This document shows positions 1 through 64,000 of a stretch of 64,000 nucleotides of DNA, piece by piece. The notes under the pieces were generated by a model that was not told where the DNA came from, did not search any database, and saw nothing but the letters and a program-made list of their open reading frames with translations. This DNA comes from an uncultured Alphaproteobacteria bacterium. GTDB lineage: Bacteria; Pseudomonadota; Alphaproteobacteria; Methylaequorales; Methylaequoraceae. The stretch is from the NCBI GenBank assembly GCA_902537615.1, contig CACBBU010000002.1, forward strand, positions 75,334 to 139,333. The letters are read 5' to 3'. Within the stretch, counting starts at the first letter, position 1; every line of letters starts with the position of its first letter. A program made the position numbers and the translations under genes.

Positions 1-1
1 T

Positions 2-1372
2 GATAACATAACAACTGGAAAAGTTTATTCTGAAGTTTTAAGAAAAGAGAGAAAAGGTGATTATTTAGGTTCAACTGTCCAAGTTATTCCTCATGTTACC
101 GACGAAATAAAAAAATTTATTAAAAAAGATCTTAAGAATGAAGATTTTGTTATTTGCGAAATTGGAGGAACGGTTGGAGATATTGAAAGCCTTCCTTTTT
201 TAGAAGCTCTAAGGCAGTTAAGAAATGAGATAGGTAAAGAGAAATCATTATTCATTCATATTACTCTTGTTCCCTTTATTTCATCTGCTAATGAATTTAA
301 AACAAAGCCTACTCAACACTCTGTTAAAGAACTACTAGGGCTTGGTATCCAACCAGATTTGTTAATATGTAGAACAGAAAATAAGTTTTCAAAAGATTCT
401 AAAAAAAAAATATCTCTATTTTGTAATTTGTCCCTTGATTCAGTACTTATGCTTGAAAATGCTAAAACTATCTATGAAGTTCCTTTAAAGCTTCATAATG
501 AAGGACTTTTAAGAAAATTAAATTCCCATTTTTCATTAAAAAATAAAAAAGTAAACTTAGATTTTTGGAATAATTTTCATAAAAAGTTTATACGCTTAGA
601 AAAAGAAATTAATGTAGCTATTGTTGGAAAGTATATCAATTTATCAGAATCCTATAAGTCATTGAATGAAGCATTATTTCATAGTGGTATATTTAATAAT
701 ACTAAAGTTAATATTTCTTGGATAGATTCCAGAAAAATTCAAGACTTTAACAAAACACAGAAAATTCTTAAAAATTTTCAAGGAATTTTAGTACCCGGTG
801 GATTTGGAAAAGAAGGATCATCAGGAAAAATAAATGCAATAAAATTTGCTAAAACATCTAATGTCCCTTTTTTAGGAATATGTTTTGGGATGCAGCTGGC
901 TATTATTGAGTCATTAAGAAACTTAAAGGGCTATGAAAAGTCTTCTTCAACTGAATTTGGTAAAACTGATTTTCCAGTGATCTCTATGATGAATGAATGG
1001 GAAAAAGGAAATAAGTTACACAAACAGGATTTAGATAATCTTGGTGGTAGTATGAGATTAGGTTCTTATGAATCAATTTTAAAAAAAGATACATTAGTGT
1101 TCAAAATATATAAAAAAACAAAAATTTATGAACGACATAGACATAGATATGAAGTAAATTACAATTATTTAAAACCTATTATTAATAGTGGTATAACACT
1201 GAGTGGCATGTCACCTAATAAAAAGCTTGTTGAAATAATTGAAAGAAATAATCACCCTTGGTTTGTTGGTGTGCAATTTCATCCTGAATTAAAATCAACA
1301 CCTTTTAAGCCGCACCCTATTTTTAATTCATTTATTTCGGCAGTATTAAAATTTAAAAATCAGAGTAATTAG
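2..1372 (+). CDS. pyrG: CTP synthase (5'-partial; frame open from window start)
   Basis: Frame 2 reads DNITTGKVY...GDYLGSTVQVIPHVTDEIK upstream of the ORF-track start. GATase motifs VPGGFG, GICFGMQ, ERHRHRYE and QFHPE are present. Confidence 0.97.
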   Translation, partial: DNITTGKVYSEVLRKERKGDYLGSTVQVIPHVTDEIKKFIKKDLKNEDFVICEIGGTVGDIESLPFLEALRQLRNEIGKEKSLFIHITLVPFISSANEFKTKPTQHSVKELLGLGIQPDLLICRTENKFSKDSKKKISLFCNLSLDSVLMLENAKTIYEVPLKLHNEGLLRKLNSHFSLKNKKVNLDFWNNFHKKFIRLEKEINVAIVGKYINLSESYKSLNEALFHSGIFNNTKVNISWIDSRKIQDFNKTQKILKNFQGILVPGGFGKEGSSGKINAIKFAKTSNVPFLGICFGMQLAIIESLRNLKGYEKSSSTEFGKTDFPVISMMNEWEKGNKLHKQDLDNLGGSMRLGSYESILKKDTLVFKIYKKTKIYERHRHRYEVNYNYLKPIINSGITLSGMSPNKKLVEIIERNNHPWFVGVQFHPELKSTPFKPHPIFNSFISAVLKFKNQSN

Positions 1373-1373
1373 A

Positions 1374-2204
1374 ATGAAAAAGGTAAAAATAAAAAAAGAT
1401 TTTTTTTTTTCTAATTCAGAAGAAATTAAATTCATCCTTGGCCCTTGTCAAATTGAAAGTAGATCACATGCATTAGATATTTGTTCTGAAATAGATATAT
1501 TATCAAAAAAATTGAACTTCAAATATATCTATAAAAGTTCTTTTGATAAAGCTAATAGAACTAGTCATGAGAGCAAAAGGGGAGTTGGACTTAAGAAAGG
1601 ATTAGATATTTTAGCCGAAGTTGGGGAAAAGTTTAACTGCCCAGTAACAACTGATGTTCATGACGCCCGACAAATTGAAACAGTAAAGAAGTATATTGAT
1701 ATTATACAAATTCCTGCATTTCTCTGTAGACAAACAGACTTACTAATTGAGGCTGGTAAATCAAATCTGCCCGTCAATGTAAAAAAAGGACAATTTCTTT
1801 CACCTTGGGATATGGAAAATGTTGTTAAAAAATTACTTTCCACTGGAAATAACAAAGTTTTACTTACTGAAAGAGGTACTTCATTTGGATACAATAATCT
1901 AGTCTCTGATATGAGATCTTTGGTAATAATGAAAAAAACTAAATTTCCAATCATTTTTGACGCTACACATTCAGTTCAATTACCTGGTGGTAAAGGTAAT
2001 TCTTCTGACGGTCAATCAAAATTTGTAAGTGTTTTAGCTAAGGCAGCAGTGACTACTGCAATATCTGGGATTTTTATGGAGACTCATGATCATCCATCAA
2101 AGGCACCCTCTGATGGACCAAATATGGTTCCATTAAAAAAATTAGGAAAACTTATACATTCAATTAAACTTTATGATAATTTATCTAAAAACGAATTAAT
2201 TTGA
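1374..2204 (+). CDS. kdsA: KDO-8-phosphate synthase
   Basis: KSSFDKANRTS, QIPAFLCRQTDL, KKGQF, ERG, DATH motifs; pyrG-kdsA-eno order. Confidence 0.96.
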   Translation: MKKVKIKKDFFFSNSEEIKFILGPCQIESRSHALDICSEIDILSKKLNFKYIYKSSFDKANRTSHESKRGVGLKKGLDILAEVGEKFNCPVTTDVHDARQIETVKKYIDIIQIPAFLCRQTDLLIEAGKSNLPVNVKKGQFLSPWDMENVVKKLLSTGNNKVLLTERGTSFGYNNLVSDMRSLVIMKKTKFPIIFDATHSVQLPGGKGNSSDGQSKFVSVLAKAAVTTAISGIFMETHDHPSKAPSDGPNMVPLKKLGKLIHSIKLYDNLSKNELI

Positions 2205-2206
2205 TT

Positions 2207-3499
2207 ATGTCAGTTATTACCAATGTTTTTGGAAGAGAAATTATTGATAGTAGGGGAGTCCCAACAGTAGAGGTTGAGATTACACTAAATAATTCAATAG
2301 TAGAACTAGCATCAGTTCCATCAGGTGCTTCCACTGGGTCATTTGAGGCTCATGAGTTAAGAGACAAAGATAAGAAAAGGTTTTTTTCAAAAGGTGTCCT
2401 TAATTCAGTTAATTTTATTAATACTGAAATAAGGGAAACTATAAAAGGCATTGATGTGAGAGAACAAAAAACTATTGATGACATATTAATTGAACTAGAT
2501 GGCACAAAAAATAAATCAAGACTAGGAGCAAATTCTATTCTTGCAGTGTCAATGGCTTCTGCACGCGCTGCAGCTAAATTTCATAATGTTCCATTGTTTA
2601 GTTACATTGGGGGTATAAATAATAGCTTGCCCACACCAATGATGAATATAGTTAATGGTGGTTGTCATGCTAATAATAACTTAGACTTTCAAGAATTTAT
2701 GATAGTTCCATGTGGCTTTGATACATTTAAGGAAGCTTTAAGAGCTGGGTGCGAAATTTTTAATTCCTTAAAAAAATTACTTTCAAAAGATAACTATTCA
2801 GTTTCTGTTGGTGATGAGGGTGGATTTGCTCCAGATTTTAAGTCTAATAAAGAATGTTTAAATTACATATTAGATGCAATAGAAATTTCAAATTATAAGC
2901 CAGGTGAAGATATTTTTATCGCTCTAGATATAGCTTCCTCTGAATTTTTTGAAAACAAAAAATATAATCTGAAAGGAGAATCTAAACTATTTACTTCTTC
3001 TCAACTAATTGATTATTATCAGGAACTGCTTAATAAATATCCAATAATATCAATTGAAGACGGATTACACGAGGACGATTGGAGTGGCTGGTGTGAATTA
3101 TCTAAGAAAATTGGAAATAAATGTCAATTGGTTGGTGATGATCTTTTTGTAACGTCTGTTGAAAGGTTAAGTAAAGGAATAAAAAACTCATGTGCCAATT
3201 CAATTTTAATAAAATTAAATCAAATTGGAACACTTTCTGAAACAATAAATACAATTAACCTGGCAAAAAAAAACAATTTTTCAACCATAATTTCACATCG
3301 TTCAGGTGAAACTGAAGATACTTTTATTTCAGATCTATCTGTTGGAATAGACTCTGGTCAAATTAAAACTGGTTCACTTTCAAGATCAGAAAGAGTAGCA
3401 AAATACAATCAACTTATAAGAATTGAGGATAGAAATAGATCAATAAAATTCTCAGGAAAAGAACCAATCAAAAAATTTTTACATGATTCAAAAAAGTAA
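2207..3499 (+). CDS. eno: Enolase
   Basis: SGASTG, NGGxHA, GDEGGFAP, ILIKLNQIGTLSET, SHRSGETED motifs; ATG at 2207 preferred over TTG at 2201. Confidence 0.97.
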   Translation: MSVITNVFGREIIDSRGVPTVEVEITLNNSIVELASVPSGASTGSFEAHELRDKDKKRFFSKGVLNSVNFINTEIRETIKGIDVREQKTIDDILIELDGTKNKSRLGANSILAVSMASARAAAKFHNVPLFSYIGGINNSLPTPMMNIVNGGCHANNNLDFQEFMIVPCGFDTFKEALRAGCEIFNSLKKLLSKDNYSVSVGDEGGFAPDFKSNKECLNYILDAIEISNYKPGEDIFIALDIASSEFFENKKYNLKGESKLFTSSQLIDYYQELLNKYPIISIEDGLHEDDWSGWCELSKKIGNKCQLVGDDLFVTSVERLSKGIKNSCANSILIKLNQIGTLSETINTINLAKKNNFSTIISHRSGETEDTFISDLSVGIDSGQIKTGSLSRSERVAKYNQLIRIEDRNRSIKFSGKEPIKKFLHDSKK

Positions 3500-3770
3500 A
3501 AACAATAAAACGTTTATTTTTCTATCAATAATCTCCTTAATTCTTTTTTTTTTTTTTAATAGAAAAAATATGTTTACAATTTTTGACAATATTCAAATTA
3601 TAAAAAGTATGAATTACTCGCTTTCAATAAACAAAAAAAAAAAAGATAGTCTATTAGACACAATAAATGATTTTGAGAATAAAAAAGAGTTTAGGGAGCT
3701 TATAATTAAAGAAAAGTTATTTTTTAAAGACAAATCGGAAAAAGTAATTTTTTATGATTTAGATGATTAA
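3483..3770 (+). CDS. ftsB: Probable septum formation initiator (FtsB/DivIC-like), highly diverged
   Basis: Small bitopic protein (N-terminal TM, coiled coil, C-terminal KEKLFFK..EKVIF) directly after eno, the conserved ftsB position; sequence similarity weak. Confidence 0.5.
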   Translation: MIQKSKNNKTFIFLSIISLILFFFFNRKNMFTIFDNIQIIKSMNYSLSINKKKKDSLLDTINDFENKKEFRELIIKEKLFFKDKSEKVIFYDLDD

Positions 3771-4244
3771 GTTTCCTTGTTCAAACATTGCTTCTACAGT
3801 TAAATCAATAATCTCATCTCTGTTTTTTTGAAAAAAAGTTTTTTTAATAACATTAGTTTTTCTTTTGTAATTAACTGCTATAAAAACAATTCCTTGTTGA
3901 TTTTTATTTGTATCAATTGTTTTTGATGCAAAACCAGTGCAAGCTATTGATATTTTATTTTTGAAGCTAGACTTATAACTTATTTTTTTCGCCATTTGAA
4001 CTGCAACTTCAGAACTTACAACACCATGTATTTTAATAACCTCCTCAATTCCTAAGAATTTATATTTAGATTCGTTACTGTAAGTTATTATTGAATAATC
4101 TAAATACTTTGATGCTCCTTCAATTTTCACTAATTCAGATGTAAACTTTCCCCCAGTTATTGATTCAGCGACATAAAGCTTTAAACGTTTTGTTTTTAAA
4201 TTTTCAATGAATTTAATTTTTTTTTTGTTATAAAACATAAACAA
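3759..4244 (-). CDS. cinA: CinA C-terminal domain protein (PncC/NMN deamidase family)
   Basis: VAESITGG, YSNESK, HGVVSxEVAxxMA, TGFA motifs; ispDF-pgpA-cinA order. Confidence 0.85.
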   Translation of the reverse strand: MFMFYNKKKIKFIENLKTKRLKLYVAESITGGKFTSELVKIEGASKYLDYSIITYSNESKYKFLGIEEVIKIHGVVSSEVAVQMAKKISYKSSFKNKISIACTGFASKTIDTNKNQQGIVFIAVNYKRKTNVIKKTFFQKNRDEIIDLTVEAMFEQGNLII

Positions 4245-4677
4245 TTATTATACAAACAAATACACCTGCTAAAACATCATCTAAAATTACTCCAAAGGCA
4301 TTTTTTACATGTTTATCAACTAAATTGATAGGGAAGGGTTTTATGATATCAAAGAATCTGAAAAGTCCAAAAGAAAGTAAGTAATCATAAATATGCTGAT
4401 CACAAAAAATTAATGATATTGATTGCCCAATATGTTCATCTGAAACGATGTATTTTGGGTCTTTATCTGTAATGTTTTTTATGCATATCTTAATTAAAAA
4501 ATAAGATATTATTAAATAAAAAAATAGTGTTGTTAAAAAAAAATTTATTGAAAAAAAATCTCTAAGAAACCAAACAACTGGTAATGTGATAAGTGATGCA
4601 AGAGAACCAGGAAAAAATTTTGAATTCCCAACACCAAAACTTGACGAAAATTGATAGGATATTTTTTTAATGTTCAT
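4228..4677 (-). CDS. pgpA: Phosphatidylglycerophosphatase A
   Basis: PGSLAS, VSDEHIGQ, FRFFDIIKPFPI, GVILDDVLAG. Confidence 0.92.
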   Translation of the reverse strand: MNIKKISYQFSSSFGVGNSKFFPGSLASLITLPVVWFLRDFFSINFFLTTLFFYLIISYFLIKICIKNITDKDPKYIVSDEHIGQSISLIFCDQHIYDYLLSFGLFRFFDIIKPFPINLVDKHVKNAFGVILDDVLAGVFVCIIIVYVL

Positions 4678-5824
4678 TTATTTTTAAAACTGAAACTGAT
4701 ACCTGACATGCTATTCCTTCTTCCCTTCCTAAAAAACCTAATTTTTCAGTCGTAGTCCCTTTAATGTTTAAATTGTCTTTTTTTATTTCTAAAATTTTAG
4801 CTATTTTTTCTTTCATTTTTTGCTTATATTTTGAAATCTTTGGTCTTTCGCAAATCACAGTAATATCCACGTTATTGAGAATAAAACCATTTTTTTCCAT
4901 TAAATTTTTAGTGTATTTTAAAAAAAATTCTGAGTTTTTATTTTTCCATTTTTTTTCTGATGGTGGAAAATGTTCACCTATATCACCTTCTGATATTGCC
5001 CCAAGAATTGCATCAACTAAAGCGTGAATACCAACATCAGCATCAGAATGTCCAATTAGACTTTTATTAAAGGGTAATTCAACTCCAAGAAGTTTTAGAT
5101 TTCCACCATCCTTCAACCCGTGAACATCAAAACCATTACCAATTCTCAGGTCTAAGTTTTTGCTTTTTTCCATGTAAATTTTTTTTAATTCTTCAAATCC
5201 TTTTTTTTCTGTTACTTTAATATTCATTAATTCACCCGCAATAGTTTTAATTTTATTTCCATTTTTATAGAAAAGTAAAGAGTCATCAGTGTAAATTTTA
5301 TTTTTAAACTTTTTATGCGCATCATAAATTTTTTTAAAATCAAAAGCTTGAGGAGTTTGAACAAGTTTTATATTTTCTCTATTAAAGTTTTTATATACTT
5401 TTTTTTCTAATAATCTTACCGAGTCAAAGATTTTTAAGGTTGGGATTACGGATTCATTTTTTTTTAATTTTTTAAAAATTTCATATAGTAGGTCTTTTGA
5501 AAAGAACGGCCTTACTGCATCGTGAATCAGCACCTTACTTGGAGAATATTTTTCAATTGATTTTAATCCATTAAAGACTGATTCTTGTCTGCTTCCTCCA
5601 CCTTTAATAAAGGAAAGTTTATATTTATTCAGAATTTTTTTTGATTCAACAACAAAATCCTTATTACAGACAACTACAACTTTATAAAATAAATTTGATT
5701 CTACAAATTTTTCAACACATTGTTCTAATATTGATTTTTCATTAATTTTAAAAAATTGTTTTGGAAGTCTTTTATCAAATCTTTTTCCTTCACCACCGCT
5801 CACAATTAATGCTATAACTTTCAT
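4667..5824 (-). CDS. ispDF: Bifunctional IspD/IspF (MEP pathway)
   Basis: GGEGKRF, HDAVRP, VQTPQAF (IspD); GNGFDVH, GHSDADV, KGTTTEKLGF (IspF). Confidence 0.95.
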   Translation of the reverse strand: MKVIALIVSGGEGKRFDKRLPKQFFKINEKSILEQCVEKFVESNLFYKVVVVCNKDFVVESKKILNKYKLSFIKGGGSRQESVFNGLKSIEKYSPSKVLIHDAVRPFFSKDLLYEIFKKLKKNESVIPTLKIFDSVRLLEKKVYKNFNRENIKLVQTPQAFDFKKIYDAHKKFKNKIYTDDSLLFYKNGNKIKTIAGELMNIKVTEKKGFEELKKIYMEKSKNLDLRIGNGFDVHGLKDGGNLKLLGVELPFNKSLIGHSDADVGIHALVDAILGAISEGDIGEHFPPSEKKWKNKNSEFFLKYTKNLMEKNGFILNNVDITVICERPKISKYKQKMKEKIAKILEIKKDNLNIKGTTTEKLGFLGREEGIACQVSVSVLKINEH

Positions 5825-5842
5825 TTTAAGGCCTTAAGGAAT

Positions 5843-6649
5843 ATGAATTTATTTTTTTATATCGAGTTTTTATCATTAATAAGTTTCTTAGTTTTTTTAA
5901 TCACAAACTTTATTGAAATTGAGAGTAACAACAAAATTAATAAAATAATATACTTATCTAATCTTCTTTTTATTAGTTTTATAAATGTAATATACTATAA
6001 TTTTATTATTTTAAACCCTGTTTCTGTTTTAAGTTTAGTAACGACTTTATTGCTTATTGTTTTTTTTCTTTCTCATTTTTTTATATCAATTTTCTCATCT
6101 GAGTACCTAAGATTAAGGTTACTATTTCTCCCTTTTTTTTTAATTTTGTTAATCTTTAGGTTTTTAATTTCTCTTAGCTCGGATAACCAAGAAATTAATT
6201 ACCCTTTATTTGATAATACTTATCTTCTAATTCACATATTCAGCTCATTGTTTTCATATTCAATGTTAACAATTAGTGCGATAAGCTCTGTTTGCGTTTT
6301 CTTAAAAAGTAAAATTCTCAAACAAGTAAGGTTTAACAATATATTATTGAATTTGTTACCATCAATTTATGAAAGCGAGACAATTTCTATAAGATTTTTA
6401 TTTTTAACAATGTTTTTTTTGACCTTATCTTTATTAAGTGGTTTCTATTATCATTTTCTTGAGTACAATAATTTTGATTATTTTTTTAATAATAAAGTTG
6501 TCTTGAGCATCATTAGTTTAGTGCTAATTGTTTTTTTTTTTATATATAAGAAAATAAGAGGTATTTCTAATACAGCTACCTTCAAGTTAATTTTATTATC
6601 ATATATATTTATAAATCTAGCATATTTTGGTATTAAGATTACAGGTTAA
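5843..6649 (+). CDS. Cytochrome c assembly family inner-membrane protein (CcsA/YpjD-like)
   Basis: About 8 TM segments; HIFSSLFSYSML, LPSIYESE, TLSLLSG and NKVVLS match the YpjD/CcsA pattern. Confidence 0.65.
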   Translation: MNLFFYIEFLSLISFLVFLITNFIEIESNNKINKIIYLSNLLFISFINVIYYNFIILNPVSVLSLVTTLLLIVFFLSHFFISIFSSEYLRLRLLFLPFFLILLIFRFLISLSSDNQEINYPLFDNTYLLIHIFSSLFSYSMLTISAISSVCVFLKSKILKQVRFNNILLNLLPSIYESETISIRFLFLTMFFLTLSLLSGFYYHFLEYNNFDYFFNNKVVLSIISLVLIVFFFIYKKIRGISNTATFKLILLSYIFINLAYFGIKITG

Positions 6650-6652
6650 TTT

Positions 6653-7600
6653 ATGTTTATAGGTAAATTAAAATTAAAAAGTTCAGTTTTCTTGGCTCCG
6701 ATGTCAGGTGTGTCTGATTATCCATACAGGGAAATAGTAAAAAAATTTAAACCAGGTTTAGTTTTTTCAGAAATGATAGCTAGTAGAGCTTTAATTGAAA
6801 AAAACCGTAAAACTTTGAAAATGATTAAGAAAGACTCAAATGATCTTTACGCAATTCAAATTGCAGGATGTGATCCAAAAGTCATGGGCGAGGCAGCAAA
6901 AATGTGTGAAAATTTTGGGGCCGATATCATAGACATAAATATGGGTTGTCCAGTTAAAAAAGTTGTAAATGGTTATGCAGGTTCAGCTCTTATGAAGGAT
7001 GAGCTTTTAGCTTTATCAATAATTGAGTCTGTCGTAAATGCTGTTGATATCCCAGTAACATTGAAAATGAGAAAAGGATGGGATGAGAAAAATTTAAATG
7101 CACCTAAACTTGCAAAAATGGCTGAAAGAGCAGGAATTAAATTGATTACTATTCATGGAAGAACTAGATGTCAAATGTTTAAAGGAAAATCAGATTGGGA
7201 ATTCATTAAAAAAGTAAAAAAAGCAGTTAAAATTCCTGTTATTGTGAACGGTGATATTACAAGTATATCCGAGCTAAAAACAGCTCAAAGCTTGTCTTGT
7301 GCAGATGGAGTAATGATTGGTCGGGGATCTTATGGAAGACCATGGATATTTAAAGAAATGTCGGAAAATTTTACAAAAAATAAGAATTTTAAAATTTTAA
7401 GTTCTTTTAAAAAAGATATAATTTTAGAGCATTTCTCAAATTCTTTGAATCATTATGGAGAAGAGATTGGAATTAAATCATTCCGAAAACATTTAGGTTG
7501 GTACTCTAAATCCCTAGAAAATTCAAATGAGTTTAGGTGCAGAATTAACAATTCTATAGATAGGTCTCAAATTAAATCCTTAATTAAAGACTTTTTTTAA
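6653..7600 (+). CDS. dusB: tRNA-dihydrouridine synthase B (NifR3)
   Basis: LAPMSG, IDINMGCP, GSALM, IHGRTR, GVMIGRG; upstream of ntrBC. Confidence 0.95.
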   Translation: MFIGKLKLKSSVFLAPMSGVSDYPYREIVKKFKPGLVFSEMIASRALIEKNRKTLKMIKKDSNDLYAIQIAGCDPKVMGEAAKMCENFGADIIDINMGCPVKKVVNGYAGSALMKDELLALSIIESVVNAVDIPVTLKMRKGWDEKNLNAPKLAKMAERAGIKLITIHGRTRCQMFKGKSDWEFIKKVKKAVKIPVIVNGDITSISELKTAQSLSCADGVMIGRGSYGRPWIFKEMSENFTKNKNFKILSSFKKDIILEHFSNSLNHYGEEIGIKSFRKHLGWYSKSLENSNEFRCRINNSIDRSQIKSLIKDFF

Positions 7601-7605
7601 TCACT

Positions 7606-8658
7606 ATGAAAAGTGAAAACGAGTATGGCTACTTCAGAGATTTTTTTGACTTAATGCCTGATCCTCTAGCGGTAATTAATAAAAAAAATTTTAAAACTCA
7701 CTATGTCAACCAAGAGTTTCAATATTTTTTAAAAAAAAGTTTCTCACAAATAAAAAACTCTAATTTAAATGAGTTGTTTAACGATGATTTATTTTTTCTA
7801 AGTAATTTGAATGAAATTTCAAAAAAAATAGGTGTTTTTTTAATTAGGGAAGCAATTTTAAAAGATAATTTAAAATTTTCAGTAGTTTGCATAGTAACAG
7901 AAAGAAAAGATGAAAATATGCTACTTATTTTCAAAAAGGAAAACGAAACACTTAATAATGAAATATCTGATGATAATGGTGCATACGAACATTTCTTTTC
8001 AATTTTTGTACATGAAATTACAAATCCACTAAGCTCTATAAAAATGGCTTCACAACTTATTGAAAAATCAAAAACATATGACTCAGAATTATTAGGGATA
8101 ATTAACAATGAATCTAATAGAATAAGTAAGATAATTAATTCAATTTCTCAAATATCTAGTAAACTTGTACTTAAAAATAAAAGCTCCGAAAATATACATG
8201 AGGTGTTGCGGTACAGTACATTTAAACTTAAAAATCAAATCAAAAAAATAAAAATATTTGAAGAATTTGATCCCTCATTACCAAAAATATCTATAGACAA
8301 AAGTTTGCTTATACAGGTCTTTGAAAATTTATTAAATAATGCCTATGAAGCATCAGAATTTTCTGAGAAATCATTTATAAAATTATCAACTAAATTTATT
8401 TATGGAGAAACCATAATAATACCTAACATTAAAGAGAATCAAAAAAAAAATTACTTATTGGTTAAAATTGAGGATAATGGTTTTGGAATTAAAAAAAATG
8501 AATTAAATAAAATTTTTTTACCTTTTTTTTCTACCAAAAAAAGGGGTTCAGGAATAGGTTTGTATTTGGTAAAAAGAATCATTAATCTACATAATGGAAG
8601 AATATCAGTTGATTGCACTGATAATCTAACATCATTTAGAATTAAATTACCTTTGTAG
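7606..8658 (+). CDS. ntrB: Nitrogen regulation sensor histidine kinase
   Basis: PAS-like N-terminus, H-box HEITNPL, N-box NLLNNA, DNGFG, FFSTKKRGSGIGL. Confidence 0.88.
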   Translation: MKSENEYGYFRDFFDLMPDPLAVINKKNFKTHYVNQEFQYFLKKSFSQIKNSNLNELFNDDLFFLSNLNEISKKIGVFLIREAILKDNLKFSVVCIVTERKDENMLLIFKKENETLNNEISDDNGAYEHFFSIFVHEITNPLSSIKMASQLIEKSKTYDSELLGIINNESNRISKIINSISQISSKLVLKNKSSENIHEVLRYSTFKLKNQIKKIKIFEEFDPSLPKISIDKSLLIQVFENLLNNAYEASEFSEKSFIKLSTKFIYGETIIIPNIKENQKKNYLLVKIEDNGFGIKKNELNKIFLPFFSTKKRGSGIGLYLVKRIINLHNGRISVDCTDNLTSFRIKLPL

Positions 8659-8666
8659 TTTATGAT

Positions 8667-10103
8667 ATGAGTAAAAATATTTTAATTATTGATGATGATT
8701 TTTCTTTAAGGAAAGTTATTGAAAAAGCATTGAAAAACTCAAAAACTAATATAAAAAGTGTTTCAACAATTTCTGAAGCATGGGTTGATATTGAGAAAAA
8801 TAAATTTGATTTAATAATTTGTGATGTGGTTTTACCAGATGGAGATGGCTTGGAACTTGTTAAAAAAGTAAAGTTTAAAGATAATTCTCAGTCTTTTATT
8901 ATAATTAGTGCTAAAAATAACCTTTTAACAGCAATTAAAGCTAATCAACTTGATGTAGTTGATTACTTGCCTAAACCTTTAGATTTAAATGATCTGACTA
9001 TTACTGTAGATAGATGTCTAAAAAATCAGATGATTAAAAACAGCGAATCAATAATTGATGAAAAACTTCCTATAATCGGTACCTCATCTGTAATGCAGAG
9101 TGTTTTTAAAAATATAGCAAAAATAACAAAAACAAATTATACAGTCCTGATTACTGGTGAATCAGGTTCTGGGAAGGAGCTAGTTGCAAAAGTTATACAT
9201 GATTATAGTCCTCGGTCACATTCACCATTTATACCTATTAATATGGCCACTTTACCAAAGAATTTAATTGAAAGTGAGCTTTTTGGATACGAGAGGGGTG
9301 CATTTACTGGTGCTGAAAAAAGAACCCTGGGTTTTTTTGAAAAAGCGAATGGAGGAACTCTTTTTTTGGATGAAATTGGTGACATGCCAATTGATGTTCA
9401 AGCTAGATTATTGAGGGTATTACAATTTGGAGAATTTTCACGACTAGGTGGTAGAGAGGTTATTAAAACTAATGTCAGAATAATTTCTGCCACTAATAAA
9501 AACTTACTTAATTCTATTGACCAAAATCTGTTTAGACAGGATCTGTATTACAGACTCAATGTAATAAATATTGATTTGCCTCCTCTTAGAGATAGGGAGA
9601 ACGATATAATAGATATAGCAAAAAATTTCTTATCAAATTTCTCAAACAATGAAAAATCTTTGGATAATAGTGCATTGGAATTCATGAAAAATTATAGTTG
9701 GCCGGGAAATATAAGAGAGCTTGAAAATTTATTTAAAAGAGTCTGTGCTTTATCAACAGAGAAAATAGTTACCAGTGAAATTCTGACAGAACTTTTAGAT
9801 AAACATGAAATGTCTATTACTGAAGATAATTATAAATTAGAAGATCTTAATGTTAAATCATATAAGTCACTAAATGTTTTTCTAGAAGAATTTTTAGAAA
9901 AATTATTTGATACTTTAGACAATGAAACAGAGATCCAATTGTTTGAAAAATTTATTTCAGAGATTGAAAAGCAATTAATTACAAAAACTCTCCAATACTG
10001 TTCAGGGAACCAAATCAAATCATCTAAACTGTTAGGTATTAATAGGAATACACTTAGATCTAAAGTTCAAAAATACAAGATATCCACCAAAGTTGTAAAG
10101 TAA
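8667..10103 (+). CDS. ntrC: Sigma-54-dependent response regulator
   Basis: Receiver domain, GESGSGKE, intact [20 protein letters not shown], Fis-type [12 protein letters not shown]. Confidence 0.93.
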
Positions 10104-10105
10104 CA

Positions 10106-12235
10106 ATGTTATTGAATCTTAAAAAAAAAGTTGGTTCAAGTTTTCAAAATTTTTTATTTTTTTTTATATTTCTATCGTCCTTATTTTTAAGTTTTACAAT
10201 TTTTTTATCATTATCGGGAAATTTTTCTAATTTAGAGCAAGTACAAGAAATATCTAAACTTATCTCAACAAATTACATGTTAATAATAGTATTGATTTTA
10301 ATTTCTATTAGCAAAATTTTTAAAATTTTTAAAGAAAAGCAATTCAAGTCAAAATTTAGAGTTCAATTTACTTCGCTTTTTATTGTCATAAGTTTTATAC
10401 CGACTACCTTAATAACACTTTTTTCTCTAATTTTTTTTGATCAAGGAGTTAAAATTTGGTTTAACGAAAAATTAGAAAAAGTCATTTACGAATCAAAACA
10501 AATATCTGAATCATATTTTAATGAACATAAAAAAAATATAAAGAATGATATTCTTTTTATTAATGATGAATTTACTAATGAACAAGTCTTTTATTTTACT
10601 GATAAAACAAGAATAACAGAATATTTAAACTATTTTGTTGAAGTAAGAAATTTAGACGAGGCTGTAATTTTTGAAAGTTCAGGTCAACTACTAGCTAAGG
10701 TCGGGAGTTTTTTGGTTGAATCCGAGAATAGACCCCCCTTATGGACATTTCTTATTGCAGACGATGGAGAAATTGCAATATTTCCCAATTCTGATCAAAC
10801 AAAGGTTAGGGCTTTAATCAGAGTTCAGAGAGCAATTCCTACCTATCTCTATATTGGTAAAAATGTAGATGCAAATGTTTTAAGCCGTGTTGAATCAGTG
10901 AATAAGACAGCTGACGAATATGTAAACATTACTCAAAGATTAAACAATTTTCAATTCCAGTTTAATAAACTTTTTATTGCAATTAATTTTCTAATGATAC
11001 TTTTATCAATTTGGTTTGGATTAAGATTCTCTAATAAAATTCTGAACCCAATTATGAGTATTATTCTTGATTCACAAAAAATAATTAACGATAATTTTAA
11101 ATCAAGAATTACAGTGATAAATGAAAAAAATGAGTTCAATTTTTTATCAAAATTGTTAAACCAAATGCTTGATTCTTTGGCAATTCAAAAAAATAAACTA
11201 ATTAAAGCTAAAGAAACAATTAATTTGAGGAGAAAGTTTACTGAAAAAATTATTAATGAAGTTAGCAACGGTATAATATATCTTGATACAAATGAAAAAA
11301 TATTATTGTATAATAAAAGGTCGCAAGAAATATTTGGAAAAAAATTCAATGATGATTTTCTAAAAAAAAATATACAAATTTTTCAATTTATTAAAAAATT
11401 TAAACAGGAACATACATTTTTAAATGAAGTTCAGCTTAAATATATCTCAGAAAAAAAAATTAAAATACTAAACTTCAAACTGTCAAAAGTTTTTGAAAAA
11501 AAACAATTTAAGGGTATGATCTTAAGTATAAGCGATATAACTGAACTTGTTGCTGCGCAAAAAAGTGCAGCATGGTCTAATGTTGCAAGATACATGGCTC
11601 ATGAAATTAAAAATCCACTTACTCCTATAAAATTATCAGCTCAAAGAATAAATAACTCACTTAAAGAAAATAAATTAAATGCATCTTCATCATTAAAAAA
11701 TTGCACTGATACAATAATAAGGCAAGTAAGTAATATTGAAAAGCTAGTTTCAGAATTCTCAAACTTTGCAAGAATGCCTGAGGGAAATTTTGAATTAATA
11801 AAATTAAATAAATTAATACAAACCCAAATAAATACTCAAAAAATAGCAAATAACAATGTAAATTTTAAATTTATTTCAAATAAAAAAAAAATAGAAATTT
11901 TCTGTGATTATGATCAGATTAGCAGATTATTAATGAATGTTTTAAAAAATTCTGTTGAATCATCTACAAAAAAAAATAAAGAAGTATTTGTAAATTTAAA
12001 TAAGAAAGGAAAGTTTGTTATTATTGATATTGAAGATAATGGGGACGGCTTTGAAGAAATTAATAGAGATAGTTTCTTTGAACCTTATATGACTAAAAAG
12101 ACTAACGGTTCTGGGTTAGGTTTGGCAATTTGTAAAAAAATAGTTGAAGATCACAATGGTCAAATTGAACTTTTAGATAGTGAATCTCTCGGAGGTGCAA
12201 TGATTAGAATTAAGCTTTTTGTAAAACTTAAATAA
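10106..12235 (+). CDS. ntrY: Membrane sensor histidine kinase
   Basis: TM helices, HAMP, PAS, AWSNVARYMAHEIKNPLTPI, FEPYMTKK..GSGLGL. Confidence 0.92.
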   Translation: MLLNLKKKVGSSFQNFLFFFIFLSSLFLSFTIFLSLSGNFSNLEQVQEISKLISTNYMLIIVLILISISKIFKIFKEKQFKSKFRVQFTSLFIVISFIPTTLITLFSLIFFDQGVKIWFNEKLEKVIYESKQISESYFNEHKKNIKNDILFINDEFTNEQVFYFTDKTRITEYLNYFVEVRNLDEAVIFESSGQLLAKVGSFLVESENRPPLWTFLIADDGEIAIFPNSDQTKVRALIRVQRAIPTYLYIGKNVDANVLSRVESVNKTADEYVNITQRLNNFQFQFNKLFIAINFLMILLSIWFGLRFSNKILNPIMSIILDSQKIINDNFKSRITVINEKNEFNFLSKLLNQMLDSLAIQKNKLIKAKETINLRRKFTEKIINEVSNGIIYLDTNEKILLYNKRSQEIFGKKFNDDFLKKNIQIFQFIKKFKQEHTFLNEVQLKYISEKKIKILNFKLSKVFEKKQFKGMILSISDITELVAAQKSAAWSNVARYMAHEIKNPLTPIKLSAQRINNSLKENKLNASSSLKNCTDTIIRQVSNIEKLVSEFSNFARMPEGNFELIKLNKLIQTQINTQKIANNNVNFKFISNKKKIEIFCDYDQISRLLMNVLKNSVESSTKKNKEVFVNLNKKGKFVIIDIEDNGDGFEEINRDSFFEPYMTKKTNGSGLGLAICKKIVEDHNGQIELLDSESLGGAMIRIKLFVKLK

Positions 12236-13615
12236 ATGAATATTGAAGGTAAAATATTAATTATTGATGATGAAATTGATATTTGTGACCAATTGTCCGG
12301 CCTATTGAATGACAGAGGGTTTAATGCAAAATATTGTATTTCCTCTGAGTCGGGTATAAAAGAGTTTAAAAGAAATACCTATTCTCTTGTTATTCTTGAC
12401 ATTTGGTTGAACAATTCAAAACTTGATGGCTTTCAAACTCTTGAGCAAATTAAAGAATTAAATGAAGCTGTTCCAATAATTATGATTAGTGGTCATGGTA
12501 ATATAGAAACTGCGGTTAATTCCATAAAAAAAGGGGCTTATGACTTTATTGAAAAGCCTCTTGATGGAGATTTATTGATATTCAAAGTTTCAAAAGCATT
12601 GGAAAACTATGAATTAAAAAATAAAATAAATAACTTGTATAAGTCAAAAAATGATAATTATATTGCAAATTCTGAAGCATCAAAAAAAGTATTAAATTCT
12701 TTAAAAAAAATTTCAAAAACAGATTCTTCAATTTTACTTAGTGGACTAAACGGAAGTGGCAGAGAGTTTTTAGCTAGAAAAATTCATATAGAGTCAAACA
12801 GAAGTAACAGAAGGTTAAAAACCATAGATTTTTCTGACTTAGATCGTACTAAAATAGAGAATAAATTATTTGGAAGTGAGGAAAAAGGTATAATAAAGTC
12901 CGTTGGCATACTTGAAGAAGTTAACGGAGGAACACTGTTTGTTAAAAATATTGATAAGATGGATTCAAAGATTCAAGGAAAATTTTTAAGAGTTTTAGAA
13001 GAGAAAAAATATTACAGGATTGGAAGTCTTAGTCCAAATAATATTAATTTTAGAATTATTTCTTCTTCTAAAATGTTATTAAATGATTTAAGGAAATGTG
13101 TAGTGTTTAGATCTGATCTTTTGAATAAAATTAATTTTTATGAAATCATGGTACCTTCAATTAAACAAAGAACTGAGGACATAAACGACCTTGTTAAAGA
13201 GTTTCTTGTTAAAGCTTTAAGTTTTCATAAATTGAATATAAAAAACGTATCAAATGATGCTATTCTATTTTTTTCTGAATTAGTATGTGTTAATAATATT
13301 GCACAATTAAAAAAATTTATTGAGTGGAGTGTTTTTATGCTTTCAGAAACCGAAAATAATAAGATAACAAAAGAAAAGGTTATTAATTTACTTAATGGTT
13401 TTTTAAATGGGAATAGCAAAAGAGAAAAAATAGATAACCTTAAATATCTAGACATTGAAATTAAACAAGCTAGAGAGTTTTTTGAAAAAAATTACTTAAC
13501 CTATAACTTAAAAAAATATAACAATAATATATCAAAAGTGTCTCAGAAAATTGGTATGGAAAGAACGGCACTTTATAGAAAATTAAAGTTGCTAAAAATT
13601 AATGCAGGTAGTTAA
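12236..13615 (+). CDS. ntrX: Response regulator NtrX (AAA+ domain degenerate)
   Basis: LDIWL receiver, SGHGNIETAV, HTH IGMERTALYRKL; no GAFTGA. Confidence 0.9.
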   Translation: MNIEGKILIIDDEIDICDQLSGLLNDRGFNAKYCISSESGIKEFKRNTYSLVILDIWLNNSKLDGFQTLEQIKELNEAVPIIMISGHGNIETAVNSIKKGAYDFIEKPLDGDLLIFKVSKALENYELKNKINNLYKSKNDNYIANSEASKKVLNSLKKISKTDSSILLSGLNGSGREFLARKIHIESNRSNRRLKTIDFSDLDRTKIENKLFGSEEKGIIKSVGILEEVNGGTLFVKNIDKMDSKIQGKFLRVLEEKKYYRIGSLSPNNINFRIISSSKMLLNDLRKCVVFRSDLLNKINFYEIMVPSIKQRTEDINDLVKEFLVKALSFHKLNIKNVSNDAILFFSELVCVNNIAQLKKFIEWSVFMLSETENNKITKEKVINLLNGFLNGNSKREKIDNLKYLDIEIKQAREFFEKNYLTYNLKKYNNNISKVSQKIGMERTALYRKLKLLKINAGS

Positions 13616-13621
13616 TATCAT

Positions 13622-15004
13622 ATGAAGATTATTGTTTGTGGGGCTGGTGAAGTAGGAGCAAATATTGCTAAGCAACTCGTTTACGAAGATAATGATGTTA
13701 CTATAATAGATGACTCTGAATCACGCTTAAGATCTTTGAATAAAACCTTAGATCTAAAAAGTATTTGTGGAAAAATAATTCTTCCAGAAATATTAGAAAA
13801 AGCTGGAGCTAACGAAGCTGATATTATTATAGCAGTTTCCGAAGAAGATGAGTCTAATATTCTCTGCTGTCAGTTGGCTAATTACATATTTAATATACCC
13901 ACTAAAGTTGCTAGAATTAAAGAATCAGGTTTTTTAAACCCTAAATACTTTGACAATCTTTTTGTTAAAAATAAAATTGATTTAGATGCAATTATTTCTC
14001 CAGAATTAGAGGTAGCTAAGGCAATTATTAGACAACTAAATACTCCTGGAGCATTTGACTCTTTTTATTTGGGTGATAAGGTTGCAAGAATTATTGGAAT
14101 GTCTATTGAGGAATCGTGTCCAATTGTCAACACTCCATTAAGAATGTTGCCAGGAATTTTTTCAGGATTGGAAGTAAAAATTTTATCTATATTTAGAGAT
14201 AATGAAATTATTATTCCAACTGGTAAAGTAGAAATTTATCCTGGTGACGATATATATATTTGTATCAAAAATAAAGATTTGTTAAGAGCACTCAGAGTGT
14301 TTGGTATCAAATCACAGGAAAATAGGAAAGTTGTAATTGTTGGAGCGGGAAATGTTGGGTTCAATATCATTAAAATTATTGAGAGAGATTACCCAGAAAT
14401 TAGCTGTAAGATAATTGATAATAATCTTGAAAAAACTAAGTCAGTTTCATCCAAACTTTCTAATCAAAACACAATTTTGTATGGTGATGCTTTAGATACA
14501 GCAATTTTGAAGGAAGCGGGTGTTTCCGGTGCGGAGGCAATAATTTCTGTAACAGATGATGACGAGACAAATATTTTTTCATCTTTATTAGCAAAAGATC
14601 TTGGCTGTAAAAGATCAATGGCAATTGTAAGCAATGAAAATTATAGAAGGTTATCAAAAAAACTGACTTTAGATGTTCTGATAAATCCAGGTAATATTAC
14701 AACATCTGCCGTTCTCCAGTACGTAAGAAGAGGTAAAGTCAGAGAAGTCCACGACTTTGGAAATGATCGTGGTGAAATAATGGAAATTGAAATTCTTCCT
14801 ACAACAAAGTTTTCTGATAAAAAAATATCTGATCTTACTATGCCAAAAGGTGTAGTTATCGGAGGAGTTGTTAGAAACAATGAATTGATATTAACTGATG
14901 AAAACACAATACTTCAGGTAAAAGATAAGTTAATAATCTTTTCTATTCCTTCATCAATTAAAGATATTGAAAAATATTCTGAGGTAAATATAGAGTTCTT
15001 TTGA
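13622..15004 (+). CDS. trkA: Trk potassium uptake NAD-binding subunit
   Basis: Two RCK_N domains (CGAGEVG, VGAGNVG), each followed by RCK_C. Confidence 0.93.
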   Translation: MKIIVCGAGEVGANIAKQLVYEDNDVTIIDDSESRLRSLNKTLDLKSICGKIILPEILEKAGANEADIIIAVSEEDESNILCCQLANYIFNIPTKVARIKESGFLNPKYFDNLFVKNKIDLDAIISPELEVAKAIIRQLNTPGAFDSFYLGDKVARIIGMSIEESCPIVNTPLRMLPGIFSGLEVKILSIFRDNEIIIPTGKVEIYPGDDIYICIKNKDLLRALRVFGIKSQENRKVVIVGAGNVGFNIIKIIERDYPEISCKIIDNNLEKTKSVSSKLSNQNTILYGDALDTAILKEAGVSGAEAIISVTDDDETNIFSSLLAKDLGCKRSMAIVSNENYRRLSKKLTLDVLINPGNITTSAVLQYVRRGKVREVHDFGNDRGEIMEIEILPTTKFSDKKISDLTMPKGVVIGGVVRNNELILTDENTILQVKDKLIIFSIPSSIKDIEKYSEVNIEFF

Positions 15005-15858
15005 TGTCATTTTGCTATATAAATGGTTCTTACAAAAATAATATTGATGCCCTGATTTCTGTTGAGGATAGAGGATTTAACTTTTCAGATGGAGTATACG
15101 AAGTAATGGGTTTTCGTAGTGGAAAATTACTAAATTTTGAAATGCATCTTAGTAGATTAAGTAAATCTTTGATAGATTTACAAATTAGTACGCCATTTAG
15201 TAATCAAAGTTCATTAAAAATTATTATTAATCATCTTTTGAAATTAAACGACATAAATGATGGTTTTTTATATATACAAATTACCAGAGGAACAGCTAAA
15301 AGAAACCATCTTTTTCCTAGAAACATAAAACCAAATATTATTATTTTTACTTTTTCAAAGGGAGGAATAGATAAAATTAAGAAAGGAGTAAATATTGGTC
15401 TTACAAAAGATCAAAGGTGGATGCGCTGTGATATCAAGTCAATATCCTTATTAGCAAATGTTTTGGATAAGCAAAGAGGTTTTGAAAACGGTTTTTTTGA
15501 AGTTTGGCAACAAAGAAAAAATTTTATAACTGAGGGAACTACTTCAAACGCTTTTATTGTGGATAAAAAGAATTATATTTATACCCATCCTAAGAATAAT
15601 TTTATTCTTGGGGGAATCACAAGAGATTGTGTTGTTAAAATTGCATTAAAAAATAACCTTAAAGTTATTGAAAAAGCTTTTAGTATTTATGATATAAAAA
15701 AATGTAAAGAGGCTTTTTTAACAAGCACAACTCTTGGTGTCGTTCCTGTGATTAAAATTGATGATATAATTATTAATAAAAAACAAATAGGTTTGATTAC
15801 AAAAACTTTAATGAAGAAACTTGAAGATTTTTTAAACATGCAAATTTATGAACAATAG
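15004..15858 (+). CDS. dat: Class IV (D-amino-acid) aminotransferase
   Basis: EDRGFNFSDGVYEV, DIKSISLL, EGTTSN, ILGGITR; TGATG overlap with the trkA stop. Confidence 0.88.
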   Translation: MSFCYINGSYKNNIDALISVEDRGFNFSDGVYEVMGFRSGKLLNFEMHLSRLSKSLIDLQISTPFSNQSSLKIIINHLLKLNDINDGFLYIQITRGTAKRNHLFPRNIKPNIIIFTFSKGGIDKIKKGVNIGLTKDQRWMRCDIKSISLLANVLDKQRGFENGFFEVWQQRKNFITEGTTSNAFIVDKKNYIYTHPKNNFILGGITRDCVVKIALKNNLKVIEKAFSIYDIKKCKEAFLTSTTLGVVPVIKIDDIIINKKQIGLITKTLMKKLEDFLNMQIYEQ

Positions 15859-16924
15859 TGATATTTTAGTAATTCATCCATTTCTAAAGAAAAAAAGAAT
15901 AAACAAAGAATACTTTCTTGAAGAGGCTTTAAACCTTGTGAAAGCCATTAATTTAAACTGTGTAGAAAGTCTTTTAGTTGGTTTAGATAAAATAAGCCCA
16001 AAAACCTATTTAAATCAGGGGTTTGTTAGAAAAATTAAAATAGAAATTAGTAATTCAAAAATTGATTTATTACTTATAAATGTAATTCTTTCACCAATTC
16101 AGCAAAGAAATCTTGAGAAAGAATTAAATTGTAAAGTTTTGGATAGGACTAATTTAATACTAGAAATTTTTGGTTCTAGAGCTAAATCCAATGAAGGAAA
16201 ATTGAGTGTAATGTTAGCAAGCTTAGAATATCAAAAGAGTAGACTCGTAAGGTCATGGACACACCTTGAAAGACAGAGGGGAGGAGCAGGATTTATGGGT
16301 GGACCTGGAGAAAAACAAATAGAGTCGGACAGAAGACAACTTACAGAAAAAATAAATAGATTAAAAAAAAAAATAAAAAATATTATTTTGAGTAGAAATA
16401 ACCAAAGATATAGAAGAAAGAAAAATAAAGTTCCAATAATTTCACTCGTTGGTTATACAAATTCAGGAAAATCAACTCTTTTCAATAAATTAACAAAAGC
16501 AAATGTTTTGTCTAAAGACATGCTTTTTGCTTCTTTAGACTCAACAATTAGAAGATCCTTTTTTAAAAATGTTAATTTTCTTTTTGTTGATACCGTTGGA
16601 TTTATTCGTGATCTTCCAACTACTCTTATTGACGCATTTAAGTCAACTTTAGACGAAATAATTTATTCAGATTTAATTCTTCATGTAAGAGATATATCAA
16701 GTCAATATTACTTAGAGCAGAGAAATGAAGTAATAAAAATATTGAATGAAATTGGTATATATAATGATGATCAGAGAATTATAGAAGTAATAAATAAAGT
16801 TGACTTAGTTAAAAACTTGAACAAACATCACAATTCCCTTAATAGGCAGTCGGTATTTGTATCAGCACTTAGTGGTGAGGGTATTGAGGAGCTAAAAACT
16901 AAGATTATTAAAAAAATTGTATGA
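15848..16924 (+). CDS. hflX: Ribosome-splitting GTPase HflX
   Basis: LSPIQQRNLE, GGPGEKQIE, GYTNSGKST, DTVGFI, NKVD. Confidence 0.95.
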   Translation: MNNSDILVIHPFLKKKRINKEYFLEEALNLVKAINLNCVESLLVGLDKISPKTYLNQGFVRKIKIEISNSKIDLLLINVILSPIQQRNLEKELNCKVLDRTNLILEIFGSRAKSNEGKLSVMLASLEYQKSRLVRSWTHLERQRGGAGFMGGPGEKQIESDRRQLTEKINRLKKKIKNIILSRNNQRYRRKKNKVPIISLVGYTNSGKSTLFNKLTKANVLSKDMLFASLDSTIRRSFFKNVNFLFVDTVGFIRDLPTTLIDAFKSTLDEIIYSDLILHVRDISSQYYLEQRNEVIKILNEIGIYNDDQRIIEVINKVDLVKNLNKHHNSLNRQSVFVSALSGEGIEELKTKIIKKIV

Positions 16925-16925
16925 T

Positions 16926-17804
16926 TTACTTTAATAATCTTATTAAATTTGATGTATCTTCTTTTGAATAACCTTTTTTAACCAATTTATTATAAAAACC
17001 TTTTATTTGCTTTGTCACTGGTAACTTAATATTAGAATTATTTGATTCGCCTAATAAAATTTTAAGATCTTTAAGCATGAGTTTATTCATAAAACCAAAG
17101 TTAAATTGGTTTTTCCACATTGTAAGTGATCTATTTTCAAGTTGCCATGATTGTGCAGCTCCATTTCTTATTACTTCTAGCAATTTTTTTATATTTAGGT
17201 TTTTTTTTTGTGCAAAATTTAATCCCTCAGCTAAACCCTGAATAATTGATGCGACACAAATTTGGTTGACCATTTTAGTAAGTTGACCATTTCCTGGTTT
17301 CCCCATAAATATTATTGACTTGTAATAACAATCTAAATTTTTTTCTAGCAATTTGAATTTACTTTTGTTTCCCCCAACCATAATTGCCAATTTACCTTCT
17401 TTTGCTCCAATTTCACCACCACTTACAGGTGCATCAAAAAAGAAAGCTTCCTTTTTCTTAAATTTTTCAAATAGTTTAATTGATATATCTAGAGATGCAG
17501 TAGTGTGATCTACAATAATAGTATTTTTTTTTACACCATCTAGAATTTTATTCTTTTTTAAATATATTTCCTCAAGGTCATTGTCATTGCCTACACAGGA
17601 TATTATAACTTCTGAATTTTCTGCTAGATTTTTATAATTTTCATACAAATTAATCTTTCCTTTATTTCCAAATTTTTTTATAAATTTTTTTGTATTATAA
17701 GAATCTCTTTTGACAATATTAATTTTTTTATATTTTTTTAAAAGATGAGAAGCAATGTTTCCTCCCATAATTCCCAAGCCTACAAAACCTATTTTTTTCA
17801 TCAT
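16926..17804 (-). CDS. NAD(P)-dependent oxidoreductase, 3-hydroxyisobutyrate/2-hydroxy-3-oxopropionate reductase family
   Basis: GFVGLGIMG, DAPVSGG, KMVNQ, KDL motifs. Confidence 0.9.
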   Translation of the reverse strand: MMKKIGFVGLGIMGGNIASHLLKKYKKINIVKRDSYNTKKFIKKFGNKGKINLYENYKNLAENSEVIISCVGNDNDLEEIYLKKNKILDGVKKNTIIVDHTTASLDISIKLFEKFKKKEAFFFDAPVSGGEIGAKEGKLAIMVGGNKSKFKLLEKNLDCYYKSIIFMGKPGNGQLTKMVNQICVASIIQGLAEGLNFAQKKNLNIKKLLEVIRNGAAQSWQLENRSLTMWKNQFNFGFMNKLMLKDLKILLGESNNSNIKLPVTKQIKGFYNKLVKKGYSKEDTSNLIRLLK

Positions 17805-20383
17805 TTAATTTTAAAATCTAGTTCACTATTCTTTGTTGAGATAAAAACTTTACTTTTCTCATTAATTTGACTACTAACAAGCATATGCGCTATTTTATCA
17901 ACAATATATGTTTGTATGACTCTTTTCAGAGGCCTTGCACCATAAGAAGATGAAAAACCTTCCTCAATCAACCAATTTTCTGCGTTTTCATCAAGCTCTA
18001 TTTGAATTTTCTTTATTTTAAGAAAATTAACTATTTCAGAGATTTGTAATTTAAGTATTTTGTTCATTTCTTGTTTTGAGAGTCTGTTAAAGATAATTAC
18101 TTCATCAATTCTATTAAGAAATTCTGGTTTAAATTTTTGTTTAACTTGATCAAGTATTTTTTCTTGTGTAAAAATTTCAATTTTACTTTTTTGATCTTCT
18201 GAAAAGTCAATATATTCTGCACCTATATTAGATGTCATTATTATTATTGTATTTTTAAAATTGATTGTTCTTCCATGTGAGTCGGTAAGTCTACCTTCAT
18301 CAAAAACTTGTAAAAGTATATTATAAATTTCTGAATGAGCTTTCTCTATCTCATCAAGAAGAATTACTTGATAAGGTTTTCTTCTTATGGATTCTGTGAG
18401 AAAGCCTCCACTCTCATAACCTATGTAACCAGGAGGTGAACCTATAAGCTTTGATACAGAGTGTTTCTCCATATATTCAGACATATCCAACCTAAAAAAA
18501 GAATTAGTTTGATTAAACAAGAAACTTGAAAGAGTTTTTGTAAGCTCTGTTTTTCCAACACCTGTAGGTCCCAGAAAAAGAAAAATTCCTATTGGTCTCT
18601 CAGGATCTTGGATTCCTGCTCTTGATCGTAAAATAGCTTTTGAAATTTTTTCAATTGCCTCCTTTTGTCCAATAACTTTATTGGCAAGAATTGTATTCAT
18701 ATTTAATATTTTATTCTTTTCTTTCTCAAGCATTCTTTCCTCAGGCACTCCTGTAATCTTTGATATTACTTGAGCTATTTCATTTGAAGTTACCTCTTTA
18801 CTGAGAATCGTATTTTCTTTTGTTTCTTCTAGATAAGATAGTTTTTTTTCTAATTCAGGTATTTTCCCATAAGCCAATTCTCCTGCCTCTGAGAGTTTTC
18901 CATCTCTTTGTAGAATATTTAACTTATTCCTTTGAAGATCTACATCAGATTTGAGTTTTTGTATTTCAATTATTTTTTCTTTTTCCTTATTCCATTTTTG
19001 ATTCAGATTATTATATCGTGTTTCCAATTCACTGATTATTTTTTTTAGATCTTTAGATCTTTCTGTAGATTTTTTATCATCATCTTTTTTTAAACTTTCA
19101 TATTCAATTTTATTTTGCAAAAGTTTTCTCTCAATTTTATCAAGATCCTCTGGTTTTGAATCAATTTGTAATCTAATTCTTGATGCGGCTTCATCCATTA
19201 AATCAATAGCTTTATCTGGAAGAAATCTGTCATTAATATATCTATTAGACAACTCAACAGCTGAGATAATTGCTGAATCAAGTATTTTAACTCCGTGATA
19301 TGCTTCATATTTCTGTTTTAAGCCTCTTAGAATTGAAATTGAATCATCAATTGATGGTTCTTCAACTAACACTTGTTGAAACCTTCTGGCGAGTGCTGCA
19401 TCCTTTTCAATATTTTCTCTGTATTCATTAAGCGTGGTAGCACCTATGCAGTGTAACTCCCCTCTCGCTAATGCTGGTTTGAGAAGATTTGATGCATCTA
19501 GAGAACCGTCAGCTTTTCCTGCTCCTACAAGAGTATGAATTTCATCAATAAATAAAATAATTGAATTTTGATTTTCTGATACTTCCTTGAGTATAGATTT
19601 TAACCTTTCTTCAAATTCTCCTCTAAATTTTGCTCCAGCAATCATAAGCCCTAGATCTAGAGAAAGTATTTTTTTTAATTTTAAAGAATCTGGTACATCA
19701 TCATTAACAATCCTTAAAGCTAATCCTTCAATAATTGCAGTCTTTCCCACACCAGGTTCACCAATGAGGACAGGATTATTTTTTGTTCTTCTTGAAAGAA
19801 CCTGAATACTTCTCCTTATTTCCTCTTCTCTTCCAATTACAGGATCTAACTTACCATTTCTAGCTAACTCAGTGACGTCAACTGAAAATTTTTTTAGAGC
19901 ATCCGTGTTTATTGATTTATTTGAACTGTCTATCGTCTGTCCCTTTCTTATCTTAAGAATTGATTTTTTTAATGTATCTTTGTTTAATCCATTTTTTAAC
20001 AGTAAGTCAAAGATTTTAAGTTTTTCACAATGTAATATAGAATACAATAAAATTTCAGGTGAAATAAATTGATCATTAAATTCTTTAATTAAATCTTTTG
20101 ATTTAAGAAAAGCTTGCACCATTTCATTTGAAAAATAAATGTTAACATTACTACCTAAAATTGCTGGAAAAGATTGAATTATATCTTCAAGATCTTTTCT
20201 TATTCTGGATATATTGACTTTAGAATCATTTAAAATTTTTTGAATATATTCATCGTTTTGATCAAAAAGGGTTATAAGCAAATGTTCAGGGGTTACTTGT
20301 TGATGATTATTCTCAATAGCTTTATTCTGAGAATCATTAATTAGAATTTTACTTTTATCATTAAATAGTTCAAAATTTATCAT
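17801..20383 (-). CDS. clpB: ATP-dependent disaggregase ClpB
   Basis: Two AAA modules ([16 protein letters not shown]), [16 protein letters not shown], coiled-coil middle domain, YGARPLKR. Confidence 0.97.
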
Positions 20384-20431
20384 TAAAAAATATACTCCAC
20401 ATATATTAAAATATAAGAAAAGAATGTTTAA

Positions 20432-21583
20432 GTGAATAAAAATCTTCCCCTTAGTAATATTGTAGTACTAGATTTGACAAATGTACTCTCTGGTCCTTTT
20501 GCAACCCAAATATTATCAGATCTTGGTGCTGAAATAATTAAAGTAGAAAAACCTAACGGTGATGATTCTAGAAAGTTTGGTCCTTTTATTAAAAATAGAT
20601 CTTCGTACTTTATTTCATTAAACAGGGGGAAAAAAAGTATAATTATAGATTTTAAAAGTGATGAAGATAAAAAGATATTTAAAAAATTGCTGGCTATTTC
20701 TGATATTATTATTGATAATTTTAAACCTGGAACACTTGAAAAATATGGATTTTCTTCCAGTTATTTAAAAAAAAACTTTCCATCACTTATACAAACAAAA
20801 ATTAGTGGTTTTGGAGAAACAGGTCCACTTAAAGAAAACCCAGCATATGATTTGATTGTTCAAGCAATGGGAGGAATTATGAGTATTACCGGGAAAAATA
20901 AAAACGAAAGTAACAGAGTTGGATCATCAATTGGTGACATAGTAGCTGGGCTTTATGCGGTAATTGGTGTTTTAACACAAATTATTTTTAGAAACCGATC
21001 AAAAAGAGGATCAAGATTAGATTTAAGTATGTTGGATTGCCAAGTTGCAATTCTTGAAAATGCCATAGCTAGATATTCAGTTGAAAAAAAGATTCCTTAT
21101 CCACTTGGTACTGACCATCCATCAATAACACCATTCGGAACATTTAAAACATTAGATGGGACTTTGGCTATAGCTGTTGGTAATAATAAAATGTTTAAAA
21201 ATTTCTGTTATTCAATTAGAAGTGAAGAGCTGTATAAAAAAAAAAAATATGAAAATAATGAAAAAAGAAATAAAAACCTCGCAGATCTTAGAAGAGATAT
21301 TGAAAATCAACTGAAAAAAAAAAAAACAGATTATTGGTGTAAGGTTTTTGTAAAAAATAAAATACCACATTCAAGAATTAATAATGTTAAAGATGTTATT
21401 AAAAATAAACAGGTTGAAAATAGAAAGATGATTTTAGATTATAATTTTAATAAAATTAATAATCTAAAAATTTCAGGAAATCCTTTAAAATTTTCCTTCA
21501 TGAATATAAATGATAATGTAAAAAAATCTCCGGATTTAGATGAAAATAAATTAGAAATATTGAAAAAAATAAGTAAATTCTAG
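20432..21583 (+). CDS. CaiB/BaiF family III CoA-transferase
   Basis: VLDLTNVLSGPFATQILSDLGAEIIKVE, LNRGKKS, PAYDLIVQAMGG, GDIVAG. Confidence 0.92.
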   Translation: MNKNLPLSNIVVLDLTNVLSGPFATQILSDLGAEIIKVEKPNGDDSRKFGPFIKNRSSYFISLNRGKKSIIIDFKSDEDKKIFKKLLAISDIIIDNFKPGTLEKYGFSSSYLKKNFPSLIQTKISGFGETGPLKENPAYDLIVQAMGGIMSITGKNKNESNRVGSSIGDIVAGLYAVIGVLTQIIFRNRSKRGSRLDLSMLDCQVAILENAIARYSVEKKIPYPLGTDHPSITPFGTFKTLDGTLAIAVGNNKMFKNFCYSIRSEELYKKKKYENNEKRNKNLADLRRDIENQLKKKKTDYWCKVFVKNKIPHSRINNVKDVIKNKQVENRKMILDYNFNKINNLKISGNPLKFSFMNINDNVKKSPDLDENKLEILKKISKF

Positions 21584-22275
21584 TCCCATGGACCTTTTTC
21601 ATCCTTATTTAAAAAAATTGTTTTCCCTCTTTTTTTTTCACTATTGCTCTTACTGAAAACGGCAAAGAAATAACCAAAAATAAAACCACCTATGTGAGCT
21701 AACCAGGCTACAGAAGAGTCTACATTGGAAAGGTTTAAAAATTGGTATAGAAACCAAAAAATAAGAAGAATATAAGCTGGAACTTTAATAGTAAAAAAAA
21801 TAAAAAAAGGAATTAAAACCAAAACTTTAGCTTTAGGAAAAAAATATAAATAAGCTCCTAATACCCCAGCAATGGAACCTGATGCCCCTATCATTGGTAC
21901 CTCGGAATTAAGATTGAAAAAAGCTTGTGTTAATGAAGCAAAAATTCCAGATAATAAATAAAAAAAAACAAACCTCTTTATACCAAGTCTATCTTCAACA
22001 TTATCTGCAAAGATCCATAAATATAACATATTTCCAAGAAAGTGCATCCATCCTCCGTGAAGAAAAAGTGAGGTTATAAGAGTTAAATAGCCAGGAAATG
22101 ATGGATATGTTACACTTTGGAATAAACTTAAGGGTTTGAATCCAAAAAAATAAATCCAGTAATTATTATTAGTAGACAATATTTGAGAAAAAAAAACTAA
22201 TGTACAAACTACTAAAATAACTAGCCTGACATAGCATTTATTATTGGTATCGTTTTCATCTTTAAGAGGGATCAT
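21580..22275 (-). CDS. Rhomboid intramembrane serine protease
   Basis: HGGWMHFLGNM, GASG catalytic Ser, AHIGG catalytic His. Confidence 0.93.
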   Translation of the reverse strand: MIPLKDENDTNNKCYVRLVILVVCTLVFFSQILSTNNNYWIYFFGFKPLSLFQSVTYPSFPGYLTLITSLFLHGGWMHFLGNMLYLWIFADNVEDRLGIKRFVFFYLLSGIFASLTQAFFNLNSEVPMIGASGSIAGVLGAYLYFFPKAKVLVLIPFFIFFTIKVPAYILLIFWFLYQFLNLSNVDSSVAWLAHIGGFIFGYFFAVFSKSNSEKKRGKTIFLNKDEKGPWD

Positions 22276-22952
22276 TATATTTCTTTAATTATATTATTAC
22301 CTAATATAATAATTTTTTTGTTTGTAGGCAGAATCTTTCGTAAGGCATTTGATTTTATATCAAGGCCTCCTGTGTAAGTTCCAAAAGATGGTAAAATACA
22401 AAAATTATCTGTTAAAATAAAACATTTATAGGTGTAATTAAGACCATTAAATTTTAAATTAATTTTTGGATGATAATGTCCAGAAAATTCAAATATATTC
22501 ACTTCATTTACTTCACTTTTAGAATGAACAAATTTAAAATTTTTCAACTTATGAAAATTCTTAAACTTTCCTATTAACTGATTTTTAAAAAGTACACTTG
22601 AATCGTGATTACCTTCAATCCACGTAATGTCAATTTTACGTAATAAACTATTAATAATATTAATATGTTTTCTTTTCATATTTAGAATTGACTGATTTTC
22701 ATGAAAACTATCTCCCAACGAAATTAATCTTTTAGGTCCAAATTTTCTTATTATACTTTCAAGATTGAAAAGAGTTTCATCTAGATCAAAAGGTGGGACG
22801 AGACTTCCTTGATTGGCAAAACTAAGACTTTTTCCCAAATGCAGATCTGAAAAAATGAGAGTATTTAATTTTTCTAAGAAAATTGAACCAGACTTGTCAA
22901 AAATAAATTTTTCTCCTTTGATGTATTTTTTAATTGATTCCATTAGTGCCAA
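22275..22952 (-). CDS. pdeM: Ligase-associated metallophosphoesterase/endonuclease PdeM (MPE)
   Basis: DLHLGK, GDSFH, GNHD, H, GHYHP, LPSFG; adjacent to Lhr-like helicase. Confidence 0.9.
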   Translation of the reverse strand: MALMESIKKYIKGEKFIFDKSGSIFLEKLNTLIFSDLHLGKSLSFANQGSLVPPFDLDETLFNLESIIRKFGPKRLISLGDSFHENQSILNMKRKHINIINSLLRKIDITWIEGNHDSSVLFKNQLIGKFKNFHKLKNFKFVHSKSEVNEVNIFEFSGHYHPKINLKFNGLNYTYKCFILTDNFCILPSFGTYTGGLDIKSNALRKILPTNKKIIILGNNIIKEI

Positions 22953-25281
22953 TAAAGTTTAATATTTCATCTTTACTTGTGGTATGACTTTTAATTTTTT
23001 CTTTTTTATAAATAAGCGACATTGAAAAAGGCGAAGGTTTGTCTAATTTTCTGAAGATTAATTTTTTATTAAGAAATAAGTCAATGTTAGCTTTGTCACA
23101 AAAAAATCTTTCAACCTCTTCTAGTGTAATTTTCAGAAGAATATGATTGGGATCATATTTCTTTAACGTATCAAATATAATATCACTATTTATATAGTTT
23201 TTTTTATTTTTATTTTTTTTTTCAACAAGTCCTGAAATTAAAGAAATTTCCCTAAAAGTTTTTTTTGCTACGAAAGTGTCCATAATATTTATCAGTAATT
23301 CATCAGAACTGAAAAAAGCTTTGACTTTACTAAAGCTAAGAGACTTTTTTTCATTTAAAAATATAGCAAATGAATATTCTTCAATAGTATAGTCATAAGT
23401 TAGTATTTTATTTTTTTTTAAAAATTCTATAAAAAATAAACAAAAAGAATGATTTGTTTGTCTTCCTAAAAAAGTGTAAAAACATAAGTAAACACCTTCT
23501 CTGTATGGAAATTTTTCAATTAATATTTCATTTTTCTTCGGCAATGATGACAAAGATTTTTGATTTTCAATAAATTGTTTAATTTCATCTGGAAGATTTG
23601 ATCTGTTATGTAAATTTTTGAGAATTTCATCAGAGAGATTTTTACTTAATGACAAATTACCACCCCAATAAACAGGTGTTTTATTAATTTTCTTATTTAT
23701 TTTTTTTACAAGAATTACTTCACTAGAAATTTGCAAACAAACTAAATTTAAACCGGAAAAAATAAAATATTCACCTTTTTTTAGTGTGGTTAAAAAATTC
23801 TCATCAACATACCCAAGGGTTTTACCTGTGTTTAATACAATTTTTATATTTGTGTTGTCTATAATTGTTCCAACATTTATGAGCGTTTTAATTCTATTAG
23901 TTAAACTGTTAATTTTATACAAACCATTTGGAGTTAAGTAAATTTTTTTCCACTGTTTATAATTATTGAGGACATACCCACCATTTTTAACAAATTCTAA
24001 TATTTTTACATATTCATCAAATGATAAAGACCTGTAAGGAGATGCTTTTATAATTTCAGAATATGTATTTTTTGGACAAAATCCTTTTCCGCATGCAAGT
24101 AACAATAAGTGCTGACATAGAACATCTTTAGCACCAGCTCGTTTTGGTAAAGATTCAAACTTCATATTCTCTGCAAGTTTTTTAGCTGAAATACACTCTA
24201 AATATTCAAATTGATTAGTTGGAATTAAGAATGACTTTGCAATTCCATGATGATTATGATTTGAACGACCAGTTCTTTGAATAAGTCTGTTAACGCTTTT
24301 GGGTGTACCTATTAGAATAACTTGATCTACATGATCCCAATCAATACCAAGCTCCAGTGAAGAAGTGCTGACAATTACATCCAACTTACCTTTAGAAAAG
24401 TTATCTTCCACTTTATTTCTATGTTTTGAAGAGAGTGATCCATGATGAATATTAACTTTAGTATAAGAATTTAGTGACGTAAGAAGCTCATTATGAAGAA
24501 GTTCAGATTGAGCTCTTGTGTTAACAAAAATGATAGTTTTTTTATTTATTATTTTTCTTTTTATTATATCAATTGCAAAATTTGGTGAATGCCCAATTAA
24601 GGGTATTTTTTTTGAATATAAAACTTCAATTTTAATTTTTTTTTTTTGCTTATTTTTAATTAACTTTGTTTTACCCTTAAAGGACAACCATTCGTTCAAG
24701 TTCTTATAATCAGAAACAGTGGCAGATAAACCAATTAATAAAAAATTTTTGTTGATTGAATTAAGTTTGCTTAAACTTAAAGATAACTGATCACCTCTTT
24801 TGTCATTGAGTAATTCGGTAATTTCGTCAATAATTACATAGTCAATATTTTCCAAAAAATTTAAAGCATCAGGATTGGCAATCATTAAAGCAAATGATTC
24901 AGGTGTTGTTAGTAAAAAATCAGGTATAGAAAACAGTTGTTTTTTTTTTTTATTTGAAGGCACATCAGAAGTTCTTTTCTCTACTTTGCACTGAATGTTA
25001 AGTTCAAATACAATCTTCTTTAAATTATCCTCTAAATTTGAGTTTATAGATTTTAATGGAGAAATATAAAGAACATTTTTTTTAATGCCTTTACAAAAAT
25101 AATTTAAAAAAGGAAGAAAGGACGTTATTGTTTTGCCAGTACCGGTATCTGACGAAATAATATATTGCTTGTATTTATTTTTACCAAGACAGTTGAAAAA
25201 TTCTTTTTGATAATTGAATAGTTTCCATTTTTTAATTTCTAGCCAATCTGAAAATTTTTTACTGCAATTAAAATCATTCAT
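22930..25281 (-). CDS. Ligase-associated Lhr-like SF2 helicase
   Basis: TGTGKT, SPLKS, TTPES, DEIT, LSAT, IFVNTR, HHGSL, LELGID, QRTGRSNH. Confidence 0.88.
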   Translation of the reverse strand: MNDFNCSKKFSDWLEIKKWKLFNYQKEFFNCLGKNKYKQYIISSDTGTGKTITSFLPFLNYFCKGIKKNVLYISPLKSINSNLEDNLKKIVFELNIQCKVEKRTSDVPSNKKKKQLFSIPDFLLTTPESFALMIANPDALNFLENIDYVIIDEITELLNDKRGDQLSLSLSKLNSINKNFLLIGLSATVSDYKNLNEWLSFKGKTKLIKNKQKKKIKIEVLYSKKIPLIGHSPNFAIDIIKRKIINKKTIIFVNTRAQSELLHNELLTSLNSYTKVNIHHGSLSSKHRNKVEDNFSKGKLDVIVSTSSLELGIDWDHVDQVILIGTPKSVNRLIQRTGRSNHNHHGIAKSFLIPTNQFEYLECISAKKLAENMKFESLPKRAGAKDVLCQHLLLLACGKGFCPKNTYSEIIKASPYRSLSFDEYVKILEFVKNGGYVLNNYKQWKKIYLTPNGLYKINSLTNRIKTLINVGTIIDNTNIKIVLNTGKTLGYVDENFLTTLKKGEYFIFSGLNLVCLQISSEVILVKKINKKINKTPVYWGGNLSLSKNLSDEILKNLHNRSNLPDEIKQFIENQKSLSSLPKKNEILIEKFPYREGVYLCFYTFLGRQTNHSFCLFFIEFLKKNKILTYDYTIEEYSFAIFLNEKKSLSFSKVKAFFSSDELLINIMDTFVAKKTFREISLISGLVEKKNKNKKNYINSDIIFDTLKKYDPNHILLKITLEEVERFFCDKANIDLFLNKKLIFRKLDKPSPFSMSLIYKKEKIKSHTTSKDEILNFIGTNGIN

Positions 25282-25325
25282 TTAAATCAATTAATTCTTA
25301 TTTATATTTATTCCAAGAGATAATT

Positions 25326-26327
25326 ATGAACAATAACTGGCTTATTAAAAAAAAAGAAGGTTTATATTGTATACCTGGAGATTTTTATATTGACCCAATC
25401 TATCCAGTAAACAGTGCTTTGATTACGCATAGCCACACTGATCACGCTAGACCAGGAAATAGGAAAATTTTAGGGACACCAGATACAATTAATATTATGA
25501 AACTAAGATATGGTGAAAATTATTGTCAATATTCTCAAAAAATAGAATTAGGTAATGTTCTTAGAATTAAAGGAGTAAATATTAAATTTATACCAGCTGG
25601 TCATATTTTAGGAAGTTCTCAAATTTATTTAGAGTATAAGGGGGAAATTATTATTGTTTCTGGTGATTATAAAAGAAGAAAAGATCTTACTTGTGATCTT
25701 TTTGAGGTGAATAAATGTCATACATTTATTACTGAGGCTACTTTTGGATTACCTATATTTTCACACCCTGATGATATTAATGAAACATCAAAACTAATTA
25801 AATCTATAAATAATAACAGTAACTACTGTCATTTAATTGGTGTTTATGCTTTAGGAAAATGTCAAAGGCTTATAACACTTCTTAGGAAACTAGGATTTAA
25901 TGATGTCATATATCTACACAGAGCATTAATGAAAATTTCAGATTATTATATTGATAGAAAAATAAATTTAGGTGAATTAAGAAATATTTCAGAATTAAAA
26001 ACAACAGATTATTTAAATAAATTAGTTTTATGTCCTCCGTCTAGTCTTTCAGATAGATGGTCACAGAGATTTAGAAAAGTTATAAAAGGTTTTGTTTCAG
26101 GCTGGATGGGCATCAAACAAAGAATTAAACAGAAAAACATACAATTACCAATCGTAATTTCAGACCACGCAGATTGGAATGAAATATTAACAACAATTGA
26201 AGAAATCTCTCCAGAAAAGGTTTTAGTAACGCATGGAAGAGAGGAGGGATTATTAAGTTATTTGAAAGAAAAAAAAATAACTTGTAGTGGTTTAAACCTA
26301 ATTGGCTTTGAGGATGAAGATGATTAA
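25326..26327 (+). CDS. Ligase-associated metallo-beta-lactamase/beta-CASP exonuclease
   Basis: ITHSHTDH, AGHILGS, EATFGLP, YALGKCQR, SDHADW, THG. Confidence 0.9.
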   Translation: MNNNWLIKKKEGLYCIPGDFYIDPIYPVNSALITHSHTDHARPGNRKILGTPDTINIMKLRYGENYCQYSQKIELGNVLRIKGVNIKFIPAGHILGSSQIYLEYKGEIIIVSGDYKRRKDLTCDLFEVNKCHTFITEATFGLPIFSHPDDINETSKLIKSINNNSNYCHLIGVYALGKCQRLITLLRKLGFNDVIYLHRALMKISDYYIDRKINLGELRNISELKTTDYLNKLVLCPPSSLSDRWSQRFRKVIKGFVSGWMGIKQRIKQKNIQLPIVISDHADWNEILTTIEEISPEKVLVTHGREEGLLSYLKEKKITCSGLNLIGFEDEDD

Positions 26328-27891
26328 ACTCTCTAAACTTTTAGATGATCTACTTTTAAATCCATCAAAAAAAAAAAAAATCAAAATTCTAGTAGATTAT
26401 TTTAATAGCATTGAAACAACTGAAAAGGAGTTAGCTTTATCAATATTTTCAAAAAACTTTTCAACAAAATTAATTAAAGCTAACGACATTAAAATAATGA
26501 TTAAAAGAAAAATTTCGGAGGAATTATTTTCTTATTCATATGATTACGTTGGTGATCTTGCAGAAACTTTTTCTCTTTTGTGGCCCAAAAGAAAAGAAAA
26601 AAAATCAATTTCTTTTCTTAATTTTATGAATTCTGTTGCCAAATATGATAACAAAAAATCCTTAATTAATTTTTTAGAAAAAACTTTTGATAATATTTCT
26701 TCAAATGAAATTTATGTAATAATAAAAATTTTAACTGGTGGATTAAGGGTTGGCGTTTCAGATGGGATTTTGAAAGAATGTCTTACCAAACAAGGAGTTA
26801 GAAATAAATTTGAAATTGAGGAGTATTGGCATGCCTTTTCTCCATCTTTTAATAATTTTTTTAATTGGCTCAATGGAGCGGAACTTCCTGATAATATAAA
26901 TAAAAAAGAACTTTTTCATTCATTTATGCTTTCTGACACATTAGATGAAAGTCAAATTATAAAGCTTAATATTAAAGACTATTTATGTGAATTTAAATGG
27001 GATGGAATAAGAGCGCAAATAGTAGTTTCAAATTCTGGGAGAATCTATTCTAGAAATGGTGAAGATATAACAAATTCCTTTCCAGAATTAAATATTAAGA
27101 GTAATAAAGTTTCAGTTATTGATGGCGAATTAGTTGTAAAAAAAAATGGTAAAATACTTTCTTTTAATGACCTTCAAAAAAGAATAGGAAGAAAAAAAGT
27201 AAGTTCAAAAATCATAGATCAGTATCCTATACATTTTGTTGCCTATGATATTTTATTTATGAATGATTCCGATTGTAGAAATTTAAATCTATCTACTAGA
27301 AAAAAAAAACTTGAGTCACTTTTAAAAATTTTAAATGTCTCAAATATCTCTCTTTCTCCAATAATAAATTTTAATTCATGGAATGACTTGAAAAATCTCC
27401 GTAGCAAATCTTTAAATAATCATATTGAGGGAATAATGTTGAAAAAAAAAAATAGCCTTTATCTTAGAGGTAGACCTAAAGGTTCTTGGTACAAGTGGAA
27501 AAGAAATCCTTTTTTTATAGATTTTATTATAATGTATGCTCAAAGAGGTCATGGGAAAAGATCTTCTTTTTATTCTGATTTTACTTTTGGTTGTTGGACT
27601 GATAATAGTTTTAAAAATTTAGTTCCAGTTGGAAAAGCTTATTCTGGTTTTACGAATGAAGAACTTAAAAATCTTGATAGATGGGTCAGAAGCAATACTC
27701 TAGAAAGATTTGGGCCTGTTAGGTCTGTTAAATCCAGCTTAGTTGTTGAAATAGCTTTTGATAATATTAATTTTTCAACCAGACATAAATCAGGCGTTGC
27801 GCTCAGATTTCCTAGATTTAGTAGAATAAGATGGGATAAACCCCCTAATGAAGTATGTGTTTTAAATGATATAAAAAAGCTGATTAATTAA
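26320..27891 (+). CDS. ATP-dependent DNA ligase (DNA-damage-response type)
   Basis: Motif I EFKWDGIR, IDGELV, EGIMLK, WYKWK, OB-fold RFPRFSRIRWDK; start at 26320 or 26314. Confidence 0.93.
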   Translation: MIKLSKLLDDLLLNPSKKKKIKILVDYFNSIETTEKELALSIFSKNFSTKLIKANDIKIMIKRKISEELFSYSYDYVGDLAETFSLLWPKRKEKKSISFLNFMNSVAKYDNKKSLINFLEKTFDNISSNEIYVIIKILTGGLRVGVSDGILKECLTKQGVRNKFEIEEYWHAFSPSFNNFFNWLNGAELPDNINKKELFHSFMLSDTLDESQIIKLNIKDYLCEFKWDGIRAQIVVSNSGRIYSRNGEDITNSFPELNIKSNKVSVIDGELVVKKNGKILSFNDLQKRIGRKKVSSKIIDQYPIHFVAYDILFMNDSDCRNLNLSTRKKKLESLLKILNVSNISLSPIINFNSWNDLKNLRSKSLNNHIEGIMLKKKNSLYLRGRPKGSWYKWKRNPFFIDFIIMYAQRGHGKRSSFYSDFTFGCWTDNSFKNLVPVGKAYSGFTNEELKNLDRWVRSNTLERFGPVRSVKSSLVVEIAFDNINFSTRHKSGVALRFPRFSRIRWDKPPNEVCVLNDIKKLIN

Positions 27892-27892
27892 C

Positions 27893-27920
27893 TTGAAAGT
27901 TCTACTTTTGTTCTTATAAT
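27893..27920 (+). promoter_or_regulatory. Sigma-70-type promoter of umuDC
   Basis: TTGAAA (27893-27898), 16-nt spacer, TATAAT (27915-27920); ATG at 27927. Confidence 0.75.
27899..27913 (+). promoter_or_regulatory. Alphaproteobacterial-type LexA (SOS) box GTTC-N7-GTTC
   Basis: GTTC-TACTTTT-GTTC lies in the spacer of the umuD promoter. Confidence 0.85.
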
Positions 27921-27926
27921 AACCTC

Positions 27927-28340
27927 ATGAAAGAGGAAATTTCTAAAAAAAATAAAATTTTTATAAGTGCTATTACAGCTTCAGCTGGTTTCCCATCTCC
28001 TGCAGAAAATTATATTGAGGAGCATTTAGATATAGGTAAATATTTAGTAAATAATATTGAGTCAACATTTTTTGTCAGAGTATCTGGTGACTCAATGATT
28101 AATGTAGGTATCTACAACAATGATATAATGGTTGTAGATAAATCATTAACTCCTAAAAATCATTCTGTTGTTGTTGCTTCTCTAAACGGAGAGTTAGTAG
28201 TTAAGAAATTCTTAAAAGATAAAGAAGGAAAATGTTATTTAAAGTCGGAGAATGAAAATTACCCTAAAATAATGTTAGACTCTAAAATGGAAACAACTAT
28301 CTGGGGAGTTGCTACATACGTTATACATAATTTATCTTAA
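27927..28340 (+). CDS. umuD: DNA polymerase V subunit UmuD (S24 peptidase)
   Basis: AGFPSPA cleavage region, GDSM catalytic Ser, VVKK catalytic Lys. Confidence 0.9.
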   Translation: MKEEISKKNKIFISAITASAGFPSPAENYIEEHLDIGKYLVNNIESTFFVRVSGDSMINVGIYNNDIMVVDKSLTPKNHSVVVASLNGELVVKKFLKDKEGKCYLKSENENYPKIMLDSKMETTIWGVATYVIHNLS

Positions 28341-28344
28341 AGTA

Positions 28345-29649
28345 ATGATAGGTCTGTTAGATTGTAACAATTTTTATGTTTCATGCGAAAGATTATTTAA
28401 TCCTAAGCTTTTAGAAAAACCAGTTGTTATATTATCAAACAATGACGGTTGTGTAATTTCTCGATCTGAAGAAGCAAAACAAATAGGAATTAAAATGGGA
28501 GAACCATTTTTTAAACTTAAGAAATTTATAATAGATCACAACATTTCCGTTTTATCATCCAACTATTCTTTTTACGGTGATATATCAAATCGAATAATGA
28601 ATATATTAAAAAAAAGTCTACCAATTGTTGAGGTTTATTCAATAGATGAGGCATTCTTCATTCTGGATTTAAAAGATGAAAGAGATGATTTTTGTCACAA
28701 ATTAGCAAAAAGAATATTAAAATGGACAGGTATTCCGGTGAGTATAGGTTTAGCTAAAACTAAAACGTTAGCAAAAATTGCAAACAGAGTTATAAAAAAA
28801 AAACAACAGTACCCCTACTTAAAAATAGGCGACAATAGTGTGTTTGAACTAAGATCTAAAAAATCCACAGATTATGTTTTACAAAAAACAAATGTAAACG
28901 ATATTTGGGGTATAGGTAGTAAATTAGCTAAATTCCTGATGAATAACGGTGTGAATAACGCTTTTGACCTAAGAGAGTTTAATGAAAGTTTTGCAAGAGA
29001 AAAAAAAGGAGTCATTTTGCAACGTTCAATTCTTGAGTTAAAAGGTGTTGTCTGTAATGAGGTTGAAAAAGAATTAGCTAAGAAGAAGTCAATATGTGTT
29101 TCAAGATCTTTTGGTAGAAAACTTAATTCTTACAAAGATATAAGAAGTGCGCTTATAGTCTATGTACAGAAAGCATCGTTTAAGATGAGGAATTATAATT
29201 TATTTTGTAAATCTATAACGATTTTTTTAAAGACCTCAAAGTATCAAAAAAAAAAATATAAAAATGTAAAGACATACCTTTTTTTAGAGCGAACAAATGA
29301 TGTGAGAGTAATATGGAAAAAATCTGAAAAATTACTTAAGGAAATTTATTTATCTAATTTTTTATACAGCAAAGTAGGGGTAATACTCTCTGATTTTTGT
29401 GATTCTGAAAATATACAAAAAAATTTATTTTATGATAAAAACCAAGAATATCAAAGTAATAGTATAAAATTAATGAAAATAATGGACAGTATTAACAAGA
29501 AATTTGGCGATAGTAAATTAAGATTATCTTCAGATGAAAATGGTTCTTTTTATTCAAAAAAAAAAAATGCAAAGTGGTCAATGAAATCAGAATATAGATC
29601 ACCTTGCTATACTACTAATTGGTGTGATATACCAAAGATAAAAGTATGA
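28345..29649 (+). CDS. umuC: Y-family DNA polymerase V subunit UmuC
   Basis: DCNNFYVSCE, SNNDGC, YSIDEAF, C-terminal WSMKSEYRSPCYTTNW; ATG at 28345 preferred. Confidence 0.93.
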   Translation: MIGLLDCNNFYVSCERLFNPKLLEKPVVILSNNDGCVISRSEEAKQIGIKMGEPFFKLKKFIIDHNISVLSSNYSFYGDISNRIMNILKKSLPIVEVYSIDEAFFILDLKDERDDFCHKLAKRILKWTGIPVSIGLAKTKTLAKIANRVIKKKQQYPYLKIGDNSVFELRSKKSTDYVLQKTNVNDIWGIGSKLAKFLMNNGVNNAFDLREFNESFAREKKGVILQRSILELKGVVCNEVEKELAKKKSICVSRSFGRKLNSYKDIRSALIVYVQKASFKMRNYNLFCKSITIFLKTSKYQKKKYKNVKTYLFLERTNDVRVIWKKSEKLLKEIYLSNFLYSKVGVILSDFCDSENIQKNLFYDKNQEYQSNSIKLMKIMDSINKKFGDSKLRLSSDENGSFYSKKKNAKWSMKSEYRSPCYTTNWCDIPKIKV

Positions 29650-29861
29650 ATGAAAATGAGCAAAAAAAAATAGCCTCGGCAATTGTATTAAAAGCTAGGG
29701 CCGAGTGCAGAAAAAAAAAAATTAATCCATATATAGCAATAGGCGCATTCATTGATGAGGTAATAAGAGAGTTATCGTTACAAAATACTGATGATAAGAT
29801 AGCAGATTTTTTAACTAGTGTTGCAGAGAAAGTTAAAATGGGCATTTATAGAAAAAAATAA
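29646..29861 (+). CDS. Hypothetical protein, 71 aa
   Basis: ATGA overlap with the umuC stop; normal helical composition. Confidence 0.65.
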   Translation: MNENEQKKIASAIVLKARAECRKKKINPYIAIGAFIDEVIRELSLQNTDDKIADFLTSVAEKVKMGIYRKK

Positions 29862-29867
29862 CCTATT

Positions 29868-30266
29868 TTATTTGGTTTTTAAATTTTTAATAAGGTAATC
29901 AATATTTTCGTATCTTGGTAAGTCATTTTTAATTTTAAATAGAAGATCCTTAGCTTTTTTTGATAGTTTTCTTTTTTGACGTTTACCTTTAAGACTATTT
30001 ATTTGGGAAAGTAAGCCAGATTTATTAGTTTGATATTTGTCAGATAATTTATAAAAAGTTTGCATAGATCTCTGAGAAACATTTTTAATAACTTTTAATT
30101 TTATATTCTTTGGGTAAGCATTATCAAGCTTTTCGGCTTGAACAATATCTTTTATAACGAATGTTTTCAGTAACTCGTAAGCTTTAAAAGAAATTGCGTA
30201 CTTTGAATTAATTGAGGATTTGTTTATACTTTTCTTTGATTTATTATATAATTTTAATAAATTCAT
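29868..30266 (-). CDS. Hypothetical basic protein, 132 aa
   Basis: ORF fits the gap between neighbours; no motif recognised. Confidence 0.55.
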   Translation of the reverse strand: MNLLKLYNKSKKSINKSSINSKYAISFKAYELLKTFVIKDIVQAEKLDNAYPKNIKLKVIKNVSQRSMQTFYKLSDKYQTNKSGLLSQINSLKGKRQKRKLSKKAKDLLFKIKNDLPRYENIDYLIKNLKTK

Positions 30267-30321
30267 ATATACAATATAAAGTGTTATAAATTTAAATCAA
30301 ATACTATATATAGATTTTTAA

Positions 30322-30696
30322 ATGGAATTCTTAAAACAAACCCTAGAAAAATTTGAATTAGAATCTCTAATTCCTTATTTAGAAAATACTGGATATCTTA
30401 TATTTTTTTTAGTTCTTCTTACTTTATTAATTTATATTTTCTTTACTTTGCTATTAAAAATACTTTTTAAAAAGTCTGACAATAAACAAGAGAGAAAGCA
30501 ACCGTCGTTAAATGAAATAATTGATTCAGATAACCTTAAAATAGATGATGATAACGATTTTATTGATGTTTTAGCAGCTATTGAAGAGGAAATGGCTGCG
30601 GTTAGGGAACTTTACGTTGGTGGGTATATAAGTAAGGGTGTATATATTACTGAGACGGATAGACTTTATGAAAAGGCAAAAATTTTTGGTTTGTAG
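30322..30696 (+). CDS. Membrane protein with C-terminal SHOCT-like helical domain
   Basis: One TM segment; C-terminus EEEMAAVRELYVGGYISKGVYITETDRL. Confidence 0.7.
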   Translation: MEFLKQTLEKFELESLIPYLENTGYLIFFLVLLTLLIYIFFTLLLKILFKKSDNKQERKQPSLNEIIDSDNLKIDDDNDFIDVLAAIEEEMAAVRELYVGGYISKGVYITETDRLYEKAKIFGL

Positions 30697-30927
30697 TTAA
30701 TCTTTTAAATCTTCTGACCATGCTGCTGATAATAGTTGGCGAATTCTCTTTACGTGTTCGTTGGAGTTATTTTCACCGACTTTGATATCCTTTTTTTTCT
30801 TTTGAATACCTGCATTCAACCATAACATTTCAATTGAATCAATGAGTGATGTCTTTTCCTTTAATGAAAAATTATTAAACTTTTCAATTGATTTTTTTAA
30901 ATCAGTAATTTTTTTTTTATGCTCCAT
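30697..30927 (-). CDS. Hypothetical protein, 76 aa
   Basis: Stop abuts the convergent gene's stop; start overlaps the upstream small ORF. Confidence 0.6.
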   Translation of the reverse strand: MEHKKKITDLKKSIEKFNNFSLKEKTSLIDSIEMLWLNAGIQKKKKDIKVGENNSNEHVKRIRQLLSAAWSEDLKD

Positions 30928-31063
30928 ACTTTACAGCGATTTCAAATAATAATCTTGTTTCTTTTTGATAAATCTTTTTATCAATATAACCTTTGATAAA
31001 TAACTCTCTGACATTTTCCATTTCATTCTTGATTTTTAATAAGTGTTTTTCATTTTCATCCAT
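30917..31063 (-). CDS. Unlisted 48-aa SHOCT-like small protein
   Basis: Translated by hand: MDENEKHLLKIKNEMENVRELFIKGYIDKKIYQKETRLLFEIAVKYGA; 19/41 identities with the C-terminus of 30322..30696. Confidence 0.75.
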   Translation of the reverse strand: MDENEKHLLKIKNEMENVRELFIKGYIDKKIYQKETRLLFEIAVKYGA

Positions 31064-31116
31064 AAGCTATATTATAGAATTTTAAAAAGCAGATTAAACA
31101 TAAATGTTAAAAATAA

Positions 31117-31362
31117 ATGAAAGATAGACTTACAAAAAGTATTAAACGTTTAGAGAAATTAAAATTAATTAAAGAAAAAAATAAATCTAATTATGAAAAA
31201 GGTTTAAATTCCTATGAAATAATGGTTTTTAGACAGTTAAGAGAAAAATATGATTTATCTTTAGAAACTAATGAAAATAATAAAGAAGAAGAGACTGAGC
31301 TAAGTAATGAAGCAAAAGTCACATTGGAAAGAATTAAAAAAGGGGAAATTTTTAAAATTTAA
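31117..31362 (+). CDS. Hypothetical charged protein, 81 aa
   Basis: ORF only. Confidence 0.5.
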   Translation: MKDRLTKSIKRLEKLKLIKEKNKSNYEKGLNSYEIMVFRQLREKYDLSLETNENNKEEETELSNEAKVTLERIKKGEIFKI

Positions 31363-31813
31363 TTTTTTGTTAATACTTTTTTTTTCCCCTTTTATTTCTA
31401 TTTCCAAGGAAGCAATAGTATTCTCAAAAACATTTTCCGAATTAATTGTTAAAGTAGCAAAAACTGAAAAGGAAAAAGAAAAAGGTCTGATGTTTGTCAA
31501 TAAGCTTGATCAAACCAATGGTTTACTATTGCTTTATGAAAAACCTAAAGTTGTTAATATTTGGATGCATAATACAAAAATTCCTTTAGATATAATCTTT
31601 ATAAATGAACAAAATAAAGTAGCTTTAATAAAAAAAGGAGAGCCATTTTCAAAAAAAATTATTTCTTCAAAAAATCCCGTAATTGGTGTTTTAGAAATAC
31701 CCAAAGGATGTGCAGAAAAACTAAACATAAAGGTTGGTGATGAAACTTCATGGGTAATTGTAAAAGATAAAGTAAAAAATATTAGATATTATCATTGTTT
31801 AGATCATTTTTAA
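31307..31813 (+). CDS. DUF192 family protein
   Basis: VAKTEKEKEKGLMF, IWMHNTKIPLDIIFI, VLEIPKG; true start probably downstream. Confidence 0.88.
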   Translation: MKQKSHWKELKKGKFLKFNFLLILFFSPFISISKEAIVFSKTFSELIVKVAKTEKEKEKGLMFVNKLDQTNGLLLLYEKPKVVNIWMHNTKIPLDIIFINEQNKVALIKKGEPFSKKIISSKNPVIGVLEIPKGCAEKLNIKVGDETSWVIVKDKVKNIRYYHCLDHF

Positions 31814-31839
31814 TTATTAAAATGTAATTTAGGTTTGAT

Positions 31840-32466
31840 ATGGGGAATTTAATAGATAAACTTAAAAAAGAAAAGCCAGCCTTTGTTGCTGAATTTGATG
31901 ATTTTGTTCAAAAAATTAGACTTGAAAATAATGATGAATTAGTTAATTTACATTCAACGATAAGTTCACTCAGAGATCAATTAGAAAATCAGCAATTTCT
32001 TAAGAATAAAGAAATTCAAGATGCAATCCTTCAAACAGCAGATGAAATTAAACAACTTCAATTAACAATTACCGAACAAAGAAATCAGTTAGATAAACTT
32101 AAGTTTGAAAAAAAAGAAGCAATTCAAAGAGAAATTCAGTTATCTACCGATGAAATTAAACAATTAAAAAAATCTTGTGTAGTATTGAGAGATGAACTTG
32201 AAAATTTAAAGTTTGATAAACAGGAATCAGTTCAAAAAGCTATTTTGGAATCAAGTCAAGAAATTAAAGAATTAAAATTATCTATTTCAGATTTAAGAAA
32301 TGAACTTGAAAGTCTGAAATTTGAAAAAAAAGAAGCTGTTCAAAATGCTGTACTTCAATCGAATAATGAGATTCAACAACTTAAATCCTCAAGTCAAAAA
32401 TTAAGAGAGGAAATAGAAAAAATAATAAAAAATTATGAAAATAAGCATAAAAAAGGTGATAAATGA
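31840..32466 (+). CDS. Coiled-coil protein with four 36-aa repeats
   Basis: KFEKKEAIQ...DEIKQL...LRDELENL unit repeated; ATGA overlap with the cyclase. Confidence 0.8.
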   Translation: MGNLIDKLKKEKPAFVAEFDDFVQKIRLENNDELVNLHSTISSLRDQLENQQFLKNKEIQDAILQTADEIKQLQLTITEQRNQLDKLKFEKKEAIQREIQLSTDEIKQLKKSCVVLRDELENLKFDKQESVQKAILESSQEIKELKLSISDLRNELESLKFEKKEAVQNAVLQSNNEIQQLKSSSQKLREEIEKIIKNYENKHKKGDK

Positions 32467-34775
32467 AAAATAATAAAAAACCTGAAGATATCAAAATTTT
32501 GCAGGCAGAAATTGATAGATCTAAATTATTATTAAATATTTCTAGAAAAATTGCCTCAATTAAAAATCTCTCAGAAATACTATGGACTATTGTAGAGTTT
32601 GTTACAACCAATGTTGACGCTGATAGAGGAACATTATTTTTAAATGATGAAGAAACCAATGAATTATATTCAAGAGTTGCTCAGGGAGATTTAACAAGAG
32701 AAATTAGAATTTTGAATACTGTTGGAATTGCAGGAGGTATTTTTCAATCTCAAGTTGGTGAAATTATTCATGATGTTTACTCAGATAAAAGGTTTAACAA
32801 AGATGTTGACCAGGAAACTGGTTATAAAACAAAAAATATGATTTGTTCGCCAGTAAGAACTGTCAATGGAAAAATAATCGGAGTAATTCAAGTCTTAAAC
32901 AAAAATAAAGGAAGGTTTACTAAAGATAATTTAGAATTTGTAAATTCAGTTGCTACGCAAGCGGCTGTTTCAATACAAAATGCTCAGAATAATGAATTTT
33001 TTGAAAAAAAACGAGCTCAGGAAATGGAGTTCATAAGTATTGTTTCAGATGTAACTGCTGAAATTGATTTAAGTGCACTTTTGAAAAGAGTAATGGAAGA
33101 AGCGACGAGAATGCTTAATGCTGATAGAGCTACATTATTCTTGAATGATGAAAAAACTAATGAACTTTTTTCAAGAGTAGCTATGGGGGAAGGTATGGGA
33201 GAAATAAGGTTACCCAACACAGCAGGTATTGCTGGAAGTGTTTTTACTTCTGGTAAAACCATGAATATACCTTACGCTTATGCTGATTTGAGGTTTAATC
33301 CAGCATTTGATAAACAAACTGGATATTTTACCAGATCAATTTTATGCGTACCTGTAGTTAATAAAAACGGAAAAGTTATAGGTTGCACTCAAGTATTAAA
33401 TAAAAAAGGTGGTAAATTTACTGAAGAGGATGAATCAAGATTAAAAGCTTTCACTCAACAAGTTGCAATTGCTCTTGAAAACGCAAAATTATTTGATGAT
33501 GTGTCAAAATCAAGAAAATATAATGAAAGCATGCTTTCTAGCATGTCAAATGGTGTTATAACAATTGATGGTGACGGAAAAATTGTAACATGTAATAAAT
33601 CTGGTCTTAAAATTTTTAAAGTAAATGATAAAAACTTGATTGGATTAGATTCAAATAAGTTTTTTATAGATGAAAATAAATGGATTGAAGAAAAAATTAA
33701 TTTAGTTAGAGATTCTAAAGAACCAGAACTGATTATGGATGCTGAAATAGATGTTTTAAATCACGAAACCGAAAAAAATGAAATTATTTCAGTTAACCTA
33801 ACGATCTTACCTTTAATAAATGAAGACAGTGATGGAAGAACCGATGAAAAGGAGAGTTTTCTAGGTATTTTATTAATGATTGAAGATATTTCCTCTGAAA
33901 AGAGAATGAAGTCTACAATGTCAAGGTACATGGATCCTGGTATTGCAGATCAATTACTTGAAGATGGTGCTGACATAATGGGGGGTCTTGACACAACCGC
34001 AACACTCCTATTTTCTGATTTAAGAAGTTTTACGAATATTACTGAGTCTTTGGGTGCCCAAGGTACAGTTAAACTTTTAAATGAATATTTTGAAATTATG
34101 GTTGAGTGTATATCTGAACAAGGAGGTATGCTTGATAAATTTATTGGAGACGCAATCATGGCAGCTTTTGGATTACCTATTTCTCATGAAGATGATGAGG
34201 ATAGGGGTGTTAAGGCTGGTATCAATATGATTAAAAGACTTTGGGATTGGAACGATCAGAGAGAAAAAGATGGAAAACCTCCACTAGACATGGGACTGGG
34301 ACTTAATACTGATAAAATTGTAGCTGGAAATATTGGTTCACAAAAAAGAATGGATTACACTATGATTGGTGATGGGGTTAACCTTGCGGCAAGGCTTGAA
34401 AGTGCATGCAAACAATATAATGCTAGGATTTTAATTAGTGATTTTACTTTTAAAAAACTCAAAGGAACTTACAGAATTAGGTATATTGATGATGTTGTTG
34501 TTAAAGGTAAGACCGAACCGGTTGGAGTTCATGAGGTATTAGATTATCATAACGAAAAAACCTTTCCTAATCTTATGGACGTGGTTAATCATTTTAATGA
34601 AGGAAGGAAAAAATACATCTCTGGTGATTTTGATCAAGCTGTAACCTCGTTTAAAGAATGCTTAAAGATTAACTCTGAGGACAAATTATCAGAAACTTAC
34701 ATTAACAGATGTAATCAACTCATTTCTGAAAAACCAAAAAATTGGGATGGAGTTTGGGTTATGAAAAGTAAATGA
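32463..34775 (+). CDS. Soluble class III adenylate cyclase, GAF-GAF-PAS-CYC-TPR-like
   Basis: Two GAF domains (ADRxTLFL, NK..F..D), FSDLRSFT, DKFIGDAIMA, DYTMIGDGVNLAARLES, C-terminal WDG motif. Confidence 0.92.
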   Translation: MKNNKKPEDIKILQAEIDRSKLLLNISRKIASIKNLSEILWTIVEFVTTNVDADRGTLFLNDEETNELYSRVAQGDLTREIRILNTVGIAGGIFQSQVGEIIHDVYSDKRFNKDVDQETGYKTKNMICSPVRTVNGKIIGVIQVLNKNKGRFTKDNLEFVNSVATQAAVSIQNAQNNEFFEKKRAQEMEFISIVSDVTAEIDLSALLKRVMEEATRMLNADRATLFLNDEKTNELFSRVAMGEGMGEIRLPNTAGIAGSVFTSGKTMNIPYAYADLRFNPAFDKQTGYFTRSILCVPVVNKNGKVIGCTQVLNKKGGKFTEEDESRLKAFTQQVAIALENAKLFDDVSKSRKYNESMLSSMSNGVITIDGDGKIVTCNKSGLKIFKVNDKNLIGLDSNKFFIDENKWIEEKINLVRDSKEPELIMDAEIDVLNHETEKNEIISVNLTILPLINEDSDGRTDEKESFLGILLMIEDISSEKRMKSTMSRYMDPGIADQLLEDGADIMGGLDTTATLLFSDLRSFTNITESLGAQGTVKLLNEYFEIMVECISEQGGMLDKFIGDAIMAAFGLPISHEDDEDRGVKAGINMIKRLWDWNDQREKDGKPPLDMGLGLNTDKIVAGNIGSQKRMDYTMIGDGVNLAARLESACKQYNARILISDFTFKKLKGTYRIRYIDDVVVKGKTEPVGVHEVLDYHNEKTFPNLMDVVNHFNEGRKKYISGDFDQAVTSFKECLKINSEDKLSETYINRCNQLISEKPKNWDGVWVMKSK

Positions 34776-35494
34776 GAAATTATCCTTTTGAAAAGAATTT
34801 TCCTTCAATATCCTATATTGCTAATAATTGGCCAAGATCTAAAAATGTTCTAAAAAAATTCATTCTTTCAAATCATAAATTACCTAATTTATATAACTTG
34901 TGTTTGAATTGTTTAAATGATTTGAACGTTCGTAAGATAGATAGAATGAAACCAGTCTTAAAGAAACTATCAGTCCTTTGTATTAAGAATGTAACTTATA
35001 ATACTTATCATGATTCACATCATTTTAAGTCGGTTATAATTATTTCATGTTTACTAGCAAAATTGTCAAAGTTGAAAAACAATGAAGATAGGTTCCTTTT
35101 AATAATAATTGCACTTACTCATGATTTAGGTCATTTGGGAAGAAGAATACAAAAAAGATCGTTTTTTCAAGAGGAAAAAAGTTTCACTGAGTTGAGCAGA
35201 ATTTTATTTAAAGCAAAACCAATTTCAAAAAATAACAAAAGAATAAAAAAAATATTCAGAAGCACATATTTTCCTATTAAACCAGAAAAAGTTGAAGATC
35301 ATGTAGAAAAAATAATTTTAGATGCAGATATTTTATCATCACTTATGTTTGGTTTAGATGTTGGTGTTCAATTTGCAAGCAGGTTAAAACATGAATTAAG
35401 ATTTGAAGGTGGAACTAAACAGTTATTTTCTGGCTTTTTGAAATTCCTTGATAATAAGTCTTTATATCTAGATTCATCAAAAAAATCGTGTTAA
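34772..35494 (+). CDS. HD-domain phosphohydrolase, class I cNMP-phosphodiesterase-like
   Basis: YHDSHH, HDLGHLG, DADI; ATGA overlap with the cyclase stop. Confidence 0.7.
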   Translation: MRNYPFEKNFPSISYIANNWPRSKNVLKKFILSNHKLPNLYNLCLNCLNDLNVRKIDRMKPVLKKLSVLCIKNVTYNTYHDSHHFKSVIIISCLLAKLSKLKNNEDRFLLIIIALTHDLGHLGRRIQKRSFFQEEKSFTELSRILFKAKPISKNNKRIKKIFRSTYFPIKPEKVEDHVEKIILDADILSSLMFGLDVGVQFASRLKHELRFEGGTKQLFSGFLKFLDNKSLYLDSSKKSC

Positions 35495-35561
35495 TGTTTA
35501 AAAAATATGTTATTTTGTCGTTATTTTATTCACAATATGCAGTCTGTGGGTAACTTTTGTT

Positions 35562-36896
35562 ATGAAGTTTTTAATATTATTAATATTTGCTCTATTTTTT
35601 GATTCTGCTCTTAGCCAGGAAGAACAAAACGCCACTCCAGAAATTGAGTATTTCAATTTAGATTCTGCACTTAAAAGTGTCTTGAGAAATCATAAAATGA
35701 TTAAAGCTACCAAAAATGATGTAGAAGCAGCGAAATTTAGGTTAAAACAGTCAAGAGGTGGTTTTTTTCCTTCCTTAGATGTTACAGCAAACTATGGTCA
35801 TGAAAATATTATAAAATATGGTGCTGGAAATAATACTCAATTAGCAGCTAGAGACGCTACTGCTAAGATCACTCAAACAATTACTGACTTCGGTCTTACA
35901 AGGTCAACAGTTAAAACATCAAAGTTGTCCCTTAAACAAACAAGAGCGATGGAAAACCAAATCAAGAATGATATCTTATTAAGAGCTATAACCGCTTACT
36001 TAAGAGTAATTCAGTCACGAGAGAGTGTAAAATACGCTGTTCAGTCAGTCGCTAATATTAAAAAACAAACAGAATTAGAAGATGCAGCAGTTACCGCTGG
36101 TGGCGGCCTAACATCTGACGTACTTCAAGCTAAAACTCAGTTAGCAGGAGCGCAAGCACGACAAATTCAATTTGAAGGTGTTTTATCTGCTGCAAGACAT
36201 GAATTTGAATATGTTTTTGAAAGTTTTCCAAAAAATTTAAATAGTCTTCTTCTTTTACAATCTGTTTTTGATTCTTTACCTAAATCTCTTGAAGAGGCTG
36301 AAAAACTTACATTAAAAAATAATCCTTCATTAATAGCTGCGAGAATTACTGAGGAAATTAGTAAGGAAGGGATTAATACTGCGAAAGCAACTTTATTTCC
36401 AACTATTAAAGGTATAATAAGTCATTCTGAAAAACAAGATTTTGGAGGTATAGTCGGATTTAAAAGAGAAAGTTCAGCAAAGGTTGATTTTTCTTATCCT
36501 CTTAATTTAAGTTTATCGGAATACGCTGGAAAAGAGGCTGCTGTTGAATCATACTTAGCAACGTCTACAAGAATAAGAGATCAAGAATCAATGATAAAAC
36601 AAATGCTTAGAACTACTTGGGATGGTTTGTTAACAGCCCAAAAAAATGCTCAATTTTTAACAAATCAGGCAAGAATATCAAATGAATTTTTAGAGCTTGC
36701 CAGAACCGAAAGAAAAGCTGGCAACCGTACACTTTTAGACGTTTTAAATGGTGAAACGGCATTTATTAATGCGCAAGCTGATGCAATAGGGGCAAAAATT
36801 GAAGTTTTAATAAATAGTTATACTTTGTTAAGTTTAATGGGGGGACTAACTTTAGAAAGTGTTAAGTTGATACAACCAAAAAACGTTGAAAACTAA
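35562..36896 (+). CDS. TolC-family type I secretion outer-membrane protein
   Basis: Signal peptide, two OEP repeats (FFPSLDV, LFPTIKG), GNRTLLDVLNGE. Confidence 0.9.
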   Translation: MKFLILLIFALFFDSALSQEEQNATPEIEYFNLDSALKSVLRNHKMIKATKNDVEAAKFRLKQSRGGFFPSLDVTANYGHENIIKYGAGNNTQLAARDATAKITQTITDFGLTRSTVKTSKLSLKQTRAMENQIKNDILLRAITAYLRVIQSRESVKYAVQSVANIKKQTELEDAAVTAGGGLTSDVLQAKTQLAGAQARQIQFEGVLSAARHEFEYVFESFPKNLNSLLLLQSVFDSLPKSLEEAEKLTLKNNPSLIAARITEEISKEGINTAKATLFPTIKGIISHSEKQDFGGIVGFKRESSAKVDFSYPLNLSLSEYAGKEAAVESYLATSTRIRDQESMIKQMLRTTWDGLLTAQKNAQFLTNQARISNEFLELARTERKAGNRTLLDVLNGETAFINAQADAIGAKIEVLINSYTLLSLMGGLTLESVKLIQPKNVEN

Positions 36897-36905
36897 TTTT
36901 GTTTA

Positions 36906-39900
36906 ATGTTAAAAGAAATTAACTTTACTAATAAATTAAACGATGGCTCATTTACTAGTAGTCCGCCAGAGATACTTAGCTTTTACTCAGGAAATTCACT
37001 TAAGATAGAAAACTTACCTTCATGGTTACCAAAATCTGATTTTTCTAGAAATAACAGTGACTTAATTGCAACATCTCATGATGGTGATCAGATTATACTT
37101 GTTGATTATTTTACTAATTTTGAATTACCATCATTGTTAACTGAAAACGGTTTACTTTTGAATGGCTCTCTTGTAAGGTCACTAGCTGGTCCCCTAGCTA
37201 AGGGGCAATACGCTCAAGCAACTGATGGTAATGTTCTTTCTATTGGTGAGGTTTCCACTGTTTCTGGTACGGCAAAAGCAACAAGATTAGATGGTACAAC
37301 TACCAATTTAAATGCGGGGGATCCAGTCTTTCAAGGTGATACTATTGAGACTGAAGGTTCAGGAGCTGTAGGTTTAGTTTTTTTAGATAAAACAACACTT
37401 TCTCTATCTGATGGAGGAAAGATGGTTTTAGATGAGTTAGTTTACGATGCAGCAACAGGAACGGGCAGTATAGCTGTTGATATGCTTGAAGGTGCTTTCA
37501 GTTTTGTTAGTGGTGAAATAGCCAAAACCGGACCTGACGCAATGTCAGTTAAAACACCAGTAGCAGTTATAGGTATTAGAGGAACAACTGTTGCTGGAAA
37601 GGCAGCTGTTGAAGGAAATGAAAACAGTTTTACTTTACTGCAAGATGCAGATGGAGGAGTTGGACAAATTGCTGTAAGTAACGATGGAGGCACACAAGTT
37701 TTAGCTCAGGTTGGTGCAACAACAAGTATTTCAAGTTTTACTGCTCCACCACCACCACCAGTAATTTTAACTACAGCACAAATTCAAGCCAATTATGGTA
37801 CTGCACTTAATGTGTTACCCCCAACGCCTGCTGTAGCACCACAGCCACAACCTGCACCACCTCCACAAGAACAAGTTCAGGAAGAACAGGCTCAAGAAGA
37901 AGCTGCTGAAGAGGAAGGTGAAGAAGAAGCCGGTGAAGAACAAGTAACTGAGGAAGGTCCTGCAGAAGAAGAAGGTGAAGGAGAAGGAGAAGAGGGTCCC
38001 CCTGAAGGAGAGGAAGGTCCACCAGTTGGACCTGATGGAGAACCTCTTGCTGAAGGTGAGGGTCCCCCTGAAGGAGAAGAAGGTGGTCCTCCTGAAGGTG
38101 AAGAAGGACCCCCTATTGGACCAGATGGAGAAGTATTAGCTGAAGGAGAAGGGGGTCCACCTCTTGGCCCAGATGGAGAACCGTTACCACCTGGAGAAGG
38201 GGGTCCTCCCGTAGGCCCAGATGGAGAACCATTGCCACCTGGTGAAGGAGGTCCACCTCTTGGCCCAGATGGAGAACCGTTACCACCTGGTGAAGGCGGC
38301 CCACCTCTTGGCCCGGATGGGGAACCATTACCACCTGGAGAAGCTGGCCCTGGTGGCCCTGGAGATTTTGGTCCTGGCGGTCCTGGCGGACCCGGAGATT
38401 TGGGTGGTCCTGGCGGACCATCGCCTGAACAAGAAGAAGTTGCAAGAGAAGCATTTGAAACAGCACTAGCCGATGGGTTAAGTCCAGAGCAAGCTATGGC
38501 AGCAGCTGCAGAAGCCGCTGGTCTTCCAGTTCCTCCTGGAGGCTTTGGACCTGGTGGGCCTGCTGGGCCTGGAGGTTTTGGACCTGGTGGCCCTGGAGAC
38601 TTTGGCCCTGGTGGTCCTGGTGGACCTGGTGGCCCTGGAGACTTTGGCCCTGGTGGCCCCGGAGACTTTGGCCCTGGTGGCCCTGGAGACTTTGGACCTG
38701 GTGGTCCTGGAGATTTTGGACCTGGCGGCCCTGGAGATTTTGGTGATCCTTTTGGTGGTCCTGGTGGATTTGGTGATCCCTTTGCTGGTCCTGGGGATTT
38801 TGGTGATCCTTTTGGTGGTCCAGGTGGCCCTGGTGGACCCGGTGACCCGTTTGGTGGCGGCCCTGATGGATTTGGTGATCCCTTTGGTGGTCCTGGAGGC
38901 CCTGGTGGACCCGGTGATCCGTTTGGTGGCGGCCCTGGTGGATTTGGTGATCCCTTTGGTAGTCCAGGAGGACCGGTTGGTTTAGGCGGCCCTGGTGGTC
39001 CTGGAGATTTTGGACCTGGTGGTCCTGGCGGTTTCGGTGGCCCTGGAGGTCCCGGAGATTTTGGTGGCCCTGGTGGCATGGTACCTGGACAATTTATGGG
39101 TGCTCAACCGCCTGGAACTGCAACATTTGCTCCAGCTGGAGCGTTTGGCTCCCCAATAGTTGGTTTTAGTTCAGGCCCTATTGGAGGTTTTGGCCCTGAT
39201 CCATATGGTGGTCCAATGAGTGGTCCAATGGGTGGTCCTGGAGGATTTGGTGACCCTTTTGGTGGTCCAATGGGAGGACCTGGAGGTTTTGGTGACCCTT
39301 TTGGTGGTCCAATGGGAGGACCTGGAGGTTTTGGTGATCCCTTTGGTGGCCCAATGGGAGGGCCTGGAGGTTTTGGACCTGATCCTTATGGAGGACCTGG
39401 AGGTTTTGGCCCTGATCCATTTGGTGGTCCTATGGGAGGACCCGGAGGTTTTGGTGATCCTTTTGGTGGACCTATGATGGGTGGTACTGAAAATTATGTT
39501 GAACCTATGAATTATTTTTTTGATGATCCTTCTCTATATATGGGTTTTTTCGAACCGGAACTTTTTGAAGTGGAAGAAAGTGGTGGTAGCGGAAGCGGAA
39601 GCGGAAGCGGAAGCGGAAGTGGAAACACTATTACTGGTACTAATAATGTTGACTCTGAAGATAAATCAACATCTACTGATGCATGGAAATTTCTTGGTTA
39701 TAGTGGAAATGATAATTTTAAAGGTGGTAGCGGGAATGATATATTTTTTGGAGGATTAGGAGCCGATGATTTAACTGGTAATGGAGGAAGTGATACCTAT
39801 TTCTTTTCTGATTTTCTTGAGGGTGCTGATACAATTAGGACGTTCAGTGCAGCTGATACTTTAAAATTTGGTTATAATTTTACAAATAATTATTCTCGAT

Positions 39901-40259
39901 CATTAAGCTTTACATCTGATAGTGGTGCAAATGGCTCTGTGTATAATATTGGGGCTAGCAGTGGAATCCTTCCTATTGTTTTTAACTTTACAGCAAATAA
40001 TTCAAATCATAATACATCTGCTGGAGTTGCAAATTTCCTAAGTAATTTTAGAGTTACAACTGATGGAAGCACTGATATATCAACTGTTGAAGATGCTCTT
40101 CTTGTAACTGGAAATGGTGGTACTACAAGTTTATGGGGGTGGCAAAACAGTGCATCTAACGGTACTGTTGAGCAGACTGAGTTAGTTCGTTTAGCTACAC
40201 TTAATAGTTATGATAATGATACTATGGCTGCATCTAATATTGCTATTGGAGTCTTGTAA
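36906..40259 (+). CDS. Large FecR-domain, Gly/Pro-rich, RTX-repeat putative T1SS substrate (1117 aa)
   Basis: No Sec signal; FecR-like region (IGEV..VSG, GDPVFQGD, TPVAVIGIRGT); acidic and G/P repeats; four GGxGxD nonapeptides at 39696-39803. Confidence 0.85.
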   Translation: MLKEINFTNKLNDGSFTSSPPEILSFYSGNSLKIENLPSWLPKSDFSRNNSDLIATSHDGDQIILVDYFTNFELPSLLTENGLLLNGSLVRSLAGPLAKGQYAQATDGNVLSIGEVSTVSGTAKATRLDGTTTNLNAGDPVFQGDTIETEGSGAVGLVFLDKTTLSLSDGGKMVLDELVYDAATGTGSIAVDMLEGAFSFVSGEIAKTGPDAMSVKTPVAVIGIRGTTVAGKAAVEGNENSFTLLQDADGGVGQIAVSNDGGTQVLAQVGATTSISSFTAPPPPPVILTTAQIQANYGTALNVLPPTPAVAPQPQPAPPPQEQVQEEQAQEEAAEEEGEEEAGEEQVTEEGPAEEEGEGEGEEGPPEGEEGPPVGPDGEPLAEGEGPPEGEEGGPPEGEEGPPIGPDGEVLAEGEGGPPLGPDGEPLPPGEGGPPVGPDGEPLPPGEGGPPLGPDGEPLPPGEGGPPLGPDGEPLPPGEAGPGGPGDFGPGGPGGPGDLGGPGGPSPEQEEVAREAFETALADGLSPEQAMAAAAEAAGLPVPPGGFGPGGPAGPGGFGPGGPGDFGPGGPGGPGGPGDFGPGGPGDFGPGGPGDFGPGGPGDFGPGGPGDFGDPFGGPGGFGDPFAGPGDFGDPFGGPGGPGGPGDPFGGGPDGFGDPFGGPGGPGGPGDPFGGGPGGFGDPFGSPGGPVGLGGPGGPGDFGPGGPGGFGGPGGPGDFGGPGGMVPGQFMGAQPPGTATFAPAGAFGSPIVGFSSGPIGGFGPDPYGGPMSGPMGGPGGFGDPFGGPMGGPGGFGDPFGGPMGGPGGFGDPFGGPMGGPGGFGPDPYGGPGGFGPDPFGGPMGGPGGFGDPFGGPMMGGTENYVEPMNYFFDDPSLYMGFFEPELFEVEESGGSGSGSGSGSGSGNTITGTNNVDSEDKSTSTDAWKFLGYSGNDNFKGGSGNDIFFGGLGADDLTGNGGSDTYFFSDFLEGADTIRTFSAADTLKFGYNFTNNYSRSLSFTSDSGANGSVYNIGASSGILPIVFNFTANNSNHNTSAGVANFLSNFRVTTDGSTDISTVEDALLVTGNGGTTSLWGWQNSASNGTVEQTELVRLATLNSYDNDTMAASNIAIGVL
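38151..38342 (+). repeat. Four tandem 48-nt repeats encoding GGPP(L/V)GPDGEPLPPGE
   Basis: Read directly; two degenerate copies lie just upstream. Confidence 0.9.
38540..39480 (+). repeat. Gly/Pro/Phe/Asp low-complexity coding repeats (GPGGPGDF, GGPGGFGDPF, GGPMGGPGGFGDPF)
   Basis: Read directly from the translation; GC-rich but with A/T-biased third codon positions. Confidence 0.9.
39588..39617 (+). repeat. (AGCGGA)x5 encoding a Ser-Gly linker
   Basis: Perfect hexamer tandem repeat, in frame. Confidence 0.9.
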
Positions 40260-40470
40260 ACCATAAAATGATTATGTAATAGTAATTTTTATACTATGTC
40301 TTTTACGTTATTTACTTATTGCTATAACATTTTGTTTTTCAGAACATTTGCATTCTCGTAAATTATTCTTATAATAAAATCTGTATTGACTTTTAAAGTA
40401 TCTGCACAAACAACATTTTAGAAAGTTTTCAACTTAAATTACTAAAGTAAAATCTTGACATTTTAATATA

Positions 40471-40493
40471 TCCACAGTTTATTAAACTGTGGA
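40471..40493. promoter_or_regulatory. Perfect inverted repeat TCCACAGTTT-ATT-AAACTGTGGA (operator-like), downstream of TTGACA at 40455-40460
   Basis: 10-bp perfect arms ending 20 nt upstream of the 40514 start. Confidence 0.55.
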
Positions 40494-40513
40494 AAAAAAA
40501 TAGTCTTTGCAGT

Positions 40514-43213
40514 ATGTACAACACCAAAGTTTTTAACAATTTATCTGAATCAATTTTTGCTGGTAACTCAACAGCAGTTAACAATCTTCCTTCTTGGCTA
40601 TTAAAGTCTGATTTTTCTAGAAACAATACTGACTTAATAGCCACATCTCCAGATGGTGATCAACTTATACTCGTTGACTATTTTACTAATTTTGAATTAC
40701 CAAACTTATATACTATTAATGGACTTCATCTTAAAGGTAATGCTGTAAATTATTTAGCAGGACCGTTAGCAAAGGGGCAATACACTCAAGCTGCTGATGT
40801 TAATATCCTTTCTATTGGTGAGGTATCAACAGTTTCCGGAACTGTAAAATCAACAAGATTAGACGGTACAACAACAAATTTAAATGTAGGAGACCCTGTT
40901 TTTCAAGGAGACACAATTGAGACTGAAGGTTCAGGAGCTGTAGGATTAGTTTTTTTAGATAAAACAACATTTTCTCTCTCTGATGGAGGAAAGATGATTC
41001 TGGATGAGTTGGTTTATGATGCAGCAACGGCAACTGGAAGTATGGTAGTTAATATGGTTGAAGGAGCATTTAGTTTTATAAGTGGTGAAATAGCTAAAAC
41101 TGGACCTGATGCTATGACGCTTGAAACTCCAGTTGTTACAATGGGTATTAGAGGAACAACTGTTGCTGGTAAAGCAGCAGTGGAAGGAAATGAAAATAGT
41201 TTTACCTTACTTCAAGATGCAGATGGTGGAGTTGGACAAATTTCTGTAAGTAATGATGGAGGAACACAAGTTTTAGCTCAGGTGGGAGCTACAACAACTG
41301 TTTCAAGTTTTACTGCAGCACCCCCAGCACCAATAATTTTGTCCGCAGCACAGATTCAAGCTAATTATGGTACTGCACTTAATGTATTACCACCAACTCC
41401 GGCGGTAGCACCACAACCACAAGCTGCTCCTCCCCCTCAAGAAGAAACTCAAGAGGAACAGACTCAAGAAGAGGAGGCTGCAGAAGAAGAAGGTGAAGAA
41501 GAGGGTGGTGAGGAACAAGTGGCAGAGGAAGGTTCTGAAGAAGGAGAAGGTGAGGGTGAAGAAGGTCTACCTGAAGGAGAGGGAGAAGGAGAAGAGGAAG
41601 GAGAAGAGGAAGGAGAAGAGGGTCCACCTGAAGGAGAAGAAGGAGAAATTTCTGATTCTGGTGGGGACTCATTAGCAAGTGATGAAGCAGCAAGTGGACC
41701 TCCAGAGGGTGAAACAGGGTCTGTTACTGAAGAGTCAGGAACATCAGAGGAGCAAGTTGCAGCAGCAGAAGCTTTTGATACAGCACTTGCAGCAGGTGCT
41801 AGTCCAGAGCAAGCTATGGCTGAAGCAGCTGAAGTTGCCGGACTAGAAGGACCAGAGCAGGCTACTTCAATTCAATCAAATAATCCTAATTCTTTATCAA
41901 ACCCAATGTCGGGAAATGCTAACCCAATGATAGCTCCGGTGAACGCTATAATGGCAAGTGGAGCTCCTGCCTATGCGGGAATGATGGGAGTATCAATGGG
42001 TCCAACAGATATGATGAGTGGCCCGGCTGGACCAGCAGCTATGGCAGGACCCTTAATAACAGGTGCAACAGATTTACTTGGAGCGCCTATAGGACCTGCT
42101 TTTGGCGATATATACTCGCAATCTGAAGTTGAAGTAATTCAGGAGTCTTTTTTCTTTGATGATCCAAGTTTGTATAATGTTGATATGGAAGAAGAGGAAC
42201 CAGAAACCACTGAAATTAACTCTTTTTATATTAACGGAACAAGTGACTTTGGAAGAACAATTTCTGATTTTTCTTTGTCTCAAACACTTACAATTAATTT
42301 TACTTTTGATGAACCAGTCTCAACTCACTCTGTAACAAGGTCAAACTTTTATGAATATACTAGCACTGTTGCTACAACATCTTTATCATGGGACTCAAAA
42401 CCATCAACAACAGCACAAATAGTTAATGAAACAGAACCAAATGGTACTTTTGGTTCTGCTCAAGTTATTGCAAGATCAAGATTTAAAATAGCCACAAATT
42501 CCGATGTTGGTGACGATAGTATTCCATGGGTGAAAATACAGGGTGGATACATCAATAACGGCATTGATATTTTTAAGGTGGACCTACAAGCTGGCGAGAC
42601 GTTAACTGTTGATATAGACTATGGTGATTCTTATAGTATAGATTTTAATTCTTATGTAACAATGTGGAATCAAGCCCTATCTTCTATTGTTGCTGAAAAT
42701 GATGATTCTGCTATTTCATTAGGAGGTGCAGGTAGTTCTGGAACAGAGGATTCATATTTTACTTACACTACCAGTACAACAGAGTCATTTTATCTTTTAG
42801 TTGAAGATGCGCCTTATAATAGAAATTCAAGTACAAGAGGTGATTTTGTATTAAATCTTAGTATTTCACCAACAAGTAGTTCTACGGGATTAGGGACAAG
42901 TTCAACCTCGGCTGTGGGAGGTGATAATAAATTACCCTATTTATTTAATTTTACAGAAAACACGAATAATTATAATACAAAGTCATTTAGATCAGATGTC
43001 GTCTCTTCAATAAAATATACTGATTCTACAAGTGGGACGGGCAGTGAAGTTTTTTTGGTTGTAGGTGACGGTACTAATAGTGCTATATGGTTGTGGGATG
43101 ATTTATCTGAAGGATATGGAATATCTACTAACGAACTTACACTTGTAGCAACACTACCAAACTTTGACAATGATACACTTACCGGCTCTGAAATAACATT
43201 TGGTACAATTTAA
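40514..43213 (+). CDS. Second FecR-domain putative T1SS substrate with PPC-like insertion (899 aa)
   Basis: FecR region nearly identical to the 36906 gene; ETEPNGTF..AQ and DIFKVDLQAGETLTVDID (PPC-like); shared C-terminal ELxxxATLxxxDNDT; no RTX nonapeptides. Confidence 0.85.
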   Translation: MYNTKVFNNLSESIFAGNSTAVNNLPSWLLKSDFSRNNTDLIATSPDGDQLILVDYFTNFELPNLYTINGLHLKGNAVNYLAGPLAKGQYTQAADVNILSIGEVSTVSGTVKSTRLDGTTTNLNVGDPVFQGDTIETEGSGAVGLVFLDKTTFSLSDGGKMILDELVYDAATATGSMVVNMVEGAFSFISGEIAKTGPDAMTLETPVVTMGIRGTTVAGKAAVEGNENSFTLLQDADGGVGQISVSNDGGTQVLAQVGATTTVSSFTAAPPAPIILSAAQIQANYGTALNVLPPTPAVAPQPQAAPPPQEETQEEQTQEEEAAEEEGEEEGGEEQVAEEGSEEGEGEGEEGLPEGEGEGEEEGEEEGEEGPPEGEEGEISDSGGDSLASDEAASGPPEGETGSVTEESGTSEEQVAAAEAFDTALAAGASPEQAMAEAAEVAGLEGPEQATSIQSNNPNSLSNPMSGNANPMIAPVNAIMASGAPAYAGMMGVSMGPTDMMSGPAGPAAMAGPLITGATDLLGAPIGPAFGDIYSQSEVEVIQESFFFDDPSLYNVDMEEEEPETTEINSFYINGTSDFGRTISDFSLSQTLTINFTFDEPVSTHSVTRSNFYEYTSTVATTSLSWDSKPSTTAQIVNETEPNGTFGSAQVIARSRFKIATNSDVGDDSIPWVKIQGGYINNGIDIFKVDLQAGETLTVDIDYGDSYSIDFNSYVTMWNQALSSIVAENDDSAISLGGAGSSGTEDSYFTYTTSTTESFYLLVEDAPYNRNSSTRGDFVLNLSISPTSSSTGLGTSSTSAVGGDNKLPYLFNFTENTNNYNTKSFRSDVVSSIKYTDSTSGTGSEVFLVVGDGTNSAIWLWDDLSEGYGISTNELTLVATLPNFDNDTLTGSEITFGTI

Positions 43214-43274
43214 TACATTTAGTTGTTTTTATTTATAATAGAATGATTATTAATATTTATGTAAACTAATTTTC

Positions 43275-44861
43275 ATGTCTTACTGGCTTCAAGTACTTAA
43301 AAATAGTGGATCACTAGGAACAATTATTATTTTATCAGTCTTGATAACTATAATGGGTTTATTAAGCCCTATTTTTATAATTCATATTTTTAATAGATAT
43401 ATATCTTTTGGCCTTGAAGGTACTTTAATTTTTCTAATGTTAGGTGCATTATCAGTAGCTATATTTGAATTTTTTTTTCGTAATTTACGAAACAAAGTCT
43501 TTTCAAAGATAATAATAAATCCGATACAAGTTACAAAGCTTGATTTTATAAAGAATTATTTTACTAGAATTGGTAAGAATAGAAAAAAATTATCTGAATC
43601 TATTGATATCAATAATCAATTTTATCAATATTTATCACCCATAAATCAATCAAATATGTTTGATTCATTATTTGTTATAGTAATAATATTATTTCTTTTT
43701 TTTCTAAGTAAGATTTTAACAGGAATTTTTCTAACAATAATTACTCTATACTTGTTAATACAAAAAAAAATTGATGATAACAAAAAAAGTTTTATTAACA
43801 AAAATAAATTCAGTTCTTATGATAATCAAATAATAAAAGAATTAAGTTTAAATAGTGAATTTCTTGATACACAGGATTCGTTAAAATATGTTGGTTATAA
43901 TTTAAAGCAATATTTAGAAAAAAAATTATTCAATGACTCAAGTTTATCAACTTTTGATAATTATCAATTTTCGTCTAATCATCTTCTTATCCTTTTTTCG
44001 TCAATTGTTATAATTGGTTTTGGGGCAGTACTAGTTGTTAACGGGCAACTTTCTGTTGGAAGCTTAATTGGTTTTAATATTTTTTCTTCAAGAGCGTTAG
44101 TCTTAGCCTCTGGTGCTCAGAGATCGTATTTAAATTTGACTGGTTTAAATACTCTTATAGTATCCTCTTATGAAAAGTTAAAAGGTTCAAAAGAGAGATA
44201 TCAGGGAATGCAATTAAATACTATTACTGGTAATATAAAATTAAATAAAATTGACTTTTCTTATGATAAAAGTGACTTTTTATTTAGAAATTTGAATATT
44301 TCAATTAACCCAGGGCAATTGTTTTGTATCTCTGGTTCAAATGGTAGTGGAAAAACTACTCTTTCAAAAATACTGATGGGAATTTTAGAACCAAGTGCTG
44401 GTGAAGTTCTTGTTGATGGGACTAATTTAAATAAATTATCACTAAAGTGGTGGAAGAAACAAGTAGCCTATATTCCTCAAAACCCAAATATTTTGAATTC
44501 TTCAATTATGGATAATATCCTGCTAGGCAATGATAAATTAAATGAACAAGAAGTGAGTAGATTACTCCAAACTGTGGGTTTGGATCAAAAATTAAAAAAA
44601 ACATCCCTAACTATTCTTGAACCGATTGAGGATAATCTTTCAAAAGGTGTAAAAAAAAAAATTCATTATGCTAGAGCTTTAGCTCAAAATTCTAAAGTTT
44701 TTATAATAGATGATCCATTTGGTTATTTAGATAACCAAGGGATCCAAATAGTACAAAAAATAATTGAATCTTTTAAAAGAGCAAATAAAACAGTAATTTT
44801 ATTCTCAGACAACGATATTTTTTCTAATGTTATAGATGAGAACATTAGGATAGGAGATTAA
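43275..44861 (+). CDS. T1SS ABC transporter (TMD-NBD, no C39 domain; degenerate NBD)
   Basis: HIFNRYIS TMD, LIGFNIFSSR, GSNGSGKTT, YIPQ, LSKGV, IIDDP. Confidence 0.85.
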   Translation: MSYWLQVLKNSGSLGTIIILSVLITIMGLLSPIFIIHIFNRYISFGLEGTLIFLMLGALSVAIFEFFFRNLRNKVFSKIIINPIQVTKLDFIKNYFTRIGKNRKKLSESIDINNQFYQYLSPINQSNMFDSLFVIVIILFLFFLSKILTGIFLTIITLYLLIQKKIDDNKKSFINKNKFSSYDNQIIKELSLNSEFLDTQDSLKYVGYNLKQYLEKKLFNDSSLSTFDNYQFSSNHLLILFSSIVIIGFGAVLVVNGQLSVGSLIGFNIFSSRALVLASGAQRSYLNLTGLNTLIVSSYEKLKGSKERYQGMQLNTITGNIKLNKIDFSYDKSDFLFRNLNISINPGQLFCISGSNGSGKTTLSKILMGILEPSAGEVLVDGTNLNKLSLKWWKKQVAYIPQNPNILNSSIMDNILLGNDKLNEQEVSRLLQTVGLDQKLKKTSLTILEPIEDNLSKGVKKKIHYARALAQNSKVFIIDDPFGYLDNQGIQIVQKIIESFKRANKTVILFSDNDIFSNVIDENIRIGD

Positions 44862-44864
44862 ATT

Positions 44865-46142
44865 ATGACAAAGAAATGGGTTAATTGGAATGAAAATGAA
44901 TTGATTAATGAATCAAATGCTGAATTTGTGTATTCAACCAAATTTAAACTTTTAATTTTTTCGTTTTTGATAACTTTTTTCTTACTTATTAATTTAAGAA
45001 TTATAGAAGTTTTAAGTTTGGCGGATGGTAAAGTAATTCCACAAGGAAGAATAAAGTATGTTCAGCATTTAGAAGGGGGAATTGTTGAGGAAATCTTGGT
45101 AAATGAAGGTGAAAAGGTTGAAATTAATCAACCTTTGGTAATTTTATCTAAAGAAAGAGCAACATCAGATTTTGAGGAAATCAATACAAGGTTGAGATCA
45201 ATTGATTTGTCAATTTTGAGAATTAATGCTGAAAAAAAAGGAAAAAGATTACTCATTTTAACTGATAATAAAAATAAATATGATCCAGAACAATTAAATT
45301 TTGAACAAGAGCTTTTAAAAAGTCGCTTAGATTCAATAGATTCTGAAAGAAAATCAAAAAAATCATCTATAGAAAAAGCCAACAATAATCTAAAAAACTT
45401 AAAAAAAAGGCTTAATATTGTTAAAGAGCAGGAATCCATAAGTCAAAAACTTTTAGAGGCCGAGGCAACTAATAGATTGAGGCACCTTGAGCTTTTACGT
45501 GAATTATCTGATGTTGAAGCTAAAATTGACGAACAAAAATCTATTATTACTATTTCTAAAACAGATTTAGACAAAGTTAATAATAATTACAATGAACAAT
45601 TAAATAAGGAATTATCTGACCTAAAAAAAGAAAGAATTGAGTTAAATAAAAGGATTGGAAAGTTTTCAGATAGTTTGAAAAGAACTGTTCTCAAAAGTCC
45701 AGTTTCAGGAACAGTAAAATTAATTTCAGTTAATTCAAAAGGTGCTATTGTTACTCCAGGAGTAACTGTTGCCGAAATTGTTCCAGAGGATGAAAAATTA
45801 ATTATTGAAGCTAACTTGCCATTATCAGAAATTGGATATATTTCAGTAGGTCTAAATACAAAAATTAGATTAAATACGCCAGAGGGTTCACGTTTTAAAC
45901 CTATTAGTGGAAAAGTAGTTTTTGTAAGTGCTGACAGGACATCAACTAAAAATGAGGAAGAGGATTATTATCTTGTTAAAATTGAAACAAATGAAACATC
46001 TTTTACGAAGCAAAATGAGAGTTTTAGATTATATTCTGGGGTACCGGTAGTCGTCGGAGTAATTACAGGAAAGAGAAGCTTTGTTGACTATTTTTTAACA
46101 CCTTTTAAATCAGGTTTGTCCTTTGCTTTTTCGGAAAGATAA
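44865..46142 (+). CDS. HlyD-family T1SS membrane fusion protein
   Basis: GKVIPQGRIKYVQHLEGGIVEEILVNEGEKV, SPVSGTV, GKRSFVDYFLTP. Confidence 0.93.
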   Translation: MTKKWVNWNENELINESNAEFVYSTKFKLLIFSFLITFFLLINLRIIEVLSLADGKVIPQGRIKYVQHLEGGIVEEILVNEGEKVEINQPLVILSKERATSDFEEINTRLRSIDLSILRINAEKKGKRLLILTDNKNKYDPEQLNFEQELLKSRLDSIDSERKSKKSSIEKANNNLKNLKKRLNIVKEQESISQKLLEAEATNRLRHLELLRELSDVEAKIDEQKSIITISKTDLDKVNNNYNEQLNKELSDLKKERIELNKRIGKFSDSLKRTVLKSPVSGTVKLISVNSKGAIVTPGVTVAEIVPEDEKLIIEANLPLSEIGYISVGLNTKIRLNTPEGSRFKPISGKVVFVSADRTSTKNEEEDYYLVKIETNETSFTKQNESFRLYSGVPVVVGVITGKRSFVDYFLTPFKSGLSFAFSER

Positions 46143-46144
46143 AT

Positions 46145-46441
46145 TTACATTTTTATCTTAGCTATTGGATCATATTTGTATATTACCCCATTGTTTTCAC
46201 TTGATAATTTGAGGAATTTATACAGTTCATCAAAAATAGCATTACTTTTTCTTCCTTTTACTATAATAGTTAGTATTTCTGCTTCACTAGCACTTCCAAA
46301 CTGTTGGATATCAAAAAGATCAGAAGATCGTCCATTAGCATAACCTATGGAAATTACATCAATATTTTTTGAAAATCTCTCAACTACTGAGTGACCAAGT
46401 CCTTTTTTTATTAAACCGCCAATTTCAATAAAGTTAGTCAT
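46145..46441 (-). CDS. Degenerate P-II-like protein
   Basis: EILTIIV..SNAIFDELY..GVIY aligns with EIIRIIV..SNRVFESMY..GIMW of the neighbouring P-II-like protein. Confidence 0.6.
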   Translation of the reverse strand: MTNFIEIGGLIKKGLGHSVVERFSKNIDVISIGYANGRSSDLFDIQQFGSASEAEILTIIVKGRKSNAIFDELYKFLKLSSENNGVIYKYDPIAKIKM

Positions 46442-46803
46442 TATTTGGATGCCCCAGCTCTTTTTAGGACATCTTTAGGAATATGGGTTGCTACTCTATC
46501 CAACTTTACCATCCACATAATACCTTTGCCTGGCGTATCAAGATCTCCAGCTAAATACATTGATTCAAAAACTCTATTAGACTGTTCTTTTGAAACAATA
46601 ATCCTTATTATTTCTTTTTGCTCATCAATGGTTACGCCTAACAACCCCATTCTGTCTCTCACGCCTGTTCCTCGAGCATAATTTATTGTAGCACCTTGTG
46701 CTCCAACACTAGTCGCAGCATCAATTATTTTATCTGCAATTCCACTTTCAACCACACACGTGATTAAGAAGACGTCGGTAAGATATGTAATTTCTCTAGC
46801 CAT
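46441..46803 (-). CDS. P-II-like (GlnB-fold) signal transduction protein
   Basis: LITCVV, GAQGATINYARGTG, KEIIRIIV, PGKGIMW; short T-loop without the Tyr51 equivalent. Confidence 0.85.
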   Translation of the reverse strand: MAREITYLTDVFLITCVVESGIADKIIDAATSVGAQGATINYARGTGVRDRMGLLGVTIDEQKEIIRIIVSKEQSNRVFESMYLAGDLDTPGKGIMWMVKLDRVATHIPKDVLKRAGASK

Positions 46804-46805
46804 AA

Positions 46806-48518
46806 TTAATTATCCTTTTGTTTTTTTTGTTGAAATTGAATAAAAAGGCCCATTAATAATACTGCTAATATTGGGCAGATACTAGCCATTGATAGTATAC
46901 CAAATCCCTCTGTAGCTGAAACGGCATTTCCAAGTCCGAGACCCATTGCAAGAACTAACGGAACGGTAACAGGGCCAGTTGTAACCCCAGCACTATCCCA
47001 AGCAACGTTAACAAATTCTTCGGTAGAAAAATAAGTTAATACAACTGCTAACAGATATAAAGGAATTAAAACAGTTGCTAAATCAAAACCGAAGACAATT
47101 TTACCAACCCCCAATGCTATTCCAAAAGCAACTCCTCCAGCAACACTGTACATAAGCATTGACTTTTTAAAAGCACCATTCGTCAAGTCTTGTACTGTAA
47201 GACCCAATGCATTAAGAGCTGGCTCTGCCAATGTCGCACCGAAACCCAGTAACCAAGCAAAGAGGATAACTATAGATAAACCCAAAATTTCACTATATAT
47301 AGGAGATACTTCGCTTATAGATACTTCCATAAATGCAGCAGGAAGAGTAGATCCTGCTTGACCGCCAATGGCACCAAGCCCATAAGTTAACCCTACATTA
47401 AAAACACACATTCCGATGATTGATAAAGCAAGACCATATGTTGTTACTAGGTTATTTGGAAGTCTAGATTTAAGGATAATAAAAAGAACTATCATTAAAT
47501 ATATTACTAAAGGTAGTATTGCTTGAACGCCTCCTCTTATCTCAGCATAAGGAGTTTGCGTCCATATAGAAGTATCAGCGTTACCAACAGAATTACTTGC
47601 GATTGAAGCCATTGCTATAATTTCATCAACACTTGTAGTTTGTGAAATATAGATAGCTAAAATTAAGACAGCAATAATGGGAAATAGAGAGGCCATTGTT
47701 ACCACTCCAAAACCAGAAAGTGAAGAGTCACCTTTTCCAGCAGACGCAGCTATACCAATACCTAGGGATAAAACAAGTGGAACAGTAACTGGCCCAGTTG
47801 TAACCGCTCCGCAATCCCATGCTAAACCAAGAATTGTTCTAAGATCAGGATTTGTCCATGCATAGATAGTCAAAGCAATTGTTGGAGCTAAAGCTAAATA
47901 AATTAAAGGCTTTAGTGACCATCCCCTAACAAATCTAATTGTACCAATAACAGCTGCTATGCCAACACCTGCTCCTACCATAACTACAAGAGTTTCGCTT
48001 CTGTTATTTAAAATTTCATACAAATATGGAGCCTCTTGAGGGTTTACGGATGCACCAAAAGCTTTTAGTGCACCAATCGCTGGCTCAGCATATGTAACAC
48101 CTACACCAAGAATGGCAATGATTATTAAAACAACGAATAAAGAGGCTTTTTTTGGTAGTGTATCTCCTATTATCGTTCCAAAGGGCATGAGACCAGTTTT
48201 TAATCCTTCCATAAAAATAGCTAAACCGATAATAACAGCTACTAAACCAAGAGATATTGTTGAAGCCTCAGCTATAGGTTGCCTTAGAATCAGTAATTGA
48301 AATAAAAATAAATAAGCAGCTAACGGGACTACTGCTTTTACTTGTTCAAGAATTCTAACATAAGTATAAGGAGCTAAAAGGGATATGGCTTTTGCTGCTC
48401 CAACTTTAATTTTTTCGGGCTTTAAAATTTGACCTTTAATAGGTTTAGGAGTTAGGTTATTATAACTAATGTTCCTATGCTTAACTTCGGATTCATGCAA
48501 AAAATCAGAATATTTCAT
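46806..48518 (-). CDS. Fused double DUF1538 membrane protein (putative transporter)
   Basis: Two internal repeats: AEPAI/AEPAL and WDCGAVTTGPVTVP/WDSAGVTTGPVTVP. Confidence 0.85.
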   Translation of the reverse strand: MKYSDFLHESEVKHRNISYNNLTPKPIKGQILKPEKIKVGAAKAISLLAPYTYVRILEQVKAVVPLAAYLFLFQLLILRQPIAEASTISLGLVAVIIGLAIFMEGLKTGLMPFGTIIGDTLPKKASLFVVLIIIAILGVGVTYAEPAIGALKAFGASVNPQEAPYLYEILNNRSETLVVMVGAGVGIAAVIGTIRFVRGWSLKPLIYLALAPTIALTIYAWTNPDLRTILGLAWDCGAVTTGPVTVPLVLSLGIGIAASAGKGDSSLSGFGVVTMASLFPIIAVLILAIYISQTTSVDEIIAMASIASNSVGNADTSIWTQTPYAEIRGGVQAILPLVIYLMIVLFIILKSRLPNNLVTTYGLALSIIGMCVFNVGLTYGLGAIGGQAGSTLPAAFMEVSISEVSPIYSEILGLSIVILFAWLLGFGATLAEPALNALGLTVQDLTNGAFKKSMLMYSVAGGVAFGIALGVGKIVFGFDLATVLIPLYLLAVVLTYFSTEEFVNVAWDSAGVTTGPVTVPLVLAMGLGLGNAVSATEGFGILSMASICPILAVLLMGLFIQFQQKKQKDN

Positions 48519-48555
48519 AACTTAAAGTAACATATTAAATCAGTAATAAAAACAA

Positions 48556-49023
48556 TTATTCTACATGAGATGTTGATTTATCAAGTCTATAAAATATTTG
48601 CCTTGCTAATTTTGATATTAAATCATTTTCATTTCCAATTTTGGAGTTTAATTCTTCAAGAGAAAATGGTACTTTTTGAAATTCTGCCCTTTTTGATAAT
48701 TCTTCGCAAAGTTTTAGGATCATATTTTTTACAATATCTGATGCTGAATTAAGTATTAACTCTAAACCTTCTTTGTTTATTTCAATTAATTCAGTGGGTT
48801 TCACAGATTTAACAGTTGCACTTCTTTTTTGATTTAGTAAGAGCGCTAACTCTCCAAAGACCTCGCCATCACTCATATAACCAGCCTCGTTTTTATCAAC
48901 CTCTACAGAAAGTCTTCCAGAGACAATCATATAAGCTTTATTTCCTTCATCTCCCTGACTGAATAAAACCTCATCTTCAAGCATTAAAATCTTATTGGTT
49001 TGGCCATGGGTTATTTTTTTCAA
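48556..49023 (-). CDS. Stand-alone cyclic-nucleotide-binding domain protein (no HTH)
   Basis: LFSQGDEG, GEVFGELALLLNQKRSATV. Confidence 0.88.
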   Translation of the reverse strand: MKKITHGQTNKILMLEDEVLFSQGDEGNKAYMIVSGRLSVEVDKNEAGYMSDGEVFGELALLLNQKRSATVKSVKPTELIEINKEGLELILNSASDIVKNMILKLCEELSKRAEFQKVPFSLEELNSKIGNENDLISKLARQIFYRLDKSTSHVE

Positions 49024-49460
49024 TGAAAGATCCTTTGTGAAAGACGATAATGGAGTTGCAAAGCTAATGCACGTATTACATCAGGTGATTTTTTTACAAG
49101 TTCTTTAAGGTCTTTTTGAGTTATAGGTAGCTTGTGGTCAGTGTCCTTACCTAGTTCTTTTGACATTTGTTGAATAATTTTGTGTAATTCAATGTTACTT
49201 GATAAAAGAATTGCTTCAAGCGCATTTTTCTTTATTTCTATAATTTCTGTCGGGACAATCGCTTTTATACTAGCTTTTCTCTCCTCACCCAAAATAAGTG
49301 ATAACTCACCAAAAATTTCACCTGATTCCATTTTACCAACTTTTTTTCCATCAATTTCAACATTCAAAGCACCCGATATTATTAAGAAAGCAGTGCTTCC
49401 TTTGTCACCTTGTTTAAAAACATATTCGTCAGGTAATATTCTTTTCTTATTTAATGCCAT
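49020..49460 (-). CDS. Stand-alone cyclic-nucleotide-binding domain protein (no HTH)
   Basis: VFKQGDKG, GEIFGELSLILGEERKASI. Confidence 0.88.
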   Translation of the reverse strand: MALNKKRILPDEYVFKQGDKGSTAFLIISGALNVEIDGKKVGKMESGEIFGELSLILGEERKASIKAIVPTEIIEIKKNALEAILLSSNIELHKIIQQMSKELGKDTDHKLPITQKDLKELVKKSPDVIRALALQLHYRLSQRIFH

Positions 49461-49463
49461 AGT

Positions 49464-51827
49464 CTATTTACTTGTTGCAACGTAAACACCGTCCCAATCT
49501 TTTGGAGGAGGGGAGGTCTTAAATTCATCAATTCTTTGTTTCATTATTTCATAGTATTCATTCATTAAATTATTACAAAGATTTTTTGCCAAATCCATTT
49601 CATTTAAACACTTTTCCCATTCTTGTCTAAAGTAATTTTTTAGGATATTTTTATGCTTTTCTTCTAAAGTTTTAAACTCATTACTTTTTTTAAACTCTGA
49701 ATCACCAGCTAAAGTAAATATTGTTACAGCTTCTTTTTTTCCTTTAACAGCAATCATATCCAATTGTAATGTTGCATATAAATCTTTTACACTTTCGTTA
49801 GTTTCTGGACCAATTACTGTTTTTACACCATAGCTTTTTGATTGCCCCTCAAGTCTAGCAGCTAGATTAACAGAATCACCAAGAACTGAATAATCAAATC
49901 TCTGGTCAGATCCCATATTACCAACAACACACCCACCAGTGTTTAAACCAATACCAATCTTTAACTCTAAATATTTTTTATTTTCAGATTTCGCTTCCTT
50001 TTCTCTTTCAGCATTTAGATCCGCCATTACAGCATGCATTTTGAGAGTAGCATCACAGGCCATTTTTTCATGACCATCAACATCAATTGGAGCATTCCAA
50101 AAAGCCATAATACAATCTCCCATATATTTATCAATCGTGCCATTAACGTTGATAATTTCATTAGTAAGAGGTGTTAAGAATCTATTTATTAATTTAGTTA
50201 AACCTTGTGGATCCGATTTAAAAGATTCTGAAATAGTGGTAAATCCTCTTACATCACAAAATAAAAATGTCATTTTTTTAGTTTCCCCACCTAAAACTAA
50301 TTTATCAGGATCTTCTGCTAGTTGCTCTACCAATGCCGGAGAAAGATATTGTGAAAAAGCACCGCGAATCTGTTTTTTTTCGTTTGCATCTCTTAAATAG
50401 TTGGCAAAAGTGTTCCCAAAATATATTAAAAAAGTAGAAACACCTGCAAAAGTTGGGTCAAATAATGTTTTTTCTTCCAGAAAAAGCTTTAAACTTATAT
50501 AAAAAGCAGTGCTTATAACCGCGACCAATAAAGAAATATTTACAATCGGACCAAACCTAAGTGCTGATATTGTTATAAAGAACCCCAAAAGTATTGTAAA
50601 AATTCCTTCATAAAACTTCATATTTGTTCCAGATTTTAAGAAGGGAGAACCTGAAATTTTCACTTTATTTTTTTCATTTAGAGCCTCTTCTTCAGTCATT
50701 CCATTTTTAATTGCTTTCTTATACGCTATATCAGCATTCTTTGTGGAAGTATAAAATAATATAGCGGAGATTACTGTATCAATCAGATTAGCGTGTATTT
50801 CAACACCAGGCATTCTATCTTCAACAGGTGTAAACCTAATGTCTTTAAGACCTGTTGCTGATGTTCCAAGAATTCCTAACTTTCCCTGAAGTCTCTCTTT
50901 TCCAACTCTTCCTTTGATAATGTCTGCAGCACTGACATAATATCTTTTCTCTTTTTTAATAGAATCAGATTCACCATAATAAATCCAAACCCTTCCATTT
51001 TCATCTGTAGGAATTGCTGCATTACCAATTGCCTTTGTTTGAATTATAATTTCCTCAACACCGTTTATTCCAGTTCTTGTCGCAATACTGTTACCTTGAA
51101 ATGCAACTCTTATCATTTCTAGACCAAGTGTTGGTCTTACAGTTCCAGCAACATCTGAAATTAACGGTACACGTCTTATAATTCCATCTGGTTCTTCGGC
51201 AACAGACACAGTTCCTGCACCAGATGCTGCTTGCTCAAATTCAGTAACATTAGCCAATAATCCAGGATAGGTTATTAACCAATTTTTTGGATTCTTGTTT
51301 TTACCCAAAAAAACTTTAACAGAGGTATCTCTTATATCATCTCGTTCCGCATCACCAGTAACGTCAAGACCAGAGTGACCAATTACAGTCGGAAAGGTTT
51401 TCATAACATCTCTTGCAATAGACTCATTAGACGGAAGTTTCTTAAGAATATCAGCTACTTTTGGATTTCTTTTTTCTAGATCCCTTGCTATTAAAGTTGG
51501 GGATGTTCTGTCCTTTTCAGCAAATAATACATCTAGTCCAAGAACTAGCATACCAGATTCTTTGGACTTTTGAAAAAGCTCAGCTAAAACTGTTCTGGGC
51601 CAAGGCCATTGACCAATCTCTCGAAGTGACGCCTCATCAATATCAACTATTACAGAATAGGTTTGACCATCTGTAGATCTTGGGTATTTTTTTTGAAGTT
51701 GATCAAAATACTTTAGTCTCATTACTTCAACTACTTGCGGGTCAATAATCCTTACTCCACCTAAAATAATGGCCGCAATTATTGAAAGTAATGTAACTAT
51801 GAGTCTAAAACTTAATTTTAATTTCAT
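49464..51827 (-). CDS. CHASE2-domain membrane adenylate cyclase
   Basis: IVDIDEASL..IGQWPWPR, MPGVEIHAN, three TM helices, FCDVRGFT, DKYMGDCIMAFWNAP, GDSVNLAARLEG; ATG at 51827 lies 1 nt after the HlyD stop. Confidence 0.93.
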   Translation of the reverse strand: MKLKLSFRLIVTLLSIIAAIILGGVRIIDPQVVEVMRLKYFDQLQKKYPRSTDGQTYSVIVDIDEASLREIGQWPWPRTVLAELFQKSKESGMLVLGLDVLFAEKDRTSPTLIARDLEKRNPKVADILKKLPSNESIARDVMKTFPTVIGHSGLDVTGDAERDDIRDTSVKVFLGKNKNPKNWLITYPGLLANVTEFEQAASGAGTVSVAEEPDGIIRRVPLISDVAGTVRPTLGLEMIRVAFQGNSIATRTGINGVEEIIIQTKAIGNAAIPTDENGRVWIYYGESDSIKKEKRYYVSAADIIKGRVGKERLQGKLGILGTSATGLKDIRFTPVEDRMPGVEIHANLIDTVISAILFYTSTKNADIAYKKAIKNGMTEEEALNEKNKVKISGSPFLKSGTNMKFYEGIFTILLGFFITISALRFGPIVNISLLVAVISTAFYISLKLFLEEKTLFDPTFAGVSTFLIYFGNTFANYLRDANEKKQIRGAFSQYLSPALVEQLAEDPDKLVLGGETKKMTFLFCDVRGFTTISESFKSDPQGLTKLINRFLTPLTNEIINVNGTIDKYMGDCIMAFWNAPIDVDGHEKMACDATLKMHAVMADLNAEREKEAKSENKKYLELKIGIGLNTGGCVVGNMGSDQRFDYSVLGDSVNLAARLEGQSKSYGVKTVIGPETNESVKDLYATLQLDMIAVKGKKEAVTIFTLAGDSEFKKSNEFKTLEEKHKNILKNYFRQEWEKCLNEMDLAKNLCNNLMNEYYEIMKQRIDEFKTSPPPKDWDGVYVATSK

Positions 51828-51828
51828 T

Positions 51829-53562
51829 TTATGGCTCCGCAAAACTATTACCTAATGTCCTTATTAAAGGATAAATAAAATAGGTAATAAGTTTTCTTTT
51901 ACCAACTCTAAACTTTCCTGAAACCTTCATTCCTGGCATTAGATTAAATCCAGGCGGTGTGTCTTTCAGCTCATTTCCAGTGATTTGCGCTCTTGCTCTG
52001 TAAAAGTTACCGGAGTTTCCATCTACATCCTCATCTACTGTATCAGCAGAAACATAAATAAGTTTTCCTTTCAACTCTCCATGCTTTTGAGCTGGTAAGG
52101 CGTTTAATTGTATTTTAACTGATGTGTCAGGAATTAATTTACTTATATCAGATGGATCAACATCAAAAACAGTAAGTAACTCAACTCCTGTTGGAACAAG
52201 TGTTACTACACTTTTACCTTTGGTTATTACAGCGCCTGAATAAAGAGAATGAAGGTCTAGTACCATTCCGTCAGAAGGTGCCCTTACAATAACATCAGTT
52301 TGTCGCCTTTCCAGTTTCTTCAAGTCCTCTTGCATACTCATACGTTGATCCTCTAAGGAAACAAGTTCGTCATTTATTCCACCAAAAAACTGGCTTGTGT
52401 ATTCCTTTCTATTGGATTTAAGCTCACTAAGTTTATTACTTGTTTTGGTAAATTCCTTTTCTAAAGATAATCTTTTATTTTTTTCAGCTAAGACCTGTGA
52501 TTCAGCAACTAGATCTAAATCAAAAAGTTCTTTTTTTGAATTTTCAAGCTGCTTTTGAATATCCAACTGTTCCTTTACGTATTTTAAATCATCTTCTGTG
52601 GATGATATTTGTTGATCTAGAGATGCTTTTTTGGCTAAGTATTGATCTTTTTTGTCTTTAAAAATTTTATTTTGTCTTTCATCTTTAGGGTCGCTGACAC
52701 TAATACTCGTTCTTAGTAATGATTGCTTTTTTAATCTATCAATTTTTGAATTTATAACACTAAGCTGATAATTAAGTTTCATTCTATCAGCTTTCTGAAG
52801 GGTTGAATCAAAAGTGAGAAGAGCTTCTCCTTTTTTTATGCTTTGTCCTTTTTTAACATAGATATCTTTAACAACTGAATCAAAGTTTGATTGAACTTCA
52901 ACATTCGGAACAATTGTTGTTATTTTTCCTGATGCAGTAATTGTTGTATCTACTTCAGAGATAGATCCCCACAGAATTAAAAAAAAAACTAAAAAAGCAA
53001 AAGAGTATACGGAATATTTTACAGATTTAGGGACAGCTTTAGATTTTATTCTATCAATATCGTCATCAAATTCATCTAATAACTCATTCATCAATTCAGA
53101 ATTAACTTTTTTCTTCTTTTCTTCTTCGGATAATTCTTTTTTATCGTTATCTTCATCAACCTGGCTAGAATCTGAATCAGAACTGAAAGCATCAACTGAC
53201 AGTTTTTCATTAGCATTTCTTGCGTAGCTTGCTAATTGTTGCATCATATTAAAAGCTGTTTGAGGAGAGTTTTTTAGGTAACCTAATAATGCATCTTTAT
53301 CTATTTCTTTAACTACTGCCTCATCAACAGCTCTAGCCATTGCACTTCTAGGTTGTTTATCTATTAAGGCCATTTCACCAAAAAGAGCATTTTTTTCTAA
53401 AATTGAAAGTGTTACATATTCGTCACCATTAAACTTACAAACTTCAATTTTTCCTTTGACAACTTGGTAAGCATAATCACCTACCTCACCCTCTCTAAAT
53501 AGAACATCTCCAGCAGCTAAATTTCTTAATGCGGGTTGTGTAGTTTTTTTCTGTTTACTCAT
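51829..53562 (-). CDS. cNMP-binding domain fused to HlyD-family membrane fusion protein
   Basis: N-terminal LFREGEVG and FGEMALIDKQPRSA; acidic linker; TM helix; RAPSDGMV, LMPGMKVSG, GKRKLITYFIYP. Confidence 0.9.
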   Translation of the reverse strand: MSKQKKTTQPALRNLAAGDVLFREGEVGDYAYQVVKGKIEVCKFNGDEYVTLSILEKNALFGEMALIDKQPRSAMARAVDEAVVKEIDKDALLGYLKNSPQTAFNMMQQLASYARNANEKLSVDAFSSDSDSSQVDEDNDKKELSEEEKKKKVNSELMNELLDEFDDDIDRIKSKAVPKSVKYSVYSFAFLVFFLILWGSISEVDTTITASGKITTIVPNVEVQSNFDSVVKDIYVKKGQSIKKGEALLTFDSTLQKADRMKLNYQLSVINSKIDRLKKQSLLRTSISVSDPKDERQNKIFKDKKDQYLAKKASLDQQISSTEDDLKYVKEQLDIQKQLENSKKELFDLDLVAESQVLAEKNKRLSLEKEFTKTSNKLSELKSNRKEYTSQFFGGINDELVSLEDQRMSMQEDLKKLERRQTDVIVRAPSDGMVLDLHSLYSGAVITKGKSVVTLVPTGVELLTVFDVDPSDISKLIPDTSVKIQLNALPAQKHGELKGKLIYVSADTVDEDVDGNSGNFYRARAQITGNELKDTPPGFNLMPGMKVSGKFRVGKRKLITYFIYPLIRTLGNSFAEP

Positions 53563-53563
53563 T

Positions 53564-55729
53564 TTAAACAGCCTTTTTAAAAATTTTATGTGATGAAGAT
53601 TCGCCTAAAATAGAACTTTGTTTTTTATAAGTTTCACTAAAAAAGCCTGGTTCATTCTTCAAACTTTCAAACGAACCTTGCTGAGAAATTTTCCCATTAT
53701 CTAAAACAAAAATTTTATTACAAAGTCTTAAATGATAAAGCCTATTCGACACAATAACCACAGTTCTTCCTAAAGCAATATCAGGTAAGCCATCATAAAG
53801 TTTAATTTCACTATCTACATCAAATCCACTCATTGCATCATCAAGAATCAATATTCTTGGATTTCTAATTAACGCTCTTGCAATAGCAAATTTTTGTCTT
53901 AAGCCAGTAGAAATATTTGATGCATTTTCTTCTAAAAAAGTCTCATAAGCATCTGGAAATGATTCAATTTCTTCATGAGCAAAAACTTTTTTTGTAGCCC
54001 AAGTAATTCTATCCATTGAAGAGTTTGGCATTGGTCTAGAAATGTTTTCTCTAATTGTTCCAGGAAAGAAATAGCTTTCTGCACCTACTAAAGACACTTG
54101 AGATCTTATGTGACTTAAATCGAGTAATCTTAAGTCTATGTTATCAAGTCCCACAATACCAGATTGCGGTCTATATAAACCTTGAATTAATTTTGCCATT
54201 GTACTCTTACCGCAACCACTTTTCCCAGTGATTCCAACTATTTGTCTTGGATCAATATCTAAATCTATTTCTTTTAGAATTTTCGTTTCATCATCATAAC
54301 CAAACTCAACCTTTTTAAAATTAATTTGTCCCATTAACTGTGGTTTTTGACCTCTAACAGTTGTCTCAGAATTAGCGTCGACAATACCTGAAACGATTTG
54401 TAATGACTGAACTAATTTTCCTATTTCAGTTTTTAAGGTTACCAAATCAATGATTGGTCTAGAAACTCTACCTGCAAGCATATTAAAACCAACTAAAATA
54501 CCAGCCGAAAGACCTCCTGAAAAAACTAAATGTACACCAACAAAAATGACCATTGCTGTCATTAATTGATTGATAGTGGAGGTTATATTGTTTAAAACAG
54601 AAGATCTTTTTTGCATTTCATCAGAAGCAACTATATAATTAGCTTCTATATCCCTCCATTGGTCTTTTAGGCCTGGTTCCAATGCTAAACCCTTAACATT
54701 TTCAATTCCATTAACACAAACTGAAATAAACTCTTGTCTTTGAGCGTCAGCTTTAGCGAGCCCACCCATTGCGTCTCTTTGTTTTTTTGAATAAAACATT
54801 GAAGCAAGCGCACCTAACAAACTAAAAAATAAAACAACCCCAAATAGAAGCGGACTATAAAAAAAAAGAATTGGAACGAAAACTAAGAGACTTATTGAAT
54901 CTAATCCTGTTGAGAGAATTTTTTGAGTTAATAATGTTTTAATTTGACTGATTTGTGAAGTAAATCTTCTAAAACTCAAAGATTCTCTGTGAAATCTTTG
55001 CATGGGTAAACTTACTAATTTTTCAAAAACTCTCACAGATAGTTTTGCTTCAATTTTTTGAGATAAAAAGTCAAGTAAATAAGACTTTAGGTACCCAAGG
55101 ATTCCATTGAAAATATAAGCAACTACAACACCTGAAGTTATTACATATAACGTAGAGTAAGCCTCATAGTTTACAACCTTATCTAAAACTAGCATCATAA
55201 AAACCGCAGGAATAACTGCAAAAATATTAAGAATTAATGCTACAATAACAACTTGGACAACAACTGATTTATTTCTAAATGATTCTCCAATTAACCACCC
55301 AATTTTAAGCTCACTTGTTTCTTCAAAAATCTTTAATTTAGCTTTCAATAGTACTACAGAACCATCCCAGCCTTTACGTAATTCCTTTAAAGATATTTGT
55401 TGAGGTTTTGGATTTGATATACCAGCGTCTAAACAAAGAATAGATTTTTCATCCTCATTCGTAATCGCTCGCAAGGCAATAATATATCTTCCATTTTTTA
55501 GTTTTAATATTTGCTGTTTTTTTGTTAGAAGCTTTAAGAGTTCATTTTCACTTATTTTTGCAGCTTTTGCTTTTAAGTCAAAAGACTTAGCTAGTTCACA
55601 CATTTCTTTTAGAGATAGTTCTCTATCATCTATTTTAAATCTTTCAGGAATATCATTTGGTCCGATATGAATACCCAATTGTCTAGCAACAAGAATTAAT
55701 GATTTTTGAGAACCACGTATAGCTTCCAT
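53564..55729 (-). CDS. HlyB-type T1SS ABC transporter with inactive C39-like domain (degenerate NBD)
   Basis: C39-like region lacks catalytic Cys/His (SQKSL, GRYII); LVLDKVV TMD; GKSGCGKST; ISTGL; ILDDA; SNRL. Confidence 0.9.
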   Translation of the reverse strand: MEAIRGSQKSLILVARQLGIHIGPNDIPERFKIDDRELSLKEMCELAKSFDLKAKAAKISENELLKLLTKKQQILKLKNGRYIIALRAITNEDEKSILCLDAGISNPKPQQISLKELRKGWDGSVVLLKAKLKIFEETSELKIGWLIGESFRNKSVVVQVVIVALILNIFAVIPAVFMMLVLDKVVNYEAYSTLYVITSGVVVAYIFNGILGYLKSYLLDFLSQKIEAKLSVRVFEKLVSLPMQRFHRESLSFRRFTSQISQIKTLLTQKILSTGLDSISLLVFVPILFFYSPLLFGVVLFFSLLGALASMFYSKKQRDAMGGLAKADAQRQEFISVCVNGIENVKGLALEPGLKDQWRDIEANYIVASDEMQKRSSVLNNITSTINQLMTAMVIFVGVHLVFSGGLSAGILVGFNMLAGRVSRPIIDLVTLKTEIGKLVQSLQIVSGIVDANSETTVRGQKPQLMGQINFKKVEFGYDDETKILKEIDLDIDPRQIVGITGKSGCGKSTMAKLIQGLYRPQSGIVGLDNIDLRLLDLSHIRSQVSLVGAESYFFPGTIRENISRPMPNSSMDRITWATKKVFAHEEIESFPDAYETFLEENASNISTGLRQKFAIARALIRNPRILILDDAMSGFDVDSEIKLYDGLPDIALGRTVVIVSNRLYHLRLCNKIFVLDNGKISQQGSFESLKNEPGFFSETYKKQSSILGESSSHKIFKKAV

Positions 55730-55765
55730 ATCCTTATTTAATCACATAGAGAATTAAAAACAAAT

Positions 55766-55801
55766 AAAAAAAACCCCCTGTAAATAATACAGAGGGTTTT
55801 T
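55766..55801 (-). terminator. Rho-independent terminator after the 252-aa gene
   Basis: On + reads AAAAACCC-C-CTGTA-AATAA-TACAG-A-GGGTTTTT; the T-run follows on the minus strand. Confidence 0.8.
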
Positions 55802-55836
55802 AAAAGTTGACGAAGTAAACTTTAGATTAATAGTCC

Positions 55837-56595
55837 TTAGACTACATCGTCAGTTGGATCATCAGGTGGTGGAGGCGGAGCCATTCCGTCGCCATCCATA
55901 TCCGCTCCTGGAGGAGGTCCTTCGGGTCCTTCGGGTCCTGGTCCATGATGTGCACCTGCATCATCCATATGAGAGTGCATTCCTCCCATATCGTCGCCTG
56001 GTGGTCCCATTGGTCCATCTGGTCCTGGTCCCATATCCCCTGGAGGTGGTCCCATTGGTCCATCAGGTCCCATCATTGGATCGCCTGGAGGTGGTCCTCC
56101 TGGATCACCTGGAGGTGGTCCGCCTGCTGGTCCATCTGGTCCAAATAATGGATCTGGTCCACCTGGTCCCATATCCCCTGGAGGTGGTCCCATTGGTCCG
56201 TCTGGTCCTGGTCCCATATCTCCTTCAGGAGGTGGTCCCATTGGTCCATCAGGTCCTGGTCCCATATCCCCTGGAGGTGGTCCATCACCAAATGCGGCAT
56301 CAACACTTTCGCCTGCTGCTTCAAAAGCTTGCATGGCGTCCATACCACTGTCAATAGCTGTGTCAAAACCTTCTTGAGCGGCGCTAGCCATGGTATCAAC
56401 CATTTCTGGAGGAGCACCCATATCAGTCATAGCTGCACCTGCTGCTTCAATTGCTGCGGATGCTGCTGCTGATGGATCAGCTCCGCCTTCAATTGCTGCA
56501 GTGTATGCGTCCTCAGCTGCAGTTCCAGCGGCATCTTCCATGGCATCAATTTGATCTTCAGTCATGCCTTCGGGCATGCCCATTTCTTCGGCCAT
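55837..56595 (-). CDS. Highly acidic Ala-rich then Gly/Pro/Met/Asp-rich protein (252 aa), putative T1SS cargo
   Basis: SD AGAAGGA 7 nt before the ATG; own promoter and terminator; lies between TolC and ABC genes. Confidence 0.8.
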   Translation of the reverse strand: MAEEMGMPEGMTEDQIDAMEDAAGTAAEDAYTAAIEGGADPSAAASAAIEAAGAAMTDMGAPPEMVDTMASAAQEGFDTAIDSGMDAMQAFEAAGESVDAAFGDGPPPGDMGPGPDGPMGPPPEGDMGPGPDGPMGPPPGDMGPGGPDPLFGPDGPAGGPPPGDPGGPPPGDPMMGPDGPMGPPPGDMGPGPDGPMGPPGDDMGGMHSHMDDAGAHHGPGPEGPEGPPPGADMDGDGMAPPPPPDDPTDDVV

Positions 56596-56662
56596 TTTAT
56601 TATCCTTCTATTAAGATTAAATTTTTGCGAGTACTTATTTATTAAGTCAATACAGTAATTTT

Positions 56663-56690
56663 ATTCTACTAAGTTTAAAAAGTTTTTCAA
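56663..56690 (-). promoter_or_regulatory. Sigma-70-type promoter of the 252-aa gene
   Basis: Minus strand TTGAAA-N16-TAGAAT. Confidence 0.6.
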
Positions 56691-56701
56691 CAAAAAATTT
56701 A

Positions 56702-58027
56702 CTATAGTTTTAAATATTGAAAATTCAGAAGACCACATTGATTTAGAAGTTCAAATGAAGATAAAATTAACTGAAATTGAGCATTAACTAAATTTGATTC
56801 TGATTGAGTAAGTTCTTTTTCGGCATCAAGAATGTTTAGAGTTGTACGTGTTCCTACACCCGCCTCTTTAGTTACTCCCTCTACAGCCATCAAATTTGAT
56901 TCTACTGATAATTTTAATGACCCAATACTTGATTTAGTACTTTCAATTTTTTTCCATGTTGATTGAATCTGAAACATTAAATCCAGCTTTTTAGATTCAA
57001 GAGATTTAAAAGTAGAAATTGCTGAATTTTTGGATTTTTCTAAATTATAAAAATTGTGTCCTTTATTAAAAATCGGTAATGAGACAGAGGCGGTAACTTC
57101 ATAACTATCCTTTCTTTCAAGAATTCTAGATGATTTAAGAGACTTGCCAACTGAACCACTAACAGAAAATTCAGGTGCAAAATTTAAACGACTTTTTTTT
57201 ATATCAAACTTAGAATTTTCGTGTACAAATTTAAGTTGAATAAAATCGGGGTTATTTTTTAAACCAATTTCAAGTGATTCTTTAAGAGAAGATGGTATTT
57301 TTGGTATATCACCAAACTTTGACCAATCCTTAGGGTTTGAGTTTGTTATAGTTTCCTCATTGGTATCAAACCAGTTAATTTTTGGCTCTCTTCCAACGAC
57401 AGTTTTAAAATCTGATATTGAAATATCTAAATTATTTTCGGATTCAATTCTCTTTGAGGTTGCTTCAGCTAAACGAGCTTTTGCTTGAAAAACATCAGTT
57501 TTTGTTACATCTCTGAACTCAAATCTTTTTTCAGTTGCTTCTAACTTTTTAATTAAGTTTTCCTCATTTTTTTTTGATACATCAAGTAAAAAATAATCCT
57601 TTAAAACTGTATAATAAGCTTTACTTGCTCTGAATAAAACAGACTGAGTAACAGATTGATCTTTGAGTTGAGAGATTTTAAGATTATTTCTTGATTGTTT
57701 GAGTGTAACCATTTTTTCATAACTCAATGGTTGTGTTAAATCTATATCAAAAGTTGTTGGGCTTAGAGTTGTATCACCGCGATTAGATGTATCAGGAAAA
57801 CTTCGGCTTATATTTCTTCCTTGTGAAGATGAAAACTCTAGAGAAGGGAGAAAATCAGTCTTTGAAATCTGGAGGTCTTTTTTCGCATTTTCAAGATCTT
57901 TTTTGCTTTTTTGAATATCTGGAAAAAAATTATAAGCATCTCTTAAAACATCGCCTAGTTCTTCGGCTTCAGAAAAAGTGGTAAAAAGCAATAGAAATAA
58001 AAGTAAAAGTTTATAACTGCCATTCAT
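56702..58027 (-). CDS. TolC-family type I secretion outer-membrane protein
   Basis: Signal peptide, FLPSLEF, TKTDVFQAKARL, GTRTTLNILDAE. Confidence 0.9.
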   Translation of the reverse strand: MNGSYKLLLLFLLLFTTFSEAEELGDVLRDAYNFFPDIQKSKKDLENAKKDLQISKTDFLPSLEFSSSQGRNISRSFPDTSNRGDTTLSPTTFDIDLTQPLSYEKMVTLKQSRNNLKISQLKDQSVTQSVLFRASKAYYTVLKDYFLLDVSKKNEENLIKKLEATEKRFEFRDVTKTDVFQAKARLAEATSKRIESENNLDISISDFKTVVGREPKINWFDTNEETITNSNPKDWSKFGDIPKIPSSLKESLEIGLKNNPDFIQLKFVHENSKFDIKKSRLNFAPEFSVSGSVGKSLKSSRILERKDSYEVTASVSLPIFNKGHNFYNLEKSKNSAISTFKSLESKKLDLMFQIQSTWKKIESTKSSIGSLKLSVESNLMAVEGVTKEAGVGTRTTLNILDAEKELTQSESNLVNAQFQLILSSFELLNQCGLLNFQYLKL

Positions 58028-58152
58028 AATAAAAATTTACATTTTTTACTTTAAAAAATCTCCTCAGTAATTTTGTATAACAATTCTTAAAAGATTTCAT
58101 TAATTAATTTTTTTCTTTAATTTATAGTTTCATTGTATTATAAGCAAATTTA

Positions 58153-58229
<77 letters not shown>

Positions 58230-58282
58230 CTTGTATGCAGTTAAGAAGGCAAGTAGTATAATTAATGAAGGAAGGAAATTAT

Positions 58283-58906
58283 ATGAAAACTTTACTTATT
58301 ATTTTACTGATTCTATTTTCAAAAGTTTCGTATTCAAATGATTATTTTAATGCCTTGGAACTTTTCAACAAAAGAAAAATTACCGAATCAGTTGAGTTAT
58401 TTAAAAATGTAGCAAAAGACGAAAAAAACCCAAAAAGAAGTGATGCAATGTATAACTTAGCGATTATTTTTGATAATGGGTTTGGTATATCAGCTGATAA
58501 AACTAGAGCTTTATTTTATTATGAAGCAGCATCAGAACTCTCTAATATGTATGCACAATATAATCTCGGCTGGAAATACTTTAATGGTGAAAATGTTAAT
58601 AAAGATGTAATTAAAGCCTTTCAATTATACAAAGCTGCCTCTGATTATGGTCATCCGCAAGCTATGTATAATTTAGCTCATATGTATTATTCTGGGGTTG
58701 GAACAGTGAAGAATTTAAAACTAGCTTATAAAATGTTTCTTAATGCTAAAATAAGTGGAATTGATGAAAGTAATTATTTTATTGAAAAAATTACACAGGA
58801 GCTAACTCCACAAGAATTAATTGTTCTTACTGAAGAGTTTGCATCGCTTATAGAGGAAAAGATTCCTTTACCAGTTGCATTGGATGATGATGAGAAGAGC
58901 AATTAA
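58283..58906 (+). CDS. Secreted Sel1-like repeat protein
   Basis: Signal peptide; three AxYNL(G/A)xxYxxGxG repeats; SD GAAGGA before ATG 58283. Confidence 0.88.
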
Positions 58907-59076
58907 CTATAAAGCAATGTACTTATGAAATTTAATATCATTAAGATAACATAAAAAGATATTAGAAAGATAAGTAATATAAAAGTTTTGGAAAAATGTT
59001 TATTAATTGAAAGCCATTTATAACAAAAAAATGTATCTAAAGTTGCTAGAATAAATGCTAATATATAGATATTCAT
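58903..59076 (-). CDS. Unlisted 57-aa two-TM small membrane protein
   Basis: Translated by hand: [57 protein letters not shown]; its stop overlaps the sel1 stop in TTAA. Confidence 0.55.
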   Translation of the reverse strand: MNIYILAFILATLDTFFCYKWLSINKHFSKTFILLIFLISFYVILMILNFISTLLYS

Positions 59077-59175
59077 AAAATAAATATTTTATATTTTTAA
59101 AATAAATTTTACTTTATAAGAGATAATTTTATTATAGAAATATATATTCCTCCCCATTTTTCAAAAAGGCGTTTT

Positions 59176-59496
59176 TTAACGCCTTTTTGTGCATTTAAAT
59201 ACATCAATAAAATTCTTATCGTAAACAAGCCATTTAAAAGAGCCTATATTAAAAGAGCTCGTATAATCATAAACTTTATTGTGCATTATTATTTCATAGT
59301 TGTTAAAAATGACAAGATTATCAAATGGTTGACCAGATAAATTTTCAACTGTTTTATTCTCAAAATCAATAATTTTTGAAAATCTTTTGTTTAAATTTTG
59401 ATTGAAAAGCTCTTTTGGAGTCTCGCAAATTATTTTAATATCTTTGGAAAATATTTGGTAAGGTAAGTATATTAAAAATATTAAAATAAACTTCAT
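59176..59496 (-). CDS. Hypothetical exported protein, 106 aa
   Basis: Signal-peptide-like N-terminus; two Cys; starts 5 nt after the tRNA-Arg CCA. Confidence 0.6.
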   Translation of the reverse strand: MKFILIFLIYLPYQIFSKDIKIICETPKELFNQNLNKRFSKIIDFENKTVENLSGQPFDNLVIFNNYEIIMHNKVYDYTSSFNIGSFKWLVYDKNFIDVFKCTKRR

Positions 59497-59501
59497 AATA
59501 G

Positions 59502-59578
59502 TGGCGACCCCGGTACGATTCGAACGTACGACCTACTGCTTAGAAGGCAGTTGCTCTATCCAGCTGAGCTACGGGGCC
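59502..59578 (-). tRNA. tRNA-Arg (UCU)
   Basis: Reverse complement GGCCCCGTAGCTCAGCTGGATAGAGC..., anticodon arm ACTGC-CTTCTAA-GCAGT, GTTCGAATC, encoded CCA. Confidence 0.97.
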
Positions 59579-59626
59579 AATATTGTCATTGATATTTTAT
59601 ACTTAAAGAAAAAAGAAATGAAAGTT

Positions 59627-60622
59627 TTATAAATCTTTTTTTGGAGGAACGAATTTTTTATTTTTTTTATCAAACCTACCACTTATCCATCTGTGAGTTT
59701 TATATGACCAATAACTATAACCACCTTGATCTGAAGCCAAAAGTTCAACATATTTAGATTTGGGTTTATTTTTTATAATACTTGCTTCATACATAAGTTT
59801 AATTGTTGGATCTTTTAAATCTGGTTTTTGTGTGCTTATGGAATTTATAAATCCTCTCAGAGAGACTAGTGCAACTCTTGCTCTTTGTTTTGAAACTCTT
59901 TCAACGGATTTAATTAATGTTCCAGCCCAAAATAAATATATATTAAAATAATTTGTTGAAGTTTTATAACTTAATGAATAATTTTTTGGTTTTTTTAAAA
60001 ACTTTTTTTCTTTTTTGGCTTTAATCTTATCTATTTGATCAAAATGTTCTATTGAAAAATTCAATTCATCAAGTGCCTTCAATTTATCTTTAGATAAATC
60101 GTTAAAAATTATATCCAAATTTTCTCCCTGAACACCGGCAAACGGATCCAAAATATCAACTTCAATATCATTTTTCAAAGTAATATTTTTTGTAGGTAAA
60201 TTATAATTTTGTGCGGTTAAATTATAGCAAGCCAAAATATCAGGATTAGATAGATCTGGCTTTATTGAAGAAATTTGTGAATAAAAAGCTTTTAATCCAT
60301 TAAGTGCTACACGTACTTGTTTTAAGGGAACATTAGCAAGTGATCTAATAATTTTTTTAGACCAAAAAAGATGTACATTTACATAGTTTTTAGATTTCTT
60401 AGAGTATTCCCAATGCACTGCTTTTAATATTTCATCATTGTTCAATTTATTTTTTTCTCTTAGTCTTTGAAGAAAACTTTTTTTCTTTATTATTTTATGA
60501 TCCCAGGCATTCAATGACTTTTTGATTTCTTTAAGAGCTTCTTCTTTGTCAATTTTAAATGGTGAAGGAGAGTTTGATTCTGACTCACCCTGAACACCTC
60601 CAAAGGGATCTTTATTGTTCAT
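59627..60622 (-). CDS. Hypothetical protein with two ~154-aa internal repeats
   Basis: DPFGGVQGE/DPFAGVQGE, LFWS/LFWA, VRVALNGL/ARVALVSL, KPDLSNP/KPDLKDP. Confidence 0.8.
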   Translation of the reverse strand: MNNKDPFGGVQGESESNSPSPFKIDKEEALKEIKKSLNAWDHKIIKKKSFLQRLREKNKLNNDEILKAVHWEYSKKSKNYVNVHLFWSKKIIRSLANVPLKQVRVALNGLKAFYSQISSIKPDLSNPDILACYNLTAQNYNLPTKNITLKNDIEVDILDPFAGVQGENLDIIFNDLSKDKLKALDELNFSIEHFDQIDKIKAKKEKKFLKKPKNYSLSYKTSTNYFNIYLFWAGTLIKSVERVSKQRARVALVSLRGFINSISTQKPDLKDPTIKLMYEASIIKNKPKSKYVELLASDQGGYSYWSYKTHRWISGRFDKKNKKFVPPKKDL

Positions 60623-60722
60623 AGTTGTTACCTTAGTTTTATTTTGCCATATTATAAAAATAATTTTTAGTATTTTGAAAGATACTTGTTATTTTAGACA
60701 CTTCTCAAGCTAACAAAAAAAT

Positions 60723-61022
60723 TCATTTTTTTTTTTTAATCTTAAAAAATGGGTAAAGAGTTAGTATTGAAAGTAAAGAAAATATAAAAGATGCAATTAG
60801 AAGCCAATAAATTAAAATTATATTTTCACATTTTTTATTTATTGAACTTTTAAAGTCGTTATTTTCACATAGGTTACTAAAATTTACTAGATCATTAAAA
60901 CCCACTAATGATGTTGAAAAAAACATTGTTTTTAAAATTAAAAAAACTAAAAACAACAAAATCGCTAAAGAAATAAAACCTATACTGCCTAACGATAGCT
61001 TTAAAAAAATATAAAAAATCAC
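60723..61022 (-). CDS. Possible small membrane protein (uncertain)
   Basis: Two hydrophobic stretches; GTG start without SD. Confidence 0.3.
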   Translation of the reverse strand: MIFYIFLKLSLGSIGFISLAILLFLVFLILKTMFFSTSLVGFNDLVNFSNLCENNDFKSSINKKCENIILIYWLLIASFIFSLLSILTLYPFFKIKKKK

Positions 61023-61377
61023 TCTTCTCTGATAGTTCGTTTGATAATTCTTTAAAAAAAATAAATAATCCTAACTTAAATTGTATTTTTAAGGATAAGA
61101 TAGATATATTTTAGTATTAATCAATTACTTTGCAGGGATAATATAAATAATAATTCAACCTCAATAGAAGTTTATAAGTTTCTTAAACAATTTTTGTGGG
61201 AAAATTATTAAGAAGACTAAGGTTTGTATGGTTTTTGTTTTTTTTAATTCCAGCAAATAGGATTATGATTTAATTTATTTTTTGGATAAAGAAAATTTAT
61301 AAAAACTGAAACCATAGTTTTCTTAAGGATTGAAAATGAAGAAATTACGATATGTGGAAATCATAAAAAAAAATTAG

Positions 61378-61971
61378 CTATTTTTTACAAAAATGATTTA
61401 ACTCGTTAACGTTTCTTTGAAATTTATCTTTAAGAATCTTGTGATTTTTTAAAAATTTTTTGAAATTTTGACATAATGATTTGTAATACCACAAAAGGTC
61501 TTTTTGGTTTATTTCATAATCACGCCATAGTCTTTTTCCAATTTTACCATAGTCATTTAAAATACAATTTAAACTATGATGTTTATCACAGATACATACT
61601 AGTAGTGATGATTGAGATTTTTTACCCATACTATCTAAAAATTTTTTTTTATTCTCAACCCAACTTTCTGAGCTATCATAGTTATCTAGATGTGAACATT
61701 GTTTAATTATATTTAATACTTTTATTCCAAATTTTGATTTTATAGATGCAACTTTTCTTATACCATTTTCATTTTCTAGGATGTCATGTAATAAACTAGC
61801 GACAGCCTCTTCTGTAGATCCATTATTCTCGATTACAAGATTACTTACAGATGACAGATAGGTGAAATAAGGAAACTTAATTCCTTTTCTATGCTTAGAC
61901 TGATAGAAACTGTAAGAAAAATCTAATGCTTTTTTATATGTTAATATGTTAAAGTTATTTTTTTTAGGCAT
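61378..61971 (-). CDS. RelA/SpoT-type HD-domain protein (MESH1/SAH-like), degenerate
   Basis: RKG..FPY, VASLLHDILE, CDKHHSL. Confidence 0.75.
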   Translation of the reverse strand: MPKKNNFNILTYKKALDFSYSFYQSKHRKGIKFPYFTYLSSVSNLVIENNGSTEEAVASLLHDILENENGIRKVASIKSKFGIKVLNIIKQCSHLDNYDSSESWVENKKKFLDSMGKKSQSSLLVCICDKHHSLNCILNDYGKIGKRLWRDYEINQKDLLWYYKSLCQNFKKFLKNHKILKDKFQRNVNELNHFCKK

Positions 61972-62015
61972 AAAAAGATATTAATTAATATCAGTTAATG
62001 GTGAATTTAAAAGTT

Positions 62016-63014
62016 TTAATTTAAATTATTTAATTCATTAATATGAGCTAATGTAGCTTTAGCATTTCCATCAAGATTATATCCTCCCTCCAAAATAGAT
62101 AATATTCTGTTGTCGCAGTAAATTTTTGAAAGTTTCATTAATATTTTAGTTAATTCTCTAAAACAATCATCGCTTAAGTGGAAACACCCCAGAGTGTCAT
62201 TTATTCTGCTGTCAAAACCAGCTGAGATTAAAATAAAATCTGGTTTAAATTTTTGCACATTTGGAATAAGTATTTCGTGAAACACTTTAATAATTTCTTT
62301 ATCTTTAGTTTTACAAGGTAAATGAACGTTAATATTAAAACCCAAACCTTTTCCTTTTCCTTGACGCTTTGGAGAACCAGTTCCTGGATAAGCAAATTGA
62401 TCATGAGTCGAAAAAAAAAGAACGCTTGGATCATTATAAAAAAAAAATTCTGTTGAATTTCCATGATGATAGTCCCAATCAATTATTAATATTTTTTTTA
62501 ATTTAAACTTTTTTTGTATATATTTTGCTGTTATCGCCACATGATTATAGTAGCAAAAACCTTCCTCCTTACCTGTATTAAGCGCATGATGTCCAGGGGG
62601 TCTTACTGCACAAAAGATATTTTTTGATTGCTTTCTCATAATTTTATCAACTCCGGTTAAACAAACTTTTACGGCGTATCTGGAAACCTTTTCTGCAAGA
62701 GGATTTGACTTTTTTAACGAATAAATATGTTTGTCGGTGTGAATTTCTCTAATCCATTTTTTAACATCTCTATTGGTATCTACAATCTCAAGTAAACTTG
62801 AATTTTTGCTTTTTTTTAAATAATTTAATATGTACTTGATTCTGTTAGGATTTTCTGGATGATCATCAGAGATTAAATGTTCAAAAAATATTAAATTAGT
62901 CAGAACTTTTGTATTTCTTTTTACAATACTAGCTTTTAAGTTCAACTTTAGAAATAAAAATGAGAATAATTTAAACAAGGAAAATTTGATAAATTCCCTT
63001 TTGCTAATAATCAT
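62016..63014 (-). CDS. Histone deacetylase-family (class II-like) amidohydrolase
   Basis: HPENPNRI, RPPGHHA, GFCYYN, DWDYHHGN, SAGFD, LEGGY. Confidence 0.92.
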   Translation of the reverse strand: MIISKREFIKFSLFKLFSFLFLKLNLKASIVKRNTKVLTNLIFFEHLISDDHPENPNRIKYILNYLKKSKNSSLLEIVDTNRDVKKWIREIHTDKHIYSLKKSNPLAEKVSRYAVKVCLTGVDKIMRKQSKNIFCAVRPPGHHALNTGKEEGFCYYNHVAITAKYIQKKFKLKKILIIDWDYHHGNSTEFFFYNDPSVLFFSTHDQFAYPGTGSPKRQGKGKGLGFNINVHLPCKTKDKEIIKVFHEILIPNVQKFKPDFILISAGFDSRINDTLGCFHLSDDCFRELTKILMKLSKIYCDNRILSILEGGYNLDGNAKATLAHINELNNLN

Positions 63015-63022
63015 TTTTTAAT

Positions 63023-63619
63023 CTACCTTATGACATTTATAACAGAACTATAAATTTTCTCGTGTGCTTGGTTCATTAAATTTTCAAAAGCTATTTCACC
63101 AATTTTTGACGCGCCCTCTGCTGCTTTACAATTAAAATATACATTTTTTTCCCATGATTGTTCAGATTTAATTTCATTTTTTACTACTTTACCATTTCCC
63201 TCAACAATAAAATTTGAAGTTAATGAAATCTTTAATACACCAGAATTACGAACGGTAAAAAATCTTAACAAAAAAATGTTTTCCTTGAAATTTATGAATG
63301 TAGTAAAGTTTTGATTTTCTAATTCTTTCTTTGATAGCTTCGTATCAGTAAACACTATTTTATCAAACATTTTGTTTAATAACTTTACATAAGAATCTTT
63401 GAATATTTTTTTGTAATTATAATCAAGTTGCCAAGATTCACAGTCCTCAGATTTAATCTCTTTTTTTATTTTAAAACTCTCTGGCATTAAAAAAATAGCG
63501 TGTTTATTTTCAATTTTAACAATATTTTTGGGAATTTTTACATAGATTTTTAGGTTATGATTGTTACCAGAACAAGAGGATAATAATATAAAAACTGCTA
63601 AGTAATAAAATAATCTCAT
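63023..63619 (-). CDS. Hypothetical lipoprotein
   Basis: Lipobox LSSC at residues 13-16 after a hydrophobic leader. Confidence 0.75.
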   Translation of the reverse strand: MRLFYYLAVFILLSSCSGNNHNLKIYVKIPKNIVKIENKHAIFLMPESFKIKKEIKSEDCESWQLDYNYKKIFKDSYVKLLNKMFDKIVFTDTKLSKKELENQNFTTFINFKENIFLLRFFTVRNSGVLKISLTSNFIVEGNGKVVKNEIKSEQSWEKNVYFNCKAAEGASKIGEIAFENLMNQAHEKIYSSVINVIR

Positions 63620-63663
63620 GTTTAAATAATAGACATAATAAACGATCTATCAATTAGATTATA

Positions 63664-63691
63664 GAAATGGTGACGTTAAAGTCACCATTTC
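63664..63691. terminator. Perfect 11-bp hairpin, probable terminator
   Basis: GAAATGGTGAC-GTTAAA-GTCACCATTTC, 27 nt downstream of the 40-aa ORF; U-tract weak. Confidence 0.6.
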
Positions 63692-63718
63692 AGATATTTA
63701 TTTGTTTTTAAATAAAAT

Positions 63719-63841
63719 TTAATTTTTTGGAGTTTTTTTGTAACCCCATCTATTTTCAGCAAGATCCCAAACTCTTTTAGTTTGTCTAGGAATCTTAACT
63801 AAAAAATTATTAAATTTAATCAAGGTTTTGGTTAATAACAT
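63719..63841 (-). CDS. Unlisted 40-aa small protein
   Basis: MLLTKTLIKFNNFLVKIPRQTKRVWDLAENRWGYKKTPKN; SD AAGGAG 8 nt upstream of the ATG. Confidence 0.7.
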   Translation of the reverse strand: MLLTKTLIKFNNFLVKIPRQTKRVWDLAENRWGYKKTPKN

Positions 63842-63931
63842 ACTTTTCACTCCTTAGTTGGTAAGTTAATAAGCATGTACTTTTGACGCATGTACTATGC
63901 GCCACTTTTAAACCATGTGGATGGTAGGTTG

Positions 63932-63959
63932 ATTATAATTTATTGTTTTAGATATGCAA
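63932..63959 (-). promoter_or_regulatory. Sigma-70-type promoter of the small ORF
   Basis: Minus strand TTGCAT-N16-TATAAT. Confidence 0.6.
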
Positions 63960-64000
63960 TTAAAATTTTTTATAGAATTTTTGAATATTTAATTAATAAT

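Follow-up and report, generated by a model that had tools for sequence, protein, structure and literature searches.

Two described transport systems are governed by proteins of the P-II type: the cyanobacterial SbtA-SbtB pair, consisting of a Na+/HCO3- symporter and a P-II-like regulator that binds cAMP, AMP, ADP and ATP, and the AmtB-GlnK pair, in which an ammonium channel is plugged by the T-loop of a P-II protein and the threefold-symmetric AmtB trimer matches the P-II trimer. Among proteins with the DUF1538 domain, the closest described system is UmpAB of Halomonas zhaodongensis, a two-component Na+(Li+,K+)/H+ antiporter that was cloned and assayed without a partner gene, by complementation of E. 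coli KNabc and in everted vesicles (PMC5484666). Among cable bacteria, UmpAB is restricted to the marine and brackish ones (PMC10030654). The initial annotation of the DNA studied here, a stretch of 64,000 nucleotides hereafter called the window, had described DUF1538 as a domain with no assigned function, which is outdated in view of the report on UmpAB (PMC5484666; NCBIfam NF041627/NF041628).

The window derives from a streamlined marine bacterium, and the genes from the cyclase to PIIb lie on its minus strand, in a tightly packed string that starts at an ABC gene (55729) and includes a CHASE2 class III adenylate cyclase (49464-51842, 792 aa; Pfam CHASE2 and Guanylate_cyc). Directly downstream of the cyclase are cNMP1 (49020-49460, 146 aa) and cNMP2 (48556-49023, 155 aa, TTG start), two tandem paralogues each made of a stand-alone cNMP_binding domain. 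A 37-nt spacer (48519-48555) precedes the gene for a single-chain transporter of 570 aa in which PF07556 occurs twice (DUF1538x2, 46806-48518), followed by PIIa (46441-46803, 120 aa), a divergent P-II signalling protein, and PIIb (46145-46441, 98 aa), a degenerate P-II paralogue with no Gly-rich B-loop. The five genes that the initial annotation had placed behind the cyclase at distances of 0-37 nt are thus all in place, at spacings of 3, -4 (overlap TTGA), 37, 2 and -1 nt (overlap TAATG). The AAGGA Shine-Dalgarno sequence of PIIa lies inside the DUF1538x2 gene, and PIIa is translationally coupled to DUF1538x2, as is PIIb to PIIa. The stretch 46145-49460 is a composite of two parts, a DUF1538x2-PIIa-PIIb cassette (46145-48518), situated at the 3' end of a cAMP and secretion operon, and the cNMP pair (48556-49460).

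Comparison of DUF1538x2 with Pfam revealed PF07556 in two stretches (E 1.9e-107; 357.8 bits, cut-off 22.6) and no other family at E <= 0.01, and no sequence match was found in the PDB. The N-terminal half fitted best the NCBIfam UmpA model (residues 57-289, 203.4 bits) and the C-terminal half the UmpB model (residues 331-568, 175.3 bits), with neither equivalog cut-off (490 and 500 bits, respectively) being reached; proteins of the clade in which the two subunits are split, which share 65-76% mutual identity, themselves score just 365-398 bits. The AlphaFold model (pLDDT 77, pTM 0.81) contains 14 helices, and the K/R bias flips from 11.6 vs 2.0 in repeat 1 to 1.0 vs 6.2 in repeat 2, the two DUF1538 repeats having inverted topology. 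Four membrane carboxylates (E145/E432 and D235/D508) were invariant in the alignment and are located at helix breaks in the model, where the broken helices coincide with the motifs G-x-G-x-T-x-A-E-P-A and A-x-D-x-G-x-V-T-T-x-x-V-T-V-P. Invariant membrane-embedded carboxylates suggest that cations or protons are bound, rather than anions, and on the strength of these residues and of the functional precedent of UmpAB, DUF1538x2 most probably exchanges monovalent cations (Na+/K+) for H+.

With UmpAB, DUF1538x2 shares the Pfam family, the correspondence of its halves to UmpA and UmpB, the AEPA and D-x-G-x-VTT-x-x-VTVP motifs, and a P-II gene that also follows the genes of UmpAB relatives. It differs in that the subunits are fused into one chain, which is about 31-36% identical to the split clade and has a cytoplasmic N-terminal extension of roughly 40 aa, and in that its partners are two P-II-fold proteins, whereas those of the split clade are a P-II and a CBS-pair protein. 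Two observations speak against the cation/H+ assignment, namely that it goes back to a single study, in which a split homologue of 35% identity was expressed without its P-II and CBS partners for complementation and vesicle assays, and that DUF1538x2 falls far under the scores required for UmpA (203 of 490 bits) and UmpB (175 of 500 bits).

PIIa exceeded the Pfam P-II gathering score (29.5 vs 25 bits), and in a PDB profile search it aligned over its full length with the canonical P-II protein 6yc6 (E 5e-5), as it does with GlnK-type proteins. PIIb yielded no match in Pfam or NCBIfam; it is, however, homologous to PIIa (BLASTP E 6e-6; hhalign 92.9%, E 3.7e-7), its AlphaFold model (pLDDT 84) displays a ferredoxin-like beta-alpha-beta-beta-alpha-beta order in which a T-loop connects beta2 to beta3 (E4-12, H16-23, E29-37, loop, E54-62, H63-76, E85-90), and its best fold matches in the PDB, as found by Foldseek, are mainly canonical P-II proteins (TM 0.6-0.7, probability 1.0). 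These findings confirm a true P-II fold for the 98-aa protein, whose gene is one of the two that the initial annotation had called P-II-like. In canonical P-II, Q39, K90, R101 and R103 are contact residues for Mg-ATP and 2-oxoglutarate, G27/T29 and G35/G37 touch adenine and ribose, while K90, R101 and R103 contact the triphosphate. As judged from the alignment with 6yc6, PIIa keeps the counterparts of K58, G87 and G89 (K63, G92 and G94) and those of G27/T29 and G35/G37, but carries R49 at the position of Q39 and I95 at that of K90 and has no conserved C-terminal Arg pair (R101/R103). The canonical site (Q39, K58, G87-G89-K90, R101, R103) is accordingly not complete, which also sets PIIa apart from GlnK, and the ligand of PIIa cannot be inferred from these residues. 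No SbtB chain was present among the PDB matches listed for the PIIa profile at E <= 1. PIIa has a single Cys (C16) and PIIb none, both are devoid of the Cys-containing C-terminal redox loop (CGPxGC) of SbtB, and neither is nearer to SbtB than to GlnB/GlnK.

Outside the window's family, Methylaequoraceae, the cassette was found intact in about 10 unrelated contexts, none of them beside a cyclase: a Parvibaculales MAG (L120-123), the loci L124-126, L129, L131/132 and L133/134 (the last beside DDE transposases), the genomes G131 and G425, and the gammaproteobacterial genera g415, g387 and g397. A 94-98-aa counterpart of PIIb follows PIIa in every such context with an identified downstream gene (gene lists or tblastn). 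The identity of PIIa is 82-98% within the family and 65-74% in other orders, its T-loop being invariant, and the cassette genes have the same lengths in the family as elsewhere, so nothing specific to the family has been added that might point to an adjustment to the cNMP proteins. The cassette is thus an autonomous, laterally shuffled three-gene unit. The split form, arranged as UmpA-UmpB-P-II-CBS, was recognized in about 70 of the 74 loci with enough downstream DNA (80 loci sampled), which span Pseudomonadota, Nitrospirota, Chloroflexota, Latescibacterota and Desulfobacterota; it is frequent among heterotrophs, Vibrio, Shewanella and Colwellia included, and its distribution is marine or brackish. 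The pairing of DUF1538 with P-II is retained in every lineage sampled and is apparently undescribed in the searchable literature. Hence, the idea of a transporter travelling with P-II regulators stands, while its likeness to SbtA is borne out by neither sequence nor fold. The association with cyclases that had been read from this locus is confined to one family, since none of 100 non-family DUF1538 loci contained a class III cyclase domain; this is one of the two outcomes that the initial annotation had named as speaking against its proposal.

The two small proteins matched cNMP_binding with similar significance (E 1.6e-16 for cNMP2 and 2.1e-16 for cNMP1; Pfam) and are 41% identical to each other over the full length. 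The phosphate-binding cassette is intact in all three CNB domains of the locus, the motif being FGE...RSAT (conserved) in cNMP2 and FGE...R[KTS][AC]S in cNMP1, where it is kept in 16 of 16 orthologues. Behind the CNB domain, cNMP2 has a helical tail of roughly 50 aa and no output domain, and the short tails of both proteins carry a Q-[IL]-x-Y-R-L motif. Like CRP/FNR regulators and members of TIGR03896 (bacteriocin-type transport-associated), they have a complete CNB beta-barrel, and like the latter they have C39-type ABC and HlyD genes as neighbours; however, each contains PF00027 alone, with no helix-turn-helix as in CRP/FNR and a single CNB domain in place of the two of TIGR03896, and scores far below the respective cut-offs (41-43 vs 266 bits for the CRP equivalog; 34.2 and 26.7 vs 161 bits for TIGR03896). 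We consider them putative mini cAMP receptors that arose by tandem duplication. All 120 matches listed for cNMP1, out of 454, were at least 68% identical and came from the family, from which alone the pair thus appears to be known. Within it, cNMP1 is 64-96% and cNMP2 46-89% identical, compared with 76-96% for the transporter and 82-98% for PIIa, and cNMP2 is absent from three genera (L024, L028, L031) that retain the cassette. The apparent restriction of cNMP1 to the family, the loss of cNMP2, the far lower conservation of both and the absence of cyclases from the 100 loci show that the cNMP genes are separate from the cassette, and cAMP control is not intrinsic to the latter.

The explanation that we regard as somewhat favored is that a cation/proton exchanger gated by P-II proteins was joined to a cAMP operon. 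The operon logic is that of GlnK-AmtB and SbtB-SbtA, and from this analogy we infer that PIIa, as a homotrimer or in a mixed trimer with PIIb, would use its invariant T-loop to dock on DUF1538x2 from the cytoplasmic side. A small ligand in the sites between the subunits, most likely an adenine nucleotide, would decide whether the transporter is opened or closed. What the locus has in common with AmtB-GlnK is a transporter gene and a P-II gene that stay together as a unit from one phylum to the next; the transporter family is a different one, and DUF1538x2 is an asymmetric pseudo-dimer as opposed to a threefold-symmetric trimer. cNMP1 and cNMP2 would have arisen together with the operon of the CHASE2 cyclase and the type I secretion genes, to the 3' end of which the cassette would have come in the family ancestor, where it may be co-expressed with the cAMP genes.

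Other assignments of the transporter have to be weighed against this one. The least probable of all, in our judgment, is that proposed in the initial annotation, a transporter of inorganic carbon (bicarbonate) analogous to SbtA. As in SbtA-SbtB, a secondary transporter gene is directly followed by, and expressed together with, a gene of the P-II fold with a T-loop available for docking, and the neighbouring cyclase, whose nearest solved structure is P. aeruginosa CyaB (3r5g, E 1.2e-32) and which has the substrate Lys and a Ser at the class IIIb Thr position of CyaB/CyaC, resembles a subclass of which every prokaryotic member tested responds to inorganic carbon (PMC2613629). Nevertheless, PF07556 was the sole family matched and there is no sequence similarity to SbtA. 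Foldseek, which the initial annotation had named as a check, returned nothing at E <= 0.001 for the DUF1538x2 model, with SbtA missing from the top 50 and CLC as the best match (E 0.024, TM about 0.1), so that we found no solved relative of the predicted fold, SbtA included. The locus also has two different P-II genes in place of one. The four invariant carboxylates fit cation/proton binding, and the sole assayed relative exchanges Na+/Li+/K+ against H+. The RuBisCO large subunit was absent from the window's genome (G000) and from five family genomes of 93-99% completeness, while control genomes matched, which indicates no carbon-concentrating need, and the split clade is common in heterotrophs. 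It is rather unlikely, though less so, that the P-II-gated transporter carries some other substrate, such as ammonium, an organic acid, a divalent metal or a nucleotide, and that the activity of UmpAB is a side activity of over-expression. This would agree with the sole antiporter evidence being heterologous complementation of E. coli KNabc, a screen by which the same group has classed proteins of several unrelated families as antiporters, with P-II partners usually reporting metabolic state and not salt, and with a fold whose chemistry is not constrained by any solved relative. On the other hand, antiport by UmpAB was measured in everted vesicles (PMC5484666), both repeats keep the carboxylates, the occurrence is marine or brackish, and in genus g397 the cassette adjoins a cNMP-gated K+ channel.

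As for the role of the neighbouring genes, the cassette and the mini cNMP proteins might be accessories of two type I secretion systems (T1SS), the exchanger keeping, for example, cytoplasmic Ca2+/Na+ or pH fit for the export of acidic RTX-type and Gly/Pro-rich cargo and cAMP coordinating secretion with ion balance. The cassette does lie between two convergent T1SS loci, its last stop codon being 2 nt from that of the second HlyD gene. In the upstream system, the HlyD adaptor bears a CNB domain of its own, to which cNMP2 is closer than is usual for unrelated CNB domains (32% identity, E 1e-11), and both mini proteins weakly match TIGR03896. Yet those scores are 34 and 27 bits against 161, nothing points to Ca2+ as a substrate, and the cassette never adjoins T1SS genes outside the family, which makes this reading very unlikely. 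A better, albeit still small, chance must be given to cAMP made by the CHASE2 cyclase switching the transporter in this family, either via the mini cNMP proteins as cAMP-dependent adaptors of the transporter or the P-II pair, which in the absence of an output domain must act on a partner, or by direct binding to PIIa/PIIb. The intact phosphate-binding cassettes agree with such a switch, and so does the residue pattern of PIIa (G27/T29 and G35/G37 kept; K90, R101 and R103 lost), which would suit a monophosphate or cyclic ligand, since adenine and ribose contacts are retained and triphosphate contacts are not. There is also the precedent of SbtB, a P-II-like protein that binds cAMP (10.1101/2023.08.10.552651). 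What keeps this reading alive at low odds is, moreover, that a cNMP-binding gene adjoins the fused cassette in 4 of 4 genomes of g397 and lies within 3.4 kb of it in 3 of 5 genomes of g387, slightly above a background of roughly 3-10%; these genomes are, however, rich in CNB domains (20-36 each), so proximity is weak evidence. Against the switch stand the occurrence of the cassette without cAMP genes in about 8 other contexts and without family-specific insertions, the lack of cyclases elsewhere (100 loci), the scarcity of CNB genes at split-clade loci (2 of 80), and the dispensability of cNMP2.

The order cyclase-cNMP1-cNMP2-DUF1538x2-PIIa-PIIb is invariant within the family, with overlaps or tiny gaps, and in 16 of 16 sufficiently long contigs from at least 13 genera the cassette shares the strand of the cyclase and cNMP genes and lies downstream of them. 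As the 22-kb region around the locus is syntenic throughout the family, gene order alone carries little information in favor of a cAMP switch. Still, there is no convincing terminator between the cAMP genes and the cassette, and together with the invariant same-strand order this makes co-regulation of the cassette by the cAMP operon plausible and maybe functional. The spacer holds a 9-mer, AATATGTTA (48536-48528), that is conserved in an alignment of nine genera-level relatives, opens a mini-ORF of 2-7 codons and persists in relatives without cNMP2. A promoter-like match (48584-48555) lies beside the spacer, the promoter scan overall being at chance level. Metatranscriptome contigs bridge the PIIb-PIIa and PIIa-DUF1538 junctions and end at or before 48504, with none covering cNMP1/2, which, together with the conserved motif 5' of the transporter gene, tells against the switch and hints at a separate transcript for the cassette.

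Pfam matches and ORF coordinates bore out the gene layout and domain calls of the initial annotation. A tightly packed string of minus-strand genes runs from the ABC/C39 exporter gene, which starts at 55729, down to 46145, and comprises a cNMP-HlyD adaptor gene between the exporter and cyclase genes, the CHASE2 adenylate cyclase gene (49464-51842), the genes of two mini cyclic-nucleotide-binding (CNB) proteins, cNMP1 (49020-49460) and cNMP2 (48556-49023), that of a 570-aa membrane protein with two fused DUF1538 repeats, DUF1538x2 (46806-48518), and the P-II genes PIIa (46441-46803) and PIIb (46145-46441). From the cyclase to PIIa these genes were assigned by Pfam, PIIb by its homology to PIIa and its fold; the last three genes are referred to below as the cassette. 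The spacings from the cyclase to PIIb are, in order, +3, -4, +37, +2 and -1 nt. Upstream of the ABC gene, and directly 3' of a gene for a Pro/Gly/Asp-rich acidic protein of 252 aa, lies a strong intrinsic-terminator-like hairpin with a 14-bp stem and a T run (55769-55801, minus strand); the acidic protein gene thus appears to end its own transcript, with a separate string of eight genes, ABC to PIIb, following it. Only two terminator-like matches, both short-stemmed and within coding sequence, were found between this hairpin and the end of PIIb. Only 2 nt separate the stop codon of PIIb from that of a convergent HlyD gene (46142-46145), and this junction of two convergent operons leaves no room for terminators. 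It is crossed by a metatranscriptome contig, X1 (46118-46379, exact match), so at least one transcript enters the opposing gene.

Sparse metatranscriptome contigs (depth 2-6) are exact matches to the cassette and extend across its internal junctions; none lies over cNMP1 or cNMP2 or enters the spacer upstream of the transporter gene, and contigs of this kind can neither prove nor exclude read-through from cNMP2. Within this 37-nt spacer, the 9-mer AATATGTTA (A-A-T-[AG]-T-G-[TG]-T-A; 48528-48536, minus strand) is kept across genera of the host family, Methylaequoraceae, including those devoid of cNMP2, the rest of the spacer being variable. It opens a mini-ORF of 2-7 codons (ATG/GTG TTA ...) whose end either overlaps the transporter's ATG or falls just short of it, and the 9-mer is absent upstream of the cassette in other lineages. 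The contig coverage and the conserved 9-mer hint weakly at a transcript of the cassette's own; a promoter scan remained at chance level (48 sites versus 45 expected) and supports no promoter claim.

DUF1538 had initially been taken as a domain with no assigned function. However, a functional report exists: in Halomonas zhaodongensis, UmpA pairs with UmpB in a heterodimer that gives E. coli KNabc tolerance to Na+, Li+ and alkali and, in everted vesicles, displays Na+(Li+,K+)/H+ antiport activity (PMC5484666). In this single functional study of UmpAB, the transporter was cloned without partner genes (PMC5484666). The N-terminal half of the window protein matches the NCBI equivalog model for UmpA (203 bits) and the C-terminal half that for UmpB (175 bits), both scores being well under the equivalog cut-offs, which makes it a fused, distant UmpAB relative and not an equivalog. 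The UmpA model (NF041627) found no protein above its cut-off in the 400 Pseudomonadota genomes searched. For structure prediction, a MAFFT alignment of split UmpA/UmpB and the fused protein (A2) was discarded because single-domain rows were split over both halves, and we used an alignment (A3) in which seven same-frame umpA/umpB loci, read through their single stop codon, served as paired anchor rows. The resulting AlphaFold model (pLDDT 77, pTM 0.81) has seven membrane helices per DUF1538 repeat, two of them broken exactly at the family motifs G-x-G-x-T-x-A-E-P-A and A-x-D-x-G-x-V-T-T-x-x-V-T-V-P, and a Glu and an Asp are invariant in both repeats (E145, D235, E432 and D508). The Lys/Arg bias of the loops flips from 11.6 versus 2.0 in repeat 1 to 1.0 versus 6.2 in repeat 2, which indicates inverted repeats, with 14 helices in all and cytoplasmic N and C termini. 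In transporters generally, the combination of inverted repeats, broken helices and buried carboxylates suggests secondary transport coupled to ions; in DUF1538x2 it fits the cation/proton precedent and gives no indication of an anion carrier. A PDB sequence search with the transporter returned no relative. The Foldseek comparison proposed in the initial annotation, run with the predicted structure, likewise gave no solved relative and no SbtA among its matches, only noise-level hits (CLC, NIS and MFS), the best being CLC-ec1 (E 0.024, TM about 0.1).

The identification of PIIb as a second P-II-like gene was confirmed by its homology to PIIa, its AlphaFold fold and its Foldseek matches. It matches nothing in Pfam or NCBIfam, a below-threshold Rtt106_N match was taken as noise, and its profile found nothing among PDB sequences, so that a fold search was needed. 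PIIb is related to PIIa by BLASTP (E 6e-6) and by hhalign of the two family profiles (92.9%, E 3.7e-7), and its model (pLDDT 84) has the order beta-alpha-beta-beta-alpha-beta with a long beta2-beta3 loop; the best PDB matches were mainly canonical P-II proteins (4ush, 2j9d and 3bzq; TM 0.6-0.7, probability 1.0). The PIIa profile aligns full-length with canonical GlnK/GlnB (6yc6, E 5e-5), with no SbtB chain in the hit list of the PDB profile search. Compared with the canonical T-loop, that of PIIa is shorter by about five residues; it is invariant across orders. Aligned to 6yc6, PIIa keeps the counterparts of G27/T29, G35/G37, K58 and G87/G89, carries R in place of Q39 and I in place of K90, and lacks conserved C-terminal arginines; given the roles of these sites in P-II proteins, 2-oxoglutarate sensing is unlikely. 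PIIb is devoid of the Gly-rich B-loop and keeps a conserved loop (R38, D41, F48 and G49). A mixed PIIa/PIIb trimer addressing the asymmetric transporter would be an attractive possibility, and a single-chain transporter accompanied by two unlike P-II genes poses the structural question of how a trimeric sensor would engage an asymmetric target.

DUF1538 genes occur in 106 of 401 sampled Pseudomonadota genomes (about a quarter), and every lineage examined has its own P-II gene beside DUF1538. In the split clade, where UmpA and UmpB are separate genes (80 loci, L040-L119, from at least five phyla), the order UmpA-UmpB-P-II-CBS pair was found in about 70 of the 74 loci whose downstream sequence was long enough; together with the fused cassettes, this makes the DUF1538/P-II partnership a rule for the whole DUF1538 family. 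Two kinds of second sensor occur beside DUF1538, a CBS pair or a degenerate P-II. UmpA identity is 65-76% even between such distant phyla as Chloroflexota, Nitrospirota and Gammaproteobacteria, a sequence similarity that suggests lateral spread. In seven split-clade loci, umpA and umpB share one frame and are separated by a single stop codon. An apparent natural UmpA-UmpB fusion (L063:7952-9691), a long spurious ORF across both genes, was rejected as a frameshift artefact of a long-read MAG with the two genes in different frames. The pairing appears to be undescribed, as the searchable papers on DUF1538 or UmpAB do not connect either with P-II. Few signalling proteins are as widespread as P-II and, to our knowledge, few of its partnerships with transporters have been studied well, the best known being AmtB-GlnK and SbtA-SbtB. 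If P-II gates a cation/proton exchanger, this would link the homeostasis of pH and salt to the adenylate or metabolic state of the cell, a new output for P-II signalling.

Inside the Methylaequoraceae, a region of about 22 kb that takes in the cassette, the cNMP genes and the cyclase along with two secretion loci in convergent orientation is syntenic in 16/16 contigs long enough to judge, and the eight genomes without DUF1538, all incomplete MAGs, are also without the orthologous cyclase; gene order within the family therefore says little. PIIa homologues outside the family are 65-74% identical. Each one examined is directly 3' of a double-DUF1538 gene of 573-580 aa, and in every case with an identified downstream gene, this is a PIIb-like gene of 94-98 aa. 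The flanks differ completely from case to case, the cassette being found in a Parvibaculales MAG, on a contig carrying a rhodopsin gene, in an NCBI marine assembly, on Tara scaffolds and on a contig where DDE transposase genes adjoin it. Its distribution is patchy, since only 3 of about 397 other alphaproteobacterial species-genomes have it; it is also present in three gammaproteobacterial genera, with the same gene lengths everywhere. The cassette is thus an autonomous unit. In one metagenomic lineage (L133:65-2588 and L134:950-1348), it directly follows DDE transposase genes (DDE_Tnp_1_4, IS1595-like), an arrangement consistent with mobility.

An association of DUF1538 with cyclases did not extend beyond the family: among 100 non-family DUF1538 loci, scanned over flanks of up to 8-10 kb with phmmer and purpose-built HMMs, class III cyclase domains were found in none. 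Domains binding cNMP occurred in 2 of the 80 split-clade loci, neither adjacent to DUF1538. The only conserved cNMP link found outside the family is that of the gammaproteobacterial genus g397, where a cNMP-gated K+ channel (405-469 aa; Ion_trans, Ion_trans_2 and cNMP_binding) divergently adjoins the fused DUF1538x2-PIIa genes in 4/4 genomes (L150-L153; for example, L151:7298-8650 on the minus strand beside L151:9082-10719 on the plus strand); such a neighbour supports a cation theme. In genus g387, a CNB protein is encoded 2.4-3.4 kb from the cassette in three of five genomes, at varying positions. Genomes of both genera have 20-36 CNB domains each, so chance proximity within 4 kb is about 5-10%, and the proximity seen in two or three of about 11 lineages is suggestive at best. 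In the window's family, cNMP1 is a tandem paralogue of cNMP2 (41% identity along the whole length), and both have intact, conserved cAMP-binding cassettes, no output domain in Pfam or NCBIfam, and no homologue outside the family among the matches listed; cNMP2 is missing in three genera.

Of the initial proposal, the observation itself stood, as did a transporter-type protein paired with P-II; its cAMP and inorganic-carbon parts are mostly unsupported, given other loci without a cyclase and a transporter without likeness to SbtA. We favour, with moderate confidence, the reading of the cassette as a cation/proton exchanger of UmpAB type that is gated by P-II and was joined to a cAMP/secretion operon specific to this family. 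That the transporter is genuinely controlled by cAMP in this family, as the neighbouring cyclase and cAMP receptors would suggest and the cyclase-free loci elsewhere would not, seems rather unlikely. More doubtful still is the complete chain in which the autonomous exchanger was recruited into a cAMP circuit: cAMP from the CHASE2, class IIIb-like cyclase, possibly responsive to CO2 or the envelope, would be sensed by the two output-less mini receptors or by PIIa through its remodelled nucleotide pocket, and the signal would reach an asymmetric PIIa/PIIb trimer, which would gate the single-chain inverted-repeat transporter in coordination with cAMP-gated type I secretion. Compared with the Cya1-cAMP-SbtB-SbtA axis, such a circuit would be a non-cyanobacterial counterpart made from unrelated transporter parts.

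Besides the favoured exchanger, we regard a P-II-gated transporter for some other substrate as quite unlikely; a cassette serving the secretion systems, which are its neighbours inside the family and not among the differing flanks outside, is improbable. Least probable by our estimate, and only barely credible, is DUF1538 as a bicarbonate transporter. The catalytic domain of the cyclase (49464-50330, minus strand) has P. aeruginosa CyaB as its nearest solved structure (3r5g, E 1.2e-32), with the adenine-specifying Lys and a Ser where class IIIb cyclases have Thr, and all tested prokaryotic class IIIb cyclases respond to CO2/bicarbonate (PMC2613629). This weakly favours the bicarbonate reading, but inorganic carbon is thereby at most a candidate signal for the cyclase, and class IIIb likeness makes no case for it as the transporter's substrate; moreover, the transporter is not SbtA-like, no RuBisCO was found in the family genomes examined, and the split clade is common in ordinary heterotrophs. 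The cAMP/bicarbonate reading of the window should not be carried into annotation.

The window's genome (1.23 Mb, 79% complete) encodes nine cNMP-binding domains, three of them in the ABC-PIIb operon, and a second cyclase paralogue, 33% identical, is present in relatives of the same genus (L127 and L128); for its genome size, the lineage has unusually many cAMP parts.

Follow-up and report, generated by a model that had tools for sequence, protein, structure and literature searches.

Accounts of type I secretion usually have it controlled at the level of transcription and triggered by the substrate. In the LapD/LapG system, c-di-GMP sets the post-translational fate of the type I secretion system (T1SS) adhesin LapA; the receptor there is a separate protein of the inner membrane, not a part of the secretion machine, and a periplasmic protease acts on the cargo. 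Cyclic-nucleotide-binding (cNMP) domains are tied to HlyD/ABC peptide export loci in the NHLP/NHLM bacteriocin export systems (TIGR03794, TIGR03896, TIGR03797), where they lie on separate proteins or on the ABC subunit. In the E. coli haemolysin system HlyD/HlyB/TolC (7SGR, 8DCK, 5C21), whose cargo is an RTX protein, HlyD exposes only about 60 residues to the cytoplasm and lacks a ligand-binding domain; a charged motif at its N-terminus contacts HlyB and is required for recruitment of TolC (bioRxiv 10.1101/2025.05.27.656419). HetC of Nostoc PCC 7120 joins a cNMP domain to a C39 peptidase and an ABC exporter, and the cNMP domain is required in vivo; its C39 domain retains catalytic activity, it has no adaptor gene nearby, and the ligand bound in vitro was ppGpp (PMC10986499). 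The first-pass annotation of the locus described here had cited both precedents, a part for the HlyD cytoplasmic N-terminus in TolC recruitment and cNMP domains carried by the ABC subunit, and the literature agrees with it on each.

In the 64,000-nucleotide stretch of DNA analysed here (the window), the cNMP domain is instead fused to the adaptor. The gene, cNMP-HlyD, is a single ORF on the minus strand running from ATG to TAA (577 aa), and its product, on sequence and predicted structure, is a true HlyD-type adaptor with a CRP-type cNMP receptor at the cytoplasmic end (Table 1). Pfam placed cNMP_binding (PF00027) at residues 13–98 (E 2.8e-19; 69.3 bits against a cut-off of 27.5; model positions 2–88 of 89) and HlyD_3 at residues 426–533, while the NCBIfam model TIGR01843 (type_I_hlyD) covered residues 181–576 with 218.5 bits, above its curated cut-off of 208.65. 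Matches to the NHLP/NHLM models were weak (TIGR03794, 47.3 against a cut-off of 156.2; TIGR03896, cyc_nuc_ocin, 31.3 against 161.05). The full-length AlphaFold model had a mean pLDDT of 80, with 82–95 across residues 181–560, and Foldseek matched the adaptor body to EmrA, MacA, E. coli HlyD (5C21/5C22) and LipC (5NEN) with E-values of 1e-10 to 1e-17. Hydropathy gave one peak only, at about residues 184–202, agreeing with a membrane helix at residues 179–201 in the model; an N-in topology is predicted because the N-terminal flank is Lys/Arg-rich and the C-terminal flank acidic. One N-in helix, a lipoyl/β-barrel/hairpin body and a juxtamembrane cytoplasmic segment are features shared with E. coli HlyD, whereas the 110-residue receptor and the acidic linker that precede the helix here have no counterpart there.

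Both junctions of the gene read TAA-A-ATG, leaving 1-nt gaps between the ABC stop and adaptor start (53564/53562) and between the adaptor stop and cyclase ATG (51829/51827); the longer start offered by the ORF finder, a TTG at 51842, is probably not used. Translational coupling of the adaptor to the ABC exporter and to the cyclase is predicted from this layout. The first-pass annotation had read from the letters a canonical phosphate-binding cassette within residues ~10–120, followed by an acidic linker, a single membrane helix and a membrane fusion protein body, in a gene set 1 nt from an ABC transporter on one side and from a CHASE2 cyclase on the other, and this layout was borne out at every point.

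Table 1. Features of the cNMP-HlyD locus and its surroundings, in window coordinates
Feature	Position	Strand	Basis
cNMP-HlyD gene (P0001), membrane fusion protein with N-terminal cyclic-nucleotide receptor	51829..53562	minus	ORF, Pfam, NCBIfam, AlphaFold
cNMP-binding domain, residues 10–121 (predicted eight-stranded β-barrel, α-B, long α-C helix)	53200..53535	minus	Pfam, model, fold matches
Phosphate-binding cassette FGEMALIDKQPRSA, residues 61–74	53341..53382	minus	alignments
Acidic low-complexity linker (residues 122–165) and conserved juxtamembrane segment MNELLDEFDDDIDRIK	53029..53199	minus	pLDDT, alignment
Single transmembrane helix, residues about 179–202, predicted N-in	52957..53028	minus	hydropathy, model
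Periplasmic adaptor body: lipoyl and β-barrel domains, long α-helical hairpin (254–422)	51832..52956	minus	TIGR01843, Foldseek
CHASE2 sensor and class III adenylate cyclase, 1 nt past adaptor stop	49464..51827	minus	Pfam, 3R5G alignment
Two stand-alone cNMP-binding proteins, 146 and 155 aa	48556..49460	minus	Pfam, E about 1e-16 each
Same-strand downstream genes: DUF1538 (UmpAB-like) membrane protein, P-II-like protein, 98-aa protein	46145..48518	minus	
Second class III cyclase, GAF-GAF-PAS-cyclase with Lys/Asp pair	32463..34775	plus	
Partner ABC protein: C39-like domain without Cys/His, transmembrane domain, NBD with decayed motifs	53564..55729	minus	Pfam, HlyB alignment
Terminator-like 14-bp hairpin, then T-run, between acidic gene and ABC gene	55769..55801	minus	
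252-aa acidic protein, candidate cargo	55837..56595	minus	composition, position
TolC-family outer-membrane channel	56702..58027	minus	Pfam OEP (two matches), E 4.6e-48

The sensor domain modelled alone (pLDDT 83, pTM 0.70) found its best fold matches among cAMP receptor proteins, namely T. thermophilus CAP, GlxR-cAMP, Mtb CRP, Clr-cAMP and Bd1971, with TM scores of 0.72–0.75 to CAP, GlxR and Mtb CRP. The nearest folds and sequences were those of Bd1971 (Bdellovibrio), Clr, GlxR and Mtb CRP (27–38% identity, TM 0.67–0.75). Bd1971, a cAMP-regulated fusion of a cNMP domain with an EAL phosphodiesterase, already shows a bacterial cNMP domain controlling a fused effector that does not bind DNA, although the output in Bd1971 and the CRP family is an enzyme or a DNA-binding domain and here would be a trans-envelope transport adaptor. 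The cassette aligned with those of PKG, PKA and CRP, and G62, E63, R72, S73 and A74, together with R115 of the α-C helix, were invariant in alignments of at least 15 lineages spanning 26–94% identity; a broader comparison, of 35 cluster representatives, showed the Gly, Glu and Arg of the cassette retained and R[STAN]A variants besides. In every comparison the sensor was the best-conserved region of the adaptor, its dN being the lowest within the gene and its dN/dS 0.01–0.06, figures that are rough in that dS is saturated (> 1.5). To judge from these alignments and the model, the sensor is an intact CRP-type cNMP receptor with strongly conserved ligand-contact residues, and ligand binding appears to be under selection because the ligand-contacting Glu and Arg are invariant over 26–94% identity. 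The R-S-A form of the cassette does not discriminate between cAMP and cGMP.

Between the sensor and the membrane lies a fast-evolving linker of about 45 residues that is disordered in the model (pLDDT < 50 at residues 118–145 and 161–167); its identity to relatives was 29–76%, against 79–99% for the sensor domain. Residues 119–183, in which D, E, S and K are abundant, carry a net charge of –8. The juxtamembrane segment MNELLDEFDDDIDRIK lines up with an F-x-P-D...E...P motif found directly before the membrane helix of distant fused homologues.

The fusion proposed by the first-pass annotation is real in relatives of the organism: 33 of the 42 genomes of the order carry it, including all nine high-quality genomes, and it was present at 34 species-level genome loci. 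Metagenomes, MAGs and single-cell genomes obtained independently yielded it as a single ORF in more than 120 protein clusters (82–95% identity), and the same cNMP and HlyD architecture recurred in about 40 distant protein clusters at 26–40% identity. A metagenome scan with an 11-sequence alignment of distant fused proteins returned 80 loci, comprising 22 further fusion loci and 58 unrelated cNMP proteins. The locus order is fixed (TolC, Lys/Arg-free acidic protein, ABC, cNMP-HlyD, CHASE2 cyclase, small cNMP protein or proteins), synteny around cNMP-HlyD is kept in about 30 species, and the ABC gene lay directly upstream of the adaptor at every fused locus with upstream flank. In a tree of HlyD bodies, whose root is arbitrary and whose labels are crude (at least six ‘unfused’ proteins being fragments or missed by the regular expression), 77 unfused adaptors formed a well-supported clade that excluded most fused proteins.

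The catalytic domain of the CHASE2 cyclase aligned with P. aeruginosa CyaB (3R5G, E 1.4e-32) and has six of six residues of the expected set, that is, both metal Asp, the Lys/Asp adenine-specifying pair and the transition-state Asn/Arg (FCDVRGF, DKYMGD, FDYSVLGDSVNLAARLE); these residues predict cAMP synthesis. The two stand-alone cNMP genes overlap the genes preceding them by 4 nt, carry the cassettes FGELSLILGEERKA and FGELALLLNQKRSA and are syntenic across relatives, some of which have a single copy; synteny was also seen for the DUF1538, P-II-like and 98-aa genes downstream. The GAF-GAF-PAS-cyclase, 15 kb from the CHASE2 cyclase, heads a neighbouring second T1SS cluster, and these two are the only cyclases found in the genome (79% complete), both in the window and each adjoining a T1SS cluster. 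Linkage of a cyclase to a T1SS was seen again in a sister lineage (L075, L078) and also beside an unfused T1SS (L080), and separate small cNMP genes followed unfused HlyD genes at L079, L083 and L112. At nine of the distant fused loci examined with flanks, no cyclase was adjacent. As most distant fused systems are without an adjacent one, the local cyclase is a trait of the order and a sister lineage, not of the family, and at the distant loci the ligand would come from a global pool or be a different one.

The partner ABC protein aligned with HlyB (7SGR, E 7e-102) and scored 493.9 bits against the HlyB-type model TIGR01846, below the curated cut-off of 725.55. Its Walker A motif is intact (GKSGCGKST), whereas HlyB keeps the Q-loop Gln, LSGGQ, the catalytic Glu and the H-loop His and the protein here is without all four (the aligned positions read A in the Q-loop, ISTGL for LSGGQ, DD for the Walker B DE and N in the H-loop). 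These hydrolysis motifs were lost in 16 of 19 fused lineages and in none of 25 unfused controls; in two lineages the Walker A lysine was lost as well, and the decayed proteins are still under strong purifying selection. Peptidase_C39 matched residues 11–130 of the ABC protein, which align to the C39-like domain of HlyB, with the His of HlyB ‘GRHFIL’ replaced by Tyr (‘GRYIIA’) and the first 43 residues free of Cys. An ABC protein with a non-proteolytic C39-like domain is thus shared with the haemolysin T1SS, and here a TolC-family channel is encoded at the locus as well (208.2 against TIGR01844, slightly below the cut-off of 225.15). HetC likewise shows a cNMP-type sensor incorporated into one subunit of an ABC system that exports peptides or proteins, but there the sensor is on the ABC protein; here it is on the adaptor, and the ABC protein is without the catalytic Cys/His and gave no Pfam match to PF00027.

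The candidate cargo also differs from the RTX protein of the haemolysin system. The 252-aa protein contains no Lys or Arg, is 20% Asp+Glu, is rich in Gly, Pro and Met, and ends in ...DDPTDDVV; positional equivalents were found in relatives within the order and in the distant fused lineages L060, L062, L072 and L078, and the conserved candidates are all Lys/Arg-free with 15–26% Asp+Glu. A promoter scan gave 45 sites against 44.5 expected from shuffles, which is no excess, and only the 14-bp terminator hairpin that follows the acidic gene stood out.

The reading we favour, held at somewhat better than even confidence, is that of a type-I-secretion-like ABC/adaptor/TolC machine in which the adaptor N-terminus has been extended by a CRP-type receptor and cAMP binding switches export. 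The CHASE2 adenylate cyclase, predicted to be co-transcribed with the adaptor, would sense a periplasmic or external cue and make cAMP, to which the second cyclase may add; cAMP bound at the sensor cassette would reposition the long α-C helix, and the signal would pass through the juxtamembrane segment, which in HlyD touches the ABC protein, to change the state of the ABC–adaptor complex in the inner membrane. Export of the adjacent Lys/Arg-free acidic protein would then be turned on or off post-translationally, with no transcription factor involved, the step acted on being cargo engagement, TolC recruitment or channel opening. Since a cAMP-receptor domain sits on the adaptor and the gene is predicted to share a transcript with that of an enzyme that makes cAMP, a second messenger probably switches export directly. 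We infer cAMP as the ligand, regulation of export by its binding, and the direction and step of that regulation; the proposal of the first-pass annotation that cAMP gates translocon assembly is plausible. As in LapD/LapG, a second messenger would be acting on a T1SS substrate, with a different nucleotide and a different placement of the receptor.

Several observations count against this mechanism and bear on its rivals. The ABC protein is without ATP-hydrolysis residues, so the machine may not be a conventional ATP-driven T1SS and the gated process may not be ATP-driven secretion; together with a Lys/Arg-free candidate cargo, the decayed motifs raise the question of what powers export. It is conceivable, though we lean clearly against it, that the subgroup of cNMP-HlyD systems which includes this locus forms a second-messenger-gated trans-envelope conduit for polyanionic proteins in place of an ATP-driven T1SS: the inside-negative membrane potential would drive unfolded acidic chains outward once the cAMP-bound adaptor opened the path, and ATP binding would be a latch at most. 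The ppGpp bound in vitro by the cNMP domain of HetC (PMC10986499) likewise counts against cAMP, and is one ground for supposing that the sensor receives another ligand (cGMP, ppGpp or another small molecule) while the cyclase mainly serves the stand-alone cNMP proteins and the DUF1538/P-II module; further grounds are that an adjacent cyclase is missing at most distant fused loci and that crystal structures with cAMP as well as with cGMP exist for Bd1971 and for Clr, which at 38% identity is the nearest solved relative. We consider this unlikely, for the cassette departs nowhere from the canonical pattern (G, E, R, S/T, A) and does not vary over at least 15 lineages, both cyclases of the genome have the Lys/Asp adenine-specifying pair, and the cyclase starts 1 nt past the adaptor stop, in an arrangement kept across about 30 species.

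A disordered, fast-evolving linker is an odd lever for allostery, and its poor conservation would suit a sensor that gates nothing. Such a sensor might be a scaffold (CRP-like dimerisation of adaptor N-termini through α-C), might dock cargo or the small cNMP proteins, or might buffer cAMP locally or feed back on the cyclase. The CRP-like fold with its long C-helix, the dimer interface in CRP, and an invariant α-C R115 to which no role is assigned speak for such functions, which we nevertheless regard as rather improbable given that invariance of the ligand-contacting Glu/Arg over 26–94% identity favours selected ligand binding and that known bacterial fusions of a cNMP domain (Bd1971, SthK) are ligand-regulated. 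Export of the cyclic nucleotide itself or of another small molecule, which the cNMP domain would capture where the ABC protein opens to the cytoplasm, would fit a cyclase predicted to be co-transcribed and an atypical ABC protein. It is very improbable, since C39-like domains typify T1SS that export proteins, a candidate protein cargo encoded just upstream is conserved in the order and four distant lineages, and active pumping of small molecules is hardly to be expected of an ABC protein that has lost its hydrolysis motifs. An artefact of assembly or gene calling was considered and rejected on the recurrence of the fusion in independent metagenomes, MAGs, single-cell genomes and distant clusters; over more than 120 clusters, 34 genome loci, 33 of 42 order genomes, about 40 distant clusters and 22 metagenome loci, and with dN/dS far below 1, the chance that the fusion is such an artefact or a functionless lineage-specific accident is negligible.

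Should cAMP-switched export hold, the placement of the receptor is of practical interest: in HlyD the adaptor tail couples substrate recognition to TolC recruitment, so a receptor on that tail would give a direct experimental handle on the coupling. No description of a cNMP-HlyD fusion was found in full-text searches on cyclic nucleotides with HlyD, membrane fusion proteins, type I secretion or CHASE2, the single paper that paired HlyD with cNMP being irrelevant, nor was a second-messenger receptor built into a T1SS found in the literature searched, including the accessible part of the main 2021 review; the mode of export control that the fusion would represent is undescribed there. The system belongs to the core gene set of an abundant, streamlined ocean alphaproteobacterial lineage. 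A CRP-type DNA-binding domain was absent from all nine cNMP domains found in the draft genome (79% complete), and the presence of only two cyclases, with no CRP-type regulator found in that draft, suggests a transcription-independent cAMP circuit, running from an envelope sensor (CHASE2) to protein export without a transcription step. A strict cassette regular expression matched none of the genome’s other cNMP proteins, and their cassettes were detected by Pfam and alignment.

Pfam searches placed a complete cNMP_binding domain at residues 13–98 of the adaptor (E 2.8e-19), with HlyD-type barrel and lipoyl domains C-terminal to it, and residues 181–576 scored 218.5 bits against the NCBIfam model TIGR01843 (HlyD-family type I secretion adaptor; curated cut-off 208.65); by the criteria tested, the protein is an HlyD-family type I secretion system (T1SS) adaptor with a cNMP-binding domain. 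The phosphate-binding cassette FGEMALIDKQPRSA occupies residues 61–74, residues 119–183 are rich in Asp, Glu, Ser and Lys (net charge −8), and the single hydrophobic segment (184–202) is directly preceded by five Lys/Arg residues and followed by Glu/Asp, so that the N-terminus is predicted to be cytoplasmic. The first-pass annotation had read a canonical cassette, an acidic linker, one transmembrane helix and a membrane fusion protein body, all of which were recovered here; the strand, minus, is the one point that it had left out. The 1-nt gaps that it described to the ABC and cyclase genes also stand (TAA-A-ATG at both junctions), provided that the ATG at 51827, rather than an upstream TTG, is the start codon of the cyclase. 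The full-length AlphaFold model (pLDDT 80) exhibits disorder at 118–167, a membrane helix at 179–201 and an adaptor body of the usual kind, whose helical hairpin spans 170 residues and which has structural matches to EmrA, MacA, HlyD and LipC.

The fusion is real and old. The cNMP and HlyD Pfam combination was common to more than 120 protein clusters (82–95% identity) from many independent marine metagenomes, MAGs and single-cell genomes, a recurrence that refutes an assembly artefact, and 34 species-level genome loci were recovered (65–94% identity). Absence from close relatives, which the annotation had named as grounds for rejection, was looked for and contradicted: within the order (a single family of 14 genera and 42 species; genomes about 1.3–1.6 Mb, about 28% G+C) 33 of 42 genomes carried the gene, as did 12 of 14 genera and all nine high-quality genomes. 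Searching 1.84 billion cluster representatives added about 40 clusters at 26–40% identity whose alignments ran from about residue 10 to 577, and 35 of these kept a recognisable cassette, mostly FGEMALI...RSA. The architecture is rare, being found outside the order in only three genomes of an even sample of 401 from the class. One fused copy in genome G038 is broken by many stop codons on a contig whose name ends in '_pilon', and is either a pseudogene or part of an error-rich assembly.

AlphaFold modelling of residues 1–125 (pLDDT 83, pTM 0.70) gave an eight-stranded barrel, a cassette helix and a long αC-helix, for which bacterial cAMP receptor proteins were the top structural matches (T. thermophilus CAP, TM 0.75; also GlxR–cAMP, M. 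tuberculosis CRP–cAMP and Sinorhizobium Clr–cAMP, the last with 38% identity, together with the Bdellovibrio enzyme Bd1971). Sequence alignment brings its cassette Gly-Glu and Arg-Ser-Ala into register with those of the functional cNMP sites in PKG, PKA, CRP-family regulators and Bd1971. Residues G18, F22, E24, G37, G62, E63, I67, R72, S73, A74, A76 and R115 of αC were invariant in 21 sequences from at least 15 lineages. The sensor was the most conserved adaptor region in every comparison (79–99% identity within the order, 37–48% in distant lineages), the periplasmic body was less so (25–40%) and the linker least; rough dN/dS estimates, for which dS was saturated, were 0.01–0.06 for the sensor, 0.15–0.5 for the linker and about 0.05 for the remainder. 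Distant homologues share an F-x-P-D...E...P motif in the juxtamembrane segment, directly before the membrane helix.

Alignment with E. coli HlyB (7SGR, E 7e-102) shows that Walker A is retained in the partner ABC protein, but the Q-loop Gln is replaced by Ala, LSGGQ by ISTGL, the Walker B catalytic Glu by Asp and the H-loop His by Asn, and the same losses occur throughout the order. Purifying selection nevertheless acts on the domain (dN/dS about 0.08–0.09, by the same rough estimate). The protein scores below the curated cut-off for HlyB-type ABC proteins and does not satisfy their catalytic-motif criteria. Decayed motifs, recorded for the window and for L001–L034, L035, L045, L051–L053 and L060–L078, were found in 16 of 19 collapsed fused lineages versus 0 of 25 unfused controls, these being HlyB-like ABC genes that adjoin plain HlyD genes among 301 sampled genomes of the class (Fisher p 2e-9); two fused lineages have also lost the Walker A Lys (L052, GSADCGSDL; L078, QDNTDTASS). 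A tree of the adaptors groups the window protein with representatives having decayed partners and places those with canonical partners elsewhere, so that the motifs were probably lost once and then decayed further, rather than in many independent events. A homodimer carrying these substitutions should, judged from its motifs, be a poor ATPase; HlyB mutations that abolish hydrolysis also block secretion, according to the literature. Non-canonical motifs also mark the ABC protein of the second T1SS cluster (LSKGV signature, Walker B IIDD, Asp at the H-loop), and a segment of G+C 0.45 (about 0.28 elsewhere) coincides with the 1117-aa FecR and RTX protein of that cluster.

Locations of features in the window and in related loci
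Feature	Location	Strand	Remark
cNMP-HlyD ORF	window 51829-53562	minus	577 codons
Partner ABC gene	window 53564-55729	minus	
CHASE2 class III cyclase	window 49464-51827	minus	
Other class III cyclase, GAF-GAF-PAS	window 32463-34775	plus	15 kb away, at head of second T1SS cluster
Terminator hairpin	window 55769-55801	minus	14 bp, G+C-containing, with T-run; 3' of acidic gene
Acidic gene	window 55837-56595	minus	252-aa product
Second-cluster ABC gene	window 43275-44861	plus	
Segment of raised G+C	window 36001-40000		
cNMP fusions to NDH-2-type pyridine-nucleotide oxidoreductase and membrane protein	G000:C3 (L055:282-1892); G000:C18 (L054:1010-2416)	plus; minus	
Acidic ORFs in distant fused lineages	L060:1526-2617; L062:694-2229; L072:1193-2527; L078:1141-2760		
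Broken fused copy	L033:8001-9694		
Unfused T1SS beside CHASE2 cyclase	L080:2-6272		
Unfused HlyD, then small cNMP gene	L079:1051-3511; L083:3-2328; L112:561-3038		
Distant fused system	L039:3954-5768		

Gene order was constant in about 30 species: TolC, a variable acidic gene, ABC, cNMP-HlyD, the CHASE2 cyclase, one or two small cNMP proteins, DUF1538, a P-II-like gene and a 98-aa gene, the block being convergent with the second T1SS cluster. The 252-aa acidic protein, the best cargo candidate, lacks Lys and Arg, contains 20% Asp+Glu and ends in DDPTDDVV, and the hairpin divides its gene from the ABC–adaptor–cyclase block. Equivalent ORFs immediately precede the ABC gene both in the order and in four distant fused lineages whose flanks reach far enough (0–0.3% K+R, 15–26% D+E), many terminating in acidic then hydrophobic residues (DDVV, DDIV, GEVV, DDVG).

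The cyclase next to the adaptor combines a CHASE2 sensor domain with a catalytic domain that aligns best to P. aeruginosa CyaB (3R5G, E 1.4e-32); both metal aspartates, the adenine-specifying Lys/Asp pair and the Asn/Arg pair are present, so it should make cAMP. Only one other class III cyclase, also with the Lys/Asp pair, was found in the 79%-complete genome; both lie inside the window, each adjoining a T1SS cluster, and their C-terminal tails are similar (PKNWDGVWVMKSK and PKDWDGVYVATSK). The genome encodes nine cNMP domains, those examined being stand-alone or fused to NDH-2 or a membrane protein, and none of the nine in this incomplete genome carried a CRP-type DNA-binding domain, which fits a largely post-translational cAMP network.

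Anatomy, conservation and context are observed, and from them we infer the ligand, which way control runs and the step on which it acts. We cautiously favour the adaptor as a direct cAMP receptor, a somewhat likely reading in which ligand binding would shift the αC-helix and this movement, via the conserved juxtamembrane segment, would change the inner-membrane ABC–adaptor complex and thereby switch export of the acidic protein. As the annotation had held, the HlyD N-terminus takes part in TolC recruitment: it touches HlyB and is needed for that step (bioRxiv 10.1101/2025.05.27.656419), making the adaptor N-terminal site a plausible control point; TolC recruitment itself is a much less probable controlled step.

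Among the rivals, the sensor may bind a ligand other than cAMP. The closest functional precedent is HetC, which depends in vivo on a cNMP domain that binds ppGpp in vitro (PMC10986499); there the domain lies on the ABC subunit, where such domains had rightly been called more familiar, and not on the adaptor. The sensor might also be a scaffold or buffer, a proposal to be set beside its invariant cassette residues, or the machine might export nucleotide rather than the acidic protein. A cNMP receptor on a T1SS adaptor, its function here being predicted, is apparently undescribed: our literature search found no description, and cyclic nucleotides go unmentioned in the accessible part of a 2021 Chem Rev review.

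Wherever a fused locus includes upstream flank, an HlyB-like ABC gene lies directly 5' of the adaptor. A cyclase beside the adaptor is not general in the wider family, none lying within the flanks of fused L035, L038, L039, L051, L052, L060, L066, L069 and L072. In the sister lineage L075/L078, a GAF cyclase 66% identical to that of the window lies beside TolC and a fused adaptor of 38–41% identity; at L080 an unfused T1SS of the second type adjoins a CHASE2 cyclase, and at three further loci an unfused HlyD of the second-cluster type precedes a separate small cNMP gene, so that cAMP components are linked with these export systems repeatedly, both fused and split. At L039, a distant fused system with a canonical ABC adjoins an HlyC-type acyltransferase gene and two small ORFs, so that the cNMP adaptor of this lineage serves a classical RTX-type system.

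Follow-up and report, generated by a model that had tools for sequence, protein, structure and literature searches.

The window, the whole stretch of 64,000 nucleotides that was analysed, comes from a small-genome marine alphaproteobacterium (genome of 1.23 Mb, 79%-complete). It holds a gene for a very acidic protein of 252 residues amid the genes of a type I secretion system (T1SS; Table 1). A TolC-family gene lies directly upstream, a placement found in all related loci. On the other side follow an HlyB-type ABC exporter, an HlyD-family adaptor whose TIGR01843 score is above the family cut-off and, as the next gene in the same direction, a CHASE2 cyclase, which is conserved in relatives. The best PDB match of the ABC protein is full-length HlyB (7sgr, E 7e-102, residues 11-705), and alignment to HlyB indicates that its N-terminal C39-like domain is devoid of the catalytic Cys (the N-terminus reads MEAIRGSQKSL). 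The ATPase motifs of this protein have degenerated (Walker B reads ILILDDA, the signature ISTGLRQ and the H-loop SNR): it has no catalytic Glu, no H-loop His and no canonical LSGGQ, and these substitutions are kept in 11 out of 11 orthologues checked. Walker A and the transmembrane domains are conserved. Two small cNMP-binding proteins are also encoded in the cluster.

Table 1 Position of the genes, protein regions and predicted expression signals within the window
Feature	Position	Strand	Remarks
Second copy of the upstream element (CTGTATTGACTTTTAAAGTATCTGCAC)	40381..40407	+	The called start of an 899-aa FecR-type cargo, part of another T1SS cluster, follows about 107 nt further on
CHASE2-adenylate/guanylate cyclase	49464..51842	-	Pfam CHASE2 E 1.7e-47, Guanylate_cyc E 8.4e-18
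HlyD-family adaptor, 577 aa	51829..53562	-	N-terminal cNMP_binding (Pfam E 2.8e-19) and HlyD_3; TIGR01843 218 bits
HlyB-type ABC exporter, 721 aa	53564..55729	-	TIGR01846 494 bits
Predicted terminator/attenuator hairpin	55769..55801	-	14 bp followed by a T-run; between the genes of the acidic protein and the ABC exporter
Gene of the acidic protein	55837..56595	-	252 aa, 24 kDa, free of Lys and Arg, net charge about -50; dN/dS 0.04-0.3
C-terminal ~50 residues	55840..55989	-	Proposed uncleaved secretion signal; strong purifying selection in the last ~46 codons
C-terminal end PPPPPDDPTDDVV	55840-55878	-	Terminates in DDVV
DMDGDG	55885-55902	-	Residues 232-237; in the conserved C-terminal region
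MHSHMDDAGAHH	55945-55980	-	Residues 206-217; in the conserved C-terminal region
Pro/Gly/Asp/Met repeat region	55996..56289	-	Residues 103-200; predicted disordered, 15-aa units around PPxGDM; pLDDT 45-60
DPLFG island	56140-56154		Inside the repeat region; conserved
Head domain	56290..56559	-	Residues 13-102; four helices forming two helix-G.(S/D)P..A-helix hairpins; AlphaFold pLDDT 81-92
Shine-Dalgarno AAGGA	56603..56607	-	7 nt before the ATG; AAGGA/AAAGGA in all aligned loci
Promoter-like site TTGACT-N18-AAAAAT	56650-56621	-	Predicted; its TTGACT -35-like hexamer lies in the conserved upstream element
Upstream element CTGTATTGACTT-N8-AAGTACTCGCA	56626..56655	-	Kept in 13 of 14 aligned intergenic regions between TolC and the acidic protein
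Second promoter-like site TTGAAA-N16-TAGAAT	56663..56690	-	Predicted by promoter scan
TolC-family outer-membrane factor, 441 aa	56702..58027	-	Pfam OEP E 4.6e-48; TIGR01844 208 bits

The composition of the acidic protein is extreme. Gly, Pro, Ala, Asp and Met account for 80% of its residues (G53, P54, A35, D35, M26, followed by E15 and H4), and 50 acidic residues are matched by no basic one. The preliminary description of this DNA had reported that Lys, Arg, Asn, Cys and Trp are all absent, and the residue counts of the 252-aa ORF agree (K0, R0, N0, C0, W0). When the 1132 ORFs of at least 120 aa from its own genome were ranked, the protein came first for lowest side-chain nitrogen (0.044 vs a median of 0.348), for negative charge, for G+C and for Met (10.3% vs 1.9%), and it was the only one devoid of both Lys and Arg. 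The gene forms a sharp spike of G+C (55-59% vs 30% across the window). Since its third-position G+C (GC3) is only 25%, close to that of the genome, the spike derives from the amino-acid composition and not from foreign DNA. The low-complexity sequence opens further reading frames too, antisense ones included.

The ORF is a genuine gene under purifying selection. Among relatives, dN/dS in the head ranges from 0.04 to 0.3, with dS being saturated in this domain. In the last 46 codons, 11 synonymous and no non-synonymous differences separate the gene from its closest relative (L002a), and the corresponding counts are 10 and 1 between tandem paralogues and 13 and 4 against another genus. Short-read assemblies routinely break or frameshift within the gene, so it is likely under-reported.

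The predicted structure consists of a helical head followed by a long flexible tail. Outside the head, the protein is predicted to be disordered (AlphaFold pLDDT about 50), which concerns some 60% of its length. A Foldseek search of the AlphaFold model against the PDB returned no significant fold match (best E 1.4, generic helical bundles), and searches of the protein against Pfam (E <= 0.01) and NCBIfam gave no matches. The N-terminus (MAEEMGMPEGMTEDQ), read from the sequence, is acidic and has no hydrophobic stretch, in keeping with the earlier statement that the protein carries neither a Sec signal nor RTX repeats. The motifs listed at that time were all recovered, namely three GDMGPGPDGPMGPP units, the His cluster MHSHMDDAGAHH and DMDGDG, and the C-terminal end PPPPPDDPTDDVV is present as well. 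The exact GDMGPGPDGPMGPP units occupy residues 109-122, 125-138 and 186-199 within a degenerate array (TRF: 45-nt period, 6.2 copies). The copy number of the repeat differs between relatives, and homologues thereby range from about 200 to 405 aa, with the PPxGDM core being conserved across genera. The C-terminus is of an acidic-then-hydrophobic type (DDVV, with the superfamily variants DDIV, DEVV, VDVV and TDVI), and both HMDDA and D-D-V/I-V endings reappear in distant family members. T1SS signals sit in roughly the last 50 residues of their substrates. Because the His cluster and the DxDGDG motif both fall within the conserved last ~50 residues, they may belong to an export signal instead of forming metal sites.

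Several known protein classes could be set aside. The protein is not an RTX protein, given that it has no GGxGxDxUx nonapeptides (no Pfam match at E <= 0.01) and that its repeats are Pro-rich with a 15-aa period. It is not a collagen-like triple helix either, as the Gly spacing per unit is 3-4-3-2-3, there is no strict G-X-Y and the model is disordered. A double-glycine/PCAT cargo, which would have an N-terminal leader ending in GG/GA/GS, is rejected because the C39 domain of the exporter has no catalytic Cys and the conserved DAAG of the protein lies within head helix 1. Finally, a LapA-type adhesin is rejected, as the protein has no retention_LapA match and no LapG (PF06035, Peptidase_C93) was found in the 79%-complete genome. 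Among the neighbours, only two giant proteins match retention_LapA, and weakly.

The gene is predicted to form a transcription unit of its own. The preliminary description had given it a separate promoter and a terminator ahead of the ABC gene; both are predicted from the sequence, and the layout is kept in every related locus. A hairpin with a T-run is equally placed in all 10 other intergenic regions folded (9 related loci), with differing stems. Of the two promoter-like sites, TTGAAA-N16-TAGAAT, probably the one meant in the preliminary description, is the weaker candidate because its stretch is not conserved in relatives. The 11-mer of the upstream element has only two copies in the 1.23-Mb genome, the other one lying upstream of the second giant FecR-type cargo (cargo 2). 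The likeness to the arrangement of rsaA and its exporter genes noted earlier also stands: an hlyA/hlyB- or rsaA-like order is present and conserved in related loci.

The homologue search that the preliminary description had proposed recovered about 18 distinct related loci in which the gene lies between those of TolC and the ABC exporter. Counted where flanks exist, these loci share the order TolC, acidic protein, ABC and cNMP-HlyD across at least 12 genera of the family, and one genome of a different alphaproteobacterial family has the identical order. Lys and Arg are both at zero in 17 of 18 relatives, with Asn varying from 0 to 16 and Cys from 0 to 5; subtype-B paralogues carry 4-5 Cys, and tandem paralogues exist. 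Beyond these close relatives, a profile of the head (98 positions) matches 149 protein clusters at E <= 1e-3, and 60 at E <= 1e-10, in a search space of 1.84 billion representatives. Most of these clusters are free of Lys and Arg and end in D-D-V/I-V; no Pfam family covers the module. Among distant members, three of the four with informative context lie beside T1SS genes: P0143 directly follows a C39-ABC and HlyD pair and is next to an ABC and cNMP-HlyD pair, P0084 and its tandem paralogue are upstream of an ABC and cNMP-HlyD pair, and P0127 adjoins a TolC gene. The fourth, P0058, has no T1SS genes within 8 kb, and the contigs of P0072, P0100 and P0068 were too short for them to count among the informative four. 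One genus has a stand-alone head-domain paralogue of normal Lys and Arg content away from any T1SS. The relationship to the two giant FecR-type cargos of the other cluster is faint: BLASTP of the acidic protein against them is non-significant after composition correction (E 0.04-1.3), and the head profile matches cargo 1 only marginally (residues 514-541, E 0.06). Nevertheless, since P0190, a giant resembling cargo 1, matches the head profile at E 4e-4 in the large search, the shared motif is probably real but weak.

The most likely reading is that the protein belongs to an undescribed family of type I secretion cargos without RTX repeats. The preliminary description had placed it with the adjacent T1SS, and the TolC-cargo-ABC layout conserved in every related locus makes it very probably a cargo of that system; that it is the dedicated cargo of the TolC, HlyB-like ABC and cNMP-HlyD set seems probable. 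It has the traits of a T1SS substrate, with no signal peptide, an acidic, G/D-rich disordered region and a DDVV end. The cargo would be made in excess of the pump, as the terminator would act as an attenuator like that between hlyA and hlyB. Its tail would remain unfolded, and the protein would be recognised through an uncleaved C-terminal signal (HMDDA...DDVV) and threaded C-terminus first via ABC, HlyD and TolC to the cell surface or the medium. The neighbouring CHASE2 cyclase would supply cAMP or cGMP, which would act on the adaptor and gate export. The most speculative steps concern the outside of the cell, where the role of the protein is deduced purely from its composition: it might be a flexible polyanion with cations bound to it (Ca2+/Mg2+ and perhaps, by way of Met, His and Asp, Cu or other metals) or else make up a charged coat, and the helical head might serve for interactions or anchoring.

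Some observations speak against export. The hydrolysis residues of the ABC protein are missing in all orthologues, which makes it doubtful in what way, or even whether, this protein powers export. ABC proteins with a C39-like domain are known for RTX cargo, yet this cargo has no RTX. Cys is unusual in T1SS substrates, and the 4-5 Cys of the subtype-B paralogues are thus atypical. In addition, the head, folded according to the model, could be too stable for passage through TolC, which would lead to surface retention instead of release. An improbable extension would take the cargo without Lys and Arg, the ABC protein with replaced hydrolysis residues and the cNMP-binding adaptor together as a separate T1SS branch in which the membrane potential (inside negative) mainly drives the polyanion out, ATP is only bound or has a gating role, cAMP or cGMP opens the conduit and a single Lys or Arg stalls transit. 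Such stalling would account for the complete lack of positive charge in the cargo superfamily.

Other interpretations concern what the protein does or whether it is exported at all. A secreted metal binder, in which Met and His (MHSHM) together with Asp (the DxDxDG loop) capture Cu, other trace metals or Ca, is a minority possibility; it concerns function and is compatible with the T1SS-cargo explanation. Consistent with it are the highest Met content of the genome, the maintenance of the PPxGDM repeat core across genera and an H/M motif that is under purifying selection and occurs in another family as MAHMDDAMSDHMDH, as well as the relative P0164, which combines true EF-hands with MHQHMEEHH. 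However, the single His/Met cluster lies inside the 50 C-terminal residues, the expected zone of the secretion signal, and the Met spacing is M-x7-M rather than the classical MxxM or MxM. Neither is the DMDGDG loop an EF-hand: the 12-residue EF-hand loop has Glu at position 12 and flanking helices, whereas position 12 of DMDGDGMAPPPP is a Pro, Pfam returned no EF-hand match and the region is predicted to be disordered. The cluster also contains no metal-homeostasis genes.

The preliminary description favored an abundant secreted surface or matrix protein of low nitrogen cost, with a gene layout resembling rsaA-rsaD-rsaE. Read as an S-layer- or matrix-like protein whose odd composition evolved under selection for nitrogen economy, this now seems unlikely. 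It could draw on the lowest side-chain nitrogen of the 1132 ORFs, on the predicted promoter region and terminator and on the plausibility of thrift in a streamlined marine genome. Yet selection for low nitrogen fails family-wide, because Asn and Cys vary freely in relatives while Lys and Arg stay at zero. Judging from these counts, the conserved trait of the family is the exclusion of positive charge and not nitrogen saving, of which the low nitrogen content seems to be a side effect of the former. The S-layer part is not borne out either, the protein being small (24 kDa), mostly disordered by prediction and without RTX repeats or any lattice-forming domain.

It is very unlikely that the protein stays in the cytoplasm as a partner or regulator of the pump or cyclase, for example as a pseudo-substrate that plugs or tunes the ATPase-degenerate complex. 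The degenerate ATPase motifs of the ABC partner would fit such a role, and the stand-alone paralogue suggests that the head can work inside cells. However, the full TolC, HlyD and ABC set is present with Walker A and the transmembrane domains retained, the tail shows every compositional hallmark of a T1SS cargo, the variation in copy number and repeat length resembles that of surface or secreted proteins, and paralogues occur in tandem. Lastly, the G+C spike and the open alternative frames might point to a spurious ORF or to a G+C-rich fragment gained by horizontal transfer. This reading has practically no chance of being correct: it is refuted by strong purifying selection in this frame and by retention across the whole family with fixed synteny, and GC3 is host-like.

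Type I secretion is commonly seen as the ATP-driven export of RTX-type proteins. Here, a whole marine bacterial family keeps a T1SS whose likely cargo is non-RTX and without positive charge, and the same system bears a second-messenger sensor on its adaptor and altered ATPase motifs. Should the protein be both exported and plentiful, the cells would be shedding or wearing a polyanion rich in Met, which standard tryptic metaproteomics would not see because a sequence without Lys and Arg yields no tryptic peptides. The cargo and its pump would also offer a simple test system for the effect of charge on T1SS transit and for the control of secretion by cyclic nucleotides.

Among known systems, the periplasmic metal sponges of the SilE/PcoE type are disordered, acidic Cu/Ag binders with HxxM/MxxH motifs; they have Sec signals and many motif copies and belong to metal-resistance operons. 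The MHSHM of the acidic protein holds overlapping MxxH and HxxM, but this is a single motif in a T1SS context and no homology was detected. The HlyA system of E. coli (hlyCABD/TolC, group 2 T1SS) offers several parallels: the ABC protein can be aligned to HlyB from end to end, non-catalytic C39-like domain included, an HlyD-family adaptor is present too, and the ABC gene directly follows that of the cargo, from which a predicted hairpin terminator separates it. The cargo itself is acidic, and its C-terminal region would stay uncleaved and leave the cell first. It differs in that the cargo here has no RTX nonapeptides, acyltransferase partner or Lys, is only 24 kDa and is predicted to be mostly disordered, the adaptor bears a cNMP-binding domain and neither catalytic Glu nor H-loop His nor LSGGQ is present in the ABC protein. 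With rsaA-rsaD-rsaE of Caulobacter the locus shares a cargo that forms its own transcription unit, here a predicted one, beside ABC and MFP genes. Acidity, absence of Cys and a signal at the C-terminus, the last only proposed here, are further shared traits, which PMC3034196 summarises for S-layer RTX proteins. RsaA is, however, a large RTX lattice-former, and this cargo is small, RTX-free and predicted to be disordered beyond its 90-residue head. TRP47, TRP120 and TRP32 of Ehrlichia chaffeensis are acidic, disordered tandem-repeat T1SS substrates without canonical RTX (PMC3417381). They likewise combine strong acidity, disorder and repeats with an alphaproteobacterial T1SS, but there is no sequence relationship, they are not free of Lys and Arg, and they are host-directed effectors of an intracellular pathogen, whereas the present family comes from free-living marine plankton. 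A literature search found no description of this cargo or of cNMP-binding T1SS adaptors, the nearest precedent being HetC of Nostoc, a peptidase-containing ABC exporter whose N-terminal cNMP-type domain binds ppGpp in vitro and whose peptidase and ATPase are both catalytically active (PMC10986499). That domain belongs to the ABC protein in HetC, whereas here it is part of the adaptor and the peptidase-like domain has no Cys. Papers on HIMB59/AEGEAN-169 speak neither of secretion systems nor of motility. HetC nonetheless provides a precedent for a cyclic-nucleotide-binding-type domain within an ABC machine that exports proteins or peptides.

The protein proposed here as the substrate of a type I secretion system (T1SS), hereafter the cargo, contains no lysine, arginine, asparagine, cysteine or tryptophan and carries 50 acidic versus 0 basic residues, in agreement with the preliminary description; glycine and proline each make up 21% of the sequence, alanine and aspartate 14% each and methionine 10%. 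In its own 1.23-Mb assembly, 1132 non-overlapping ORFs reach 120 aa or more; of these, it has the lowest side-chain nitrogen, the strongest negative charge and the highest G+C and methionine, and no other lacks both K and R. The low nitrogen cost that had been attributed to it is nevertheless not a trait of the family as a whole: 17 of 18 relatives are free of K and R, but Asn and Cys vary. The G+C content at the gene is 55-59% vs 30% in the window; since it is only 25% at third codon positions and 80% at first positions, the spike is due to amino-acid choice and the gene is native. The motifs previously listed, namely three GDMGPGPDGPMGPP units (all exact), MHSHMDDAGAHH (residues 206-217) and DMDGDG (residues 232-237), were all recovered, and the protein ends in ...PPPPPDDPTDDVV. 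Pfam and NCBIfam searches gave no match for the cargo, so the earlier statement that it lacks RTX repeats stands. Its assignment to RTX proteins, PCAT substrates, LapA-type adhesins or EF-hand proteins was rejected because a defining feature of each is absent. Alternative reading frames in this low-complexity DNA are artefacts.

In the AlphaFold2 model, built with an 18-sequence alignment, residues 13-102 (the head) form four helices (pLDDT 81-92), paired into two helix-G.(S/D)P..A(F)-helix hairpins. The pLDDT of residues 103-240 (about 45-60) indicates disorder; at the extreme C-terminus, the score increases slightly. The model had no significant match among PDB structures. The middle region is made up of units around a PPxGDM core, whose highly variable copy number results in relatives of about 200 to 405 aa. 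The conserved islands of the tail are DPLFG, M-H-(S/T)-H-M-D-D-A, DMDGDG and the end DD(V/I)V. Two homologous head subtypes, A and the Cys-containing B, have this tail in common; genomes carry A, B or both in tandem, every tandem copy with its own predicted terminator.

Features of the cargo locus and of the window's other T1SS cluster
Feature	Position	Strand	Remarks
TolC-family gene, cargo gene, HlyB-like ABC gene, HlyD-family adaptor gene (N-terminal cNMP-binding domain)		-	in this order
CHASE2 cyclase, two small cNMP-binding proteins, DUF1538 membrane protein, two P-II-like proteins		-	follow the adaptor gene in this order
Cargo ORF	55837-56595	-	252 aa
HlyB-like ABC gene	53564-55729	-	ABC partner
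Promoter-like hexamers		-	upstream of cargo gene; sequence prediction
Shine-Dalgarno AAGGA		-	7 nt from cargo ATG
14-bp hairpin and T-run	55801-55769	-	predicted terminator, ahead of ABC gene
Upstream element, first copy	56626-56655	-	before cargo gene
Upstream element, second copy	40381-40407	+	about 107 nt before called start of 899-aa FecR-type cargo
Giant FecR-type cargo	36906-40259	+	1117 aa
Giant FecR-type cargo	40514-43213	+	899 aa

The order TolC, cargo, ABC and cNMP-HlyD (the adaptor with a cNMP-binding domain) is found at every related locus with a long enough contig, about 18 distinct loci. The promoter, Shine-Dalgarno (SD) and terminator that the preliminary description assigned to the cargo gene are present as predicted sites, and a hairpin and T-run, with differing stem sequences, also follows the cargo gene in each of the 10 other intergenic regions folded (9 related loci). 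Two features of the TolC-cargo spacer are conserved, the element CTGTATTGACTT..AAGTAxTCGCAC and an SD. In the form CTGTATTGACTT..AAGTA..GCA(C), this element has only two copies in the 1.23-Mb genome, which suggests that the cargo gene and the 899-aa FecR-type cargo gene are co-regulated; as the 11-mer alone is expected about 5 times by chance, the case depends on the second block and on position. The 899-aa gene has no obvious SD at its called start. Both giant cargos have weak matches to the LapA retention module (NF033682, E about 7e-6, below the model cut-off), and no LapG-type protease was found in their own genome.

The protein search recovered 54 metagenomic relatives, and the genome search showed that, within the same taxonomic family, 26 of 36 other genomes carry the cargo gene; outside that family, it is essentially absent from the class-wide genome sample. 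Pairwise dN/dS in the head ranges from 0.04 to 0.3, and synonymous sites there are saturated. In the last 46 codons, synonymous/non-synonymous differences number 11/0 between the cargo and its closest relative, 10/1 between two tandem paralogues on one contig and 13/4 between the cargo and another genus, an excess indicating that the tail is maintained by selection rather than gene conversion. Judging from these comparisons, the cargo gene is a real, conserved gene. A close relative (locus L002) has tandem genes with head types A and B (L002:8616-9770 and L002:10001-10957). The window's single gene is collinear with type A, yet its last ~46 codons (55837-55975) are nearer to type B (4 synonymous differences vs 11 to type A), consistent with either a short gene conversion or the loss of a type-B copy via recombination between the nearly identical tails. 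Within the Pro/Gly/Asp/Met repeats, assembly ends, N runs and frameshifts are common (L006, L009, L011, L013, L014, L016 and the metagenome proteins P0001, P0004, P0006, P0017 and P0026), so the gene is often truncated or mis-called in MAGs.

The cargo is quite probably exported by the adjoining T1SS. A substrate with a C-terminal signal is favored because the linkage is fixed, a signal peptide is absent, the body is acidic, disordered and G/D-rich, and the C-terminal ~50 residues, acidic then hydrophobic at their end, are under selection. The predicted terminator 3' of the cargo gene would make cargo transcripts more abundant than pump transcripts; the cargo would leave C-terminus first, under cyclic-nucleotide control given the cNMP-binding adaptor and the cyclase. 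Its extracellular role may be that of a flexible polyanion, either binding cations or building a charged layer; the head would then mediate interactions. Since the His/Met cluster and the DxDxDG loop sit, and are conserved, with the expected secretion-signal region, their role may lie in recognition and not in binding metals.

The alignment of the ABC partner with E. coli HlyB (E 7e-102) spans residues 11-705 and takes in a C39-like domain that lacks the catalytic Cys. All 11 ABC orthologues compared (L002, L004, L005, L019-L022, L024, L025, L027, L028) have LDDA in place of LDEA in Walker B, SNR replacing the H-loop His, and the signature (I/L)STGLRQ vs LSGGQ. The Walker B Glu is also missing in two further cNMP-HlyD-paired ABCs from unrelated contigs (LDDC, IDGA); a neighbouring ABC partnered by a plain HlyD has LDEP, as does the orthologue of genome G399, whose signature is degenerate. 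These substitutions sit awkwardly with the export proposed for the cargo. The altered ATPase and the lack of K/R in nearly all relatives would allow another scenario, in which the outward movement of a strictly polyanionic chain is powered by the membrane potential, but we consider it unlikely.

The head profile (98 positions), searched against 1.84 billion representative proteins, matched 149 clusters at E <= 1e-3 and 60 at E <= 1e-10. This superfamily includes proteins with four or five head modules and FecR/RTX giants resembling the window's 1117-aa protein. Most members have 0-2% K+R and about 20% D+E, and many end in ...DDIV, DDVV, DEVV, VDVV or TDVI. Three of the four distant members with informative contigs are T1SS-linked: P0143 lies directly after a C39-ABC + HlyD pair and adjoins an ABC + cNMP-HlyD pair, P0084 and its tandem paralogue are upstream of an ABC + cNMP-HlyD pair, and P0127 adjoins a TolC gene; P0058 has no T1SS within 8 kb. 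The same arrangement is seen in a 2.5-Mb genome from another alphaproteobacterial family, where a divergent TolC lies beside cargo, ABC and cNMP-HlyD; MAHMDDAMSDHMDH occurs in this cargo, whose end is DMPDDVG. Pairing between cargo of this type and cNMP-HlyD systems is thus both recurrent and old.

Other members are less typical. A stand-alone 114-aa head paralogue (L046:1107-1448; genome G012, contig C2) has ordinary K/R content, lacks a tail and does not adjoin T1SS genes; its genus has similar ORFs in many genomes. The 493-aa metagenome protein P0164 has a signal peptide, several head modules, true EF-hands (Pfam EF-hand_5, E 1e-8) and an MHQHMEEHH motif like the cargo's, which hints that these elements travel jointly in extracellular proteins. 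The cargo's own genome has a weak second family member outside the window (C19:16054-16674, minus strand; head profile E 0.002), of normal AT-rich composition and ending in ...KDDEIS; the gene is cut off by the contig end, and its remaining flank shows no T1SS. The same genome encodes FliL/FliN/FliP/FliR-like flagellar proteins, identified by eye, and two Ala-rich, K/R-poor flagellins (C4:10857-15178, C17:4024-5642), so the source organism was probably motile, unlike SAR11.

No account of this cargo family, or of T1SS adaptors that bind cNMP, was found in the literature searches; among peptide exporters, a cNMP-type domain has its closest precedent in HetC (PMC10986499). The system is proposed to work like hlyA/hlyB/hlyD/tolC, and its operon logic is similar to that of rsaADE, a likeness already drawn in the preliminary description. 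The closest functional analogues of the cargo are the Ehrlichia TRPs, which are acidic, disordered, non-RTX T1SS cargos (PMC3417381).
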